Assembly: GCA_930987745.1 (NCBI GenBank) | Contig: CAKNKX010000006.1 | Location: 799 to 64,798, forward strand | From: an uncultured Clostridium sp. | Lineage (GTDB): Bacteria > Bacillota > Clostridia > TANB77 > CAG-508 | DNA length: 64,000 nucleotides | Reading direction: 5' to 3' | Part shown: piece by piece, positions 1 through 64,000 of the stretch | How positions within the stretch are numbered: position 1 is the stretch's first letter | Layout of the letters: each line of letters starts with the position of its first letter | Position numbers and translations under genes: made by a program | Notes under the pieces: model-generated | The model's database searches: none | What the model was told of the DNA's origin: nothing | The model's input: only the letters and a program-made list of their open reading frames with translations

Positions 1-1433
1 TATCTTGGAATATTCAAATTATATTCATTTTCTTTAATTTCGTCCATTGTGGCTAAATGCGAATACTTTTCTATTTTCTTTCTTTCCTTATATGTATCTA
101 TAATTTTATCTACATCTTCATCTCTTAATCTATTTTTGTTTTTTCCTGGTTCAAAATCTTTTGAGGCGTCTATAAATAGTATATTATCATTTGTTCTACA
201 CTTTTTAAAAACTAATATACATGTTGGAATTGAAGTTCCATAAAATATGTTTGCTGGTAATCCTATTACTGCATCTAAATAGTTCTTGTCTTCTATTAAA
301 TACCTTCTTATAACACCTTCACTAGCACCTCTAAATAGCACACCATGAGGCAATACTACCGCCATAGTTCCATTATCATCCAACAAATATATCATATGTT
401 GAACAAATGCATAATCAGCTTTTGATTTTGGAGCTAATTTTCCATAGTTACTAAATCTTTCATCATTTAAAAATTTAGGATCTGCTGACCATTTTGCAGA
501 ATATGGTGGATTAGCCACTATTGCTTGAAATCTCATCTTCATATGCTCTTCACAAGGATTTTCTAAAGTATCACCATTATAAATATCAAATCTATTGAAC
601 GGAACTCTGTGTAATAACATATTCATTCTTGCCAAGTTATAAGTTGTGCTAACTTTTTCTTGCCCATAAAACGCACTTACTTTTACATCCTTTTGCCTTG
701 CTACTCTTAATAATAAAGAACCAGAACCACATGTGGGGTCATATACATTTTTTAAATCCTTTATTTCCATAGTAACAATTTTTGCTAAAATATTTGATAC
801 CTGTTGAGGAGTATAATATTCTCCTGCTTTTTTTCCTGCATTAGCAGCAAATTCTCCTATTAGATATTCGTAAGCATCTCCTAAAACATCTATTTCCGTA
901 TCTTCAAATTTAAAATCTATGTCATTAATTTTAAGCATTATTGTTCCTATTAATTTACTTCTTTCCTTTTCTCCTCTACCCAATTTAGAAGAATTTAAAT
1001 CCATATCCTCAAACAAGTTTTCAAAATCATGTTGACTTGCTTTCCCTAATGTTGATTCTGAAACTTTATTAATTGCTTTATTAAGTATTGAAATGTCAAA
1101 ATTTCCTGTTTTTATTAATTTTATAAGATTTGAAAACAAGTATTCTGGTTCTATTACATATCCTACATCACTGTCCTTTGTTAAATCTTCAATAATTGCC
1201 TCTCTATATTCTTCTTTTTTCCATGCTTGTTCATATGTTAATTTATCACTATTTAACAAATTTCCTTCTATATAGCTTACTAACCTTTCTGATAAAAATC
1301 TATAAAATATTAAGCCTAATATGTAATTTTTGAATTCTGATGCTTCCATTGTTCCTCTTAAATCATTCGCTATGCTCCATAACTTAGAATATAATTCTGT
1401 CTGTTGCTTGTTTTGTTTATCAGCTACATCCAT
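1..1433 (-). CDS. hsdM: Type I restriction-modification DNA methyltransferase subunit HsdM (C-terminus runs off the left window edge)
   Basis: It is absent from the ORF track because it is open to the edge. My minus-strand translation from the ATG at 1433 gives MDVADKQNKQQTELYSKLWSIANDLRGTMEASEFKNYILGLIFYRFLSE. Further on come GEYYTPQQVS, YDPTCGSGSLLL (SAM-binding loop) and VANPPYSAKW (NPPY motif of N6-adenine methyltransferases). It starts 14 nt after the hsdR stop. Confidence 0.9.
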   Translation of the reverse strand, partial: MDVADKQNKQQTELYSKLWSIANDLRGTMEASEFKNYILGLIFYRFLSERLVSYIEGNLLNSDKLTYEQAWKKEEYREAIIEDLTKDSDVGYVIEPEYLFSNLIKLIKTGNFDISILNKAINKVSESTLGKASQHDFENLFEDMDLNSSKLGRGEKERSKLIGTIMLKINDIDFKFEDTEIDVLGDAYEYLIGEFAANAGKKAGEYYTPQQVSNILAKIVTMEIKDLKNVYDPTCGSGSLLLRVARQKDVKVSAFYGQEKVSTTYNLARMNMLLHRVPFNRFDIYNGDTLENPCEEHMKMRFQAIVANPPYSAKWSADPKFLNDERFSNYGKLAPKSKADYAFVQHMIYLLDDNGTMAVVLPHGVLFRGASEGVIRRYLIEDKNYLDAVIGLPANIFYGTSIPTCILVFKKCRTNDNILFIDASKDFEPGKNKNRLRDEDVDKIIDTYKERKKIEKYSHLATMDEIKENEYNLNIPR

Positions 1434-1447
1434 TTCTATTTCTCCTT

Positions 1448-4201
1448 CTATTTAAATTTGTTTATTAGATTTATAATAAACTCTTTTATTGATTTAGTTA
1501 TATTTACTTTTTCAATTAATGGTTTATTTATTTCCTCTTTAATTTTACCAGTATCTAAAATTCCTGAATATTCATATTCTCCTATAATATCATTTAATAA
1601 ATTAATATCTATATCATATTTCTTTGCTATTTGTTCTATTTCCTTTTTCTTATGCTCATCCATAAAGTTGTAGTAATTTTCTTCAATTGAATCGTTTTCA
1701 TTAAGTGTTGGTATAATTTTATTCAAGAATTCTCTAATTAAATCAGACTTTAATCTTAAATCTTTATTGTCTGCATTTTCCAATTTGTTTAAAATTTCTT
1801 TTATATCTTTCTCTTTTTGTTCTTTATCTTTTAAATCTATTGATTTCATTAAGTTCAAAATATAATCTACATTTATTTTATCTGTATACATTAATTCCAA
1901 CTCAAAATCAATATCATTTAATATACTAACTTTATTTTGTGCATCTCTGCTAGTAGCTAAATCTAAGTATTTACTCTTATAATCAAGATATTCTTGATGA
2001 GATATACCTACTTCTTCCTCTGTAAACTTAAACTCTCTAAAAATTCTAAGTTTGATTAATATTTTTGTTAATTCTCTAAAAATAATTATAAATTGTTTTT
2101 TCTGTTCTTCTGATTGGATTGTATCAATGAATTCAACTGTTGGTGCAAACTCTTTTAATTCTTTTGCTCTTTTAATAAATTTTTCTTTATAGTATTCATA
2201 TGGTTTTAATAATACTTCATCTGGATCACTTGTATCAGAAAAAATTCTAATTGCTTCATCTACTGCTTTCTTTGTTGTTCTAAAACTTACTATATTACCT
2301 TGAGTTTTTGTAGCTTTTTCTACTCTATTTGTTCTCGAAAATGCTTGTATCAAATCATGATATTTAAGTGCCTTATCAACATATAAAGTATTTAACTTTT
2401 TACTATCAAATCCTGTTAAAAACATATTTACTACAATTAAAATATCTATTTCAGCATTTTTTACTCTTTTAGATACATCTTTAAAATATGCATCAAAAGT
2501 ATTTACAGAATAGTTTGTATCAAACATTTCATTATAATCTTTTATTATTCTTTCCAAACTTTCAAATGAAAGTTCATCTTTTCCCTCATAATCTTCATTT
2601 GGTCCATATGTAAAAATCGCAGCTATTTTTAAGTTTGTTTTTTTAGATTTAAAACAATCATAATATTTTACTAATTGAGGAATACTTGATGTCGCAAATA
2701 TTGCAGTATACATCATATCATTTGTTTTTATTGGATGCATAGAAAGTATTCCTTCTGTAATATTATTGATTCTTTCATCTGCCATATATGCTTCTTCTGT
2801 ATTAATTCCTTCGACTTCTACATAATCTATATTATCTAAATTAGCATCTATTGTTTTATAATAATCTACTGAAAATCCCAATACATTTCCATCATTTATA
2901 GCATCTTTCAATAAATATTTGTGCAAGCATTTTTCAAAAATGTCCGCAGTAGTTCTTCCATCTTGACTTCTGTTTTCTGGGAATCTCGGTGTTCCAGTAA
3001 ATCCAAAATATTGTGCTTTGTTGAAGTACATCTTTATAGCTTTATGCATATCTCCAAATTGGCTTCTGTGACATTCGTCTATAATAAATACTACTTTTTC
3101 ATCCCTATATTTCTCCATTAATTCTGCATATCTAGGATTATTAATTGCATTAGCCATTTTCTGAATAGTTGTTATTATCAATGGTTTCGTAGAATCTTGT
3201 ATATTTTTCACTAATTTATATGTACTATTTGTAAAATCTACAGAACCAGGTTCAAATTTATTAAATTCATCAAAAGTTTGTGTATCTAAGTCTTTTCTAT
3301 CTACTAAGAAAAATACTTGCTTTATGCTTGGTTCATTTGCTAATATTTGACTTGCTTTAAATGAGGTTAGGGTTTTCCCTGAACCAGTAGTATGCCATAT
3401 ATATCCATTATTACTTGTTTCTAATGCTCGTTTTACCAATGCTTCTACTGCATATACTTGATATGGTCTCATTACCATTAACTGTTTGTCCGTTTCATTT
3501 ATAATCATATACCTAGCAATCATTTTAGACACAAAACATTTCTCTAAAAAATACATTGAAAATTCACTTAAATTACTTATTCTATTATTTTCTTCATCTG
3601 TCCAGAAAAATGTATATCCAAAATTTATTTCACCATCTGTATTTGCAAAATATTTTGTATTTACTCCGTTACTTACTACATATATTTGTATAAACTTGTA
3701 TAATTCTTTATATGATGTTCTTCTATATCTTTCAATTTGATTTACTGCTTCTTTTAATGTTTTTCCTCTTGCTTTTAATTCTATTTGTATCAATGGTAAT
3801 CCATTAATAAATAATGTAACATCATATCTAGTCTCTCTTTCACCTGTTATACTTGTTATTTGATTTGAAACTTGATATATATTTTTACACCATTGTCTTG
3901 TGTTAAACAATTCTATATATATCTTTTCACCATTATCTCTCTCTATACATTGTTTTTCTCTTAGAATCTTACTACTTGCAAATACTCCTTTTCCAGTAAT
4001 CATTGTGTACAATCTTTCAAACTCTCTGTCTGATAATTCTTTACCCTTTAATTCAATTTTGTTATGAGCATTAACTTGTTTTCTAAAATTTTCTTTTACA
4101 TCATCTAAATTATTTAACTTTACTCTTGTATACCCCAATAATTCTAAATGTTTTATTAATTTTTCTTCTAACATCGCTTCACTTTCATATTCTTTAGACA
4201 T
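1448..4201 (-). CDS. hsdR: Type I restriction enzyme R subunit HsdR (SF2 translocase/endonuclease)
   Basis: 917-aa ORF with an HsdR-type N-terminus (MSKEYESEAMLEEKLIKHLELLGY). Helicase motifs are present: HTTGSGKTLT (Walker A), IIDECHRSQFG (DEAH-type box) and FGFTGTP. It lies directly upstream of hsdM. Confidence 0.9.
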   Translation of the reverse strand: MSKEYESEAMLEEKLIKHLELLGYTRVKLNNLDDVKENFRKQVNAHNKIELKGKELSDREFERLYTMITGKGVFASSKILREKQCIERDNGEKIYIELFNTRQWCKNIYQVSNQITSITGERETRYDVTLFINGLPLIQIELKARGKTLKEAVNQIERYRRTSYKELYKFIQIYVVSNGVNTKYFANTDGEINFGYTFFWTDEENNRISNLSEFSMYFLEKCFVSKMIARYMIINETDKQLMVMRPYQVYAVEALVKRALETSNNGYIWHTTGSGKTLTSFKASQILANEPSIKQVFFLVDRKDLDTQTFDEFNKFEPGSVDFTNSTYKLVKNIQDSTKPLIITTIQKMANAINNPRYAELMEKYRDEKVVFIIDECHRSQFGDMHKAIKMYFNKAQYFGFTGTPRFPENRSQDGRTTADIFEKCLHKYLLKDAINDGNVLGFSVDYYKTIDANLDNIDYVEVEGINTEEAYMADERINNITEGILSMHPIKTNDMMYTAIFATSSIPQLVKYYDCFKSKKTNLKIAAIFTYGPNEDYEGKDELSFESLERIIKDYNEMFDTNYSVNTFDAYFKDVSKRVKNAEIDILIVVNMFLTGFDSKKLNTLYVDKALKYHDLIQAFSRTNRVEKATKTQGNIVSFRTTKKAVDEAIRIFSDTSDPDEVLLKPYEYYKEKFIKRAKELKEFAPTVEFIDTIQSEEQKKQFIIIFRELTKILIKLRIFREFKFTEEEVGISHQEYLDYKSKYLDLATSRDAQNKVSILNDIDFELELMYTDKINVDYILNLMKSIDLKDKEQKEKDIKEILNKLENADNKDLRLKSDLIREFLNKIIPTLNENDSIEENYYNFMDEHKKKEIEQIAKKYDIDINLLNDIIGEYEYSGILDTGKIKEEINKPLIEKVNITKSIKEFIINLINKFK

Positions 4202-4369
4202 ATTTAGCCCCCAATTTTTATATAAAAATTCGATTTTATTCTATCATAAAAGTATTTTTTTTACAATATCTACAAAATCTCTAGTGAAATAGCCTTTTTA
4301 TTGTTTTATCTCTGAATATATGATAAAATATAACATATTATATAATATATTAATTGTAAAGGAGTTATT

Positions 4370-5305
4370 ATGAAAACTGCACTTGAAATTACAAATGATT
4401 TAACCAAGGTATTAAAAGAAACAAAAAATATCGAATTTAATTTATACTTTTATAAGAAACGTTCTTCTCAAGGTAAACCATACTTTGAATGTTTTAGTGT
4501 TGATATAAAAGATTTATATAATGATTATAGTGATTTAGCTCATAATCTGATTACAAATCATATTAATAAAAAAGAATTAAAAATGTATTCTCCCGAAATG
4601 CCAAAAAATAGTATTGGCTATATTGATATATCCAAAGAAGGTAATATTTTAAAACCTTCATTAAATTTGATTGATACAGGATTAATTAATTCACAACCTT
4701 TCAATTTAAAATTTTATAAACATAATGGATATATTATAGAAATAAAAATAGATGGAATAACTTATGCAAGATTTTTCACAAGTTCTGGTGTTTTAAAAAC
4801 TTACTCCAAAACTTTTTCTTGGAATGTTTCTACTTTTAACAGAATTGATAAACCAACCTTCGAATTAAAAAATTATTGTGATTTGGTTGTCTTTAATGAT
4901 TATTGTTTATTTTTTACTAATAAAGCCGAATGTATCCTTGACTTAGATAGACAATATAAACGAATTGCCGAGAAATCTTTGAACTTCCTTAAAACTTGTT
5001 CATTAATAGAAAATTTTGAAAAGTTTTCGGCTTACTCTTCAGAATATCCAAGAATTTTAAAATTTGATACATTTGATGAGGAGCGTATAAATCAATTTGT
5101 GAATTTACCATTAAATGAAAAAAAAGAATTAATCACTAAAATGGATCTAAAATGTAATGGTTCAGGCAATATACTTATTGATTCCAAAGAAGACTCTGAA
5201 AAGGTATTAAATTTTTTATGTAGCAAATTATTTGTAGATTTTACAAATGATTGCTATGAAGCATCCTATATAAAGAAATTAACACCTACTCAAGAATCTC
5301 AGTAA
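4370..5305 (+). CDS. Hypothetical protein (accessory cargo; the DUF4868/KwaB-like assignment rests on size only and is unverified)
   Basis: 311-aa ORF with an AAGGAG RBS 5 nt upstream of the ATG. I recognise no catalytic motif. Its 3' end overlaps the convergent membrane-protein gene by 20 nt. Confidence 0.6.
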   Translation: MKTALEITNDLTKVLKETKNIEFNLYFYKKRSSQGKPYFECFSVDIKDLYNDYSDLAHNLITNHINKKELKMYSPEMPKNSIGYIDISKEGNILKPSLNLIDTGLINSQPFNLKFYKHNGYIIEIKIDGITYARFFTSSGVLKTYSKTFSWNVSTFNRIDKPTFELKNYCDLVVFNDYCLFFTNKAECILDLDRQYKRIAEKSLNFLKTCSLIENFEKFSAYSSEYPRILKFDTFDEERINQFVNLPLNEKKELITKMDLKCNGSGNILIDSKEDSEKVLNFLCSKLFVDFTNDCYEASYIKKLTPTQESQ

Positions 5306-5831
5306 CTAATATTACTTCGCTGTCAAGCCATATTACTTTAACTTTACTAATAGAATAACTATGAATAAACTTTGATTTAGAAATAACATAGATATCTTTT
5401 TCTCCCATTTTGGCTATATAATTAGTATACCCAAGTAATTCAAGAACAGGATTATACATTATTAAGTTGTATTTAACATATAAGAACATTAATATAAAAA
5501 ATATTACCAAAAAGCTTATTAGCTGTTGTTTGTTGCTAAAATCAAACGCTACTAATGGAAGAATATTACTAAAAATATATGTTAAGCTCATTTCTTTCAT
5601 TGGCTTTATATTTGACAACTCTATTTGCTTAACCAAATATTTTTGTTTTTTTATTTTTATTAATATTCCTATAAGTAAAACTACTAATAGCACCATCATT
5701 ATTAATAATGTTAGTAATAATGGTTGCCTATCTAATCTTGTTTCTATATCCACATATTGTATAAATAAAACCAAAAATAATGGCAAGTTAGAAGTAAGAT
5801 ATAAAATATATCTTAAAAATTTATTTAACAT
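5286..5831 (-). CDS. Small integral membrane protein (about 4 TM helices plus a soluble C-terminal tail of about 55 aa)
   Basis: 181-aa ORF. Hydrophobic stretches are LRYILYLTSNLPLFLVLFIQYV, LLLTLLIMMVLLVVLLIGILI, LTYIFSNILPLVAF and LISFLVIFFILMFLYV. It is convergent with, and overlaps, 4370-5305. Confidence 0.6.
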   Translation of the reverse strand: MLNKFLRYILYLTSNLPLFLVLFIQYVDIETRLDRQPLLLTLLIMMVLLVVLLIGILIKIKKQKYLVKQIELSNIKPMKEMSLTYIFSNILPLVAFDFSNKQQLISFLVIFFILMFLYVKYNLIMYNPVLELLGYTNYIAKMGEKDIYVISKSKFIHSYSISKVKVIWLDSEVILVTEILE

Positions 5832-5935
5832 TATTTTCTCCTTTCATTCGTAATTATAACAAATAATTATAATTTTGTATATATTTTTAAGATGAAAACC
5901 AGTGATCATACTGATTTTCATCTAACTTATCTATA

Positions 5936-6892
5936 CTATCTATGTTTATGATAAATACAATTAACTTCAATTGCTATATTTAAATATTTTCTAATATATT
6001 CTACATATTCATAAAAACAAACCACTTTAACTTTTATATCTGAATGAAAATCATCTGTTGCTAAATAATTAAGATAATCCATAAGATAAAAATTTGCAAA
6101 TGGCATATAAAAAATATAAGTATATGCATTATTTTCTTTAATGTAGTACTCTTCAAAAAAACTCTTGGCTTTTAAAGATATTAATTTATCTCCGAAAATT
6201 TCACGCACTTTATTATTCATAAATTTTTCATTTTTTATAATCTCAAAAATCTCCCATGCTTTTTTATTATATGGAATTATATAAGATTCTTTATATCTAA
6301 TTTTTTCAAATTTAGGATTATACAAATATTTTTCATCTTCTGTAAAAACAATTAATCCATTAAATTGGCTTTTATTCCTGTCAATTTCTTTATCAATATA
6401 CTTTAATTCTCTTGGTGTAATATCTTTATGTAGAAAATAAACTATATAAGATCTTTTGAAAAAATCCTCATCACTTTCTTGCCACCATCTTTTTTCTCTC
6501 GACATGACACCAATAAATCTATTACCTCTTTTAGTATAAGTATTTACACTACACCTCCAACTTGGCTCAAAGTACCATCCAGCTAATTGTACTTTACAAG
6601 AAACATCACTAATTCTTTCCATTCTCCTTTTATAAGTTTCATTTCTATTTATATTTCTATAACCTAATCCTATTTTATTTAAATAGCTTTTGCCTTTTCT
6701 TCCTAATACAACTTTTCCATATAATCGTTCTACAAACTCACCCTTTGCTAAACTTGCTAATCTATTTTTATAATAATATTTTGAATCATAAAACAATTTA
6801 ACATTTTCATTTGTAATAATTCCATATTCAGCTAAATACATTATAAAATTGAAATCTCTATTCCTTAAACATATCCTCTTTTCTTTTTCCAC
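5936..6892 (-). CDS. Hypothetical protein of the cryptic element
   Basis: 318-aa ORF with a GTG start preceded by AGGAGGTGA. It is the last gene of the minus-strand replication-module operon. I cannot name a motif. Confidence 0.6.
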   Translation of the reverse strand: MEKEKRICLRNRDFNFIMYLAEYGIITNENVKLFYDSKYYYKNRLASLAKGEFVERLYGKVVLGRKGKSYLNKIGLGYRNINRNETYKRRMERISDVSCKVQLAGWYFEPSWRCSVNTYTKRGNRFIGVMSREKRWWQESDEDFFKRSYIVYFLHKDITPRELKYIDKEIDRNKSQFNGLIVFTEDEKYLYNPKFEKIRYKESYIIPYNKKAWEIFEIIKNEKFMNNKVREIFGDKLISLKAKSFFEEYYIKENNAYTYIFYMPFANFYLMDYLNYLATDDFHSDIKVKVVCFYEYVEYIRKYLNIAIEVNCIYHKHR

Positions 6893-7099
6893 TTAAATCA
6901 CCTCCTACCTTTTTACATTTCTACCTATCTTCCAACTTACTTCTATGCGACAGAAGACACAAGATTACCATCTTGTGCCTCCAGTCGCCCTTACATGTAT
7001 TTATATGTTTTTTCTGTTACGTACTCCCTACCTATGTACAATTTTTAAACACAAAAAATGTCTATTTTGCTTTATTTTTAGGTATTTCTATATTTATTA

Positions 7100-7174
7100 A
7101 AAAGTGTGATTTTTTGAAAGTCCCAAAAGTGTGACTAGTTGGATATTTTAAAATTGATTAATAATCACACTTTT
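7100..7174. repeat. Three copies of AAAAGTGTGA (two direct at 7100-7109 and 7125-7134, one inverted at 7165-7174)
   Basis: Read directly. The inverted copy overlaps the stop codon of the 7165-7788 gene. Confidence 0.7.
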
Positions 7175-7788
7175 TCAAAATATTCTTTAGGATTTATATT
7201 ACAAATATTTTGAATATTTCTTTTTTCTCCAATAAATATTTTTATATAATTTTCTCTGTCATTAATTCCTTCTAACATATAGCTTACATACTTAATATTA
7301 TCATCTGTAATAAGTCCTCCATAAACAAATCCATTAAAAATATATCTTAAATCTCTATTATCTATATCCCAATTATTTCTTGGTACACTTACTTGCACTC
7401 TAATAATAACTTCTTTATTAGCGAATAACCCTTTGTACTTTTCTCCTATTGCTTGGCAAGTATTCTCTAATCTTTTATTATTATAGGGTGTTCTTACTGG
7501 TGGCAATAATTCATGTATCTTTATTTTTAAGATTTCATTTGAATATTCACTTTCATACTGACTTATACCATCTTCTTTTTCTGGTAAAGGTTCTTCTCCT
7601 ATTAATGGTCTTTTTAGTTTTATATATTTATATATCGCATTTCTAAATAATTCTGTTCTGTATAAAACTTGATAAATATTGTGTTCATTTATATCATCTT
7701 GCATATATTCATTTGCAACACTTAAAAACTCGCCTAATCTTTTTCTAAAGTTATTTCTATCATATGTTGCAATTCCTCTCTCAAACAT
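7165..7788 (-). CDS. Hypothetical protein with a RusA-like (Holliday junction resolvase) C-terminal motif
   Basis: 207 aa. NWDIDNRDLRYIFNGFVYGGLITDDNIKYV matches the RusA pattern D-x-D-N, then 17 residues, then D-D, with the same spacing as E. coli RusA (DLDN...LDD). It sits after the DnaC-like gene in a phage-type replication module. Confidence 0.5.
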   Translation of the reverse strand: MFERGIATYDRNNFRKRLGEFLSVANEYMQDDINEHNIYQVLYRTELFRNAIYKYIKLKRPLIGEEPLPEKEDGISQYESEYSNEILKIKIHELLPPVRTPYNNKRLENTCQAIGEKYKGLFANKEVIIRVQVSVPRNNWDIDNRDLRYIFNGFVYGGLITDDNIKYVSYMLEGINDRENYIKIFIGEKRNIQNICNINPKEYFEKV

Positions 7789-7879
7789 TTTTACCTCCTT
7801 CCTAGCTATTTTTTATATTATCCCTCCTAATTTATATTCCATCACTATAAATAGCTACATTATTTTCGAATTTTATATT

Positions 7880-8746
7880 CTATAATCTCTTCCCCTTGCA
7901 TTCCACTCTATAGCACATATTAGATAATCTTGATATTATAGAATCTGTTGTTTTACATACTTTGTTTGGTATGCTTAATCGTTTTTTTAAAGCTTCCATA
8001 TCATAATTTGTTGTTATAATAAATGGTAGCTCATTTATCAATCTTTCATTTATAATTGTAAATAATTTAGACAACAACCAATCATTCATTGGTTCTACTC
8101 CTAAATCATCTATTACTAATAAATCTACTTTTGTATATAATTTTGTTAATTCACTTTCTGTATGATTTTTATAACATATAGCATACTTTTCCACTAATTG
8201 TGTTAATGTTCCAAATATTATTGGTACATTATTCTTTAATAATTCATTACATATCGCCATTGAAATATGTGTTTTTCCTGTTCCATTTTTTCCTACAAAT
8301 ATAATTCCCTTTTTCATATCATTAAAATCTGTTAAAAATTTTTGAGCTGCTAATTTTGTTTTTATATTTTGCTCATCTATAATAAAATTCTCCAAAGTTT
8401 TTTGTTTAAATTGTTTTGTTATAAAATCTGTTCCATAATATTGTTTAATTTTTTTGTTGTATTCTTCTTTTCTAAAATTCTCATATTGTTTCATCAATTC
8501 TTCTTGTAACTTTTCTTTTACTTTTTCTCTTTCTTCTGTTGCTTGTTTGCAATCACATTTTTCATTTTCTATAAATACATTTATACTTTTATTTATTGGA
8601 TTTAATATTCCTCTTGGTTTCAAAACTTTATTACAATATTTGCATCTAGTTGCTTTAGGTATATTTGCTTTTATTGGATAACCGTTTTGCAAGATTTCTT
8701 CTAAACTATATAAAGTCTTTGATTTTTCCATAACTCTGTTCTCCAT
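7880..8746 (-). CDS. DnaC/IstB-like AAA+ ATPase (phage-type helicase loader) with an N-terminal Cys cluster
   Basis: 288 aa with Walker A GKNGTGKTHISMA and Walker B LLVIDDLGVE. N-terminal cysteines are CKYCNK...CDC. It overlaps the upstream replisome-organizer gene. Confidence 0.8.
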   Translation of the reverse strand: MENRVMEKSKTLYSLEEILQNGYPIKANIPKATRCKYCNKVLKPRGILNPINKSINVFIENEKCDCKQATEEREKVKEKLQEELMKQYENFRKEEYNKKIKQYYGTDFITKQFKQKTLENFIIDEQNIKTKLAAQKFLTDFNDMKKGIIFVGKNGTGKTHISMAICNELLKNNVPIIFGTLTQLVEKYAICYKNHTESELTKLYTKVDLLVIDDLGVEPMNDWLLSKLFTIINERLINELPFIITTNYDMEALKKRLSIPNKVCKTTDSIISRLSNMCYRVECKGKRL

Positions 8747-9182
8747 CTTTCACACCTCCTTCTGTTTTTATTTCTTTTTTTAATTCTTTTTCTCTTTCTA
8801 TATCCACATTTTTTACATCTTTTGTGGAATCTTTTTTAATATGTAAGCCTTTCTCCTGTAGATTTTGATACTTATTCCAATTTTTTATTTTATAGCCATA
8901 TTCATCTTGTATAATCATGCTATATTCCTGGAAAATATCTAGTGCATTCTCGATACTTTTCTGATTTCTACCCATATGATGTGCTAATGTTTCTATGGTA
9001 AAAAACTTATTTTCACTTATTTTTAAATATCCTCCAGATTCACAATTTGCTGCTATTGCTAAACAATTTATAAAAATTACAATAAGCCTATCTCCATCCT
9101 TTTTTCTTTTAATTTGTTTGATCTTCTCATTGTCAAAAAAATTGTTGTAAAACTTAAACCAATATCTTTTTCCTCCTTTCAC
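8706..9182 (-). CDS. Phage replisome organizer / DnaD-like N-terminal domain protein
   Basis: 158 aa. The N-terminus RYWFKFYNNFFDNEKIKQI...LIVIFINCLAIAANCESGGYL fits the YWFKL..FFD..KI pattern of phage replisome organizer N-terminal domains. It lies directly upstream of the DnaC-like gene. Confidence 0.65.
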   Translation of the reverse strand: MKGGKRYWFKFYNNFFDNEKIKQIKRKKDGDRLIVIFINCLAIAANCESGGYLKISENKFFTIETLAHHMGRNQKSIENALDIFQEYSMIIQDEYGYKIKNWNKYQNLQEKGLHIKKDSTKDVKNVDIEREKELKKEIKTEGGVKDGEQSYGKIKDFI

Positions 9183-9217
9183 TAATAATCACCTACCTTC
9201 TTAGTAAAATACTTTTT

Positions 9218-9457
9218 TTAGAAATTAGAAAAATCATATTTTACTTTTTTCTTTGGTTCTTCTAGACTATCTTGAATATATTTGTCTAGAATTTCTTTTG
9301 TGAATAGTGTTTTAGATTCAATTTTGTAATATGGTATTTTCTTTTCTCTTACTAATTTACGAATTAGCCAATATGAAATACCCAAATATTCTGCTGCTTC
9401 TACTGAATCTAAAACTCTTTTTTCTTTTGTGTTTTCATTTAATTTCTCACTATTCAT
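9218..9457 (-). CDS. Excisionase-type (MerR-like) helix-turn-helix DNA-binding protein
   Basis: 79 aa. VLDSVEAAEYLGISYWLIRKLVREKKIPYYKI is a typical Xis/AlpA-like HTH. It is the first gene of the operon divergent from the repressor. Confidence 0.7.
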   Translation of the reverse strand: MNSEKLNENTKEKRVLDSVEAAEYLGISYWLIRKLVREKKIPYYKIESKTLFTKEILDKYIQDSLEEPKKKVKYDFSNF

Positions 9458-9623
9458 ACTATCACCTCCTTCTTTATTCTCATTATGCGTACATAATATA
9501 ATATTTTATTTGTTTTGTAAATACTTTTTTTGAGATTTTTTATGATTATTTTAGTTTTAAATGTTTACAAATAGTATTTTATTGTATATAATGTCCTTAA
9601 TTAGTGAGGGGGAAATTTTTACA

Positions 9624-10604
9624 ATGGATAAGTTTAATTTTGGTAATCGTTTGAAACAATTGCGTAAATCATATGGTATTACACAAGCACAATTAGCAGA
9701 AAATTTAAATGAAAGAAGGGCTACTTTATCAAATTACGAAAATAAGAATGTGTATCCAGGATTTAATATGTTAATAAAATTGGCTGATTATTTTCATGTT
9801 TCTGTTGATTACTTAACAGGAAGAACTGATGATTATGAAGTCAATAAACATGATAAAGAAGATACTTTTTATTGGGTTAAAATCTCTAAACCAATACCTT
9901 ATGAAAAAAATAAATATGGAATTTATGCTTTATCTAATGATACTGATATTGAATTTTATGATTTATCAGATTTGAAGAAAAAATATACTAGAATTTATTT
10001 ACCTTTTTTGGGATGTGCACCTGATGCTAAATCTCATTTAAAAGAATGTTATGACTTTTTATCTGAATTTGGATTTTTAGGTGGTACTGAATATAATGAT
10101 CAGTATTTAAATGTTTCTATGTTTAAAAAGCAATGGCCTGGAATTTATAAAATAAACAATGAATTTAATATTTCTACTATGGATTTTTTAGTAAATTTAG
10201 TTATGATGGATCCTAATCTATTTAGTAGTTCAAAAGAAGAAAAGGCTTTTGCTAAAGAACATTCACTAATGGGCTATAGAGAAACAATTCATGATGTTGA
10301 ATATTTAGCAACAGAAATGAAATCATTAGTAACCATTTTTTTACTTTACCCTAGTATATTTATATCTAGAACAAATGAGAAACTTAGAGGTATTAACTTC
10401 TATTATGATAATTCTTATAAAAGAAGGTTTACTTTTACTTCTCTTCTTTCTTATATGTATTATGAACTAATAGAAGATTATATTAATGGGTATTATCCTT
10501 ATAAATGCAATAAATGTAATAAATATTTTTTATCTAGAATAAAGGATAATCCTGAATTACCACATATTTGTGATGATTGTAAAAAACAAGGAGGTTCATT
10601 ATGA
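9624..10604 (+). CDS. XRE/cI-type HTH repressor with a large C-terminal domain ending in a Cys4 cluster
   Basis: I moved the start to the ATG at 9624 (MDKFNFGNRLKQLRKSYGITQAQLAENL), which has a GAGGGGGA RBS about 10 nt upstream. The track start at 9561 would overlap the TTTACA-17-TATAAT promoter. The C-terminus contains CNKCNK...CDDC. Confidence 0.8.
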   Translation: MDKFNFGNRLKQLRKSYGITQAQLAENLNERRATLSNYENKNVYPGFNMLIKLADYFHVSVDYLTGRTDDYEVNKHDKEDTFYWVKISKPIPYEKNKYGIYALSNDTDIEFYDLSDLKKKYTRIYLPFLGCAPDAKSHLKECYDFLSEFGFLGGTEYNDQYLNVSMFKKQWPGIYKINNEFNISTMDFLVNLVMMDPNLFSSSKEEKAFAKEHSLMGYRETIHDVEYLATEMKSLVTIFLLYPSIFISRTNEKLRGINFYYDNSYKRRFTFTSLLSYMYYELIEDYINGYYPYKCNKCNKYFLSRIKDNPELPHICDDCKKQGGSL

Positions 10605-11086
10605 TAAAAATAATAGAATATGATTCGATCTATGATGAACAAATAAAAGACTTATTAATAGAATTACAAAATTATCTTATTGATATAGATGATTGGCATA
10701 CTCAAATTTTATCAGACAACTATCGCGAAGATTACTTTAAAATGGATTTAGAACTTATTAACAAACAGAATGGAAAAATATTTTTAGCAATTGAAGATAC
10801 TAAAATTATAGGATTAGTTCTTGGTGCTGTAAATCTAAATGATGAAATAGACAAACTAACAAATGATTGTGCTAAAACAGGTAATGTATTAGAACTAATA
10901 GTTAAAAATTCTTCACGTGGTCATGGCATTGGAAAATTGCTCTTAAAAAAAATAGAAAATCATTTTAAAAGTATTAATTGTAAAAGAATAAACATTGAAG
11001 TTTTTGGTCCTAATAAAAGTGCTTTAGACTTTTATTTAAAGAACGATTACATAGTTAGAGATTATATTGTAAGTAAAAAAATATAA
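10601..11086 (+). CDS. GNAT family N-acetyltransferase
   Basis: 161 aa with motif A SSRGHGIGKLLLKKIE. It overlaps the repressor stop by 4 nt (ATGA). Confidence 0.8.
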   Translation: MIKIIEYDSIYDEQIKDLLIELQNYLIDIDDWHTQILSDNYREDYFKMDLELINKQNGKIFLAIEDTKIIGLVLGAVNLNDEIDKLTNDCAKTGNVLELIVKNSSRGHGIGKLLLKKIENHFKSINCKRINIEVFGPNKSALDFYLKNDYIVRDYIVSKKI

Positions 11087-11116
11087 TACTTATTATTTAT
11101 AGAAAAGGGTGATTAA

Positions 11117-11617
11117 ATGAAATCTAAATATATTAGACAAGGCATTATTTTTACTATTGATATGATGTTTCTTCCCTTGATTATAACTTTACTTTCAAAT
11201 AATTGGGAACCCATAGCTAATTTCAATGATGGATTGCAACGTTTTATTACATATATTGCTATTTATGAGTTTTTAGCCTTTTTAATAAATAAAAATCAGC
11301 TAGACGCTAGGAAAGATAGTTTATTAATCTATATAACTATTTTAAAAGAAACATTATTATTCATTGAAAATCCTGGCTTTACAACTTTAAAAGATAGCAT
11401 ATTAAATAAAATAAATAAATTGAATGACAAATCATATTATTTCATTCATGAAGATGTATTAAAAGCCGTAAATTCAATAAAATTAGGTATATCTAACAAT
11501 AATTTAACAAATAAAAAAGCTTTTTTAGAAGCTGAATTAATTAATGCAGAACATCACTATGAATCAGAAGGTTTGTCTTGGAATAATACACTTTTATTAA
11601 AGTTCTTAAAAAAATAA
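11117..11617 (+). CDS. Hypothetical protein (N-terminal hydrophobic segments)
   Basis: 166-aa ORF between the GNAT and integrase genes on the same strand. No recognisable motif. Confidence 0.5.
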   Translation: MKSKYIRQGIIFTIDMMFLPLIITLLSNNWEPIANFNDGLQRFITYIAIYEFLAFLINKNQLDARKDSLLIYITILKETLLFIENPGFTTLKDSILNKINKLNDKSYYFIHEDVLKAVNSIKLGISNNNLTNKKAFLEAELINAEHHYESEGLSWNNTLLLKFLKK

Positions 11618-11634
11618 TATGTCTTCCCTACCAC

Positions 11635-12843
11635 ATGAAAGGAGGTGATGAAGGTGTGGTAGGAAATATCGAAAAACGTGGAGAGAATTCATACAGATTA
11701 AGAGTTTCTGGTGGATATACAGGAGAAGGAAAAAGAATTATCTATAAAAAGACAGTTCAAGCCAAAAACAAAAATGAAGCTAGAAAAGAATTAGCATTAT
11801 TTATATCAGAAATAGAAACAGGTCAAGCTTTATCTGCAAAAAAGATGCGTTTTAGGAATTATGCTGATTTTTGGATTGACCATTATGCAATTCCAAATTT
11901 ATCTCCTAAAACCTATGAAAGATACAAAAGTATGTTAAGGTCAAGAATTCTCCCCTATCTCGGCAACATGTATTTAGACAAAATTCAACCAATGCAATTA
12001 ATGTATTTATACCAAGAATTGAGTGAGGCAACTTATATTAGAAAAAATATCAAACATAAATTATCTCCCAAAACTGTACTAGAACATCATAGATTATTAC
12101 ATTCAATGTTACAACAAGCAGTATATTGGCAAATGATTCCATATAATCCTGCATCAAGAGTAAGGCCACCTAAAGCTAAAAAAACAAGTATTAATTTCTA
12201 TGATGATGTACAAACAATAGCATTAATAAAAGCATTGGAAGGTGAAGAATTAAAGTTTCGTGTAATTATCCTATTAACAATTTATACAGGATTAAGGCGT
12301 GGCGAAGTTTTAGGATTAGAATGGCAAGATGTAGACTTTAAAAATTCTTCAATCACTGTAAGACAAGCTAGTCAATATGTTTCTTCTATTGGAATTTATA
12401 CAAAAGATCCCAAAACAGAAACATCAAACAGGGTTATTAGTATTCCTGATTCAATTACTAAATTATTAAAAGAATACAAAAGAAAACAATCAGAAAAAAG
12501 ATTAAAATTAGGAGACAAATGGATTAATACTAATCGTTTATTTGTACAATGGGATGGTTCTCCTATGCATCCAGATACAATTACAAAATGGTTTAGGCAG
12601 TTCCTAGAAGATAAAAACTTGCCACATATTACATTTCATGGATTACGCCATACACATGCAACTTTGCTTATTGCACAAGGATTAGATGTTAGAACTGTTA
12701 GTAATAGATTAGGACATGCTCAAACATCTACAACATTAAATATCTATGCCCATGCATTCGCGAGAATGGACAGAGAGGCATCAGATAAACTTGATAATCT
12801 TCTTTATAGGGAAGATACAAAAAAATATTTTAAAGCCAATTAA
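11635..12843 (+). CDS. int: Tyrosine-type site-specific integrase
   Basis: 402 aa. The catalytic region contains LRRGEVLGLEW (Arg I) and HGLRHTHATLLIAQGLDVRTVSNRLGHAQTSTTLNIYAH (H-x-x-R ... H ... Y). Confidence 0.92.
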   Translation: MKGGDEGVVGNIEKRGENSYRLRVSGGYTGEGKRIIYKKTVQAKNKNEARKELALFISEIETGQALSAKKMRFRNYADFWIDHYAIPNLSPKTYERYKSMLRSRILPYLGNMYLDKIQPMQLMYLYQELSEATYIRKNIKHKLSPKTVLEHHRLLHSMLQQAVYWQMIPYNPASRVRPPKAKKTSINFYDDVQTIALIKALEGEELKFRVIILLTIYTGLRRGEVLGLEWQDVDFKNSSITVRQASQYVSSIGIYTKDPKTETSNRVISIPDSITKLLKEYKRKQSEKRLKLGDKWINTNRLFVQWDGSPMHPDTITKWFRQFLEDKNLPHITFHGLRHTHATLLIAQGLDVRTVSNRLGHAQTSTTLNIYAHAFARMDREASDKLDNLLYREDTKKYFKAN

Positions 12844-12932
12844 AGGCTTATCACATAAATTTATACAAAAAATTGAAAGGAAAAAATTCTATGAAAAATT
12901 ATAATAATAAAGAAGTAAATCAAGACATGATA

Positions 12933-13000
12933 GTTTCTGCTTAAATACTTTTAATTAATTTCACAATTTAATATTTTATAATTTAAGCAGAAACTTTTTT
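12933..13000 (+). terminator. Long-loop hairpin plus T-run downstream of int
   Basis: GTTTCTGCTTAAAT (12933-12946) pairs with ATTTAAGCAGAAAC (12981-12994) and is followed by TTTTTTATTTT. The loop is large, so terminator strength is uncertain. Confidence 0.4.
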
Positions 13001-13175
13001 ATTTTATTTCAAATAGAATTTAATCAAATATATTTATAAATATCGAAAATTCAAGGTTTACCAAAAACCTTTTTATATAGATTTGTGCCCAAATGGTGCC
13101 CAATTCATTTTATGTAATGTAAAATGAGCAAAAAATAAAGAGTCCACAATCTCTTGCGACTCTAAGTTTAAATCT

Positions 13176-13220
13176 TGGTTGCGGGGGTAAGACTCGAACT
13201 TACGACCTTCGGGTTATGAG
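13176..13220 (-). pseudogene. Orphan 3' half of initiator tRNA-fMet (anticodon-loop core CTCATAA through CCA)
   Basis: The reverse complement is ctcataacccgaaggtcgtaagttcgagtcttacccccgcaacca. It differs at one base (g for a in the variable region) from the 3' part of the intact tRNA at 25979-26054. No 5' half follows it. Confidence 0.85.
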
Positions 13221-13361
13221 AAATGGAATGCATTTTTCGTTTTTTCTATTATGTTTTAAAGAGCGCTATTCTGTATAGTTACAGCATAACACTCTTTTAT
13301 TATCTACTAATAATTCTATTATTTTTTAGGTTGGTAGGGGTATTTTTAGGGGTAAAACTTC

Positions 13362-13793
13362 TTATTCCTCATATTCGATATTATTTTTCTGACACCATTC
13401 TATTGCCATATTTTTTAGATACTCTTCTCTAAAATTATAGTAATCATTTTCTATTCTAAATTTCCTTAATGTTTCTTTAAATCTCCTATATTTTCCTTTG
13501 CCATAAAATGCATCCTCTAATTCTTCTTGTATATTTTCATTTTTTATTTCATCAATATATTCTTCTACCAATTCTGAATCATGAAATACATATGAACTTG
13601 GTAAATAATAATATCTTTCTTCTTCGTCTTCTTCTATTTTATCAGTTAATTCTTCATATTCTTGCATTGACATCATATTAAGATCTATAAAAATAAAATC
13701 ATTTTTCTTTTTATCATATACAATATACTCATAATTCTGTATTTCATCAAACATATCAACTAATTCATCTAATTTAAGTTTCATGTTTTTCAC
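13362..13793 (-). CDS. Small acidic protein, UPF0158-like (assignment from memory)
   Basis: 143 aa and highly acidic (EEDEEERYYYLPSSY...). The C-terminal segment is YGKGKYRRFKETLRKF. It starts 7 nt after the stop of the AEP-helicase gene, so the two are probably co-transcribed. Confidence 0.6.
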   Translation of the reverse strand: MKNMKLKLDELVDMFDEIQNYEYIVYDKKKNDFIFIDLNMMSMQEYEELTDKIEEDEEERYYYLPSSYVFHDSELVEEYIDEIKNENIQEELEDAFYGKGKYRRFKETLRKFRIENDYYNFREEYLKNMAIEWCQKNNIEYEE

Positions 13794-13800
13794 TCCCTTC

Positions 13801-16146
13801 TTATTCTATAATCTCATATCCTGCAATTTTATATCCTTTTAATCTTCTATTATACATCTTTTCTAGAACTTTCATATTATCTAAATAATCATACACTATT
13901 ACTTTCTCTTTATCTTCATGCTCTCTATGCAATCTTCCTACGTATTGTATAATTCTTCCTTTCCATGAAACTGGCATAGTTAGAAATAATGTATCTAATC
14001 TACTATCATCAAATCCCTCTCCTATTGAACTACTTGTTGCTAATATTATCCTTGGTTTATTGTTTTTATCTGCTTCATCTATGACATCTTGAATTTCTTT
14101 AGTTTTCTTTTTTCCCATATTCCCCTTATACGCCACCACTGGTACATTTAAATTTTCTAAATTTTCCTTCAAAACTTTTAAATGTTCTACTCTTTCAGTT
14201 AATACTATAGGAACTCTACCTTCTAAAATGCATTTATTTATATCTTCTATTATCATACTATTTCTAAAAATATTATGGCACATATCGTTAAGGATTTCTG
14301 AAATTTGTATTTTATCTTTTTCTTCAGTTGGAATGTATTTATAATTAGTCTTTTTTACAATTACTGTATGTTCCATTTCTTTATTCTGTTTTAATTCGCG
14401 ATGGCTTACCCTAACTCTTATATCGCCACACTGCATATATATTATTTTATGCCATCCATCTTTCCTTGTTGGTGTTGCAGTTAAACCATATACATGTTTA
14501 CTTCTTACAGCTTTTAATACTTTTTCGAAGCTATATGCAGCAGCATGATGACATTCATCTACAATAACTAATCCATAATCTTTAACTAATTCTTCCAAAT
14601 TATCTTTTTTAAATAAAGATTGAAAACTTGCAACATCTAATTTTCCATTTGGTTTTTCTTTACCGCTACCAATTTGTCCTATTTCTTTTTTATTTATATT
14701 TAAAAAATATGATAACCTTTCTTTCCATTGTTCTAACAGATTATTTCTATTAACTATAACTAATGTATTAGTTTTTAATTCTGAAATAATTTTAGCTCCC
14801 ACTACTGTTTTTCCAAATCCTGTTGTAGCACATAATACTCCTACATCATGTTTTAGTAATTCTTTCATTGCTTTTTCTTGCTTATTATTTAACTTTCCAT
14901 CAAACTTGTAGTCTGTTCTAATTCCATTTTCTCTTGTATCTTTTACTATTAAATTGACATTGCTTTTTTTACATATTTCTGAAACTTTATCTATACAACC
15001 TCTTGGCAATTTCAAGAATCTTTCATCATCTTCAAAACAGCTTATTATTCTAGGTGTTGTTTTATAAAATATTGGCATTCTTAATTTTTGTAATTCATAA
15101 AATTTCGGATTAGTGAAACTGGCTAATCTTTTTAAATAAGTTATTTCATTTGGTAGTAATTTTAATTTTTTAATATATATTTGATTATCAAATATGCACT
15201 CCACATTGTTTGTAAATATAGTATCTTTAATATTTTCCTTTTTAGGTATTTCATCATCATCTAAGATTTCTTCTATTTCAGGTTCTTTATAATCATCTTC
15301 TTTGTATTTATCAATAAATGCATATATTTCATTGCATTTCATTCTTTTTATATTGTTTAAAATGTTTATTTGATTTTTCTCTACTTCAAAATATTTATCT
15401 ACAAAAACTGTATTTCCACTTTTACTGCTTTCACCTTGAAATGGTAAAGCTATTAAATTTCCAAATCCGCCTTTTGGCATTGTATCTTGGTTTGGAAATA
15501 ATCTATCATATGAATCCAAGTCCAAAGATGCTTTTTCCATTGTCTTAGTTAATAGTATATTACCCATTTTTCTAGCAATTCTAGCTGGTATACTTTCCTC
15601 AAAAAATATCCAAATATGTGCTCCATTTCCTGAACGAGATTTTTCTACATATATTGGTATATCTGATTCATCACATATATTCCAAAATGCAGCTACATCT
15701 TTTTCGAAAGTTTTCTTATCAAAATCTATTGCTAAAAAATTACATAAATCTCCTGGTAATAATGGATATATTCCTATTGTAATCTCACCCTTTAAATGCT
15801 TTAAGATTATATCCTCTGTTAATGGTGTTAGTTCTCTAAAAGGACATTCATTACATTTTACTCTTGGCTTATCACATTTATATGTACTAAATTCATTCTT
15901 ACAAACTGGTGAATATCCTGATTTTCCAGTTTTATTACTTGTCCATCTTTTTGCATATAAATCAGTTCTTCCCTTAAATACTTCCATAAAGATTTTTACT
16001 TTTTCTTCATTAGAAATAACTTTTTCTTCTTTTTCAACTTCTTTTTCTTCTATTTTTCCATATAGCTTCTCTTTTAATTCATTATTTTCTTTTTCTAATT
16101 TTTGTATTATTTGTATCAATTCTTTTTTATCTAAATCCTCTAACAA
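13801..16146 (-). CDS. Archaeo-eukaryotic primase (AEP/PrimPol)-like domain fused to an SF2 DEAD/DEAH-box helicase
   Basis: 781 aa with an N-terminal coiled coil and Cys cluster (CKNEFSTYKCDKPRVKCNEC). AEP motifs are LAIDFDK (DxD), SRSGNGAHIWIFF (sGxGxH) and FPNQD...GFGNLIALPF. Helicase motifs are ATTGFGKTVVG (I), VIVDECHHAAA (II), GLTATPTR (III) and QYVGRLHR (VI). Confidence 0.85.
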   Translation of the reverse strand: MLEDLDKKELIQIIQKLEKENNELKEKLYGKIEEKEVEKEEKVISNEEKVKIFMEVFKGRTDLYAKRWTSNKTGKSGYSPVCKNEFSTYKCDKPRVKCNECPFRELTPLTEDIILKHLKGEITIGIYPLLPGDLCNFLAIDFDKKTFEKDVAAFWNICDESDIPIYVEKSRSGNGAHIWIFFEESIPARIARKMGNILLTKTMEKASLDLDSYDRLFPNQDTMPKGGFGNLIALPFQGESSKSGNTVFVDKYFEVEKNQINILNNIKRMKCNEIYAFIDKYKEDDYKEPEIEEILDDDEIPKKENIKDTIFTNNVECIFDNQIYIKKLKLLPNEITYLKRLASFTNPKFYELQKLRMPIFYKTTPRIISCFEDDERFLKLPRGCIDKVSEICKKSNVNLIVKDTRENGIRTDYKFDGKLNNKQEKAMKELLKHDVGVLCATTGFGKTVVGAKIISELKTNTLVIVNRNNLLEQWKERLSYFLNINKKEIGQIGSGKEKPNGKLDVASFQSLFKKDNLEELVKDYGLVIVDECHHAAAYSFEKVLKAVRSKHVYGLTATPTRKDGWHKIIYMQCGDIRVRVSHRELKQNKEMEHTVIVKKTNYKYIPTEEKDKIQISEILNDMCHNIFRNSMIIEDINKCILEGRVPIVLTERVEHLKVLKENLENLNVPVVAYKGNMGKKKTKEIQDVIDEADKNNKPRIILATSSSIGEGFDDSRLDTLFLTMPVSWKGRIIQYVGRLHREHEDKEKVIVYDYLDNMKVLEKMYNRRLKGYKIAGYEIIE

Positions 16147-16321
16147 AGCTATCTCACTCCTTTTTAATATCTCTATTTTATCATATTTTTGAATTTTAAT
16201 TAAATTATGTAAATTGTGTTGAATTATTTTATTTTCTGTGCTATATTAATTATATTATTTTCATATATTTTTTCTTTAATCTTCCCCACAAAAAAATTTC
16301 ATAGGAGGTGACTTTATAGTT

Positions 16322-16663
16322 TTGAATTTATTTGAACCAATTATAAATAGCTTAGATAATGCTATTCATAAAAGTAATTTAAAAGATTCTTTTATAGATG
16401 ATTTTATTCATGATTTACAAAGATATATGCTAAGGCAAAATTTGGATTATGATTATAGTAAACTACCTAAAAGTACTATATTTGAAGTTGATTATATTGA
16501 AGATGGTTTTGCTTCTTGTTTAGACACTTCTCAAAAACATTCAGAAAAATATTGCATTCCTTCAGAACTTCTTGACGAATCTGCCAAAAAAGCTGATTAT
16601 ATTCAATTTGATGGTACTAAATATACTGCTGTTTCTAATCCTTATCAAAAAGATTCTAACTAA
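16322..16663 (+). CDS. Hypothetical protein
   Basis: 113-aa ORF with a TTG start 9 nt after an AGGAGGTG RBS. It is divergent from the AEP-helicase gene. Confidence 0.5.
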   Translation: MNLFEPIINSLDNAIHKSNLKDSFIDDFIHDLQRYMLRQNLDYDYSKLPKSTIFEVDYIEDGFASCLDTSQKHSEKYCIPSELLDESAKKADYIQFDGTKYTAVSNPYQKDSN

Positions 16664-16790
16664 TTTTAATAAAAAAATAAGAACATATATCAAATATGCT
16701 CCTATAACTTACCTTATTTGCTCCATCTAAATTTAACTCTTTTAATTTTTCAATTATTATACTATTACCATCACTTTTAAGCCATATAGT

Positions 16791-17213
16791 TCACTGATTC
16801 TTTGTTATAAATATATTACTTTCTTCCACTCCTGCTTCTTTTAATCTTTCTATGACACTTTGATCTGGATGGTTATAATTTTCATTATTTCCCGCAGATA
16901 TAATTGCATAAGTTGGTTTTACTATGTTCAAAAATTCACTTGATGTCGATTCTTTTGCTCCATGATGTGCAACTTTTAGTACGTCTACTTTTTCCAATCC
17001 TTTTATTTTACTATCTATACTATCTGTTATGTCTCCTGTAAATAAATATTTTGTACTTCCATAATCAAGTTTAATAACTATTGATGTATCATTAAATCTA
17101 TTTTTGTCGCTTGAATTAGAATTGTCAACATTTAAACATTTCCATATTGCATTTCCTAACTTATATTCTTTGTCTTCTGACTTTTCTATTTGTTGCTTGT
17201 TAATATGTATGTG
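16791..17213 (-). pseudogene. 5'-truncated metallo-beta-lactamase-fold (ComEC C-terminal-like) gene fragment
   Basis: The minus-strand frame is open from about 17213 and reads ...IVIKLDYGSTKYLFTGDITDS...VDVLKVAHHGAKESTSSEFLNIVKPTYAIISAGNNENYNHPDQSVIERL. This matches the TGD and HHG motifs of MBL/ComEC domains. The N-terminal part is missing and the frame ends at the IS terminus. Confidence 0.7.
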
Positions 17214-17219
17214 TCAAGT

Positions 17220-18918
17220 AAATGTAGGCAATTTTTTTATCTTTTTTTCTAATCCTTTAAATGCCATTGCTTCCAACACTTTATTTATTTTTTTGTTCTT
17301 TTAATAAACAAATTAATAACTTAATCTTAATTCGCTTATATCTCTACATTTCAATATTTTATTTATAAAATTATTTTCTATATGTCCTTTTTGTATTCCA
17401 ACTCCTTCTTTTGTTTTTTCTGTTGCTACAAAACTATCTTTTCTCGTTCTATTTTTTCTTACATTTTCTTCTATTTCTTTTATCCAATCTTCTACACTTG
17501 TATCTATTGGTATTGGTGTTTCTAATTCTTCTAAACTAAACTTTTCGCTTAATACACATATCTTTGCTAATGCATTTGCTCCATGCTCACTAAACGCTTT
17601 TCTTCCACTACAAAATCTTTTCTTTAATTTACTAAATATCTGACTTTCTTGTGTTCCCATATTTCTGTATTCTACTCCTTCTGGTGCCTCTGGTACTTCT
17701 ACTATATCTTGATATCTTTCTAGTCCACTACTTAAATAGCTTTGTAATGTATTTAATTTTTTTACTGCTTTATATTCTCCTCCTAATTCTACTTTTAATC
17801 CCTCTATTGTTTTTTCTATCTTATCATATTGTTTTGTTTTCACTAATTCTTCTACTATATTTCTATATTCTTTTGGTACATCCCTTACTATTTCTTGCAT
17901 TATATGAAACTGATCCTTTTGATATATTCTTCCTTTTGCTGTTATTCCTTTTGTCCACTTCGCTCCATCTCCATTTACTACTCTTAATTTTATTTTCTCT
18001 ACATCATATTGTTGATATACTCTTGCATCTCTTAATTTCTTTATTTCTTTTGGTTTCATCATTCCTGCTATATATTGCTTATTTATTAATGGATGCCTTT
18101 TATCATCTTTTTTCCACCCTTCATACATTACATGCAGTTTTAATTCTGTTTTGATTTTTTGCTTTGGATTAAATTCTTTGTTTTCTTTTTCACATTTCTT
18201 TTTATTTTCTTCTAATCTTTCTTTTCTATCTTTTCCTTGTAAATTTATCCACAATCCATCTGCTTCTTCAAACAGTGCTATTATTTCCTTCAATCCTGCC
18301 ACTAGTTGTCCCTTATCCAACATTTTCCTTTCTTCTTTTTCTTTCTTTGTTATTTTGTCTCCCAATTTTACTACAATATTTCTTATCCATTCAAAACTTA
18401 ATGTCGCATTTGTTGTTTCTTTTAGTACTGTTTCTGCTTTTCTATATGAATCTGTTATTGGTACTGTTTCTACTATTTTTTCTACTAAATTTTCTGATGC
18501 TTTTCCTTCTGTATTTATATGCAATTTTTCATCTAGTAAATACACTCTTTTCTTAATTCCTTCTTCCTCAACCTCATACATTGCCCTTACATATTCTACT
18601 TCTCCCATTACTGTTTTTATTGTATTTTTTCTTAATCCTTTATGCCTATATTTCTTCGTATCTCTGGCTTTCATTATCTTTCTGCCATAACTTTCTAAAA
18701 TTAATTTTATTATTAAACATCCAAAATTACATACAAATTTAAATATTTTTTTCTCTAAATTATTGAATTTTATTTCTTCTTCTGTTACAATTTCTTCAAA
18801 CATAGATATTTTCCTTTCTTTTGTGTGGTTTGCAATTCACATTTTAAAGGATTATCTATGTTTTTTCAATATTTTTTAGATAAAAATTATGTAGGCATTT
18901 TATATTTTGCCTACATTA
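17220..18918 (-). mobile_element. ISLre2-family-like insertion sequence (approximate ends)
   Basis: A single transposase gene is flanked by inverted termini, AAATGTAGGCAA (17220-17231) and TTGCCTACATT (18907-18917). No clear target duplication was seen. Confidence 0.55.
17313..18803 (-). CDS. ISLre2/UPF0236-family transposase
   Basis: 496 aa. The N-terminus MFEEIVTEEEIKFNNLEKKIFKFVCNFGC...KYRHKGLRKNTIKTVMGEVEY resembles UPF0236/ISLre2 transposases of Clostridia and Thermoanaerobacter as I remember them. Confidence 0.7.
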   Translation of the reverse strand: MFEEIVTEEEIKFNNLEKKIFKFVCNFGCLIIKLILESYGRKIMKARDTKKYRHKGLRKNTIKTVMGEVEYVRAMYEVEEEGIKKRVYLLDEKLHINTEGKASENLVEKIVETVPITDSYRKAETVLKETTNATLSFEWIRNIVVKLGDKITKKEKEERKMLDKGQLVAGLKEIIALFEEADGLWINLQGKDRKERLEENKKKCEKENKEFNPKQKIKTELKLHVMYEGWKKDDKRHPLINKQYIAGMMKPKEIKKLRDARVYQQYDVEKIKLRVVNGDGAKWTKGITAKGRIYQKDQFHIMQEIVRDVPKEYRNIVEELVKTKQYDKIEKTIEGLKVELGGEYKAVKKLNTLQSYLSSGLERYQDIVEVPEAPEGVEYRNMGTQESQIFSKLKKRFCSGRKAFSEHGANALAKICVLSEKFSLEELETPIPIDTSVEDWIKEIEENVRKNRTRKDSFVATEKTKEGVGIQKGHIENNFINKILKCRDISELRLSY

Positions 18919-19002
18919 ATTTTACACTAACTTTTTCACCCGTGTAAACTTTAAAAATTCTTTAATAAATAATTTAAGATATTTTAATTTTATGATCCTC
19001 AA

Positions 19003-19362
19003 TTATTTTAACTTTTCCCATTCACTTTCTTTAAAACCAACAAGTATTTTTTTGTCTGATATAAAAATAGGTCTTTTTATAAGCATACCATCACTTGCAA
19101 GTAAAGATATTTTTTCTTTATCAGTCATGGTAGGTAATTTTTCTTTTAGATTTAATTCTTTATATTTCATCCCACTTGTATTAAACCATTTTTTAATATC
19201 TAATCCACTTTCTTTTATCCACGAAGTTAATTCTTTATCTGTTGGAGTTTCTTCAACTATATGTCTATCTACAAATGCAATTTTATTATCTTCTAACCAT
19301 TTTTTAGCTTTTTTACAAGTTGAACATTTTGGATATTCTATAAATAAATTTTTCATTCTCAA
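19003..19362 (-). CDS. ArsC/Spx-family (arsenate reductase-like, YffB-type) protein
   Basis: 119 aa with an N-terminal CSTCKKAKKWL motif and a C-terminal LLASDGMLIKRPIF motif, both typical of the ArsC/Spx fold family. Confidence 0.85.
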   Translation of the reverse strand: MRMKNLFIEYPKCSTCKKAKKWLEDNKIAFVDRHIVEETPTDKELTSWIKESGLDIKKWFNTSGMKYKELNLKEKLPTMTDKEKISLLASDGMLIKRPIFISDKKILVGFKESEWEKLK

Positions 19363-19476
19363 TTCTCCTTTTAATTTTTTTATATATTATCATATTCTAC
19401 TTAAGAATGAAAGCCATTTTATGTATAGACTTATTATTCAAAAAATAATATAATATACAGAGCAAGGAGGAAAATT

Positions 19477-20130
19477 ATGATTGGTAACCCTATAAATTAT
19501 GATAAAAAACAAACTGATAAACTTCCAAATACACAAGCAAAAATTGCCCCAGAATTAAGAAGATATATGAAATTAATAGAAGGAAAAGAAGTTTTAGATT
19601 TAGGTATTGGCCAAGGACAAAATTCAATTTTTCTTTCTAATTTTGGATTTCAAGTTACAGGAGTTGACTATTCTAAACAAGCTTTGGAAATATCTAAAGA
19701 AAACTGTCCTAATCTTAATCTTGTTCAAGATGACATTAGAAATTTTAATATAGGAAAAGACAAGTATGATTTAATATTGTCTAGTAATGTATTACATTTT
19801 CTTCATAAAGATGATTCTTATGAAATTATTGAAAATATTAAATCTAATTTAAAGACAAATGGATTAGCATATATATCAGTATTTTCTATAGATGACACTA
19901 GCTTGGATTTTAGAAAAAACAATCCTGATTTTTATGAATTAGAAAATAATGTTTTCCATAAAAAATCAGATGATACATACATGAGTTATTTTTCTAAAGA
20001 TGAGATTTTAAATCTTTTTTCTGATTTTACTACTATATTTATCTCAGATGAATATAGTTTAGATTTAGGACATGGAAAACCTCATTATCATGGAATGATA
20101 AAATATGTAGGTAAAAAAGGAAATACATAG
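19477..20130 (+). CDS. Class I SAM-dependent methyltransferase (TehB-like)
   Basis: 217 aa with motif I VLDLGIGQGQNS and post-I VTGVDYS. Confidence 0.8.
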   Translation: MIGNPINYDKKQTDKLPNTQAKIAPELRRYMKLIEGKEVLDLGIGQGQNSIFLSNFGFQVTGVDYSKQALEISKENCPNLNLVQDDIRNFNIGKDKYDLILSSNVLHFLHKDDSYEIIENIKSNLKTNGLAYISVFSIDDTSLDFRKNNPDFYELENNVFHKKSDDTYMSYFSKDEILNLFSDFTTIFISDEYSLDLGHGKPHYHGMIKYVGKKGNT

Positions 20131-20206
20131 AAAAAGGAGCTAAATTAAAGTATTTTATAAACTTTATATTAGCTCTTTATTTTTTATTTAAGGCACTTAA
20201 AACCTT

Positions 20207-21001
20207 TTAAACTCCAACACTTTTTGTTTCTGGTAATGTAGAACCACCATCTATTACAAAACTTTGTCCTGTAATATATGAAGATTCATTACTTGCCAAA
20301 AATGCTGCAAGTTCTCCTAATTCTTCTATTGTTCCTAGTCTTTTCATTGGGATTCCATCTGCTATTCCATCCACAACAGATTTTGGATTATTTGAATTAG
20401 AATCTTTTGCAATTCCTTCAACCATTGGTGTCATGATATATCCTGGAAGTATTGCATTAACTCTAATTCCTTTTTCAACTAGTTCTGCTGCTAATCCTTT
20501 TGTAAATCCTAAAAGTGCTGCTTTTGTAGTAGCATAGGCTACTTCTCCTGTATCTGCTACCATTGTTCCTGTTACAGATGAAAGATTAACAATTGCTCCA
20601 TCTTTTGGCATATATGGAACAAAGGCTTTTGAAACATTCCAACTTCCTTTTATATTTATATCAAAGTGATAATCTCTAATCTCATCTGGTGTTTCTAAAA
20701 ATGGTGTTAATTTAGCAACTCCTGCATTATTTACTAATACATCTACTTGTCCATATTTTTCATAAACTTCTTTTGCTATTTCATTTACTCTTTTGCTGTC
20801 TCTTATATCCACTTTATATCCTTCTACAGGTTCACCTTTTTCTTTAAAATCTGCAACAACCTCATCAATTTTGTCTGAATAATCTAAAATAATAACTTTT
20901 GCTCCATGTTTTAAAAATACTTTTACTATTCCTAAACCATTTCCCATAGCTCCACCTGTTACTACAGAGACTTTATTTTCTAATTTCATATTACCCTCCA
21001 A
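20207..21001 (-). CDS. SDR-family oxidoreductase (FabG/glucose dehydrogenase-like)
   Basis: 264 aa with cofactor motif VTGGAMGNGLG, NNAG, and catalytic YATTKAA (YxxxK). Confidence 0.9.
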   Translation of the reverse strand: MEGNMKLENKVSVVTGGAMGNGLGIVKVFLKHGAKVIILDYSDKIDEVVADFKEKGEPVEGYKVDIRDSKRVNEIAKEVYEKYGQVDVLVNNAGVAKLTPFLETPDEIRDYHFDINIKGSWNVSKAFVPYMPKDGAIVNLSSVTGTMVADTGEVAYATTKAALLGFTKGLAAELVEKGIRVNAILPGYIMTPMVEGIAKDSNSNNPKSVVDGIADGIPMKRLGTIEELGELAAFLASNESSYITGQSFVIDGGSTLPETKSVGV

Positions 21002-21011
21002 AATATTTATT

Positions 21012-21392
21012 TTATTCTACTTCTGCTTTCCATAAACCATGTTTATTACAATATGCATATAAAGTTGCACCTTGTATATATGGAAATCTTACTTCTGCTG
21101 TTTGTTCTGGATATAGTTTTACTGTTATTTCTTTATTTTCTTTTACCATACTAATCCATTCAATGTAATGTTCTTTTTCCATTACATGATTTACTTTTAC
21201 TAATAATTCATCTTCTACTTTTTCATATGTTGGAACATGTTTTTCAACTGCTGCATCAACAGAATTTGGAACTAATTTTTCCATTGGTTCTCCACAACAT
21301 ACAATTCCACATCCTTGACAATTGCAATCTTCAATTACTTTTACAATTGCTCCACATGATTTACATTTTTTTATTACTAATTCATTTTTCAT
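21012..21392 (-). CDS. dfx: Desulfoferrodoxin (superoxide reductase, class I)
   Basis: 126 aa. The N-terminal desulforedoxin-like cysteines are CKSCGAIV...CGIVCCG. The C-terminal SOR ligand pattern is EKHVP...H..EKEHYIEW...CNKHGLW. Confidence 0.85.
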   Translation of the reverse strand: MKNELVIKKCKSCGAIVKVIEDCNCQGCGIVCCGEPMEKLVPNSVDAAVEKHVPTYEKVEDELLVKVNHVMEKEHYIEWISMVKENKEITVKLYPEQTAEVRFPYIQGATLYAYCNKHGLWKAEVE

Positions 21393-21541
21393 ACTATCTT
21401 CCTCCTTTTTATGCTTTGATTATATTATTTATTTTAAAACTTGTCTAGTAATTTTATACTAATCTTAAGTATATTTTTTAGTAGCATGCATATAATATAT
21501 AAAGAAATATTTGGTAATTACCAATATTTTAAGATTTTTTA

Positions 21542-21571
21542 TTGACAAATATATTTATATGGGTGTATAAT
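21542..21571 (+). promoter_or_regulatory. Sigma-A-type promoter of the disrupted tRNA-fMet gene
   Basis: TTGACA (21542-21547), an 18-nt spacer ending in TG, then TATAAT (21566-21571). It lies about 18 nt upstream of the tRNA 5' end. Confidence 0.65.
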
Positions 21572-21588
21572 AACAAAGATTTAAACAT

Positions 21589-21626
21589 CGCGGGGTGGAG
21601 CAGTTGGCAGCTCGTTGGGCTCATAA
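21589..21626 (+). pseudogene. Orphan 5' half of initiator tRNA-fMet (5' end through anticodon-loop CTCATAA)
   Basis: cgcggggtggagcagttggcagctcgttgggctcataa is identical to the first 38 nt of the intact tRNA at 25979. Identity ends after CTCATAA, where aaatagggc follows. Confidence 0.9.
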
Positions 21627-21929
21627 AAATAGGGCTACGAAAAAGTCAAACGCTTTACATTTCGGGATTTTTTTATTGCAATGCTTGATACTGTAAGAAT
21701 TGCTAAAATGCAATAAGAAGAATTTAACAGAATTAAAAGGAAATAAAACGAATTAAAATATAAAAAATTTATAAAAAGATTAGGGATAAATTAGGGATAA
21801 GTCAAAAATGAAAATGATAAAATAAAAGTAACCAAAAAAGGGAAAATAAAAACTACCAAAATTGGTTACTTTTTTGATTGCAAAAAAATAGTTTGATATA
21901 CTACTTCTTTGTAAGGAGGAAGTATACAA

Positions 21930-23159
21930 ATGAAAGAAAATATAAAGTTAAAAAATATGAAAGGACAATTAGAAATAATGAAAACCTTAGGAATAAAGCC
22001 GAATTTTAGTGAATTAGAAAGAGCTTTTGAAATAGAAAGACATACAATAAAAAAATATTATGAAGGATATGAAGGAAAAAAAGCAAATAGAAATAAACCA
22101 TCGAAATTAGATAAATATTATGATGAAATTAAAAGTAAAATAGAATTAGTAGGAATTACTCAAATGGGATTGTACCAATATTTATACAATAAAGATAATT
22201 CCATAGGAACTTATTCAAATTTTAAAAAGTATTTAACAAAGCATGAATTAAAACCAAGTAAAAGTCAAAAAGTTCATTTAAGATATGAAACAGATTCCGG
22301 AGAACAGTTACAATTTGATTGGAAAGAAGATATAAAGATGATCAGCAAACATGGAGAAGTATTTGAATTTAATGTATTTTCTGCAACTTTAGGATATTCT
22401 AGATTACATGATTTTGTATATAGTAGAACAAAAACCAGAGAAGATGTAGAAAGATGTTTAATGACAACATTTAAATTTTTCAATGGTGTACCTAAACAAT
22501 TGTTAATTGATAACATGAGAGCAGTAGTTGATATTAATGGAAATAAAAGAACAGTAAATCCAGAATTTAATCAATTTGCTAAAGATATGGGTACTTGTGT
22601 GAAATTATGTAAGCCAAGGTCTCCTGAAACGAAAGGAAAAGATGAAACAGCCAATAAGTTCATGTCATGGTTAATACCATACAATCATGAATTTGAAGAT
22701 GAAGAAGAATTAATTAGAATTATTAAAAATATAAGAGATAAAGTTAATTCTACTGTTCATCAAACAACTAATGTACCACCTATCCTTTTGTTTCAAAAAG
22801 AAAAAGAATATCTTCTACCTTTGCCAAGCAATAAAGTCATGCTTTCTTACTTGGAAAATGTGGAGAAAACTAAGGTTTATCCCGATTCCTTAATTTACTA
22901 CAAAGGTAAAAAATATTCTGTTTCACCCAAATATATTAATCAGTATGTCCAATTAAAACAAACTGATAATATATTGTATATATATCATAATAAACAAATA
23001 ATAGCAACACATGAAATCAATTTAAAATTAATAAATTATGCTAAAGAACATTATGTAGAAGGTTTAACAATTTCTATGCCATATAAAGATAGATCTGACA
23101 TAGAAAAATATGCTAATGATAATTTGAAACGTTTAGATAGATTATTGGATGTAAAATAG
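21930..23159 (+). CDS. istA: IS21-family transposase IstA
   Basis: 409 aa with an N-terminal HTH and a DDE region (QFDWKE...LLIDNMRAVV...ETKGKDE). Confidence 0.9.
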   Translation: MKENIKLKNMKGQLEIMKTLGIKPNFSELERAFEIERHTIKKYYEGYEGKKANRNKPSKLDKYYDEIKSKIELVGITQMGLYQYLYNKDNSIGTYSNFKKYLTKHELKPSKSQKVHLRYETDSGEQLQFDWKEDIKMISKHGEVFEFNVFSATLGYSRLHDFVYSRTKTREDVERCLMTTFKFFNGVPKQLLIDNMRAVVDINGNKRTVNPEFNQFAKDMGTCVKLCKPRSPETKGKDETANKFMSWLIPYNHEFEDEEELIRIIKNIRDKVNSTVHQTTNVPPILLFQKEKEYLLPLPSNKVMLSYLENVEKTKVYPDSLIYYKGKKYSVSPKYINQYVQLKQTDNILYIYHNKQIIATHEINLKLINYAKEHYVEGLTISMPYKDRSDIEKYANDNLKRLDRLLDVK

Positions 23160-23209
23160 ATAAAGGATTTAAATAATATAAAATTAATAAAAAGAAAGAG
23201 GTAATTTTT

Positions 23210-23971
23210 ATGATATATAATCAAGTAATAAATAATTTACAAAAACTAAAATTAAATAAGATGAGTACATATTTATCAACATATTTAGATGAGATAAATA
23301 AAAATAATATTTCCTTTTTAGATGCACTTCTTAATCTTACTCAGAAAGAAATAGAATTTAAAGAACAAAGAGCTTCTGAATTTAATATACGAGTGGCTGG
23401 GTTTCCTTTTATTAGAACTTTAGATGAATTTGATTTCGATTTTCAACCAAGTATTAATAAAAAAGAAGTTTTAGATTTAGCAACACTTAGATTTATTGAA
23501 GAGAAGAAAAATGTTTTGTTAATTGGGTCTAGTGGTGTTGGCAAAACGCATATTGCAACAGCCATTGGCATTGAAGCTGCTAAAAAAAGAGTTAGTACAT
23601 ATTTCATTAGTTGTCATGATTTAATCACTAAACTTAATATTGCACATCAAGAAAATAGATTAAAGGATGCTTTAAAAACATTTAATAAATATAAGTTATT
23701 GATAATTGATGAGATTGGATATTTACCTGTAGACAAAAATGGTGCAAATTTACTGTTTCAATTAATTGCAAAAAGATACGAAAAAAGTTCTACCATAATA
23801 ACTACAAATCAGCAATTTTCTAAATGGGGAGAAATTTTTTCAGATAATATACTTGCTAATGCAATACTTGATAGATTATTACACCATTCGTATGTTTTTA
23901 ATATTACAGGTGATTCTTACAGATTAAAAGATATATTAAATAAAATGGAAAACTTTGACAATTCTATGTAA
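23210..23971 (+). CDS. istB: IS21-family helper ATPase IstB
   Basis: 253 aa with Walker A GSSGVGKTHIATAIG and Walker B LLIIDEIGYLP. Confidence 0.92.
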   Translation: MIYNQVINNLQKLKLNKMSTYLSTYLDEINKNNISFLDALLNLTQKEIEFKEQRASEFNIRVAGFPFIRTLDEFDFDFQPSINKKEVLDLATLRFIEEKKNVLLIGSSGVGKTHIATAIGIEAAKKRVSTYFISCHDLITKLNIAHQENRLKDALKTFNKYKLLIIDEIGYLPVDKNGANLLFQLIAKRYEKSSTIITTNQQFSKWGEIFSDNILANAILDRLLHHSYVFNITGDSYRLKDILNKMENFDNSM

Positions 23972-24058
23972 TTAAACTTTATCTAAATTGGTAAAAATTA
24001 TTTTCCCTTTTTTGGTAATTTTGGTATTGACTTTTATAAATACCCTGTTGTTTACAGT

Positions 24059-24072
24059 TCACTAATTAGTGA
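24059..24072. promoter_or_regulatory. Perfect 14-bp palindrome TCACTAATTAGTGA (copy 1), a candidate operator
   Basis: Read directly. It lies about 48 nt upstream of the ATG at 24120. Confidence 0.5.
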
Positions 24073-24119
24073 GCATTTCAACGAAACCAGCTAAAAAAAC
24101 ATCTTTAGGAGGTATTACT

Positions 24120-24506
24120 ATGTTAAATATTATTTATGCAAGTCTGGGATTAGCAATTTTGATTTTAGCAGTAATTTATTTAATACTCCTTACTGTCCTT
24201 ATGATTAAGAAAAAATACAGTAATGTAGCAAGTATTAAAGTTCGGATTGTGTTTACATCAATTCTGTGTGCTTTATTTATCATCAAGATAATTCCGGCAA
24301 TAATGCTAGGAAAGTCAATCGTAAGTGAAATCTTTTGTGCAATACTTTGGGCTATATGTACCGTACTAGGCTTTTGGTCTTTACAGGATGCATATAATAA
24401 GGCACGGGACTCTGAATTTTATATCTTTATAAACTCGAGATTTAAAGAGAATGAAGATGTAATAGATGTTGATTTCACAGAAGAACAAGACATTGATGAA
24501 AGATAA
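24120..24506 (+). CDS. Small membrane protein (GC-richer cargo)
   Basis: I moved the start to the ATG at 24120, which has an AGGAGG RBS (MLNIIYASLGLAILILAVIYL...). It has three hydrophobic helices and an acidic tail. It contains two in-frame CGG codons (24243, 24405). Confidence 0.6.
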   Translation: MLNIIYASLGLAILILAVIYLILLTVLMIKKKYSNVASIKVRIVFTSILCALFIIKIIPAIMLGKSIVSEIFCAILWAICTVLGFWSLQDAYNKARDSEFYIFINSRFKENEDVIDVDFTEEQDIDER

Positions 24507-24668
24507 AAGCCGTAACGAATAACATCAGTAAACAACACAGGGAAAAGTAAGAAGCATGGTTTTGGGGAAAGATGAACGATTATGTTCGTCTTTTTCTTTT
24601 GGCAAAATTTGATTTTTATGTGAATATATTGTATAATATAAGTATGTAACATTAGTTATTTCTTATTA

Positions 24669-24682
24669 TCACTAATTAGTGA
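24669..24682. promoter_or_regulatory. Perfect 14-bp palindrome TCACTAATTAGTGA (copy 2), a candidate operator
   Basis: Identical to copy 1. It lies about 84 nt upstream of the ATG at 24766. Confidence 0.5.
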
Positions 24683-24765
24683 GAGGAAAGTCCTCTGGCT
24701 TTTTGGTAATTACACAATGAGAAATAAGCAACGAAAAAAGAATAAATTTATAGGAGGAATTAAGT

Positions 24766-25110
24766 ATGTTACGGAAATTTGTTTGGTGGTTTATCATTTT
24801 TGGTTTGAGCTTTTTAGTTCAAAGCTGGGGTTGGGCAGATCAAGGAACTGCATTCCTTTGGATTCATCTCGGTGGCACAGGACTTCTTCTTGCAGTAATC
24901 TTTTTCTTATGTTGGGTTGCAGGAGATGATTTATATGAGAGACTCGGTCTTTCATTTATAGTTGCCATTATAGGTGCTATAATTCTTGGTGTCACACTGT
25001 TTGCAACTTGGGGTGCTACTCAATTATTTGGTGTAGAATTTACAGTTGCATATCAGATTATGACATTCGGACAGTGCTTGTGCGGAAGCTCCAAAAAAGA
25101 TGACGACTAA
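24766..25110 (+). CDS. Small membrane protein (GC-richer cargo)
   Basis: 114 aa with an AGGAGG RBS and multiple TM segments (FVWWFIIFGLSFLV, GLLLAVIFFLCWV, FIVAIIGAIILGVTLFATW). Codon 3 is an in-frame CGG. Confidence 0.65.
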   Translation: MLRKFVWWFIIFGLSFLVQSWGWADQGTAFLWIHLGGTGLLLAVIFFLCWVAGDDLYERLGLSFIVAIIGAIILGVTLFATWGATQLFGVEFTVAYQIMTFGQCLCGSSKKDDD

Positions 25111-25218
25111 AAATGCTACAAGAATGGGGTGGAGAAAGAAAAAAACTTTCTCCATCTTGTTTTTATTTATTAAGTTTGATATTGTTAATAAAAATGATAA
25201 TTATAAAAGGACTAATAT

Positions 25219-25434
25219 ATGATGTATGAAAAAATATTAAATGAAAATATTGATAGATTAGATATATCTTGCTCAATAATAGACTATTTAAAGAAAAACA
25301 ATATTGAAAAAATAAATCAATTGTGCAAAAATACAAAAAAAGATTTAATTAAATTGAAGATAGATTCTGTAGAAATATTTAATATTGAAAACCAACTACA
25401 ATTATTAGGATTAAATTTAAAAAGTAGTTATTAA
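25219..25434 (+). CDS. Small helix-hairpin-helix protein, RNA polymerase alpha C-terminal-domain-like
   Basis: 71 aa. I recognise the IDRLDISCSIIDYLKKNNIEKINQL pattern as alpha-CTD-like, but only tentatively. Confidence 0.4.
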   Translation: MMYEKILNENIDRLDISCSIIDYLKKNNIEKINQLCKNTKKDLIKLKIDSVEIFNIENQLQLLGLNLKSSY

Positions 25435-25453
25435 TAAATATGGAGAACAAATT

Positions 25454-25799
25454 ATGAATAAATACAGAGGTTTAATAAAATGTGCAGAATGTAATCATAT
25501 ATTCAAACGGACGAAAAGAAAGAAATAATATAAACTATAGATGTAATTATAGATTAAAGTATGGAAAGGACAAATGTAATAATAATACTATGGTGGAAGA
25601 AACATTATTGACAGATATGATTAGGCAACAATTAGATGTTATTAACATGTGTATAGATAATGTAGATATTCAATCTATTGTTAAAGAAATTATTGTATCT
25701 AAAGATAGAATTGAAATATTTTTTAAAAACCTACCAATAATAAGTTGTTATCTTGATAGTAAAATGGGAAAATTGCATTTTGACTCTTTAAATGATTAA
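25454..25799 (+). pseudogene. Remnant of a large serine recombinase (C-terminal zinc-ribbon and coiled-coil part only, with a frame break)
   Basis: MNKYRGLIKCAECNHIFK (frame 0, stop after 24 codons) continues in +1 as GRKERNNINYRCNYRLKYGKDKCNNNTMVEETLL. Together these form the C..C...Y.C...C zinc-ribbon pattern of large serine recombinases. The N-terminal catalytic domain is absent. Confidence 0.6.
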
Positions 25800-25932
25800 A
25801 AGGGGTACAACAATTTTTATTAAATTTATCGGTGGGGGAGAGCAAAATAGTAATATTTTTGAGAATTTAGCATATAATATAGAAGAGGTTTAAAATTTTT
25901 GCTTACATTTTTGGCTAAATTCTCAAAATCTA

Positions 25933-25962
25933 TTGACAAAATCATAATGTTAGTAGTATAAT
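25933..25962 (+). promoter_or_regulatory. Sigma-A-type promoter of the intact tRNA-fMet
   Basis: TTGACA (25933-25938), an 18-nt spacer, then TATAAT (25957-25962). Confidence 0.65.
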
Positions 25963-25978
25963 GAAAAATGTCAAACAT

Positions 25979-26054
25979 CGCGGGGTGGAGCAGTTGGCAG
26001 CTCGTTGGGCTCATAACCCAAAGGTCGTAAGTTCGAGTCTTACCCCCGCAACCA
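25979..26054 (+). tRNA. Initiator tRNA-fMet (anticodon CAT)
   Basis: 76-nt cloverleaf. There is a C1-A72 mismatch (CGCGGGG...CCCCGCA-A-CCA). The anticodon stem has three G-C pairs, GGG-CTCATAA-CCC. The T-arm is GGTCGTAAGTTCGAGTC. These are hallmarks of bacterial initiator tRNA. Confidence 0.93.
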
Positions 26055-26059
26055 AATTC

Positions 26060-26081
26060 GAGGCTTTAAGCCTCTTTTTTT
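26060..26081 (+). terminator. Rho-independent terminator after tRNA-fMet
   Basis: GAGGCTTTAAGCCTC hairpin followed by TTTTTTT. Confidence 0.8.
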
Positions 26082-26634
26082 ATTTAAAAATATTTTATAA
26101 AACGCGCTAATATCAAGCATTTTATCTAAAAATAATTTTACTTAATTTATTTTATTTTTTATAATTTTTTCCCAAGATTGCCCCCGAGAAATCATATATT
26201 AAAATTTTAGAGAGCAAGTGTTTCCCCATTAGTAATTTCAAGTAATACATGGATTGCATTATTCAAAATTGATTATTTTTCAATTGAATCTATATTTTCT
26301 TATCTTCATTTTCGATTATAATAGTTGGTTCCTTTAAAGGCTACTATATTTGTATTTTGAATATGGTTTTAATATTCATTCTATAAGAAATAATATTAAT
26401 TATGCTTTATCTAATAGAAATAAGAATATATCTATGAAAAATTTTGAAAGGATTTTTGGATATGAATATTATGAAAAGAATTTTGAACCTAAAATTTTTA
26501 TTGAAGAAGTTAGTAATCTAATAAAAAAACTTATATATAGTCAAGTAAAGAATAAATAAACTAATTATTTATTCTCTACTCGATTTATTCCATTTTAATA
26601 TGTATCATTATTTAGTATTTAAAATTGGATTCAA

Positions 26635-27660
26635 TCATTCTATTTTGGAACCTTTTGATCTATTACATTTCCAACATAAAGTTTGCAAGTTTTCTTCTGT
26701 TGTCATTCCGTTTTTTGATATAGGAATTATATGGTCAATTTCTAAAAGAAGATTAGGTTCTTTTTCAATTGAATTTCCACATTTACAACAAGTATAATTA
26801 TCTCTTTGTTTTATTTTTTCTCTCAATTGTGTCGTCATTAGTGCTCTTTGGCCTGCTGCACTTTTTCTAAATTTAACTAATTCACTTAAATATATAACAA
26901 ATTTATTAAGATTTTCTATATCAAAAGTTATATTACATTGCATTGAACTATTTCCACCAGAACTAGTATATTTAAAAGTATATTGAGGAAAATACAATTG
27001 ACTAAAATCTATATCCTTAAAACCTAATTTTCTAATCAATCTTTTTTTGTTAAATGTTTTTATCAATAATGGAACCTTATCGCTAATGCTATTAACAATG
27101 TTGTCTCTTTCATTTTTCAATAAATTTTTACCTTGTTCTGCAGCTGAAAAGTCATTTAAAACATTTTCAAATTTTTCAAGATTTTCCTCTGTTGGTTTTA
27201 TATTAAAATATTTACAAATGTATTTAAAAGGTTGCATTCTCGCATTACTGCAAACTGTTCTAGAACAATTATATATATTTTTTGCCTCTTGATATTTTCG
27301 TAAAGCTGGTCTTTTATAGTTCCATCTACTATTATCTATATAATTAGCAGTACCATAATCTATCCTTTTTATATCAGCATAAGTATTTTTTAAATTTTCG
27401 ATATGTTCGTTTAATTCATTACATTTATTTGTATTTTCTTTTATGCTATTTTTAATTTCAAGAAATTTATCAGAATTATAGTAAAAACATGTATATATAT
27501 CATATACCCAGCCTATTCCAAATAATCCAAATGTTAATAAATATATAATTCCTATTCCATATTCTTTTTCAATAAATTTATGAACACCTAACCAACCTAA
27601 TAATATAGTTAGTATTAATTCGTTATTATTTTTTTGATTTTGATTCATTATTTCCTCCAT
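26635..27660 (-). CDS. TM2-domain membrane anchor fused to a C-terminal HNH endonuclease
   Basis: 341 aa. The N-terminus LTILLGWLGVHKFIEKEYGIGIIYLLTFGLFGIGWVYDIY is TM2-like. The C-terminus is CCKCG...EIDHIIPISKNGMTTEENLQTLCWKCNRSKG, an HNH/His-Me finger with flanking CxxC pairs. Confidence 0.8.
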   Translation of the reverse strand: MEEIMNQNQKNNNELILTILLGWLGVHKFIEKEYGIGIIYLLTFGLFGIGWVYDIYTCFYYNSDKFLEIKNSIKENTNKCNELNEHIENLKNTYADIKRIDYGTANYIDNSRWNYKRPALRKYQEAKNIYNCSRTVCSNARMQPFKYICKYFNIKPTEENLEKFENVLNDFSAAEQGKNLLKNERDNIVNSISDKVPLLIKTFNKKRLIRKLGFKDIDFSQLYFPQYTFKYTSSGGNSSMQCNITFDIENLNKFVIYLSELVKFRKSAAGQRALMTTQLREKIKQRDNYTCCKCGNSIEKEPNLLLEIDHIIPISKNGMTTEENLQTLCWKCNRSKGSKIE

Positions 27661-27815
27661 TCTAAGTATTTGCTTTCTTAATTTTACTTTAGTATATCAT
27701 AATGAAAATTAATATACAATAATTGGATAACCTTTCACAAATTACTGATTTCTGCTATATTTATAAAATAAAGAGATAATAATTTCAACTAATTATCAGG
27801 CCTACTTATTGTAAT

Positions 27816-28337
27816 TTATATTGTTGATAGTATAAATGCAATGAAATTTGCAATGAATGCTACAATCATACACCAAGCACACAATAATAGAGTTCTATTA
27901 TTTTTTTGTTTATATTTATAAAAATAAACAACTGCTGAAAATCCAAATAATAAAGTTGTATAACCAGAACATTCTATATTTTTAATAAGAGAATATATAA
28001 TAATAATTGCAATTGTTACTAATATAAATATAGTTCCAATAGTAACACTTTTATAGTGATTAAACTCAGATAATTTTATAATATTTTCTTCTGATTTTTC
28101 TTTTATCTTATCTTCTGGTATTTTTTCTCCTGCTAAAATATCATTTACACTAACACCCAGTATTTCACTTAATGGCTTTAAAAGCGACATATCCATTAAG
28201 CAGATTCCTCTTTCCCATTTGCTAACTGCATTTTTGCTTATATTTAATTTTTCTGCTAATTGCTCTTGAGTTAGTTTTTTATCCTTACGGCAATTTGCAA
28301 TAAATTGACCTATTTTTATTTTATCCATACTTACCAC
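27816..28337 (-). CDS. XRE-family HTH regulator with C-terminal transmembrane segments
   Basis: 173 aa with HTH KLTQEQLAEKLNISKNAVSKWERG and about three C-terminal TM helices. Confidence 0.8.
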   Translation of the reverse strand: MVSMDKIKIGQFIANCRKDKKLTQEQLAEKLNISKNAVSKWERGICLMDMSLLKPLSEILGVSVNDILAGEKIPEDKIKEKSEENIIKLSEFNHYKSVTIGTIFILVTIAIIIIYSLIKNIECSGYTTLLFGFSAVVYFYKYKQKNNRTLLLCAWCMIVAFIANFIAFILSTI

Positions 28338-28496
28338 CTCTTTATTAACAATTTAGCATAAAAATTCTTTCTTTTCCACATACCATAGGTTTATTTTTGA
28401 AAAAACATACCTATGGTTTACTTACAAATTACTATTTTATATTATAATTATTTTTCTTTATTCCAATTTATTATTTTCATTTTTATCCAATCACAC

Positions 28497-29843
28497 TCAT
28501 TTGATATTATTAATATTTTCAAATAAATCTTCTTCTGTAATTATTTGAATTAAGCTTCCTTTTTCTTGTAGTTCTTGTGCTTTAGCAATCTTTCCACCAA
28601 TATTACCATATTTCCAAGCATCACTTCCAAGACCACCAACAAATAAATAATCTAATTTAGTAGATACACCACTTTTTTCTATTGCACCCAGATTTTCTAA
28701 TTTTTGTTTTATCTCTGATTTGGTTCCATTTTTAAAATCTCCTGTTAAACAAAATGTTTTTCCATTTAGTTTGATACTTTTATTATTACTACATATTGGA
28801 TTTAATATTTCATTAAAGCTCAATGCTAAATCTTCTTTTTCATTTTCAGTTAATATTCCATCTTCCAAAACTTTATTAACAATTAATAATACCTTATCAT
28901 ATGGATAAACACCACTTAAATAATCATTTTTAATAAGCCATATTTTTAAATTTTCTATTTCTTCAATTACAATTTTTTTATCACAAGCAATACCTTCAAG
29001 TATTCCTTGTAAAATTTGTAAGTTTAATGTTGTTTCATTATACATATTCGAAGATTGTATGCTGTTTACTAGACCTAACAGTTCAATCTTCTCATATTTT
29101 GTTATAATTCCATCTTCTAAAATAGAACTTAGTTCAGTTAATATTTTATTAAATAATGAATATTGTTTGTAAATTACATTTTCATCTAGCCATTTATTCA
29201 ATAGGTTAATCTCATATTGATTGATTATTCCATCATAATTAATTCCTTTAATGATGCCATATAATGAATTAATATTAGAAGATAATTTAGAATCAATATT
29301 GTCTTTAACTGTAAATTCATATTCATATTGCTTCGCTTGTAAATTATCAATATTGTAATGTTCACTTAAGTATCTAAAAAGATAATAAGTAGTAACTGCA
29401 TCTTCCAAAGCATTATGAGGATTATAATTAACATTTAAAAATTGAGCTATTGATGTTAGTTTGTATGAATCTAAATTTAAAAATTTCCTACTTAATTCTA
29501 AAGTACAACAATAATTAAATAAAGGCACATCAATATTATATCTACTTAATGATTTTTCTAATACACTTAGATCATACAATACATTATGTCCAACAATGAT
29601 ATTATTCTCAAGTAGTTCTTTAATCTCATACCAATAATCTTTTAAAGTAGGACTTTGCAATACCATATTAGATGTTATACCTGTAATTTCAGAATTTTTA
29701 ATATCAAATCTATCTTCAGGATTTATTAATGAATATTTTTTATCAATTATTTCATTATCTTTTACAACTATGATTGCAATAGAGCAAATAGAATTTCCTC
29801 TCGCATTTGGATTTTCTAAATCCATAATTACATAATTTTTCAT
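28497..29843 (-). CDS. DnaQ-like DEDDh 3'-5' exonuclease, four internal repeats, and a C-terminal BRCT domain
   Basis: 448 aa. Exo I is VIMDLENPN, Exo II is VGHNVLYDLSVL and Exo III is HNALEDAVTT. Four repeats of about 40 aa are of the type (E/Y)DGI(I/L)T..E...L. The C-terminus GKTFCLTGDF...LDYLFVGG...KAQELQEKGSLIQIITEEDL resembles the LigA-type BRCT domain. Confidence 0.8.
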   Translation of the reverse strand: MKNYVIMDLENPNARGNSICSIAIIVVKDNEIIDKKYSLINPEDRFDIKNSEITGITSNMVLQSPTLKDYWYEIKELLENNIIVGHNVLYDLSVLEKSLSRYNIDVPLFNYCCTLELSRKFLNLDSYKLTSIAQFLNVNYNPHNALEDAVTTYYLFRYLSEHYNIDNLQAKQYEYEFTVKDNIDSKLSSNINSLYGIIKGINYDGIINQYEINLLNKWLDENVIYKQYSLFNKILTELSSILEDGIITKYEKIELLGLVNSIQSSNMYNETTLNLQILQGILEGIACDKKIVIEEIENLKIWLIKNDYLSGVYPYDKVLLIVNKVLEDGILTENEKEDLALSFNEILNPICSNNKSIKLNGKTFCLTGDFKNGTKSEIKQKLENLGAIEKSGVSTKLDYLFVGGLGSDAWKYGNIGGKIAKAQELQEKGSLIQIITEEDLFENINNIK

Positions 29844-29857
29844 AAAATCAACTCTTT

Positions 29858-30373
29858 CTAAATATTTTTATTCTTACCATAGAATATTTTTCCTGATTCA
29901 AGATTTCCTTTATATTGGCATCCTTTTGCAAATTTTTTATCTGGATTAGTACATTTCAAGGAATCTGAGCATTCGATATATCTAGAGCAACAGCCAAAAT
30001 TATCAGTTGGTTCGTTTGAATACAAATATTTATATATTTCTTTTATCTCTGTATCCAATTTATTTATATCTTCAATACTATCTAAATATATCTTAGCATA
30101 TAACTCATTTTCTTTATATTTAACATTTTCAAATTCTTTTGATAGTTTATCTAGATTGACACAATCTAATTTTCTAATTTCGACAAACATTTTTGCTTTC
30201 TGAAATGTAATTTTTAGCAGAATATTCTTGAATACCATAAAAGAAACTGAACTATTTTTATTAACATTGACTGTTATTTTTTCTCTTTCATCTTGTGATA
30301 TAATTTCTACACTTATATTACTTACTATATTATTTAATATTTCTAAAATTTTATTTTCCATGTTTTCCTCCAT
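29858..30373 (-). CDS. Hypothetical protein with a Cys-rich C-terminus
   Basis: 171 aa. The C-terminal motif is FGCCSRYIECSDSLKCTNPDKKFAKGCQYKGNLESGKIFYG. Its stop lies 14 nt upstream of the exonuclease-BRCT start, so the two are probably an operon. Confidence 0.6.
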   Translation of the reverse strand: MEENMENKILEILNNIVSNISVEIISQDEREKITVNVNKNSSVSFMVFKNILLKITFQKAKMFVEIRKLDCVNLDKLSKEFENVKYKENELYAKIYLDSIEDINKLDTEIKEIYKYLYSNEPTDNFGCCSRYIECSDSLKCTNPDKKFAKGCQYKGNLESGKIFYGKNKNI

Positions 30374-30747
30374 ACTTTATTATATAAAATACTATTTTTG
30401 GGGTAATTATAACACAAAAATCAAATAATTTCCAACTAATCATTTGGCGTATTTTCACATTATATAATTGTTTTTATCAAATTTGTCAAACATATCATTT
30501 ATTTAAAATAACTTTTTTAGTTCATTTTCTAAAATTCTCATATAGAAATCTCCTATATAAATTACTTTTTTACTATCATATCACAAAAATAAAAATCACT
30601 CTATTATATCTTTATTACTTCTTTTAGGCAGACTTGCCCATCTCTATTTTTCCATGACAATTTTCTTAATTTTGTCATAAAAGTATTGTAAATATAAATA
30701 AGGAATAATATAATACTTGAGAATTGAGATTAAAAGGAGGATTAAAA

Positions 30748-31639
30748 ATGGGATTAAAACTAGAAAATGTATCTAAGACATTCGCCAACAAACAAGCAGT
30801 TGACAACATTTCTTTTGAAGTTGATAAACCTGGTGTTTTTGGTTTACTTCGGAACAAATGGTGCTGGTAAAACCACTACTATTAGAATGCTTCTTGGAAT
30901 TATCAAAAAAGATACAGGTAATATAACTTGGAATGGAAAAAGAGTTGAAAGAAAAAGCGTAAACTTTGGATATCTTCCGGAGGAAAGAGGAGTATATCCT
31001 AAAACTAAGATATATGACCAATTAATGTATTTTGCTAAACTAAAAGGCATGAGTAAATCTGAGGCCGATAAGGCAATTAATAAATGGGCAAAGGTTTTAA
31101 AAGTTGAGGAATATATACCAATGCCAGCTGAAAAGTTATCTAAAGGAAATCAACAAAAAATTCAATTTATGACTGCAATTATTCATAATCCCGAATTAAT
31201 TGTATTAGACGAACCTTTTAGCGGTCTAGATCCAGTAAATACCGAAATATTAAAAAATATAATTATTGATCTAGTTAAAGAAGGGAAATATATTATAATG
31301 TCAAGTCATCAAATGGCTTCGATTGAAGAGTTTTGTACTGATATTTTAATATTAAACAAAGGAAAAACTGTTTTACAAGGTAATTTAAAAGAAATTAAAG
31401 AAACATATAAAGCAAATAGATTAGAATTATCTACAAATAAAAATATTGATGAATATATTAAAGAATTTAATATGGGTATAGAGTTTTCTAAAAATAACGA
31501 ATATTCTATTAAAATAGATTCTGAGGAAAAAGCTCACCAACTATTACATAAATTGGTTTCTGACGATATAGAAGTAGACAAATTTGAAATAAAGAAACCA
31601 ACATTAAATGACATATTTATAGAAAAGGTAGGTGAGTAA
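30748..31639 (+). CDS. NatA-like ABC transporter ATP-binding protein, interrupted by a +1 frame break at CTT-CGG-A inside the Walker A loop
   Basis: The ATG at 30748 with a GGAGG RBS gives MGLKLENVSKTFANKQAVDNISFEVDKPGVFGLL, then CGG (30850-30852) and a stop 6 codons later. Skipping C30850 gives GTNGAGKTTTIRMLLG... in the frame of track ORF 30767-31639. That frame carries LSKGNQQK (signature motif) and LIVLDEPFSGLD (Walker B). Confidence 0.85.
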
Positions 31640-31641
31640 TA

Positions 31642-32886
31642 ATGAAAGATTTATTAACAGTAATGTCTTTTACAATAAAAGATATGATAAAAAGAAAGTC
31701 TTTTATTGTTTCTACAATTATAATTTTAGTATTGATAGTTGTAGGTTTTAATATACCAAATATTATAAATGCTATTACAGGTGGTGATACAACTTCTTCT
31801 GAAGATAAAATATTAATTATAGACTCATCAAATGTTTTTGAAGGTACTTTAGAGAGTCTAAATCAAATGGAATTAGGTTATGAATTTCAAATAACAAATG
31901 ATAATGTTTCTTTTGACGATATAAAAGGAAAAATAGAAAATAAAGATATAGATGAAGCAATTATTATTGAACCTAAAAGTGATGGTACATATAAGCTAAG
32001 ATATATTGTAGAAAATTTAACTCAAGTATCTAGTATGCCAGAAGATTTAATTAATGCTTTAACTTCTGTATATACAAATTTACAAATTTCTAAATTAGGT
32101 TTAACTACAGAACAAATTGCAAGTTTATCTCCTTCTTTTGAATTTAGTTTAGAACAAACAGAGGAACAAGAAGTAAGTGGTAATGTATTTGTTATTATGC
32201 TTTTATCAATAGTTCTATTTTATGCTATTTACTTCTGTGCATATCAAGTATCAAGTTCTATTACAACAGAAAAGACATCAAAAATAATGGAAACATTAGT
32301 TACATCAACATCACCTAGAACAATAGTACTTGGAAAAACAATAGGAATTGGTATTGTAGGGTTAATACAAGTAAGTGTAATGGTTGCAGTAGCACTAGTT
32401 TCTGCCAAATTGTTCTTAGACCCAGAACTATTAAATGCAGTTTTAGATATGTCTAAATTTACACCATTTTTAGCTGTAATTACTATAATTTACTTTATTT
32501 TAGGATATTTTGCATATGCTCTTTTATATGCTTTAACAGGTTCTACAGTAAGTAAACCAGAAGATATACAATCAGCAAATACACCTGTTGCGATACTTGC
32601 AGTAATTGGATTCTACTTAGCATATTTCACTATGATGAATCCAACAAGTGAGTTAAATCAGTTTGCAGCAATTTTCCCACTATCATCACCATTTTGTATG
32701 CCATTTAGAATTATGATGGGAATTGCATCAACATCTGAAGTATTAATATCTATTGCTGTATTACTAGTAACAATATTAATCATTGCACAAGTTGCAATAA
32801 AGATTTATTCAAATGCTATATTAAATTATGGAACAAAAATGAGTTTTAAAGATATTGTAAAATTATATAAAGATAAAAATAATTAA
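31642..32886 (+). CDS. NatB-like ABC-2 type transporter permease
   Basis: 414 aa with an N-terminal TM helix, a large extracytoplasmic loop, then 5 TM helices. It starts 3 nt after the ATPase gene. Confidence 0.8.
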   Translation: MKDLLTVMSFTIKDMIKRKSFIVSTIIILVLIVVGFNIPNIINAITGGDTTSSEDKILIIDSSNVFEGTLESLNQMELGYEFQITNDNVSFDDIKGKIENKDIDEAIIIEPKSDGTYKLRYIVENLTQVSSMPEDLINALTSVYTNLQISKLGLTTEQIASLSPSFEFSLEQTEEQEVSGNVFVIMLLSIVLFYAIYFCAYQVSSSITTEKTSKIMETLVTSTSPRTIVLGKTIGIGIVGLIQVSVMVAVALVSAKLFLDPELLNAVLDMSKFTPFLAVITIIYFILGYFAYALLYALTGSTVSKPEDIQSANTPVAILAVIGFYLAYFTMMNPTSELNQFAAIFPLSSPFCMPFRIMMGIASTSEVLISIAVLLVTILIIAQVAIKIYSNAILNYGTKMSFKDIVKLYKDKNN

Positions 32887-32897
32887 ATCCAAACCAT

Positions 32898-32935
32898 AAA
32901 AGATGTGTCGTTAGTTGACACATCTTTTATAAACT
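32898..32935 (+). terminator. Rho-independent terminator after the natAB-like operon
   Basis: AAAAGATGTGTC (32898-32909) pairs perfectly with GACACATCTTTT (32917-32928) and is followed by a T-rich stretch. Confidence 0.8.
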
Positions 32936-33039
32936 TTTTATGTTTTTCATATACATTTTAGCTGTATTAATGATATATAAGTAATATATTTATATTTTTT
33001 TAGTATAATGTCTTCGTACTAAGGAAAAGGGGTGTTAAT

Positions 33040-33201
33040 GTGAAAAATCTAATAAATCAAGACCTAAAGAAATGCGGTACTGTTACTGTTTCTGTATATA
33101 AAAAATCTATCAATAATGATATAATTTTTGACATAAAAACAGATAATGATAGTGTTTTACCTGTTTCTTATGTTATTGAAGATACTTTAAAATTATACTA
33201 G
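33040..33201 (+). CDS. Possible small ORF (53 aa, GTG start)
   Basis: VKNLINQDLKKCGTVTVSVYKKSINNDIIF... is preceded by AAGGAAAAGGGG and followed by the hairpin CTAGAAT...ATTCTAG plus a T-run. It is too short for the ORF track and has no family support. Confidence 0.3.
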   Translation: MKNLINQDLKKCGTVTVSVYKKSINNDIIFDIKTDNDSVLPVSYVIEDTLKLY

Positions 33202-33244
33202 AATTGACTTTGTTCATTCTAGTTTTTATTTTGTATTTTACCTT

Positions 33245-34177
33245 CTATCTTAGAAAACCTTTAATTATTTCTTGTTCCGCTTCTTCCTCAGATAATCCTA
33301 AAGTTCTTAATTTTATTATTTGTTCACCAGCAATTTTTCCAATTGCCGCTTCATGTATTAAATTTGCATCAACATCATTTGCAACAACTTCTGGAACAGC
33401 TGTAACTTTTGCACTATCTTTAATAATTGCATCACATTCACTGTGTGAAAAACATTTAGAATTTCCATATATTTTTGATAAAAAGTATTGTTCAGAATTA
33501 TCAACTGCAACAGACCTTGATGTAACATGTGCACTTGAATTTTCCCCATTTAATTCTACATCAAAAATTGTTTTTGCATATTGATCTCCATGTGTCATTA
33601 TTTTTTCTGTAACCACAAAATTAGTATCTTTTTCAAGTACTCCTTTTGTTTCTCTAATAGTTGAATCTACACCTTTTATTTGGTAGCTTTCCATATCAAT
33701 ACTACTACCTTCTTTTAAATATACTTCTGTTACAGGATTTAATATTCTCTTTCCTTTGCCATCACCTTCTCCATAATGTTTTTCAATATATTTTACTTTT
33801 GCCCCTTCTTCTAAGTAAAATCTATGTATCCCATCATGTTCTGAGTCTTTGTGGTGGTCATTATGTATTCCACAGCCTGCAATTATTACTACATTTGCAT
33901 TTTTTCCTATATGAAAATCGTTATATACCACATCTTTTAGCCCACTTTGTGTAATAATTACTGGTATATGAATAAATTCAAATTTTGTATTTTCTTTAAC
34001 ATATATATCTATTCCTGAATTATTTTCCTTTGTTACTATATTAACATTTTCAGTAACTTGTCTTTCTACACCTTTCCCATTTTTTCTTATATTAAAAGCA
34101 CCTTTTTTTATATTTTCTAAATCTGATACTTCATTTAATAATTCTTCATCAATTTTATTTAAAACTTTATCTTCCAT
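33245..34177 (-). CDS. SufB/SufD-family Fe-S cluster assembly protein
   Basis: 310 aa with a beta-helix-type repetitive core and the C-terminal motif ANLIHEAAIGKIAGEQIIKLRTLGLSEEEAEQEIIKGFL, typical of SufB/D. It is adjacent to the SufC-like ATPase. Confidence 0.8.
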   Translation of the reverse strand: MEDKVLNKIDEELLNEVSDLENIKKGAFNIRKNGKGVERQVTENVNIVTKENNSGIDIYVKENTKFEFIHIPVIITQSGLKDVVYNDFHIGKNANVVIIAGCGIHNDHHKDSEHDGIHRFYLEEGAKVKYIEKHYGEGDGKGKRILNPVTEVYLKEGSSIDMESYQIKGVDSTIRETKGVLEKDTNFVVTEKIMTHGDQYAKTIFDVELNGENSSAHVTSRSVAVDNSEQYFLSKIYGNSKCFSHSECDAIIKDSAKVTAVPEVVANDVDANLIHEAAIGKIAGEQIIKLRTLGLSEEEAEQEIIKGFLR

Positions 34178-34894
34178 TTATTTATTACACCTTCTTTCTT
34201 TGCAACATTTTTTATTTGCTTCTATTGTACTTTCTAATATTTTTTTACTATCCTCATCTTTTTCAACTTTTCCATTTTTTAATAAAATTATCTCATCTGC
34301 AATATTTAAAATTCTTTCTTGATGAGAAATAATTAGAGTTGTTCCTTTTATCACTTCTCTCATTGTTTCAAATACTTCTATTAAATTTCCAAAGCTCCAA
34401 AGGTCTATTCCAGCTTCTGGCTCATCAAAAATACTTAAAGTTGTTCCTCTTACTGCAACTGTTGCAATTTCTATTCTTTTTAGCTCTCCTCCTGATAATG
34501 AACCATTTACTTCTCTATCTACATATTCTTTAGCACATAAACCAACTTTAGATAAAATATCACATGCTTCTTTTTTCTTTATATCTTTTTTGGCTGCTAA
34601 TTTTAATAAATCATAAACTGTTAACCCTTTAAATTTGACTGGTTGTTGAAAAGCAAAACTTATTCCCATATTTGCTCTTTCATCAATACTTAAGTTAGTT
34701 ATATCTTTTCCATTTAAGATTATTTTTCCTGAATCAGGTTTTTCAATTCCCATTATTATTTTAGCAAGTGTTGATTTTCCGGAACCATTTGGCCCTGTCA
34801 TTACTATAAATTTATTTGTATCTAATTTAAGATTTATATTATCTAATATTTTTCTTCCTTCTCTTTCAAATGATATATTTTGTAATTCTAACAT
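34178..34894 (-). CDS. sufC: SufC-like Fe-S cluster assembly ABC ATPase
   Basis: 238 aa with GPNGSGKST (Walker A), LSGGELKR (signature) and LSIFDEPEAGID (Walker B). Confidence 0.8.
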   Translation of the reverse strand: MLELQNISFEREGRKILDNINLKLDTNKFIVMTGPNGSGKSTLAKIIMGIEKPDSGKIILNGKDITNLSIDERANMGISFAFQQPVKFKGLTVYDLLKLAAKKDIKKKEACDILSKVGLCAKEYVDREVNGSLSGGELKRIEIATVAVRGTTLSIFDEPEAGIDLWSFGNLIEVFETMREVIKGTTLIISHQERILNIADEIILLKNGKVEKDEDSKKILESTIEANKKCCKERRCNK

Positions 34895-34895
34895 T

Positions 34896-35372
34896 TTACT
34901 CCTCCTTGTTTTTCTTTTTAAATCTATTTTTAGCTGTAATCTTTACACAAGCTCTACATTTTTCGCTATCAGAATTATATCCACAATCTAAGTCACCTAA
35001 ATCCAATATTTTGCTTATATATTGATCCAATTTTTTAGTAGTTTCTTCAGACATAGCATATTTCATTGCTTTTGCTTCTTTTTCTGCCTGCTCTTCATCT
35101 ATTTCTAAAACTTCTGTTAAAAACATATTTAAAATATCATATCTTTTTAAAATTTCTTTTGCTGTTTCTTCGCCTTTTTTTGTTAGTTCAATATTTTTAT
35201 ATGCTTCATAATTTAGTAGCCCAAGTTCTTTTAAGGCATTTACCCCTTTATTTACACTTGGTTTTTTAAATGCAAGTTTATTTGCAATATCTGTTACTCT
35301 TACTTTTTTATTATTTTTACTTAATATATATATTGTTTTTAAATACTCTTCTTGTGACTCTGTTAGTTTCAT
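34896..35372 (-). CDS. DtxR/MntR-family metal-dependent transcriptional repressor
   Basis: 158 aa. The N-terminal SQEEYLKTIYIL...VRVTDIANKL...PSVNKGVNALKELGLL winged helix is typical of DtxR-family proteins. It is the first gene of the suf-like operon. Confidence 0.8.
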   Translation of the reverse strand: MKLTESQEEYLKTIYILSKNNKKVRVTDIANKLAFKKPSVNKGVNALKELGLLNYEAYKNIELTKKGEETAKEILKRYDILNMFLTEVLEIDEEQAEKEAKAMKYAMSEETTKKLDQYISKILDLGDLDCGYNSDSEKCRACVKITAKNRFKKKNKEE

Positions 35373-35440
35373 GTTTTCCTCCTTTTTGTTAGCTTACGCT
35401 AACATTATACAGAGTAACCCATTGTTTGTCAAGCTTTTTG

Positions 35441-36100
35441 TTATTTTATATCTACTAAATCTTTTATTTCCTCATATTTTGCATCTCCTATTCCTTTTAC
35501 TTCTTTTAACTCTTCTATATTTTTAAAACTTCCATGTTCTTCTCTATATTGAATTATTTTCTGTGCAGTTGATTCTCCAATTCCTGGCAAAGTATCTAAT
35601 TCTTCTTTAGTTGCTTTATTTATATTTATTTTTTCTTTTTCATTTTCCACGTTAGAATTTGTTCCACTTCCCCCTAAAGTTGTTTCTTTATTATTAATAT
35701 TTTCCTCTAAATCATTTTCTAATACATCTTCTCCTTGTTTTGGTATATATATTTTCATTCCATCTTCTAACTTTGATGCTAAATTTACATTTTTCATGTT
35801 AGCTATATCTGATACTCCTCCTGCTTTTTCTATTGCATCTGCTATTCTCGCATCTTCTTCTAATTCATAAACCCCCTCATTTTTAACTGCACCAGATACA
35901 TGTACTTTAATTGTAACTATTTTTTCACTATTTGCTTCATCTACGTTAGTTTCATTTGTTTCATTTTCTACTTCTAGCTCATTTTCTTGTGATATTTCCA
36001 TATTTTTTTCGTTTGTATATGAATAATATGTAATTCCAATTACTGCTACTATCCCTAAAAATATTAATATTATTTTTTGTTTTTTTGATATTTGTTTCAA
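35441..36100 (-). CDS. comEA: ComEA-like competence protein (membrane anchor, SLBB and tandem helix-hairpin-helix)
   Basis: 219 aa. The C-terminus is INKATKEELDTLPGIGESTAQKIIQYREEHGSFKNIEELKEVKGIGDAKYEEIKD. Confidence 0.85.
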   Translation of the reverse strand: MKQISKKQKIILIFLGIVAVIGITYYSYTNEKNMEISQENELEVENETNETNVDEANSEKIVTIKVHVSGAVKNEGVYELEEDARIADAIEKAGGVSDIANMKNVNLASKLEDGMKIYIPKQGEDVLENDLEENINNKETTLGGSGTNSNVENEKEKININKATKEELDTLPGIGESTAQKIIQYREEHGSFKNIEELKEVKGIGDAKYEEIKDLVDIK

Positions 36101-36204
36101 TAAAATTACCTCCTTAATTTGGTTATTAAGCTTTTATTAATTAATTATTTTTTATTTACATTTTTTTAAAAATACGGTATATTATTTAGATAGGAGAAGA
36201 TGAT

Positions 36205-37425
36205 ATGAAGAAAATTAAATTTTTAACAATAAATATACTAATTATTTTAATAATATTTACAATATTCCCTATTTCAAATGTTTTTGCAAGTGATAGTGAG
36301 CCTAGTATAAATGCTACTTCAGCAATTTTAATTGATAATAGGACAAATAAAGTATTATATGGAAAAAATGAGAATGAAAAAATGTATCCAGCAAGTACAA
36401 CAAAAATTATGACAGCAATTTTATCTTTAGAAAATACTAATTTAGATGATAAAGTTGTTGCAAGTTATGATGCAGTTATGAATGTTCCTGACGGATATTC
36501 AGTTGCAAATATTCAAGTTGGTGAAGAACTAACTATAGAGCAATTATTGGAAGTATTACTAGTTCATTCTGCAAATGATGCAGCAAATGTTTTAGCAGAA
36601 AATATTGGTGGTTCTATAGATAGTTTTGTTTCAATGATGAATACTAAATGTAATGAATTAGGACTTTTGGGAACTCATTTTACAAATGCATATGGATTAC
36701 ATGACGAAAATCATTATACAACCGCTTCTGATCTAGCAAAACTTATGCAATACTCTTTAAAGAATGAAGATTTCAGAAGATTGGCAGGTCTTGCAACATG
36801 TAGTATTCCTCAAACTAATATGTCTGCCCCAAGATCATATAGTTCGACAAATGAAATGATTATTCCTGGAAATGAATACTATTATCAATATATTACTGCT
36901 GGAAAAACTGGATTTACAACCCCTGCTGGTGAATGTTTGGTTTCATCTGGCTATAAAGATAATTTAGAACTTATTTGTGTTGTTTTAGGATGTTTTGACA
37001 GTTCTTCTAGATTTAATGATGTAAAAAATTTATATGAATATGGTTTTTCAAACTATTCTATTAAAAACATTGTGAATGCATTTGATAGTGTTACTTCTAT
37101 TGAAGTTTCAAATGGCTCAAAAGAAACAAAAAATTTAGATTTATTAGTTGCAGAAACAATACCTGCATTAGTAAAAAATTCTGATAATAATGAAAATATA
37201 GAGCCTGAAATAACATTAAATGATAAAATATCAGCACCTATAGAAGAAGGAGATACACTTGGAAAAGTCACATATACAGTAAATGGAGTTCAATATACAT
37301 CAGATTTAGTTGCTTCTCATTATGTTGAAAAAGTAGATTATTTTATTTATGCTATATATATTGTTGGCGCTATTGTTGTTTTATTATTAATCTATTTAAT
37401 ATTCTTTTCTAAGAATAAAAGATAA
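36205..37425 (+). CDS. D-alanyl-D-alanine carboxypeptidase (S11 / PBP5 type)
   Basis: 406 aa with a signal peptide, SxxK (ASTTK), SxN (HSAND), KTG (GKTGFT) and a C-terminal TM anchor. Confidence 0.9.
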   Translation: MKKIKFLTINILIILIIFTIFPISNVFASDSEPSINATSAILIDNRTNKVLYGKNENEKMYPASTTKIMTAILSLENTNLDDKVVASYDAVMNVPDGYSVANIQVGEELTIEQLLEVLLVHSANDAANVLAENIGGSIDSFVSMMNTKCNELGLLGTHFTNAYGLHDENHYTTASDLAKLMQYSLKNEDFRRLAGLATCSIPQTNMSAPRSYSSTNEMIIPGNEYYYQYITAGKTGFTTPAGECLVSSGYKDNLELICVVLGCFDSSSRFNDVKNLYEYGFSNYSIKNIVNAFDSVTSIEVSNGSKETKNLDLLVAETIPALVKNSDNNENIEPEITLNDKISAPIEEGDTLGKVTYTVNGVQYTSDLVASHYVEKVDYFIYAIYIVGAIVVLLLIYLIFFSKNKR

Positions 37426-37509
37426 TTAAAACTATTTTATACTATTTTTATTAAAAGAAAAAGAGGGTTTTTATAAGCCCCCTTTTTTTATTTATTTATA
37501 TTAATAATT

Positions 37510-47620: not shown

Positions 47621-49018
47621 TTATTCTTCCCAGAATGCTAAATATGCTTTATATGCAGAATAAACATCAAATTTACTTGTTACTTCATAAGGAGCATGCA
47701 TTGAAAGTACTGGCACACCACAATCTATTACATCTGCACCTTTATTAGCTATAATATATGCTATTGTGCCTCCTCCTCCGACATCTACTTTTCCAAGTTC
47801 TGCTACTTGATATCTAATGTTGTTTTTCTCTAATACATTTCTTACCCAAGCAACATATTCTGCATTTGCATCAGACGCTCCTGATTTTCCTCTTGAACCT
47901 GTATATTTGTTTAGACTAATTCCTTTTCCTAAAAATCCTGCATTTTCTTTATCTGAAACTGATGCATATATTGGGTCAAAACCCGCATCAACATCTGATG
48001 ATAACATCTTTGAAAAACAAAATACTTTATCTAATAAGTTTGGCTTATTTACACCTAATTTATTTAATATTTCTGAAATAAAGAAATCAAACATATGTGA
48101 TTCCATTCCAGTATTTCCTATACTTCCTATTTCTTCCTTATCAGATAATATACAAATTGCTGTGTTTTTTACATTTTTTAATTCCATCATTGCTGCAAGC
48201 GATGTATATGCACACACCTTGTCATCTTGACCATATGCTGCTATCATACTACTATCAAATCCTAAACTTCTTGCTTTAAACTCAGGCACCAATTCAATTT
48301 CTGCACTTGTTAAATCTTCTTCAGTTATTCCATATTTTTTATTTAAAATATCTAAAATATTTAATTTTACTTTTTCTGAAACTTTTTCATCATTATATGG
48401 AATACTTCCCACCAATAGTTGCAAATCTTCTCCATCTATACTGTTTTTTAACTTTTTCTCCATTTGGTCTTGTGCTAAATGTGGTAATAAGTCTGTTATT
48501 GTAAATATTGGATCAGATTCATCTTCTCCTATATTTATTTCTATTTTTTCTCCATTTGTTTTTACAATTACTCCATGCATACTAAGTGGAATAGTTGTCC
48601 ATTGATATTTCTTAATTCCTCCATAGTAGTGTGTTTTTAAATATGCTAATCCTGTATTTTCACATAGAGGATTTGGCTTTAAATCTAACCTTGGAGAATC
48701 CACATGTGAACCTATTATATGCATTCCTTTTTCTATAGACTCTTCTCCAATAATTCCTAAATACATACTTTTTTCTCTATTTATAAAATATATTTTGTCT
48801 CCTGGCTTTAATGTTTCATATTCCATGATATCTTTAAATCCATTTTCATCTGCTAGTTTTTTAGCATTTTTTATAAATTCTCTTTCTGTTTTAGATTTAT
48901 TTAAAAATTCCATATATTTTTCAGATACTTCAAACACTTCACTTTTTTCTTCTTCAGATATTTCTTCCCAACCTGTTTTTTTGTTTTTAAATAATTTTTC
49001 TTTTAATTCTTCACTCAT
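47621..49018 (-). CDS. M18-family aminopeptidase
   Basis: 465 aa with IIGSHVDSPRLDLKP, a C-terminal GGGGTIA...LSMHAPYE region, and length and layout typical of M18 (ApeA-like) aminopeptidases. Confidence 0.85.
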   Translation of the reverse strand: MSEELKEKLFKNKKTGWEEISEEEKSEVFEVSEKYMEFLNKSKTEREFIKNAKKLADENGFKDIMEYETLKPGDKIYFINREKSMYLGIIGEESIEKGMHIIGSHVDSPRLDLKPNPLCENTGLAYLKTHYYGGIKKYQWTTIPLSMHGVIVKTNGEKIEINIGEDESDPIFTITDLLPHLAQDQMEKKLKNSIDGEDLQLLVGSIPYNDEKVSEKVKLNILDILNKKYGITEEDLTSAEIELVPEFKARSLGFDSSMIAAYGQDDKVCAYTSLAAMMELKNVKNTAICILSDKEEIGSIGNTGMESHMFDFFISEILNKLGVNKPNLLDKVFCFSKMLSSDVDAGFDPIYASVSDKENAGFLGKGISLNKYTGSRGKSGASDANAEYVAWVRNVLEKNNIRYQVAELGKVDVGGGGTIAYIIANKGADVIDCGVPVLSMHAPYEVTSKFDVYSAYKAYLAFWEE

Positions 49019-49346
49019 ATTTTTCCTCCTTATCTTTTTCCATAGTATATCACTTTCTAAAATATTTTTCCACTATTTTTACATTTTATTCCTTATTTTA
49101 CATTTTTTGTTATATTAATTTTATATAATTTATTTTTTCCATTCTTTTTATGAAAAATTTACTAATTTTTGTTGACTTGTATGCATTTTTTTGCTATTAT
49201 TTCTTTAATAAATCATATATTTATATATGTTTATTTTTTGTTTATTGAACTAGATTTCTTCTTACCAAGTAATCTAGTTCTATTTTTTTCTCATAAACTA
49301 TTGCCAAACTTAAAAATTTGTGTTATATTATATTGGTAACTTATTT

Positions 49347-49422
49347 CGAGGCGTAGCGCAGTTGGTAGCGCGCGTGGTTTGGGACCATGAGGTCGCAGGT
49401 TCGATCCCTGTCGCCTCGACCA
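49347..49422 (+). tRNA. tRNA-Pro (anticodon TGG)
   Basis: cgaggcgtagcgcagttggtagcgcgcgtggtttgggaccatgaggtcgcaggttcgatccctgtcgcctcgacca forms a cloverleaf with anticodon loop uuUGGga. Confidence 0.9.
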
Positions 49423-49568
49423 TTTTTTTGCAATTTTTGCAAAAAGTCGAGAGAATTTATAAAAATTCAAAAACATTCAAATATGCTATTTTCTAAAAAA
49501 ATTAGGAAATAGCATATTTTTATATTCTTGAAAAATTCTAAAAAATGCTGAAAAATTTGAATATTTTA

Positions 49569-49674
49569 TTCCGCAAAAAATTCCGCAACACATTTTTTTA
49601 CTACTTTAGGGAATAAAAAAATTTCCGCAAAGTTAGTTTTCCTTTATATATCAACAAAAAGTCCTATTCCGCAA
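49569..49674 (+). repeat. Four direct copies of (A/T)TTCCGCAA upstream of repA (iteron/operator-like)
   Basis: TTCCGCAA occurs at 49569-49576, 49581-49588, 49623-49630 and 49667-49674, all in the same orientation. Confidence 0.7.
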
Positions 49675-49702
49675 AATTATTTTAGAAAGGAAAACTATTG
49701 TT

Positions 49703-50269
49703 ATGGATTTTATACCTTATAAAGTAAATGAGGTTTTAGAAAATGTCTTTTATCAAATTCCAAAAGAATTATTTACAAACCTAGCTTACAATAATCTAGA
49801 TTCTAATAGTATTTTACTATATGGACTATTGCTAGATAGATTATCTGTATCTATGAAAAATAAATGGATTGATAAAGAAGGAAATATATATCTTATTTAC
49901 TCAAGAAAAGAAGCACAAAAGATGTTAAAGCTTTCTGATAAACCTGTATCGAAAGCTTTTAAAAAGCTTGAAGAAGCAAAACTTATATATGAAATAAGAA
50001 GTGGATTTAAAAAGCACAATATTATATATGTTGGAAAAATAGTCCACCAAAGTGTTGAAAAAACTATGAATCGTATAATGTCCGATTCAAGAAACGGAGA
50101 AAATACGATTCATGAATCGGAGAATGTACGATGTAGTAATAATAAATATAATAAAAATAATTATAGTAAAAAGAGATTCCCTGAAAAAAGTGGATGGAAT
50201 TATGAGCAAAGAAAATACACTGCAGAAGAACTTGAATCTTTATACTGTAATATACCGAAAGGAGAATGA
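49703..50269 (+). CDS. repA: RepA_N-family replication initiator
   Basis: 188 aa. The N-terminus FYQIPKELFTNLAYNNLDSNSILLYGLLLDRLSVSMKNKWIDKEGNIYLIYSRKEAQKMLKLSDKPVSKAFKKLEEAKLI is the typical RepA_N winged-helix region. An internal 19-nt direct repeat lies at 50083-50101 and 50106-50124. Confidence 0.8.
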   Translation: MDFIPYKVNEVLENVFYQIPKELFTNLAYNNLDSNSILLYGLLLDRLSVSMKNKWIDKEGNIYLIYSRKEAQKMLKLSDKPVSKAFKKLEEAKLIYEIRSGFKKHNIIYVGKIVHQSVEKTMNRIMSDSRNGENTIHESENVRCSNNKYNKNNYSKKRFPEKSGWNYEQRKYTAEELESLYCNIPKGE

Positions 50270-50634
50270 ATTTTATGAGAAATAATATAACTTATCACAA
50301 AGAAGGAGATTATTTAATACCTGATTTAACAATTGAAAATGATAATAAAAACTATCATATTGGAAAGTATGGACATTTAAGACTTAAATATCTTAAAGAA
50401 CACAAAATAGGATTTTATACTGAATTAATAATGGTTGGACAACTTGCAAATCATTTATCAGATGTTAATGAAGTTGCTACTAAAATGGTTTCAGATACTG
50501 TAAAGAAACTAGCAAAGCAAGAAGGAATAAACGAAGAATTAAAAGCAACAAATCAACTCGAGTGGGTACAAGCTATGAATAATATAGAAAATAGAGCAGA
50601 AGAAATTGTATTTAAAGAATTAATATATAGATAG
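50266..50634 (+). CDS. tnpV: TnpV-like protein (as in Tn4451-type elements)
   Basis: 122 aa. NITYHKEGDYLIPDLTIEN...GKYGHLRLKYLKEHK...LANHLSDVNEVA matches TnpV proteins as I remember them. Confidence 0.7.
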   Translation: MNFMRNNITYHKEGDYLIPDLTIENDNKNYHIGKYGHLRLKYLKEHKIGFYTELIMVGQLANHLSDVNEVATKMVSDTVKKLAKQEGINEELKATNQLEWVQAMNNIENRAEEIVFKELIYR

Positions 50635-50667
50635 CTATTAAAATATAACAAATCAGATTTTGCTTAA

Positions 50668-50818
50668 AAGGTAGTTATATTCGATTTTATTATAAAAAGA
50701 ACATAACTACCTTATTCACTTCATTAAATCGATTTATTTGCCAATATAAAATGAAGTGAATTAGAAAAAGCAGTTCTGCTTTTTCTATATAGAGGAAAAA
50801 TAAATTTTTCCTCTATAT
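50668..50818. repeat. Array of four consecutive perfect hairpins between tnpV and mob (sso-like or stacked terminators)
   Basis: The stems are 50668-50678/50703-50713 (11 bp), 50714-50725/50750-50761 (12 bp), 50765-50773/50776-50784 (9 bp, T-run) and 50787-50800/50805-50818 (14 bp). Confidence 0.7.
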
Positions 50819-50905
50819 GCAAAAAATTGTGATAGCAAATTTTTGCTAAAACATAAATTGAGTAATACACGAAATTTGTGTTTTGGGGTTGTAGGGTATC
50901 CCTGC

Positions 50906-50952
50906 CACACTAACACTTTTTTGCCAATAGGCTATAAAAGTGTTGTAGTGTG
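50906..50952 (+). promoter_or_regulatory. Candidate oriT (RSA-type inverted repeat) upstream of the MobV relaxase
   Basis: CACACTAACACTTTT (50906-50920) is nearly complementary to AAAAGTGTTGTAGTGTG (50936-50952). It sits in a locally GC-richer non-coding stretch directly 5' of mob, as in the pMV158/Tn4451 MobV families. Confidence 0.55.
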
Positions 50953-51076
50953 TTACAATACTTCAAAGAATTTGCTAAGCTCGCACTATTGCAATACCAG
51001 TATTTGTTCTTACAGGAAGGCTAACGCCTCCTGCAAAGCTATGCTAAAAAATACATCAAAGGAGGTGCATATAAAG

Positions 51077-52258
51077 ATGAGTTATGCTATTATAAGAAAT
51101 GTGAAATATAAAAGAGATAATCTAAAAGGAATATATAGGCACAATGAAAGAAAAAATTATAATTATTCTAACAAAAATATTGATAAAGAAAAAACTTATT
51201 TGAATTACTCATTAAAACAACCTATGTATAGTTATGAGAAAGAATTTGACAGGCTGAGGAAAGAATATGATTTAAAAGGACAAATAAAAACAGTTAGCAA
51301 TATTGCTTGTGAATATATTATTACATCAGATAAAGATTTTTTTGATAAAATTGGAGAAGAAGAAACAAAACGATATTTTAAAACAGCATATAAGTTTGTA
51401 TCTGAATATAAAAACTTAAGTGAAAAATATATAATGTCTGCACAGGTGCATATGGATGAAGAAAGTCCACATATGCACCTTGTTTTTTTACCTGTTGTTC
51501 ATACCACCGATAAAAAAGGCAATAATATAGATAAACTAGCTTGTAGCGAGTTTTGGAGAGAAAAAGATAGTTATAGACAACTACAAAATGCTTTTTATGA
51601 ATATATGGTATCACATAATTTTGAATTAGAAAGAGGATTACCAAAACAAGAAACTAATAGAAAACACATAGATTTAGCTGAATATAAAGAATTAACTAAC
51701 TTTGAGAATACTAAAAAGCTAGTTGAAAGTATTACCTATGATATTCCTGAAGAAACAGATATAAAAGATTTGAAAAAATTTATGTTCAATAAAAATGAAA
51801 AAATTTTAAATGATGTTATAAAACCAAAAGAAGAAATAATAAAAGAATTAGCTATTGAAAATAAATCACTAAAAAAGGAGCTTTCAAAACAATCTAAAAT
51901 TGTAAATGAAGCTACTAAATATCAAAAAGAACGTGATTCTATAATTGCTGATAATAGAGCTTTGCATAATAAAGTAGACAATTTAGAAAATGAATATAAG
52001 AAAAAATCCTCTACTCTTGAATGGGAATATGAAAATAAATATAACAAGTTAGAAAAGGAAAATAATAGGCTTTACAAAATAATTGATAGATTCTATACTG
52101 CCATTGAAAAATTCATTGAATGGATTTGTAATAAATTTAATTTTGGAGAATCAAAAGAGCTTATTCGAAACTTTGAAAAAGAAACTAATACTTTTATAGA
52201 TCCAGTAAAACAAATAACTAAAGAAGAAAGAGAAAAAGAATGGGATAGGGAACTATAA
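51077..52258 (+). CDS. mob: MobV-family (Mob/Pre) relaxase
   Basis: I moved the start to the ATG at 51077, which has a GGAGGTG RBS. MSYAIIRNVKYKRDNLKGIYRHNERK..., HMDEESPHMHLVFLP (HxDE...PHxH motif) and a long coiled-coil tail follow. The track's longer ORF would read through the oriT region. Confidence 0.88.
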   Translation: MSYAIIRNVKYKRDNLKGIYRHNERKNYNYSNKNIDKEKTYLNYSLKQPMYSYEKEFDRLRKEYDLKGQIKTVSNIACEYIITSDKDFFDKIGEEETKRYFKTAYKFVSEYKNLSEKYIMSAQVHMDEESPHMHLVFLPVVHTTDKKGNNIDKLACSEFWREKDSYRQLQNAFYEYMVSHNFELERGLPKQETNRKHIDLAEYKELTNFENTKKLVESITYDIPEETDIKDLKKFMFNKNEKILNDVIKPKEEIIKELAIENKSLKKELSKQSKIVNEATKYQKERDSIIADNRALHNKVDNLENEYKKKSSTLEWEYENKYNKLEKENNRLYKIIDRFYTAIEKFIEWICNKFNFGESKELIRNFEKETNTFIDPVKQITKEEREKEWDREL

Positions 52259-52329
52259 AAACTAGATGTTATTACACATCTAGTTTTTAACTGTTTAATT
52301 CTCTTTGTACCATTGATTTATCATCTAAA

Positions 52330-53211
52330 CTATTTGTTATCATAATTTATCTCTATTTCATTTTTCAGTTTTCTTTTTTCTCTACTACAGCTAAAATTAA
52401 TTAATATACCTTTATCTTCATACCCAGCATTAATATATGCTTTATTAGATGCTGGATAACTATAATCTGTATATAGTAGTGGTTGTAATCCCCTATTTAA
52501 TAATTTCTCTGTTAAATCATGGATTAAATTAGTTGCATAAGATTTTCCTCGTTCTTCTTCTAATGTGAAAACATGTCCTATTCTTGCAGTATCTCCTAAT
52601 ACTTGAAAGTTAGCAATACAAACTATTTTGCCATCTTTATTTTTCCAACAAAATAATCGTTTTTGGTCTATTTGTCTCCCCATTTCTTCTGTTAATTCTT
52701 CTAAAGAATCTTCTTTTATACTTTTTAAAGTTTTATTAGCAAATTCTACAAACTTAATAAAAAGAGTTAATAGTTCTTTATCTTCTTTATTTGTACATAA
52801 AACCATATTTCCATCTACTGACTTTACACTTTTTACTTTATCACAAGATAAAAATCCTAATTCAAAATAGTCTTCTTTGTTAAGTTTATCATAACCACTT
52901 TGTGTTAAAAAATCATAATATTCTTTTTTGCAAGTAAATTGATCATATTCCAAATTAGTTAAAAATTTACTTATAACTTCTTTTGTTTCCTCAAGTATTC
53001 GTCTATCTTCTAATCCATCTTTTGTCCAAATCCATGTTGGCATTCCTACTTTATTTCTTGCAAAAAAATAATTTTCTTCATCACTATATAATAATATTTC
53101 ATCTCCTGCTAAAATTTTTGATACAATATTAAACTTATATTTATCCTCTTGAAATTCTGCAATTTCAAAAATTGAATTATTGGGTTCTATTTTCTTATAC
53201 ATTCTTATCAC
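52330..53211 (-). CDS. GNAT-domain protein (293 aa)
   Basis: The C-terminal acetyltransferase core has EEERGKSYATNLIHDL (motif A-like). Confidence 0.65.
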   Translation of the reverse strand: MIRMYKKIEPNNSIFEIAEFQEDKYKFNIVSKILAGDEILLYSDEENYFFARNKVGMPTWIWTKDGLEDRRILEETKEVISKFLTNLEYDQFTCKKEYYDFLTQSGYDKLNKEDYFELGFLSCDKVKSVKSVDGNMVLCTNKEDKELLTLFIKFVEFANKTLKSIKEDSLEELTEEMGRQIDQKRLFCWKNKDGKIVCIANFQVLGDTARIGHVFTLEEERGKSYATNLIHDLTEKLLNRGLQPLLYTDYSYPASNKAYINAGYEDKGILINFSCSREKRKLKNEIEINYDNK

Positions 53212-53752
53212 TCCATTCTATAAATTCTTCTTTCAACAATCCTGTTACACATTCATCTACATATTCATTTGTTGCTAAGCAAAAATATTTTTTTCTTCTT
53301 ACTCCCTCATCTTTATAGCCAAGCTTTAATTGCATATTATGAGATTTATCATTTCCTTTAAAATATCCGTTTTCAATTCTTCTTAATCCTAAAATATCAA
53401 AGCAATATCTATTTCTGCTACTGAAAGCCTCTGTACCATAACCATTCTTTTGGTATTTTTCATTAAGCCATATTCCACCACCGCAAGTTCCATCTTTTTT
53501 ATTAATATTTCTAATTTCTGTACCTCCAATAACTTTATTACTAGATTTTAATACTATTGCTAATGAAATTTTAACATTTTCATCTTGGCTTTTCGCATAT
53601 TCTATAAATTTTTTAGCATCATTTTCAGTATATGGATAAGGAACACTAGCCATCCATTTTGCAACCTCTATATTATTTAATCCTTCTACTATATCTTTTA
53701 CATCGCTATCTTCCCAATTTCTTAAAATAAGTCTTTTACTTTCAATTTTCAT
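53195..53752 (-). CDS. GNAT family N-acetyltransferase (RimJ/RimL-like)
   Basis: 185 aa with an N-terminal SKRLILRNWEDSD motif and motif A KYQKNGYGTEA. Confidence 0.8.
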   Translation of the reverse strand: MKIESKRLILRNWEDSDVKDIVEGLNNIEVAKWMASVPYPYTENDAKKFIEYAKSQDENVKISLAIVLKSSNKVIGGTEIRNINKKDGTCGGGIWLNEKYQKNGYGTEAFSSRNRYCFDILGLRRIENGYFKGNDKSHNMQLKLGYKDEGVRRKKYFCLATNEYVDECVTGLLKEEFIEWSDKNV

Positions 53753-53754
53753 TG

Positions 53755-54819
53755 CTAACTCACTCCTAACATTTGAAACAAATACTTATCGGTATATTCC
53801 TTTAATTTGTCTTTATTATTTTTTAATTTATTCATTAATTGCTTTGCTTCTTCATAAGCATTTTCATATTCTTCTTTAGTCATTTCTCTTTTGTTAAAAG
53901 CCTCTTTCAATTCATCTTCATCAAGTAATATAATCTCTCCACTTGGTGTTACAACAACATCAAGATATAGGTCATCCTCATAAGGTATTCCATTATCTTT
54001 GCCAATTTCTCTTGCTATATCAAAATACCATTCAATAATTTCACTGTTTTCATCATAAATAGCAGTTAATTTTACTTTTGAAGAATAATCATAAAATTCT
54101 AGCCATTTATAATTATTGTCCATTATGCATTTTCCATTTGGTATAAGTAATTTATCTTTAACATCAATAAATTTGTAAAAATAAATATCGCCACTAAAAT
54201 AGTCATCTGAAATAGATATTATTCTTAAATCGGCATTTGCTCTATTTCCAACAAATCTATCTGCATATCTTTTCTTTAAACTAATCCAATATCTTTGAAT
54301 TGTTCCTGATTTACTTAAACCTACTTTATCTATAACTTCATTTTCTAGCACACCACCATTTGCTATAATGGTTTTTGCTGATCCTATATTTTCTTTATCA
54401 CAAGTTAGTAAAACTCTATTAATATTCATAGATTTACATTTAGGTAAAATCTGCTTTAACATTTCTGTAGCATAACCTTTTCTTCTTTCATCTGGAATTA
54501 CACTATATCCAATATTTCCACCATAATTGTATAAAAAATCTGTTAATCTTTTTCTAATATCAATAATTCCTATAAGTTTGTTATCACTTTTTCTAATCCC
54601 CAAATATACATCTGATGGAACATAGTTTTCTCCATATTTTTTAGATAGCCTGTTTTCAAAATTAAGCCATTCTTCGTATGTATTACATTCTTCTAATCCA
54701 GCACAACCATCAAAAGACTCCTCATTTTCTAAAAATATCTTTCTGTATTTCATTACTTGCTCTTTATATTCACTTGTTGGAATAATTAATTCTAATCTTT
54801 CTTCATTCAAATCAAACAC
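53755..54819 (-). CDS. GNAT acetyltransferase fused to a DUF402-like C-terminal domain
   Basis: 354 aa with motif A PDERRKGYATEML. The C-terminal half (YDYSSKVKLTAIYDE...WYFDIA...YEDDLYLDVVVTPSGE) resembles DUF402/FomD-type domains. Confidence 0.7.
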   Translation of the reverse strand: MFDLNEERLELIIPTSEYKEQVMKYRKIFLENEESFDGCAGLEECNTYEEWLNFENRLSKKYGENYVPSDVYLGIRKSDNKLIGIIDIRKRLTDFLYNYGGNIGYSVIPDERRKGYATEMLKQILPKCKSMNINRVLLTCDKENIGSAKTIIANGGVLENEVIDKVGLSKSGTIQRYWISLKKRYADRFVGNRANADLRIISISDDYFSGDIYFYKFIDVKDKLLIPNGKCIMDNNYKWLEFYDYSSKVKLTAIYDENSEIIEWYFDIAREIGKDNGIPYEDDLYLDVVVTPSGEIILLDEDELKEAFNKREMTKEEYENAYEEAKQLMNKLKNNKDKLKEYTDKYLFQMLGVS

Positions 54820-54845
54820 CTTCTTTTTAAATTTTTTATGTTATA

Positions 54846-55352
54846 TTATTTTCTTGAATCTTGTGGAATAAATTGGAAATTATCAAAAACAGATATTCCC
54901 TCATCTAGTAAAACTTTACCCACAATATATTTTTTACTGCTTCCAATATTTATTAAACTTTCACATGATGGTTTTGTTTTTCCTCCACTTGTTTTATTGA
55001 TAAATTCTTGTGGTACAGAATAATATATTTTTCCTATTTTAGCCCATCTTATAGCACCTGAACAAAGAATACAAGGTTCACCTGAACATATTAAAATATA
55101 ATCTTTTAAATATACAGATTTTATTTTTTGGCAATATTCTCTAATCACAAGAGTTTCCGCATGTGCAGTAGGATCAAATAACTCAATACATCTAGTCGGC
55201 GATTTATGACAAAAATTATATTCTGGATCTAACAGTACAGCTCCAAAAGGATTTTCTCCATTTTTCTTTGAAATTTTTGCTTCTTTAATAGCAATTCTCA
55301 TATATTTTTCAATTATTTCCATTTTGTCTATATTTTTCTCTATTACATTCAT
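54846..55352 (-). CDS. Cytidine/deoxycytidylate (nucleoside/nucleobase) deaminase-family zinc enzyme
   Basis: 168 aa with zinc ligand motifs TAHAE and GEPCILCSGA (H-A-E ... P-C-x-x-C). Confidence 0.85.
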   Translation of the reverse strand: MNVIEKNIDKMEIIEKYMRIAIKEAKISKKNGENPFGAVLLDPEYNFCHKSPTRCIELFDPTAHAETLVIREYCQKIKSVYLKDYILICSGEPCILCSGAIRWAKIGKIYYSVPQEFINKTSGGKTKPSCESLINIGSSKKYIVGKVLLDEGISVFDNFQFIPQDSRK

Positions 55353-55364
55353 TTATAATTCCTC

Positions 55365-55779
55365 CTACTTTTCAATTCTCAACGTCATTCCATATCCTGT
55401 ATAGTCAAAAGGTATTGTTCTAAATCCACATTTTTCATAAAATTTTTCTTTTCCTTTCATGGATATTAAATTTATATTACACTTTTGTCCTACATCAGTC
55501 CAATTTTCTATATCTTTCATTATTGATTCAATTAATAATTTACCTATACCTTTTTTCTGATAATCTGAATGAACAACAACATCAACAATTAGGTAATATA
55601 ATATCTCCAATTGCTCTTGCCATTCCTATTGTTTTATTTTCAAAAGATACTTTTTTTATTACAATACTATTTTCTAAGGCCTTTAGTATTATATTTCTAT
55701 CTTTTGAATCCCAACCTACTGAATTTCTTAATTGATTATACTCTTCTGGAATTATATTACTTTCAATTTTATAATCCAT
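55365..55779 (-). pseudogene. GNAT acetyltransferase split by a frameshift (not at a CGG)
   Basis: Two overlapping ORFs in different frames, ...TIGMARAIGDIILPNC* and MEILYYLIVDVVVHSDYQKKGIGKLLIES..., together make one GNAT. The break is near 55590-55605. Confidence 0.7.
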
Positions 55780-55844
55780 ATATTTTCATCCCTTTCATTT
55801 TTACATATTAGAAACACTATTTCTTCTTTTATATTCATTATATA

Positions 55845-56336
55845 TTATAAACTTTTAATTAATTTTACATATTTTCCATCTGCATCTTCGCCTATATATT
55901 GAATTTTTGTAAATCCTAATCCAACATATAATTTTAAAGCGATATAGTTGTCTAAATTTACACCTAAAGATAATTCCTCATATTTTTGCTTTTTTGCATA
56001 ATCTATAGCATAATTCATAAGTTTCTTACCATATCCTTTACCTCTTAACCCTTTTTTTACGATTATTCTTGAAATATATAATCGTTTTCCTGGAATTGTA
56101 TAATCCTCATCATTTTTATTAAAAACTATTGATATTTCAGCTATATATTCTTTATCTTTCATATATACAAAAGTTATCCTATTTTTATTTAATAATTCTT
56201 TATAAAATCTATCTTTTAAATCCTTATTTTTTTCCATATTCCAAATATTGTTACATTTCTCAAAATTTTTTATATCCAATTCAATTATTTCATCCATGCG
56301 AAATCTCCTTTCATTATTATATTTTAGAAATATCAT
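55845..56336 (-). CDS. GNAT family N-acetyltransferase
   Basis: Motif A is VKKGLRGKGYGKKLMNYAI. The true start is probably the internal Met (MDEIIELD). Confidence 0.8.
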   Translation of the reverse strand: MIFLKYNNERRFRMDEIIELDIKNFEKCNNIWNMEKNKDLKDRFYKELLNKNRITFVYMKDKEYIAEISIVFNKNDEDYTIPGKRLYISRIIVKKGLRGKGYGKKLMNYAIDYAKKQKYEELSLGVNLDNYIALKLYVGLGFTKIQYIGEDADGKYVKLIKSL

Positions 56337-56614
56337 ATTTATATATTATTTCTTCATATTCTTTATTTCCAAATATTATTTTTTCTGTTTTTAATACTTT
56401 ACCTTCCATTTTCTCATAGAAAGCCCTTCCCTTATAATAAAAAAATAAGCCTCACAAAAGAATCTTTTTTAAGACTCCTTTGCAAGACTTTTATATAATC
56501 TCACTTTCGTGTAAACAATCAATATATTTTAATTGTCCTTTATCGCTCGGATTTTGTAACCCTAGATAAACTCTTAAATTATGTTTTCTATTGTAGCATA
56601 TTTTCTTATTTTTG

Positions 56615-57637
56615 TCAAGTTTGCATAATTGCTATCTCTAGTTCGATTTCATCTTTTATAGGTAGTCCATTATCTGCATATAAAGGTATTTGTGGTTTTA
56701 ATTTTCTTGAATACTCTTCAATGCTATTCTTAAATAAATTAGAAAATGTAAAACCCCTTTTTTGATAAAATTCTAATCCTCTAATATTATCATTTGTTGT
56801 GATCAACTTAATTCTGCTACAACTATTTTTTTCTGCATATTCTTTAACTTTATTTATTAATGCTGTTCCAATTCCTTTATTTTCAACAAAACTATTTAAT
56901 GAGCATATTTCACATTCATTTGCTTCTACCATATATGTAATTAATCCAATGATTTCGTTATTTTTTAATGCAATAAAACCATCTAATTTTGTTCCATCAA
57001 TGACTTTCCCTCTAATTATAATATCAGTTGCTTCCCACTCATTAATTAAAATTGCATTAACTTTTTCTCTATCTTTTTCTTCTAATTTTACTATTTCATA
57101 AAAAAATTCTTCGTCATCCTTTAATTGCTTTGAATAATAATTAACTAAAATCTTTTCTGGTTCTTCATTTTCATTTTTAGCAGGATAAATTTCATAAGCT
57201 GTTTTTATATAATCTGTAAATCCATAGTTGAAATAAATCTTTATATTCGTTGTTTCACAAGGTTCTACACCTAATGTTAGTTTTGAATATCCTCGTCTTT
57301 TTAAATCTTTTTCCATAAAATTATATAACTTTGAAAAATATTTTTTGCCTTGATATTCTTCTCTAGTTCTAAAAGCAGACAAATATGCTGTGTTATCATT
57401 TACTAATCCATCGCTATTTTGGACATTTACACTAGTAATAAAGGCAGTTGCCTCTGATATTACTATACCATTAAGTATTCCATAATATACTATTGTATTT
57501 CTATTTTTCATATCTTTAATAGCTTTTTCTTTCCAAATTTTCCAAGCATTATTATCTTTATGTATTTCAACTAAATAATTCCAATTTTGTTCCATTTCTT
57601 CTATTGTTGCAATCTTACAAATATACTCGCCCATCAT
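56615..57637 (-). CDS. Tandem double-GNAT acetyltransferase
   Basis: 340 aa with two acetyltransferase cores (REEYQGKKYFSKLYNFM and FVENKGIGTALINKVKEYA). Confidence 0.75.
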   Translation of the reverse strand: MMGEYICKIATIEEMEQNWNYLVEIHKDNNAWKIWKEKAIKDMKNRNTIVYYGILNGIVISEATAFITSVNVQNSDGLVNDNTAYLSAFRTREEYQGKKYFSKLYNFMEKDLKRRGYSKLTLGVEPCETTNIKIYFNYGFTDYIKTAYEIYPAKNENEEPEKILVNYYSKQLKDDEEFFYEIVKLEEKDREKVNAILINEWEATDIIIRGKVIDGTKLDGFIALKNNEIIGLITYMVEANECEICSLNSFVENKGIGTALINKVKEYAEKNSCSRIKLITTNDNIRGLEFYQKRGFTFSNLFKNSIEEYSRKLKPQIPLYADNGLPIKDEIELEIAIMQT

Positions 57638-57657
57638 TTTCCCCTTCTTAATCCAAA

Positions 57658-64000: not shown

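Follow-up and report, generated by a model that had tools for sequence, protein, structure and literature searches.

Why would a bacterial initiator tRNA gene lie in two inverted halves when an intact copy stands nearby? We addressed this question in a 64,000-nt stretch of DNA from an uncultured Clostridium sp. (here, the window), which belongs to a draft assembly of 46 contigs and 1.47 Mb that is 89% complete and probably a metagenome bin. The halves are likely to be scars at the junctions of mobile elements, all of which recombine at one 7-base spot in the anticodon loop of the initiator tRNA. The features from which the argument starts are as follows.

13176-13220, minus strand: tRNA-fMet 3' segment, probably island-borne, from the attP of island E1; core TTATGAG at 13214-13220
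21542-21571, plus strand: native promoter of the chromosomal tRNA-fMet, TTGACA-18-TATAAT
21589-21626, plus strand: tRNA-fMet 5' half, chromosomal and displaced, forming attL; core CTCATAA at 21620-21626
25979-26054, plus strand: intact tRNA-fMet (ARAGORN), the sole full-length match in the assembly, with a terminator after the gene

Two half-genes with one core

The 5' half matched the first 38 nt of the intact gene at 38/38 positions, and identity reached 6 nt further upstream, forming a 44-nt direct repeat (21583-21626 and 25973-26016). The 3' segment matched the last 45 nt of the same gene at all positions except one (44/45; CCCGAAGG versus CCCAAAGG). Such match lengths are far beyond chance. 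Both half-genes contain the 7-nt loop CTCATAA, in inverted relative orientation and with 8.4 kb between them. The promoter of the 5' half (12/12 match) aligned with the gene promoters of relatives, and none comparable was found upstream of the 3' half. When 21589-21626 was joined to the reverse complement of 13176-13213, ARAGORN called the resulting 76 nt tRNA-Met(CAT), with a U28-G42 wobble. Thus, the first-pass annotation of this DNA was right that two inverted halves share a 7-nt core, that the 5' half has a promoter, and that joining them rebuilds a tRNA. The assembly held only three tRNA-fMet matches, the two halves and the intact gene, with no 3' half other than that at 13176-13220; given that the draft is 89% complete, further copies may be unassembled. 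A working tRNA is not expected from either half.

In Nanoarchaeum equitans, the initiator tRNA is among the split tRNAs, which are likewise divided in the anticodon loop with their halves at separate places. A functional split gene, with halves transcribed apart and joined or annealed in trans, would fit the position of the break and the perfect promoter that the 5' half retains. Unlike the archaeal case, however, the 3' half has no promoter, and the flanks are not complementary beyond chance (duplex of -4.9 kcal/mol, versus -6.0 ± 2.1 in shuffles). Moreover, the window has an intact gene at a distance of 4.4 kb, and mobile-element arms are recognizable on both flanks. The archaeal splicing endonuclease is not known from bacteria. 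Altogether, we regard a functional split gene as exceedingly improbable.

The 3' segment and island E1

The DNA to the left of the 3' segment has the gene content of an integrated island (Pfam assignments).

1-13175: island E1, which leaves the contig at its left edge and also includes orf166
3-1433: HsdM, type I restriction-modification
1448-4201: HsdR, type I restriction-modification
4370-5305: KwaB-like gene
7880-8746: DnaC-like gene
8706-9182: phage replisome organizer
9218-9457: HTH_17 Xis-like gene
9561-10604: cI-like HTH
10601-11086: GNAT
11635-12843, plus strand: int1, tyrosine integrase of the island (PF00589, 7.7e-30; PF14659, 1.9e-16)

The integrase gene, which the element model of the first-pass annotation had missed, is directed toward the 3' segment and separated from it by 333 nt. 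Among the 80 int1-related loci that we found, a tRNA-fMet 3' segment followed the integrase in 70, and in every one of these it ended at TTATGAG, in line with the proposal that the breaks lie at the crossover core of a tyrosine integrase in the anticodon loop. Past the core, 15 of the 70 loci continued into an intact tRNA, 51 diverged immediately, and 4 diverged 3 to 6 nt on, so that headless segments (without a 5' half) are the majority in this family. The G42 variant of the window segment was also found in 67 of the 70 related island segments.

The closest comparison is an island in genome G041 (locus L025), 94.5% identical to window positions 5941-13220, with homology stopping exactly at 13220. 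There, the island adjoins an intact tRNA-fMet (minus strand), followed by orf153 (minus) and the ComEA block (plus); the window lacks this intact tRNA at the integrase-proximal junction and diverges at 13221. The G041 island also has a degenerate repeat of the tRNA segment 22.9 kb away, and tandem island accretion was seen at L077, L083, and L030/L031.

These comparisons indicate that foreign DNA also lies to the left of the 3' half and that this half arrived with island E1. The earlier proposal that the DNA on the right side of both cores (from 13221 and from 21627) is foreign was upheld, but it had overlooked this left side. It had also treated the two fragments as halves of a single gene, and here, by the condition that it set for its own refutation, it does not hold: the fragments differ in origin, one being chromosomal and the other island-borne. 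Nevertheless, they may once have made up one hybrid gene.

Element arms beyond the cores

Beyond each core lies an element arm.

13221-13360: arm W_x, a conserved element end of ca. 140 nt abutting the core
13362-16663: foreign cargo, orf143 (minus), AEP primase-helicase (minus), and orf113 (plus)
13801-16146, minus strand: TOTE-type AEP primase-SF2 helicase (PF22548, 1e-93; ResIII; Helicase_C)
21627-21827 (right end approximate), plus strand: arm Z, left arm of a tRNA-fMet-disrupting family, with repeated TTAGGGAT motifs
21828-24030 (ends approximate), plus strand: IS21-family IS cutting arm Z, IstA at 21930-23159 and IstB at 23210-23971

Arm Z aligned at ca. 76% identity with the left end of a conjugative element in G228, G399, and G237. 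Lone 5' halves ending in CTCATAA occurred in 8 of 401 genomes of the family, and four of these (G068, G228, G237, and G399) displayed a full 5' half, the core, and a flank homologous to 21627-21827. In the window, homology to the conjugative element ends at the start of the IS21-family IS, which occurs once in the assembly and has inverted repeats, a Pfam rve/Mu-transposase C-terminal domain, and an IstB match (5.5e-82).

The G399 element spans 64 kb and encodes a relaxase, a primase, an SpaA adhesin, and a 505-amino-acid tyrosine integrase beside attR. Since attR in G399 and G228 keeps merely GCTCGTTGGGCTCATAA of the tRNA, the target gene is not rebuilt; a private A5-U68 pair common to both G399 halves shows that they came from one gene. 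The element carries a tRNA-fMet of its own, interrupted by an intron (the G228 module is 100% identical), and no other uninterrupted tRNA-fMet gene was seen in the G399 or G228 assemblies. In the window, the target is not rebuilt either: the 5' half halts at the core and is followed by the element arm. G045 is collinear, with a 5' half, core, small element that brings a cargo tRNA as well as an integrase, core, 3' segment, and an int1-like integrase (92%). In other gut Clostridia, this second family appears to consist of a conjugative element of ca. 64 kb plus smaller relatives.

Arm W_x was found directly after a 3' half ending in TTATGAG in G043 (L081/L099; 89.7%), G044 (L066; 78.8%), and L057 (76%), where the neighboring integrases are only 48 to 49% identical to int1. 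A homolog of the AEP primase-helicase (81% identical) lies behind another integrase-3' half-core junction, in G042 (L065).

The intact gene and its module

25219-25978, plus strand: cargo module preceding the intact tRNA, with orf71, orf105 (zinc-ribbon fragment), and promoter P2

Over 807 nt, positions 25222-26015 shared 72.9% identity with the internal tRNA-fMet module of the G399 element (76% at the protein level for orf105 and 57% for orf71). This homology stops at the core, and no integrase remnant was found downstream of the gene. At least the promoter and 5' side of the intact tRNA-fMet thus appear to be element derived, and the copy is indeed intact, as first described, but is not an independent paralogue. 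Because draft assemblies show no other intact copy, the cell may rely on the element's tRNA.

A putative accretion hotspot

Taken as a whole, the account that we consider probable is that the locus is an accretion hotspot where two tyrosine-integrase element families share one recombination site, the 7-bp CTCATAA within the anticodon loop of the chromosomal tRNA-fMet. The first family (int1 plus island E1) would carry the tRNA from the core to its 3' end and replace the host 3' half, which would make 13176-13220 island DNA. The second, the conjugative elements and their smaller relatives, would match the target at no more than the core and a few bases on its 5' side, so that it would cut the gene without rebuilding it. 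Such an insertion would reduce the host gene to a stump of promoter plus 5' half (21542-21626) adjoining the left arm (21627-21827), and the element would supply its own tRNA-fMet as a replacement. The intact gene at 25979-26054, with orf71, orf105, and P2, would descend from such a module.

The most likely order of events, although not a unique one, is as follows. Starting from the state seen in G041, island E1 would have stood beside a minus-strand tRNA, and a second-family element of ca. 11 kb would have inserted into the hybrid gene, an arrangement found in G045. A rearrangement associated with an ISLre2-like IS would then have inverted ca. 18.9 to 30.7 kb, placing stump and island-borne 3' segment 8.4 kb apart in inverted orientation, and finally the IS21-family IS would have cut the left arm and the element's integrase would have been lost.

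Several observations count against this two-family account. The second-family integrase (int_z-like) and right arm, both present in G399, G045, and G421, are absent from the window and the assembly. In G043, W_x forms the far end of an island that has a 3'-side integrase of its own. It matches no known right arm of the second family and keeps none of the 5' strand of the anticodon stem, of which the right arms of that family elsewhere keep 3 to 10 nt. If W_x is part of a separate island, an extra integration and a deletion are required.

Probable extent of the inversion

17199-18939, minus strand: ISLre2-like IS, UPF0236 transposase at 17313-18803 (PF06782), 33-nt terminal inverted repeats
18992-21392: host segment (Pfam), orf153 (plus), TehB-like methyltransferase (plus), SDR (minus), and desulfoferrodoxin (Dfx; minus)
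26055-30700: non-core genes (Pfam), TM2-HNH (minus), HTH-DUF6442 (minus), DEDDh exonuclease-BRCT protein (minus), and orf171 (minus)

Most relatives have the host segment that runs from orf153 to the 5' half in the other orientation: in G041 and L075, orf153 is on the strand opposite to that of the ComEA block, and Dfx is linked with tRNA-fMet in G007, G010, G022, L020, and L078. In G019, SDR and ABC_A are adjacent, and window homology to the region upstream of ABC_A in that genome begins at ca. 30673; the genes in 26055-30700 lie between the intact tRNA and the host ABC transporter. An inversion relative to the ancestral arrangement is needed. The first-pass annotation had also called for a later inversion, but its extent is more likely to have been ca. 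18.9 to 30.7 kb than 13221-21619, which would place the second breakpoint at ca. 30374-30670 and not at the tRNA core. The ISLre2-like IS is located where one breakpoint is expected, as had been suggested, and has no target duplication (its flanks, TGTTGCTT and CCGTGTAA, do not match as one). The orf171/ABC_A junction has no IS, which counts against an IS-linked inversion there.

Given that the assembly is a fragmented draft and that an IS with a partial second copy elsewhere lies between the halves, we considered a chimeric contig, misjoined for example at the IS or from different strains, in which case the halves would not be 8.4 kb apart in any real genome. However, both junction types occur in independent assemblies of other genomes, the second IS copy (on contig C9) is a mere 475-nt internal fragment at 95.6% identity, and the tRNA repeats of 38 to 46 nt are too short to make a k-mer assembler break the tRNA at a 7-nt core. 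We give an artefact very little credence.

A single integrase-mediated inversion between the two cores (13221-21619) would account for the precise end of both novel junctions at the 7-bp core and for the tRNA that is restored by flipping this segment. Here, a hybrid gene made of the E1 3' segment and the chromosomal 5' half would have recombined with an inverted site, W_x'-CTCATAA-Z, which is the attP expected of a circular element with both arms; the segment might still flip, toggling a second tRNA-fMet gene. Before the inversion, the gene order would have been collinear with that of G041, G010, G022, G019, L020, and L078, and the adjoining int1 gene is apparently intact. On the other hand, each present junction recurs alone as an ordinary one, 3' half-core-W_x in G043, G044, and L057 and 5' half-core-Z in G068, G228, G237, and G399, while the flipped junction W_x'-core-Z had no match in one metagenome scan of contigs. 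Besides, the core is asymmetric, W_x lacks an anticodon-stem arm, and this history requires that the element had earlier inserted illegitimately between orf153 and ABC_A. We therefore judge it unlikely.

More doubtful still is that int1 continues to recombine the inverted cores, so that the 8.4-kb segment would be a live switch; we think this very improbable. Like invertible segments (Hin/Gin-type invertases, shufflons, and integrase-driven switches), the locus has inverted recombinase cores and an adjacent recombinase gene; unlike them, just 7 bp are common to both sites, and the structure is explained without ongoing inversion. Were the switch live, the native promoter would drive only the 5' stump in one orientation and a complete hybrid initiator tRNA gene in the other, and the population would hold two initiator-tRNA dosage states and two layouts of the neighboring defense genes.

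Comparison with known systems

Williams is said to have described, in 2002, the use of tRNA genes by tyrosine integrases of genomic islands and prophages, with the anticodon loop as one sublocation. For the two-family account, the closest published analogue is the tRNA-dependent lysogeny of actinobacteriophages, among them mycobacteriophages (Guerrero-Bustamante and Hatfull 2024, mBio, PMC10865867). In contrast to those phages, the mobile DNA here consists of conjugative elements and small islands from gut Clostridia; it targets the initiator tRNA, and the replacement gene has a group I intron in some copies. The window element is a decayed, IS-cut remnant without an integrase, and dependence on its cargo tRNA is presumed.

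Genomic islands at tRNA genes have been compiled in the Islander database (PMC4383910), and the tRNA fragments that they displace are well known to give rise to partial tRNA genes (PMC9897764). The locus resembles such islands in the integrase beside a tRNA-derived segment that spans the gene from its anticodon loop to its 3' end, the crossover within that loop, the element ends marked by displaced tRNA fragments, and tandem accretion. It differs from the usual ones in that the island-borne 3' segment is unjoined to a 5' half.

Copies and halves of tRNA-fMet in the window

ARAGORN called a single intact tRNA-Met(CAT) in the window, at 25979-26054 (+). Its first 38 nt recur at 21589-21626 (+), the 5' half, with no mismatch, while its last 45 nt match 13176-13220 (-), the 3' half, with one change (A to G at the partner of U28). 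The two fragments share the loop heptamer CTCATAA (TTATGAG on the other strand), and when joined in silico they gave a tRNA-Met call with ARAGORN. Besides the intact gene, they were the only tRNA-fMet matches in the assembly of the window's own genome (1.47 Mb, 46 contigs, 89% complete). Ahead of the 5' half is a perfect TTGACA-18-TATAAT promoter; none comparable was found upstream of the 3' half. Together, the matches, the shared heptamer and the call on the joined pieces bear out the first-pass annotation in describing a tRNA-fMet gene split into two halves at its anticodon loop. Its explanation (integration into the loop, then an inversion separating the junctions) held in part: the feature is an integration scar of composite origin, together with a tRNA-replacing element that has decayed. 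We rejected trans-splicing of the halves. A tRNA joined in trans is very unlikely, because complementarity between the flanks of the two halves did not exceed chance, the 3' half is promoterless and an intact gene is present.

Island E1 and the 3' half

The 3' half lies next to the integrase (int1) of an island, E1, which continues leftward past the contig edge.

Features of island E1
11635-12843 (+), tyrosine integrase gene int1, ending 333 nt from the 3' half and directed toward it
Left of the integrase, genes for a cI-like repressor, an Xis-like HTH protein, a replisome organiser and a DnaC-like loader, a KwaB-like gene, and a type I restriction system

We found 80 int1 relatives in gut Clostridia genomes (loci L018-L097), and in 70 of these loci a tRNA-fMet 3' segment ending at TTATGAG lies downstream of the integrase. 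Fifty-one of the 70 segments diverge at the base directly after the core, 4 diverge 3 to 6 bases later and 15 run on into a 5' half, giving an intact gene; the G variant of the window is present in 67. The island of the related genome G041 is 94.5% identical to window positions 5941-13220, and the homology ends exactly at 13220. Beyond that point G041 continues with the rest of an intact tRNA gene (5' half and promoter), then orf153 (-) and a ComEA/PBP5/LytR block (+), and the far repeat of its island is at a distance of 22.9 kb. Given the int1-family loci and this end of homology, the sequence comparisons identify the 3' half as element DNA and CTCATAA as the crossover core of the int1 integrase family.

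Headless loci, with an integrase and a lone 3' half (51 of 70, versus only 15 with an intact tRNA), make up a larger share of the family than simple tandem accretion suggests. As for its content, E1 carries defence cargo: a type I restriction-modification system (HsdM, HsdR) and the KwaB-like gene lie at window positions 1-5305. It also has lysogeny and replication modules, without virion genes.

The chromosomal 5' half and a second element family

The linkage of desulfoferrodoxin gene, promoter and tRNA-fMet is kept in genomes G007, G010 and G022 and at loci L020 and L078. The 5' half is the chromosomal half, capped by an arm of a second element family (family 2), whose members cut tRNA-fMet without rebuilding it and carry a tRNA-fMet of their own. 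In a pattern search, the 5' half followed by CTCATAA and a non-C base was present in 8 of 401 genomes of the family, the window's genome counted. The flanks in G068, G228, G237 and G399 are homologous to window positions 21627-~21827 (arm Z), with about 76% identity and repeated TTAGGGAT motifs. In G399 the conjugative element is 64 kb long, and the same element is found in G228, from a different genus, with 99.97% identity.

Features of the conjugative element in G399
Element genes: MobA/VirD2 relaxase, DnaG-like primase, 1724-aa SpaA-fold adhesin, NlpC/P60 and LPD1 proteins
About 160 nt from the right junction, 505-aa tyrosine integrase, 26-28% identical to int1
L120:18972-19229 (+) = G399:C3, also G228:C4:14743-15443 (-), intron-interrupted cargo tRNA-fMet, broken between CTCATA and A

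At the right junction only GCTCGTTGGGCTCATAA is retained ahead of the 3' half, and therefore the target tRNA is not rebuilt. G399 has a lone 5' half (CGCGAGG, C3:84423) and a lone 3' half (CCTCGCA, C3:20460) 64 kb apart. Since a private A5-U68 acceptor-stem pair is common to both, their sequences prove directly that, until the conjugative element came in, they formed a single gene. Beyond the right junction, G399 has a homologue of window 35.4-39.8 kb, oriented as in the window.

Related arrangements were observed elsewhere. The reverse-complemented locus L117 (G421:C1:14100-34050) contains three tandem promoter-bearing 5' halves, with cores at 51, 10987 and 11215, and in G421, G110 and G045 (loci L117, L106, L112, L104) a lone 5' half is separated from a complete tRNA-fMet by a conserved 228-nt unit containing AAAGGGAC repeats. 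The flanks of the int1-family loci L030, L044 and L091 resemble the right arm of a 5'-side element in keeping part of the anticodon-stem 5' strand, a likeness checked for L030 only, through G045 (L104).

Cargo tRNA-fMet and the intact gene of the window

The tRNA-fMet gene inside the G399/G228 element has its own promoter, and its anticodon loop contains a 258-nt group I intron (Rfam RF00028, 84.7 bits, E 8e-22); neither of the two assemblies yielded a further, uninterrupted tRNA-fMet. Judging from its position, the intron disrupts, in DNA, the CTCATAA core used by both integrase families, and so might shield the cargo gene from being targeted by integrases.

In the window, 25222-26015 (orf71, orf105, promoter P2 and the 5' half) is 72.9% identical to the element module over 807 nt, and the homology stops at the core. 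On these grounds the intact gene, which the first-pass annotation described as a second, differently promoted tRNA-fMet, is either the compensating tRNA-fMet of the element or a hybrid of it with another 3' half. The left arm is broken off 200 nt from the core by an IS21 (~21828-24030), and nothing beyond chance matched the element integrase or right arm anywhere in the window's own genome assembly. The element in the window is a remnant.

A 44-nt direct repeat (21583-21626 = 25973-26016) extends the shared sequence to 6 nt upstream of the tRNA start. A simple insertion of 21627-26016, bringing promoter and 5' half, accounts for the right side only; we kept it as part of the story and not the whole, as homologous elements elsewhere are without a terminal 5' half. 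We also rejected the genes right of the intact tRNA as the integrase-proximal part of a conventional island, since no integrase remnant was found in 26055-26634. Genes at 26635-30373, for a membrane-anchored TM2-HNH nuclease, an HTH-DUF6442 regulator, a DEDDh exonuclease-BRCT protein and a 171-aa partner, separate the intact tRNA from the host ABC transporter; they are absent there in G019, where the SDR gene adjoins the transporter.

Relation to tRNA-dependent lysogeny

Partial tRNA genes are commonplace at element ends (PMC4383910, PMC9897764). In actinobacteriophages, a design in which the target tRNA is not rebuilt and a replacement is carried instead was described in 2024 as tRNA-dependent lysogeny (PMC10865867). 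The same design is seen here, but in conjugative elements and with the initiator tRNA, a version for which a full-text literature search found no published description. In gut Clostridia the concept thereby comes to include conjugative elements as well as small islands. The window shows that mobile elements can dismantle an essential single-copy gene, that of the initiator tRNA, and leave the cell alive: one family exchanges the 3' half, while another breaks the gene and brings a replacement. With the second element decayed, translation initiation in the host would depend on foreign DNA. For tRNA annotation and island mapping, inverted half genes do not necessarily indicate a split gene or a switch.

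Arrangement and history of the locus

In G041, G010, G022, L075, L020 and L078 the order is integrase/islands, tRNA (-), (desulfoferrodoxin, SDR, orf153), host block (+). The window departs from this order by an inversion of the segment that runs from orf153 to the 5' half. G007 was dropped as a guide to the ancestral order, its genome being too reshuffled.

The most economical path found, which we propose tentatively and at somewhat less than even chances, would lead from a G041-like ancestor in two steps. A family-2 element of about 11 kb would have entered a hybrid tRNA, carrying from arm Z to arm W_x (13221-13360) orf145, orf105, the cargo tRNA, TM2-HNH, HTH, exonuclease, orf171, orf113, AEP-helicase and orf143. 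About 18.9-30.7 kb would then have inverted, with one breakpoint at the present site of an ISLre2-like IS (17199-18939, 33-nt inverted repeats, no target duplication) and the other at about 30374-30670, just ahead of the resumed homology to the G019 sequence upstream of ABC_A. G045 has a collinear, uninverted version of such a structure: 5' half, core, 9-kb element with cargo tRNA and its own integrase, core, 3' segment, and int1-like integrase (92% identity). However, W_x recurs behind a 3' half and core in G043, G044 and L057, in G043 as the far end of a conventional island that has an integrase of its own, and it is missing the few anticodon-stem bases kept by family-2 right arms. W_x may instead come from a separate island, a history only somewhat less likely, which requires an extra integration and a deletion.

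The direct core-to-core flip proposed in the first-pass annotation seems improbable: the W_x'-core-Z junction that it requires, TTCCATTTCTCATAAAAATAGGGC, had no match in a scan of metagenome contigs. The observed 5' half-core-Z junction had one match, by eye an unrelated terminator hairpin downstream of a gene. We give equally little credence to other histories, misassembly included. Inversion by recombination between IS copies was rejected, as the assembly has just one full ISLre2-like copy and one IS21. All the histories that we weighed share one mechanism, in which a tyrosine integrase recombines at CTCATAA and a single secondary rearrangement is added.

A second ISLre2-like copy is a 475-nt fragment, 95.6% identical, near the start of contig C9 (G000:C9:120-595). 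Directly behind the att core of the 3' half is a TOTE-type AEP primase-SF2 helicase fusion (13801-16146, -; PF22548, 1e-93), with a small partner gene downstream (13362-13793, -); a copy of the fusion in G042 (L065) is 81% identical and occupies the same position.

Follow-up and report, generated by a model that had tools for sequence, protein, structure and literature searches.

The locus described here raises two questions: what is the role of a protein that joins an AEP polymerase domain to an SF2 helicase-like domain beside a broken tRNA-fMet gene, and does it act together with the small acidic protein encoded directly downstream? The genes lie in a 64,000-nucleotide stretch of DNA from an uncultured Clostridium sp., referred to below as the window. 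An earlier note, made from these DNA letters, had read the pair as a candidate conflict or mobile-element replication module. Both open reading frames and every motif that it quoted were found as described, and the AEP/SF2-helicase fusion is real. By sequence comparison, however, the larger protein is a relative of a known polymerase-ATPase fusion, the IS-excision enhancer (IEE) of Escherichia coli; the observation stands but is for the most part unremarkable, and conservation of the two-gene module as a system is not borne out. The general features of the locus are as follows.

13801..16146, minus strand: putative IEE-family gene, 781 aa, with an AEP polymerase domain and an SF2 ATPase/helicase-like domain (Pfam AEP-TOTE, ResIII/DEAD and Helicase_C)
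15322..16005, minus strand: AEP (Z1568-like / AEP-TOTE) domain, residues 48-275 (PF22548, E 9.9e-94, profile positions 1-228 of 230)
15844..15903, minus strand: four-Cys cluster C82, C91, C98 and C101 within the AEP domain (conservation in homologues)
13924..14895, minus strand: SF2 ATPase/helicase-like core, residues 418-741, XPB/RadD-like (ResIII, E 3.9e-29, and Helicase_C)
13362..13784, minus strand: small acidic gene, probably of the UPF0158 family, with a 140-aa product read from ATG 13784 (ORF, homologue starts, ribosome-binding site)
13793..13797, minus strand: GGGAG ribosome-binding site of the small gene, within the 16 nt that separate this gene from the IEE stop codon
13176..13220, minus strand: 3' half of tRNA-fMet, running from the anticodon loop, where it is cut, to CCA; att core at the integrase-element junction
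13129..17206, no strand assigned: conserved 4-kb block with a DUF3006-like ORF, the IEE gene, the UPF0158 gene and the tRNA fragment (97% identity to related locus L104 over 17206-13129)
11635..12843, plus strand: tyrosine integrase of the adjacent integrative element, outside the IEE block (Phage_integrase, E 7.7e-30)
8706-9182: replisome organiser of the adjacent element
7880-8746: DnaC/IstB-like ATPase of the adjacent element

The 781-aa reading frame opens with a TTG codon preceded by AAGGAG about 10 nt upstream. A database cluster with 415 member sequences is 100% identical to its product, and relatives are publicly annotated only as 'DEAD/DEAH box helicase'. The N-terminal 47 residues are rich in E and K and heptad-like. 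In the AEP half the motifs LAIDFDK, SGNGAHIW, FPNQD and GFGNLIALPF start at residues 138, 172, 217 and 227, and in the helicase half GFGKT, DECH, TATP and QYVGRLHR start at 443, 530, 556 and 734. Alignment with 16 diverse homologues shows that the AEP catalytic residues (D141 and D143 of motif A, H177 of motif B and D221 of motif C) are all invariant, as is C82 of the cysteine cluster, a possible metal site whose other members are each at least 90% conserved. Among solved structures, the AEP domain is nearest to that of M. piezophila CAPP (7nqd, E 2.5e-15), although CAPP lacks an SF2 fusion, and the helicase half matches archaeal XPBII (6p4f, E 3.8e-23). The latter half also matches XPB/Rad25, RadD and UvsW, with the XPB and RadD NCBIfam matches falling below cut-off. 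No nuclease domain was found in the protein.

Comparison with IEE of E. coli O157 (786 aa) by BLASTP shows 40% identity and 58% positives (587 bits) in a collinear, end-to-end alignment of window residues 7-780 with IEE residues 14-778. The named IEE residues D142, D144, D216, H178, Y128, K451 and R735 all have identical counterparts, which are invariant among the 16 diverse homologues: the AEP residues pair as D141/D142, D143/D144, H177/H178 and D221/D216 (window/IEE), the ATP-binding Lys of GFGKT is K446 (IEE K451), the Arg finger in QYVGRLHR is R738 (IEE R735), and Y127 in GIYPLL aligns with Y128 in GMYPLL. IEE itself matches PF22548 over the full model (E 1.7e-98). The two proteins share this Pfam AEP family, an XPB/RadD-like SF2 half and the same two-domain architecture without extra domains, and both are carried as cargo of integrative elements. 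They differ in that the window gene comes from a Firmicute host with about 25% G+C, has a UPF0158 gene directly 3' of it where none follows IEE in E. coli, and shows no IS3-family element nearby.

The E. coli enhancer is ECs1305 / Z1568 of strain O157:H7 (Kusumoto 2011; Calvo 2023, PMC9943667).

Although the earlier note knew of no demonstrated function for the arrangement, IEE, 40% identical over its whole length, has published genetics and biochemistry. It stimulates IS excision in a transposase-dependent manner and acts alone; the IS families excised are IS3, IS1 and IS30, and nearby deletions also arise. It is a DNA-dependent ATPase without unwinding activity, and published homologues span many phyla, Firmicutes included. 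The enzyme is a Mn-dependent polymerase whose end joining requires both domains, and its Y128 is a Tyr that replaces the ribose-sensing His (PMC9943667).

We conclude that the 781-aa gene is probably a member of the IEE family that works as a self-contained single-gene unit, although 40% identity to IEE does not guarantee the same role in vivo. Homology, residue conservation, architecture and gene context are seen in the window itself, and what the protein would do biochemically and to IS elements is carried over from E. coli IEE; on this footing we envisage that the AEP domain would extend mispaired or dislocated 3' ends, while the C-terminal XPB-like SF2 domain would act as a DNA-dependent ATPase that does not unwind duplexes and would assist in joining up two 3' single-stranded ends. 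Both domains jointly would then bring about microhomology-mediated end joining or strand switching, with the outcome seen in E. coli of more transposase-dependent excision of IS3, IS1 and IS30 elements and deletions nearby. None of these known targets was seen near the window gene; the elements that do lie nearby are a UPF0236-type IS at 17313-18803 and an IS21 element at 21930-23971, and no large repeats, which would point to several IS copies, were found in the window.

The earlier note was right to place the pair on the foreign, inserted side of the broken tRNA-fMet. The 4-kb block stands in place of the tRNA 5' half, and the integrase-bearing element is inserted at the tRNA 3' end; the IEE gene is cargo of this block. 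BLAST homology to related contigs stops at the tRNA fragment, with end points at 13175, 13169 or 13129, and locus L136 has the same upper breakpoint, 17206, as the L104 block. The exact 45-nt att core was not found in related loci. In the window, an intact tRNA-Met at 25979-26054 contains the core in inverted orientation. The claim that no replication or phage genes surround the pair does not stand, since the integrase, the replisome organiser and the DnaC/IstB-like ATPase of the adjacent element lie across the junction. The element also carries HsdR and a KwaB-like gene. In L010 and L104 the integrases that occupy the corresponding place are only 65% identical in DNA to the one in the window.

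Read from GTG 13793 (13362..13793, minus strand), the small gene encodes 143 aa, and this is the form that had been placed 7 nt downstream. Its homologues begin at MKLKL and GGGAG lies 8 nt ahead of ATG 13784, so the product is most likely 140 aa and the spacer 16 nt rather than 7. The protein is very acidic (pI 4.4; 39 D+E versus 19 K+R; net charge -20) and is encoded directly downstream. Co-transcription with the IEE gene is probable on account of the 16-nt gap, the dedicated ribosome-binding site and the lack of any terminator-like site between the genes. PF03682 (UPF0158) gave no reported match for the window protein, whereas homologues of that protein at 56-94% identity reach 29-33 bits, above the cut-off of 21.1 (33 bits for those with 94% identity), and a plasmid relative with 28% identity carries the annotation UPF0158 family protein; on these matches we tentatively assign the small gene to UPF0158. 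Its AF2 model has a pLDDT of 90.4, with no PDB or BFVD fold match reaching E 0.001, and a PDB sequence search with the small protein returned nothing useful. No UPF0158 match was found in phages by tblastn. UPF0158 was tried as a relative of PRiA4_ORF3 and rejected (profile comparison probability 0.3%).

The small gene, which the earlier note called a partner, is not conserved as one when related loci are compared. UPF0158 is present at none of 77 diverse IEE-homologue loci, is mostly missing from relatives with 75-87% identity, and adjoins an intact IEE gene with readable flanks in none of 13 sampled close relatives (L004, L007, L095-L103, L105 and L108). Its only downstream occurrences among the sampled close relatives are next to an IEE copy with a frameshift (L104, 97%), one truncated by the contig (L142, 91%) and remnants left by deletion (L010-L014), and in the last group the UPF0158 gene is intact while the IEE gene is degraded. 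In L173, a UPF0158 gene (60% identity) lies 1.3 kb from an IEE gene (69% identity). Mobilisable elements and plasmids also carry UPF0158 in the absence of IEE. Elsewhere it follows unrelated genes, namely those for a SEC-C protein, for proteins of 330 aa and 86 aa and for a protein with a SWIM-like Cys/His motif, and in other close relatives another small gene, PRiA4_ORF3, lies 7 nt upstream. From these comparisons the small gene is a lineage-specific neighbour found only with the closest sub-lineage, and not a conserved partner; it would be a passenger of a mobile-element cargo slot.

The IEE family is very large, with 150 or more full-length clusters at the 50% identity level, drawn from many phyla. 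A survey of 136 immediate neighbours at 77 homologous loci, again from many phyla, yielded no recurrent partner gene, and the homologues travel as single genes. They show neither linkage to the small gene nor embedding in replication modules. In line with the earlier suggestion of a conflict setting, they do lie among defence-type genes: adjoining genes include AbiE (AbiEii in 7 of the 136), DUF4143/PDC-S01 ATPases, Schlafen-like genes (AlbA_2-HATPase), ZorD/DpdE-like SNF2 helicases, restriction-modification genes such as those for XamI restriction enzyme and Dam methylase, and integrases. Plasmid homologues sit among IS, TA and Tn7-like (TniQ) genes and not at the replicon, and some close relatives adjoin HTH_36 and Mob_Pre genes, or lie near RepA_N, in small mobilisable elements. 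No full-length homologue was found in 50,697 phage records, since none of the 1326 matching records covers 80% of the protein. An extra C-terminal domain, PLD-like or DUF559, is carried by 76 of the top 150 representatives, which hints at a conflict role wider than IS excision, although the catalytic HxK is kept in only 6 of 63 aligned PLD-like tails and most have lost it. These tails of about 145 aa were considered as fused UPF0158 domains and rejected, the UPF0158 profile matching none of them.

How far do these observations favour other roles? The protein could be mainly an anti-phage or anti-plasmid immune effector that uses its translocase and polymerase activities to sense invading DNA or act on it, with IS excision as a side effect. 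Pfam names the AEP domain after a conflict system, a PADLOC PrimPol model listed as Cas-associated matches it (1.3e-86), and both the defence-type neighbours and the C-terminal tails described above would suit such a role, as would HsdR and the KwaB-like gene in the adjacent element. We nevertheless consider it somewhat unlikely: no defence phenotype for the family was found in the literature searched, the TPR, OB and TBP partners of a conflict system are absent here and not recurrent at the 77 loci, the window protein has no nuclease domain while few PLD-like tails retain HxK, and location in a variable island is expected of cargo with any function. A broader version, in which IEE proteins are general anti-mobile-DNA immune effectors with IS excision as one visible outcome, and in which lineage-variable small coupled genes (UPF0158, PRiA4_ORF3) or a fused, mostly inactive PLD-like tail serve as modulators or inhibitors, seems to us distinctly doubtful.

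That the acidic UPF0158 protein binds the polymerase-ATPase and restrains or directs it, perhaps by mimicking DNA or by regulating it much as an antitoxin would, is likewise quite improbable. E. coli IEE works alone, no homologue carries a fused UPF0158 domain, all 77 diverse loci lack the small gene, as do most relatives with 75-87% identity, it follows unrelated genes elsewhere, and in L010-L014 it outlasts the IEE gene. The same-strand arrangement with its short spacer, dedicated ribosome-binding site and lack of an intervening terminator, the joint occurrence in L104, L142 and L010-L014, the nearby genes in L173, the comparable placing of PRiA4_ORF3 and the net charge of the small protein speak for such a pairing, and the spacer and ribosome-binding site leave room for a functional link in this lineage. 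Both a defence role and a partnership with UPF0158 are candidate readings only. Least probable of all, and in our view very unlikely, is a primase-helicase role, be it in the replication of a mobile element, as the earlier note had also proposed, or in priming synthesis of the complementary strand once transfer has taken place. AEP-helicase fusions are typical of mobile-element replication proteins, and there are the relatives beside HTH_36 and Mob_Pre or near RepA_N; but the helicase is of the XPB/RadD-like SF2 type and not SF3, D5, MCM or DnaB, E. coli IEE does not unwind, the phage matches fall short of full length, plasmid homologues lie away from the replicon, the adjacent element brings a replisome organiser and a DnaC-like loader of its own, and there are related loci with a degraded IEE gene in which the genes of the neighbouring element persist.

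The reading as a single-gene IEE-family member also bears on a second name for this family. The mention of TOTE-type systems in the earlier note was correct for the domain, which matches the full PF22548 'AEP-TOTE' model, and the context is island-like, but not for the system. TOTE stands for TPR, OB, TBP and Effector (Aravind, Iyer and Burroughs 2022, cited by PMC12458937), and by the definition given in that citing text the window differs: scanning of 20 window ORFs between 1448 and 23971 found no TPR genes (at E 0.01-0.001) and no OB/cold-shock or TBP genes, and none of the three families is among the 25 commonest families of the 136 neighbours. No cas genes were found among the scanned neighbours, and NCBIfam PrimPol_Msp scores 101 bits, below its cut-off of 200. 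The Pfam 'TOTE conflict system' AEP family and the E. coli IS-excision enhancer are the same protein family, although the names were not found used together in the literature searched. The window gene can now carry the label IEE-family gene rather than DEAD/DEAH box helicase, and, should the biochemistry of IEE apply in Firmicutes as well, genes of this kind could influence the IS load of gut Clostridia and how deletions form in them.

Replicative AEP primase-helicases (pRN1 ORF904 and DUF927/D5-type fusions) resemble the window protein in having an AEP domain fused to an NTPase on mobile DNA, although the window helicase is an SF2 enzyme that is not ring-forming and its gene lies outside a replication module. 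The Thermus ICETh2 PrimPol was considered as a relative and rejected, as it belongs to a different AEP family; in Meiothermus elements related to ICETh2, the PrimPol is fused to a DUF927 helicase domain.

In a tblastn search of plasmids, 98 records matched the window protein over at least 80% of its length. Among them is a 786-aa gene of E. coli O157:H7 EDL933 that lies beside AlpA, YfjI and IS66 genes, and whose architecture was matched in the literature to IEE, the IS-excision enhancer (ECs1305/Z1568; Kusumoto 2011; Calvo 2023, PMC9943667). IEE as published is a 786-aa protein in which residues 1–290 form a Z1568-like AEP domain and residues 291–786 an SF2 domain. Residues 7–780 of the window protein align with it at 40% identity (587 bits), and IEE residues D142, D144, D216, H178, Y128, K451 and R735 are identical at each aligned position. 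An IEE-family polymerase-ATPase with IEE-like biochemistry is the best explanation for the window protein, and probably the right one.

13801–16146, minus strand: IEE-family gene, 781 aa (TTG start, AAGGAG ∼10 nt upstream)
15844–15903, minus strand: four-Cys cluster C82/C91/C98/C101 (CX8CX6CX2C), conserved in 16 diverse homologues

Both ORFs described in the earlier note are present, and all of its quoted motifs were found, those of the AEP domain at residues 138–236 and those of the helicase at 443–741. The 781-aa protein is identical to a database cluster with 415 member sequences. Its Pfam matches are a full-length one to PF22548 ('AEP-TOTE', E 9.9e-94), which bears out the AEP domain family named in that note, followed by ResIII/DEAD and Helicase_C. 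E. coli IEE also matches PF22548 (E 1.7e-98), and because both proteins do so, the Pfam 'TOTE' AEP family is the family of the IEE AEP domain. Against PDB sequences, the AEP half matches the M. piezophila CRISPR-associated PrimPol (7nqd, E 2.5e-15) and the helicase half archaeal XPBII (E 3.8e-23); NCBIfam matches of the helicase half to XPB and RadD are both sub-threshold. By alignment, the Cys cluster (residues 82–101) is kept across the IEE family, E. coli IEE included. It may be a metal site that matters for priming; the biochemical paper on IEE ascribes Zn fingers to other PrimPols only.

When an active transposase is present, and only then, IEE increases excision of elements of the IS3, IS1 and IS30 families; adjacent deletions also arise through it. 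DNA synthesis by its AEP domain depends on Mn, is error-prone and tolerates dislocated primers and templates. The C-terminal domain hydrolyses ATP in a DNA-dependent manner, with undetectable unwinding, and both domains are required to join 3' overhangs that share 4 bp of homology or more. Two models have been put forward, end joining once the transposase has cut and strand switching in the copy-out step. Homologues were already known from many phyla, including Firmicutes.

At E 1e-10 the number of 90%-identity clusters in the family exceeds 8000, a lower bound, and 2641 representatives at 50% identity pass E 1e-30. Nearly all of the best 150 of these are matched over their full length, and 76 of the 150 (P0173–P0316) carry a C-terminal tail of 104–213 aa, identified as PLDc_2 in P0173 and as DUF559 in P0183 and P0275. 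Tails in about half of the full-length representatives are PLD-like, with DUF559 in a few. Among the 63 PLD-like tails that could be anchored on a conserved ID...WYG motif, only six retain the catalytic HxK. Neither E. coli IEE nor the window protein has the tail, and the IEE papers cited here make no mention of a PLD-like or DUF559 tail.

The small acidic gene reported in the earlier note does lie directly downstream, although its length and spacing needed revision. As listed, the ORF has 143 aa from a GTG at 13793. Homologues begin at MKLKL and a GGGAG ribosome-binding sequence lies 8 nt upstream of an ATG at 13784, which makes 140 aa the most likely product length and puts the spacer from the IEE stop codon at 16 nt rather than 7 nt. 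No terminator-like site was found between the two genes. The pI of the protein is 4.4, and its net charge is close to −20. Close homologues reach the gathering score of PF03682 (UPF0158), and hmmscan reported no PF03682 match for the window protein itself. Its AF2 model is confident (pLDDT 90.4), and the fold has no match among PDB or viral folds.

Linkage of the two genes was assessed in three samples. At 80 loci from many phyla (one genome per species; IEE ORF in 77), a UPF0158 profile and jackhmmer found UPF0158 at 0 of the 77. Among metagenome contigs of close relatives, only L104 (97% identity) and L142 (91%) have it downstream of IEE. L095–L103, L105 and L108 (75–87%) lack it, and at these loci the genes next to IEE are AbiEi/AbiEii, PRiA4_ORF3, Schlafen-like ATPases, MBL-fold hydrolases or a Dam methylase. 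The third sample comprised contexts of UPF0158 genes themselves. In L010–L014 UPF0158 is intact and the adjoining IEE fragments are degraded; in L175–L180 it precedes HTH_36 and Mob_Pre, without IEE; in a Vescimonas plasmid the gene before it encodes a SEC-C protein; in a Bacillus plasmid no annotated gene adjoins it; and in L173 it comes after the gene for a 582-aa protein with a SWIM-like Cys/His motif, with a 69%-identical IEE gene 1.3 kb away. These samples thus show UPF0158 to be a mobile, promiscuous family, whose adjacency to IEE is restricted to a narrow lineage. A conserved partnership finds no support at the diverse loci, and a lineage-specific functional pairing, which the arrangement in L104 and L142 would fit, is quite improbable. 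Small mobilisable elements of Clostridia (L004–L006, L097–L098, L175–L180) have an HTH_36 and Mob_Pre backbone with a variable cargo slot. Two kinds of content occur in it: PRiA4_ORF3 with IEE, or a series in which AbiE or a DUF4143 ATPase comes first, then a small unknown gene, then UPF0158.

The conflict-like context proposed in the earlier note is seen at homologous loci. The commonest families of 136 immediate neighbours at the 77 loci are AbiEii (7), ResIII helicases (5), DUF4143/AAA_14 (3) and integrases (3); Schlafen AlbA_2 with HATPase_c_4 accounts for three more, and PADLOC gave further PDC-S01, pAgo-associated and ZorD/DpdE-like matches. The IEE family therefore has island-like, defence-rich surroundings, yet is a single gene. 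A primary defence role, with which such neighbours agree, is rather unlikely. TOTE, spelled out in a citing paper (PMC12458937) as TPR, OB, TBP, Effector, is a system to which membership is unsupported: TPR, OB and TBP families occur neither in the window ORFs scanned (1448–23971) nor among the commonest neighbour families. A replication role, the other reading offered, is likewise unsupported and highly unlikely. Matches to pAgo-associated models fall in three neighbours, and a 261–441-aa protein without a Pfam match lies downstream of IEE homologues at five of the 77 loci (including L026, L035, L050 and L052).

Features at the junctions of the IEE block and in neighbouring elements
13176–13220, minus strand: tRNA-fMet 3' half, anticodon loop to CCA; att core
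16322–16663, plus strand: 113-aa ORF, weak DUF3006 match; divergent from the IEE gene, block-linked in L104
16791–16997, minus strand: short ORF within 16700–17200, by eye resembling a ComEC-type MBL-fold C-terminal end (VLKVAHHGAKESTS...)
17313–18803: UPF0236-family transposase gene (UPF0236-type IS), ∼1.1 kb upstream of the IEE gene, just past the block
1448–12843: integrative element left of the tRNA fragment, other end outside the window
1448–4201: type I restriction R subunit (HsdR), in the integrative element
4370–5305: KwaB-like gene, weak match, in the integrative element
21930–23971: IS21-type pair, rve plus Mu-transposase C-terminal domain gene, and IstB
62249–62365, plus strand: pemK RNA motif (Rfam, 45.9 bits against a gathering score of 34.8)

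Homology with related contigs ends at 17206 on the upper side and at 13129–13175 on the lower, and to the left of the block the integrases are just 65% identical to those of the related contigs; the tRNA fragment therefore goes with the IEE block. The block takes the place of the tRNA 5' half, the arrangement that an older insertion would leave at its far junction. The att site is held by a separate integrative element, which also carries an integrase, GNAT, a repressor-like HTH-DUF6076, HTH_17, a replisome organiser and a DnaC/IstB-like ATPase. The break at 17206 relative to L104 and L136 is consistent with IS insertion or a different junction. The ORF at 16791–16997 has no Pfam match and looks like a gene remnant between the block and the IS; L099 and L105 have intact MBL-fold genes directly downstream of IEE. 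An intact tRNA-Met (25979–26054, plus strand) contains the same 45-nt att core with one mismatch, inverted and 12.8 kb away. Since tandem integration would yield direct repeats, the inverted core may reflect an inversion or a second tRNA-fMet gene.

Follow-up and report, generated by a model that had tools for sequence, protein, structure and literature searches.

A gene in the window (the whole 64,000-nt stretch of DNA from an uncultured Clostridium sp. analysed here) encodes a predicted membrane-anchored HNH nuclease belonging to a family of more than 5,800 protein clusters in at least eight phyla, with 50-80% identity between members. We give about an even chance to the reading that members of this family are single-protein defence or superinfection-exclusion nucleases, carried on mobile elements and cutting entering DNA at the membrane. 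The defence reading rests on the position of the gene in prophage lysogeny modules across the family, the fusion of some members to Ltp repeats and the mobility of the family as a single gene, and these same features lend support to the exclusion or defence effector proposed in an earlier note on this DNA. The gene and the parts of its product are as follows.

26635..27660 (−): membrane-anchored HNH nuclease gene, ORF of 341 aa; translation probably begins at 27648 (337 aa)
27496..27618 (−): TM2-type two-helix membrane hairpin, aa 15-55 (Pfam PF05154)
26875..27483 (−): family-specific core, aa 60-262, without family match (AF2 model)
26638..26874 (−): basic pre-HNH helices and Cys4 HNH (beta-beta-alpha-Me) nuclease (PF01844, PF14279)

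The ORF at 26635..27660 (−) is real, and all of the motifs quoted in the earlier note are present in its translation. Since a second ATG at 27648 is preceded by GGAGG with a spacing of 5 nt, the window protein probably starts there and has 337 aa; it is 100% identical to a cluster in the database that is also 337 aa long. TM2 was matched at residues 15-55 (PF05154, E 5.7e-13, 49.3 bits, gathering cut-off 27.9), and the AF2 model places helices at residues 2-30 and 34-62 as a hairpin with a short linker. At the other end of the protein, PF01844 matched aa 291-338 (26647-26790; E 1.6e-13, 51 bits, cut-off 21.4) and PF14279 gave a second match (E 8.7e-9). A structure search with the AF2 model returned McrA, Gme HNH and Cas9 HNH as matches to the HNH fold, with probabilities of 0.99-1.0. 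The catalytic and zinc residues C291, C294, D309, H310, N324, C329, C332 and N333 are invariant across 59 relatives, and C291, C294, C329 and C332 make up the CxxC...CxxC structural zinc site of the Cys4 subclass. The basic pre-HNH and HNH part has a mean net charge of +7. Judged by its catalytic residues the HNH domain is intact, from which nuclease activity is predicted. With PF05154 and PF01844 both above their cut-offs and the middle ∼200 aa falling into no family, the architecture of anchor, unmatched middle and HNH described earlier holds.

No family in Pfam, NCBIfam, PADLOC or PHROG matched the central ∼200 aa. In the AF2 model (pLDDT 83.6 for the whole window protein and 81.3 for the alpha/beta domain modelled alone) the core runs from juxtamembrane helices (64-96) through a disordered linker (97-117) into an alpha/beta domain (118-262), and has a conserved C80/H86/C132/C137/C149 cluster and the F.Y.S.GG hairpin. 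Searches with the whole window protein against PDB and BFVD gave no fold match for the core, a fold search with the core alone gave a best match at E 1.4 and probability 0.05, and a profile search against PDB sequences gave no known family or fold. The PADLOC library (v2.0.0, 2023) recognises only the HNH part of the window protein, its PtuB models matching at residues 243-339 only.

The gene lies in a four-gene block bordered by a tRNA, with the following neighbours.

25979..26054 (+): initiator tRNA-fMet, CAT anticodon; borders the island
27816..28337 (−): XRE-type HTH regulator with C-terminal membrane domain (Pfam HTH_3 and DUF6442); upstream neighbour
28497..29843 (−): DEDDh exonuclease, TerB-like repeats and BRCT protein (Pfam RNase_T and BRCT)
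29858..30373 (−): ORF for a 171-aa Cys-rich protein, left-most of the four-gene accessory block

The tRNA was correctly described as initiator type, since, besides the CAT anticodon, it has mismatched C1 and A72 and an anticodon stem with GGG/CCC; a bidirectional terminator lies beside it at 26060-26074. The HNH gene has intergenic regions of its own, as had been observed, the upstream one being 155 nt long and the downstream one 580 nt. Matches resembling promoters were no commoner there than in shuffled sequence, and promoter and terminator scans were uninformative in DNA of 23% GC. From 26.1 to 30.73 kb the DNA is accessory: when six related species are compared, homology restarts sharply at ∼30.73 kb, and none of the island proteins, including the 171-aa protein, is present in those species. 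The GC content of the island (22.9%, compared with 25.7% for the window) is not distinctive, and no compositional anomaly was seen. The HNH gene contains no in-frame CGG codon. Of the tRNA-adjacent accessory island proposed earlier, the accessory, horizontally acquired character is supported. The tRNA as integration site of the HNH gene is not supported, the tRNA-derived repeats bounding other elements. One of them (21583-21626) is a copy of the 5′ half of tRNA-fMet and bounds a different element of 4.39 kb, which lies beyond the tRNA; the other, at 13176-13198 (−), is a copy of its 3′ end. Within the window the HNH gene is not inside any recognisable prophage. The upstream neighbour is a membrane-bound XRE regulator, as reported, with HTH_3 followed by a DUF6442 membrane tail. 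The functional coupling suggested for this pair was not borne out by co-occurrence, since in tblastn the regulator turned up in the vicinity of just 2 of the 169 homologous loci, matched there by its HTH part only.

Identities between members are 53-81% over Bacillota, Bacteroidota, Pseudomonadota, Saccharibacteria, Melainabacteria and other groups. Full-length members were found in none of 24 other species of the genus, in one of 16 in the order and in one of 400 in a sample of the phylum; judged by these comparisons, the family is accessory, patchy and horizontally spread across phyla. The core and HNH are kept throughout and the N-terminal anchor varies, being TM2, one or two plain helices, or a zinc ribbon with helices. 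Mean pairwise identity falls from 0.73 in the HNH to 0.53 in the core and 0.21 in the N-terminus. TM2 occurs in about 37 of the 120 nearest clusters and in few of the more distant ones. TM2 is not supported as the defining anchor of the family; it is one of several interchangeable anchors, a variable adaptor.

At least one TM helix was predicted ahead of the core in 419 of 454 members, by a predictor crude enough to miss the first TM2 helix of the window protein itself, and the anchor is joined directly to the core in at least 92% of members. The positive-inside rule places the core in the cytoplasm in 360 members and outside in 35, with 24 tied. In members with a single helix, no tail precedes it and the stretch that follows is rich in K/R. 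Two members (P0026 and P0053) begin with a zinc ribbon followed by two helices, and a third (P0192) carries DEDDh, BRCT and Lsr2 DNA-binding domains C-terminal to the HNH with no helix between. Because of the charge bias and these fused domains, we infer that the core and nuclease face the cytoplasm, the opposite of the outward-facing HNH that the earlier note had named as counting against its proposal. An extracytoplasmic surface nuclease, with core and HNH turned outward and acting on external DNA (nutrient uptake, competence as for EndA, biofilm or NET) or on phage DNA outside the membrane, is very improbable. Membrane-bound nucleases of such a type do exist in mycoplasmas and pneumococci, the 35 members scored as core-out would suit it, and the Ltp repeats fused after the HNH in some members belong canonically on the outer face of the membrane. 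It is opposed by the single-helix members and by the fusions just described, and there is no signal peptide or lipobox. In addition, the two predicted Cys-rich metal sites, one in the core and one in the HNH, fit the cytoplasm, and a place in the lysogeny module would be unexpected for a nutritional nuclease.

That place is seen in prophage contigs, where the gene order is immR-immA-[HNH gene]-int. The two upstream same-strand genes encode an HTH repressor and an ImmA M78 peptidase in all five lineages tested, and the next large downstream gene on the same strand is an integrase in all ten lineages tested (four tyrosine and six serine recombinases). In viral loci the gene lies at most 4 kb from the downstream contig end in 56 of 80 cases and near the upstream end in 12 of 80, and the bias to the downstream end recurs in 14 of the 23 clusters formed at 85% identity. 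The ltp gene of TP-J34 occupies this slot of the lysogeny module; in the lysogen it is transcribed (PMC3952083). The 147 flanking genes represent 140 families, the commonest being integrases, XRE regulators and ImmA; the family has no conserved partner gene.

Phage HNH genes are often selfish or serve the phage life cycle, and a homing endonuclease encoded on its own, or an HNH tied to packaging or the terminase, neither having a part in defence, would suit a family so mobile and so highly conserved across phyla, whose PHROG matches are all annotated 'HNH endonuclease'. Homing and free-standing phage HNH proteins would be expected to be small and soluble, with genes that lie in introns or inteins or belong to a lytic or packaging module. 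The window protein differs in being membrane-anchored and in carrying a conserved extra domain of 200 aa, both foreign to homing and packaging HNH proteins, and its family sits in the lysogeny module, grouped and co-oriented with lysogeny genes. Terminase accounts for only one of 104 neighbouring genes in viral loci, and members are found also at non-phage chromosomal sites and on small plasmids. We consider such a role quite improbable here.

Two members (P0127 and P0130) are fused to 3-6 Ltp repeats C-terminal to the HNH, a mobilizable plasmid of Psychrobacter encodes an Ltp-repeat fusion member, and two family members lie beside Ltp genes. A fusion search among long members returned nearly exclusively a single Lachnospiraceae subfamily of 542 aa that carries no further Pfam domain. 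The family resembles Ltp of Streptococcus phage TP-J34 and the lactococcal Sie2009-type proteins in its place in the lysogeny module of temperate Firmicute phages, its association with the membrane and its horizontal movement as a 'moron'. Ltp, however, is a lipoprotein of the outer face that blocks injection without enzymatic activity, whereas the window protein gave no PF07553 (Ltp) match in the Pfam search and carries a nuclease predicted to be cytoplasmic. The outside action of canonical Ltp repeats fits poorly with a cytoplasmic core in the Ltp fusions, which counts against the defence reading given here.

To our knowledge, SNIPE, described in 2026, is the only characterised membrane-bound nuclease acting at the phage injection step, and literature searches found no described membrane-anchored HNH defence protein. 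A membrane-tethered nuclease, called unusual in the earlier note, is thus no longer without precedent. In E. coli, SNIPE (also PD-lambda-1) cuts phage DNA as it is being injected (Saxton et al., Nature 2026, PMC13190303); its nuclease and anchor are both needed for safe defence, and among its homologues the nuclease is most conserved and the N-terminus very variable (PMC13190303). The HNH family shares with SNIPE a single-protein design ordered as N-terminal anchor, middle domain and C-terminal nuclease, a ranking of identity from nuclease through middle to N-terminus as in SNIPE homologues, and a scattered distribution across phyla on mobile elements. The bulk of SNIPE is cytoplasmic by experiment; for the HNH family the same orientation is predicted from charge bias and fused domains. 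Its nuclease is HNH, unlike the GIY-YIG (T5orf172) of SNIPE. The core was also considered as a homologue of SNIPE DUF4041 and rejected, there being no Pfam hit up to E 10 and a probability of 0.1% in hhalign against five DUF4041 and GIY-YIG proteins. By these comparisons the two are not homologous and the likeness is analogy only; a core unrelated to DUF4041 and of no known fold counts against cleavage at entry.

The HNH part itself, over residues ∼243-340 only, finds its best sequence and fold matches in McrA, Gme HNH, Cas9/IscB HNH and the PtuB models. It is of the same Cys4 type as the HNH of McrA-type type IV restriction enzymes and Septu PtuB, but those proteins are soluble and the window protein has neither a PtuA ATPase partner nor a modified-DNA reader; no ATPase adjoins the window gene, whose neighbours are the XRE-type gene and a non-coding stretch. 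T4 Imm and Sp are phage-encoded inner-membrane exclusion proteins that stop incoming DNA. P22 SieA is a prophage-encoded inner-membrane protein that does so too (PMC10883804). Unlike the window protein, SieA, Imm and Sp have no nuclease domain, and they show no sequence relationship to it.

If the family cuts DNA at entry, the N-terminal hairpin (TM2 in the window protein) would anchor the protein in the cytoplasmic membrane, with the core and HNH hanging into the cytoplasm and the tether holding the nuclease off the nucleoid. As foreign DNA, above all phage DNA, came through the membrane, the core would recognise either that DNA or the complex through which it enters, and cleavage by the HNH domain would follow. 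Adaptors to the entry machinery may be provided by the variable part, N-terminal or extracytoplasmic, and in some members by the fused Ltp repeats. Both the target and the timing of cleavage are what we infer from these comparisons. A core identity of 50-80% across phyla is high for a binder of fast-evolving phage proteins, and suggests that DNA or a conserved host component fits better.

The same anatomy and context would also serve abortive infection, in which a nuclease held inactive at the membrane is released or activated on infection and degrades host and phage DNA, so that the cell dies before progeny are made. SNIPE deprived of its TM helix is toxic through its nuclease, making such proteins latent toxins (PMC13190303), and the high conservation of the core fits a general cue, such as membrane perturbation, over particular phage proteins. 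Against this, the family shows no conserved protease site, partner or antitoxin, its anchor is nearly always joined directly to the core, and the Ltp-repeat fusions point to the injection step. Computation cannot separate abortive infection from cleavage at entry; we judge the former unlikely.

Cleavage at entry might in some lineages involve a second enzyme. The DEDDh-BRCT protein of the window matches the PADLOC candidate PDC-S48 (E 1e-30) and phrog_3989 (E 6e-59), and can be aligned over its whole length to the C-terminal half of the fusion P0192, an actinobacterial-type protein. In a Geomonas locus (L061) the family gene is followed, after 45 nt, by a homologous TerB-like/BRCT module. By the Rosetta-stone fusion, the DEDDh-TerB-BRCT protein is a possible occasional partner. 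General co-localisation was not found, such genes lying at one of 169 loci in addition to the window and the one fusion, which makes this a lead and not a rule. The literature search found nothing on PDC-S48 or on DEDDh-BRCT defence. The 171-aa gene is 14 nt upstream of the DEDDh gene, and its Cys-rich product belongs to no family in Pfam, PADLOC or PHROG searches. We tentatively propose, at somewhat less than even likelihood, that the family represents a second, independent form of DNA cutting at membrane entry, built from a new Cys/His-metal sensor domain and an HNH with interchangeable adaptors (TM2, plain helices, zinc ribbon with helices, Ltp repeats), which in some lineages has a DEDDh-TerB-BRCT exonuclease, either as a fused part or as a cooperating protein, to process the cut ends; the four-gene block at 26.6-30.4 kb would then be a composite defence island.

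With one gene of ∼1 kb and obvious catalytic and anchor mutants, the reading is easily testable. If true, it would give a function to thousands of 'HNH endonuclease' genes in gut Bacillota, Bacteroidota, Proteobacteria and CPR bacteria and their prophages, and would define a new domain recognising entering DNA or the entry apparatus. It would also add another prophage-borne barrier to superinfection, of relevance to gut-phage ecology and phage therapy. Should the family work like SNIPE, cutting DNA where it enters would turn out to be a widespread immune strategy reached by convergence rather than a lone curiosity.

The 341-aa open reading frame at 26635..27660(-) and the motifs quoted for it in the earlier note are present, and the proposed fusion of a TM2 anchor to an HNH nuclease was borne out by Pfam, which placed both domains far above the curated cut-offs:

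Domains of the TM2-HNH protein, (-) strand
Residues 15-55: TM2 hairpin (Pfam E 5.7e-13)
Residues 291-338: HNH nuclease (Pfam E 1.6e-13)

A second ATG at 27648 is preceded by GGAGG at a spacing of 5 nt, and one database cluster, 337 aa long, matches the window protein at 100% identity; 337 aa, with a start at 27648, is therefore the probable true length. The central region, in which no motif had been recognized, lacks a Pfam match over its middle 230 aa, also when searched alone at E values up to 10. Matches from PADLOC, NCBIfam and PHROGs were confined to the HNH end and comprised PtuB, restriction-enzyme, IscB/Cas9 and 'HNH endonuclease' models. The HNH, together with the helices preceding it, has an average net charge of +7. 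The source genome holds one full-length copy only.

The region around the gene is crowded with mobile elements:

Features of the TM2-HNH locus
21930-23971: IS21 element (istA/istB)
25482-25799: serine-recombinase zinc-ribbon remnant
25979-26054, (+) strand: initiator tRNA-fMet, 580 nt downstream of the TM2-HNH gene
26635-27660, (-) strand: TM2-HNH
27816-28337, (-) strand: XRE-TM
28497-29843, (-) strand: DEDDh exonuclease with TerB-like repeats and BRCT (PADLOC PDC-S48, E 1e-30; phrog_3989)
29858-30373, (-) strand: 171-aa protein

The tRNA is of the initiator type, as had been claimed: C1 is mismatched with A72, and its anticodon stem has GGG/CCC. Its 5′ half plus 6 nt upstream forms one copy of a perfect 44-nt direct repeat (21583-21626 and 25973-26016, 4,390 bp apart), and the 4.39-kb segment inside looks like an element inserted into the tRNA 5′ half or anticodon loop; it holds the IS21, two small membrane-protein genes, an RNAP-alpha-CTD-like ORF and the serine-recombinase remnant. 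An exact 23-nt copy of the tRNA 3′ end lies 12.8 kb away at 13176-13198(-), where zero are expected by chance, which suggests that tRNA-fMet took part in a second integration or in an inversion. These tRNA-derived repeats bound other elements, not the block of four same-strand genes at 26.6-30.4 kb, which lies on the opposite side of the tRNA and is without flanking tRNA-derived repeats. Homology with six related species resumes at 30.72-30.73 kb, in an ABC transporter operon, and none of the four block proteins is present at this region in any of them; on this comparison the block is judged accessory, in keeping with the island the earlier note had described. In one related species (L186, G169:C8) the SDR gene (20207-21001) has a homologue 164 bp from the ABC operon, inverted relative to the window. 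About 9.7 kb of the window (21.0-30.7 kb) is therefore inserted or rearranged relative to this species. The gene is rare per genome: searches of 24 other species in the genus gave no full-length member, and it turned up in 1/16 genomes from the rest of the order and in 1/400 of the phylum sample.

Beyond the genus, a search of 5.8 billion protein clusters returned 5,875 family matches, the best 120 of which share 57-100% identity over core (aa 60-262) and HNH; exhaustively searching the representatives at 50% identity yielded 174 of them at E ≤ 1e-30, and at least 551 relatives emerged when one genome was scanned for each prokaryote species. A literature search found no published description of this TM-core-HNH family. 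TM2-HNH is a real, intact, accessory gene of a large, previously undescribed family. Mean pairwise identity among 59 non-redundant members falls from 0.73 in the HNH to 0.50-0.53 in the core and 0.21 in the N-terminus. About 37 of the best 120 clusters have a TM2 N-terminus; others start with one bare hydrophobic helix at residue 1-3, have two helices, or place a zinc ribbon ahead of a helix pair. Because the N-terminus varies among these arrangements, the family trait is membrane anchoring, not TM2 itself. C-terminal additions include SHOCT alone (member P0010) and a zinc ribbon with SHOCT (P0098). A 542-aa Lachnospiraceae subfamily (P0449, P0380), whose members have a single helix at the N-terminus and ~250 additional aa, is very abundant (2,220 matches at E ≤ 1e-20; one sequence on 342 contigs); the additional residues repeat the Y.S.GG hairpin motif of the core, which suggests that its central domain is duplicated. 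Core and HNH identities of 53-81% were found with members from Bacillota, Bacteroidota, Pseudomonadota, Saccharibacteria (CPR), Melainabacteria, Desulfovibrio (Desulfobacterota), Geomonas, Acidobacteriota and Bifidobacteriaceae MAGs. Such cross-phylum identity (genome loci L010-L089) is unusually high for a defence-type gene, and implies that the family has spread widely and recently by horizontal transfer, that it is strongly constrained, or both.

AlphaFold2, given the 59-sequence family alignment, produced a model (pLDDT 83.6, pTM 0.71) in which two long N-terminal helices form the hairpin. Further helices span residues 64-96; residues 97-117 are disordered, and between them and the HNH lies an alpha/beta domain (118-262) containing a conserved F.Y.S.GG beta hairpin. 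Foldseek searches of PDB and BFVD with this model matched the HNH part only (McrA, Gme HNH, Cas9 HNH); the core modelled alone (pLDDT 81.3) had no match in PDB (best E 1.4, probability 0.05), and profile searches of PDB sequences gave nothing outside the HNH. Within the core (26875-27483(-)), C80, H86, C132, C137 and C149, all non-HNH positions, are kept in at least 92% of 59 relatives, which suggests a second metal site that may connect the juxtamembrane helix with the core domain.

The side of the membrane on which the HNH lies, a check called for by the earlier note, was predicted by a crude script combining hydropathy with the positive-inside rule, which overlooked the weakly hydrophobic first TM2 helix of the window protein. 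At least one helix precedes the core in 419 of 454 members, and the core was assigned to the cytoplasmic side, the one rich in K/R, in 360 of these and to the outer side in 35, with 24 tied. Fused domains lend a cytoplasmic core independent support. Members with a zinc-ribbon N-terminus have two helices or a TM2 hairpin ahead of the core (P0053, P0026). In P0192, DEDDh exonuclease, BRCT and Lsr2 DNA-binding domains follow the HNH with no further helix; all three are taken to be cytoplasmic domains. Single-helix members begin straight with the helix, the same N-out/C-in layout that has been established experimentally for SNIPE, a membrane-anchored anti-phage nuclease of E. coli (PMC13190303). 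Pointing against a cytoplasmic core are P0127 and P0130, in which the HNH is followed by 6 and 3 Ltp repeats, respectively, since Ltp normally acts at the outer face of the membrane (PMC3952083). An outward-facing nuclease is nevertheless the least probable of the readings weighed, and the core and HNH are likely to be cytoplasmic.

The 147 immediate neighbour genes in other genomes spread over 140 Pfam families, and the family gene therefore has no conserved partner; integrases (8), XRE HTH regulators (4-5) and ImmA peptidases (4) are commonest. The neighbouring XRE-TM protein, by Pfam an HTH_3 regulator whose membrane tail is DUF6442, had been put forward for a co-occurrence check, which gave little support: it recurs near homologues at 2 of 169 loci, by its HTH part only. 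The DEDDh gene does so at 1 of 169 and the other neighbours at none. P0192 (896 aa) fuses TM, core and HNH to the DEDDh-TerB-BRCT architecture, and the window DEDDh protein aligns end to end with its residues 395-814 (21% identity, E 5e-13). In Geomonas propionica, a 310-aa TerB-like and BRCT protein (L061:6609-7541) encoded 45 nt downstream of the family gene is 29% identical to the window DEDDh protein over 282 aa (E 4e-38). These associations (fusion, adjacency and near-adjacency) are three independent cases in three phyla and hint at occasional cooperation, a lead only because 168 of 169 other loci lack it.

At least 121 relatives were found in IMG/VR. At 56 of 80 viral loci no more than 4 kb separates the gene from the downstream contig end, against 12 of 80 where it is near the upstream end; the same test on genome loci gave 25 versus 23, without asymmetry. 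The downstream-end pattern occurs in 14 of 23 clusters (85% identity) and is therefore not that of one lineage alone. In 10/10 lineages tested, the next large gene downstream on the same strand encodes an integrase (4 tyrosine, 6 large serine recombinases). The two upstream same-strand genes encode an XRE-type repressor and an M78 peptidase (ImmA/IrrE) in 5/5 lineages tested; the order is thus immR-immA-[TM-HNH]-int, shared by elements whose integrases are unrelated, and viral-locus neighbour tallies agree with this setting. This slot is the lysogeny module, the same one occupied by ltp, the superinfection-exclusion gene of Streptococcus phage TP-J34, which is transcribed in the prophage (PMC3952083). 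An Ltp gene lies beside the HNH gene at 2 viral loci, and a core-HNH-Ltp fusion travels as cargo on a mobilizable Psychrobacter plasmid of 10.6 kb. In the Mycobacterium abscessus prophage prophiGD13-2 (L190), gp29, an 'HNH endonuclease' with 40% identity over 87% of the protein, forms with two small genes a block (genes 27-29) that opposes the transcription of the flanking replication and packaging genes. That the protein is a selfish HNH, or one serving the phage life cycle, is considered very improbable.

By way of working, SNIPE, of a kind known since 2026, would be the nearest known system. Its membrane anchor is joined to a middle domain, DUF4041, that binds DNA and the tape measure protein, and to a GIY-YIG nuclease; it has a variable N-terminus and cuts phage DNA during injection, tethering averting self-cleavage (PMC13190303). 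The family resembles it in layout, predicted topology, conservation gradient and single-gene mobile lifestyle. Membership is ruled out because two of the features that define SNIPE are missing: DUF4041 is absent (hhalign gave a probability of 0.1% in comparison with five DUF4041 and GIY-YIG proteins), and an HNH takes the place of the GIY-YIG nuclease. The family is accordingly best described as a putative analogue of SNIPE. Of the two roles suggested in the earlier note, abortive infection is rather unlikely, while entry exclusion survives as cleavage of foreign DNA at the entry stage, for which the chances are about even; what probability remains belongs to explanations outside the four considered. 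Taken together, these data indicate that the family most likely represents a membrane-localised nuclease defence, in which the tethered HNH would cleave foreign DNA as it enters.
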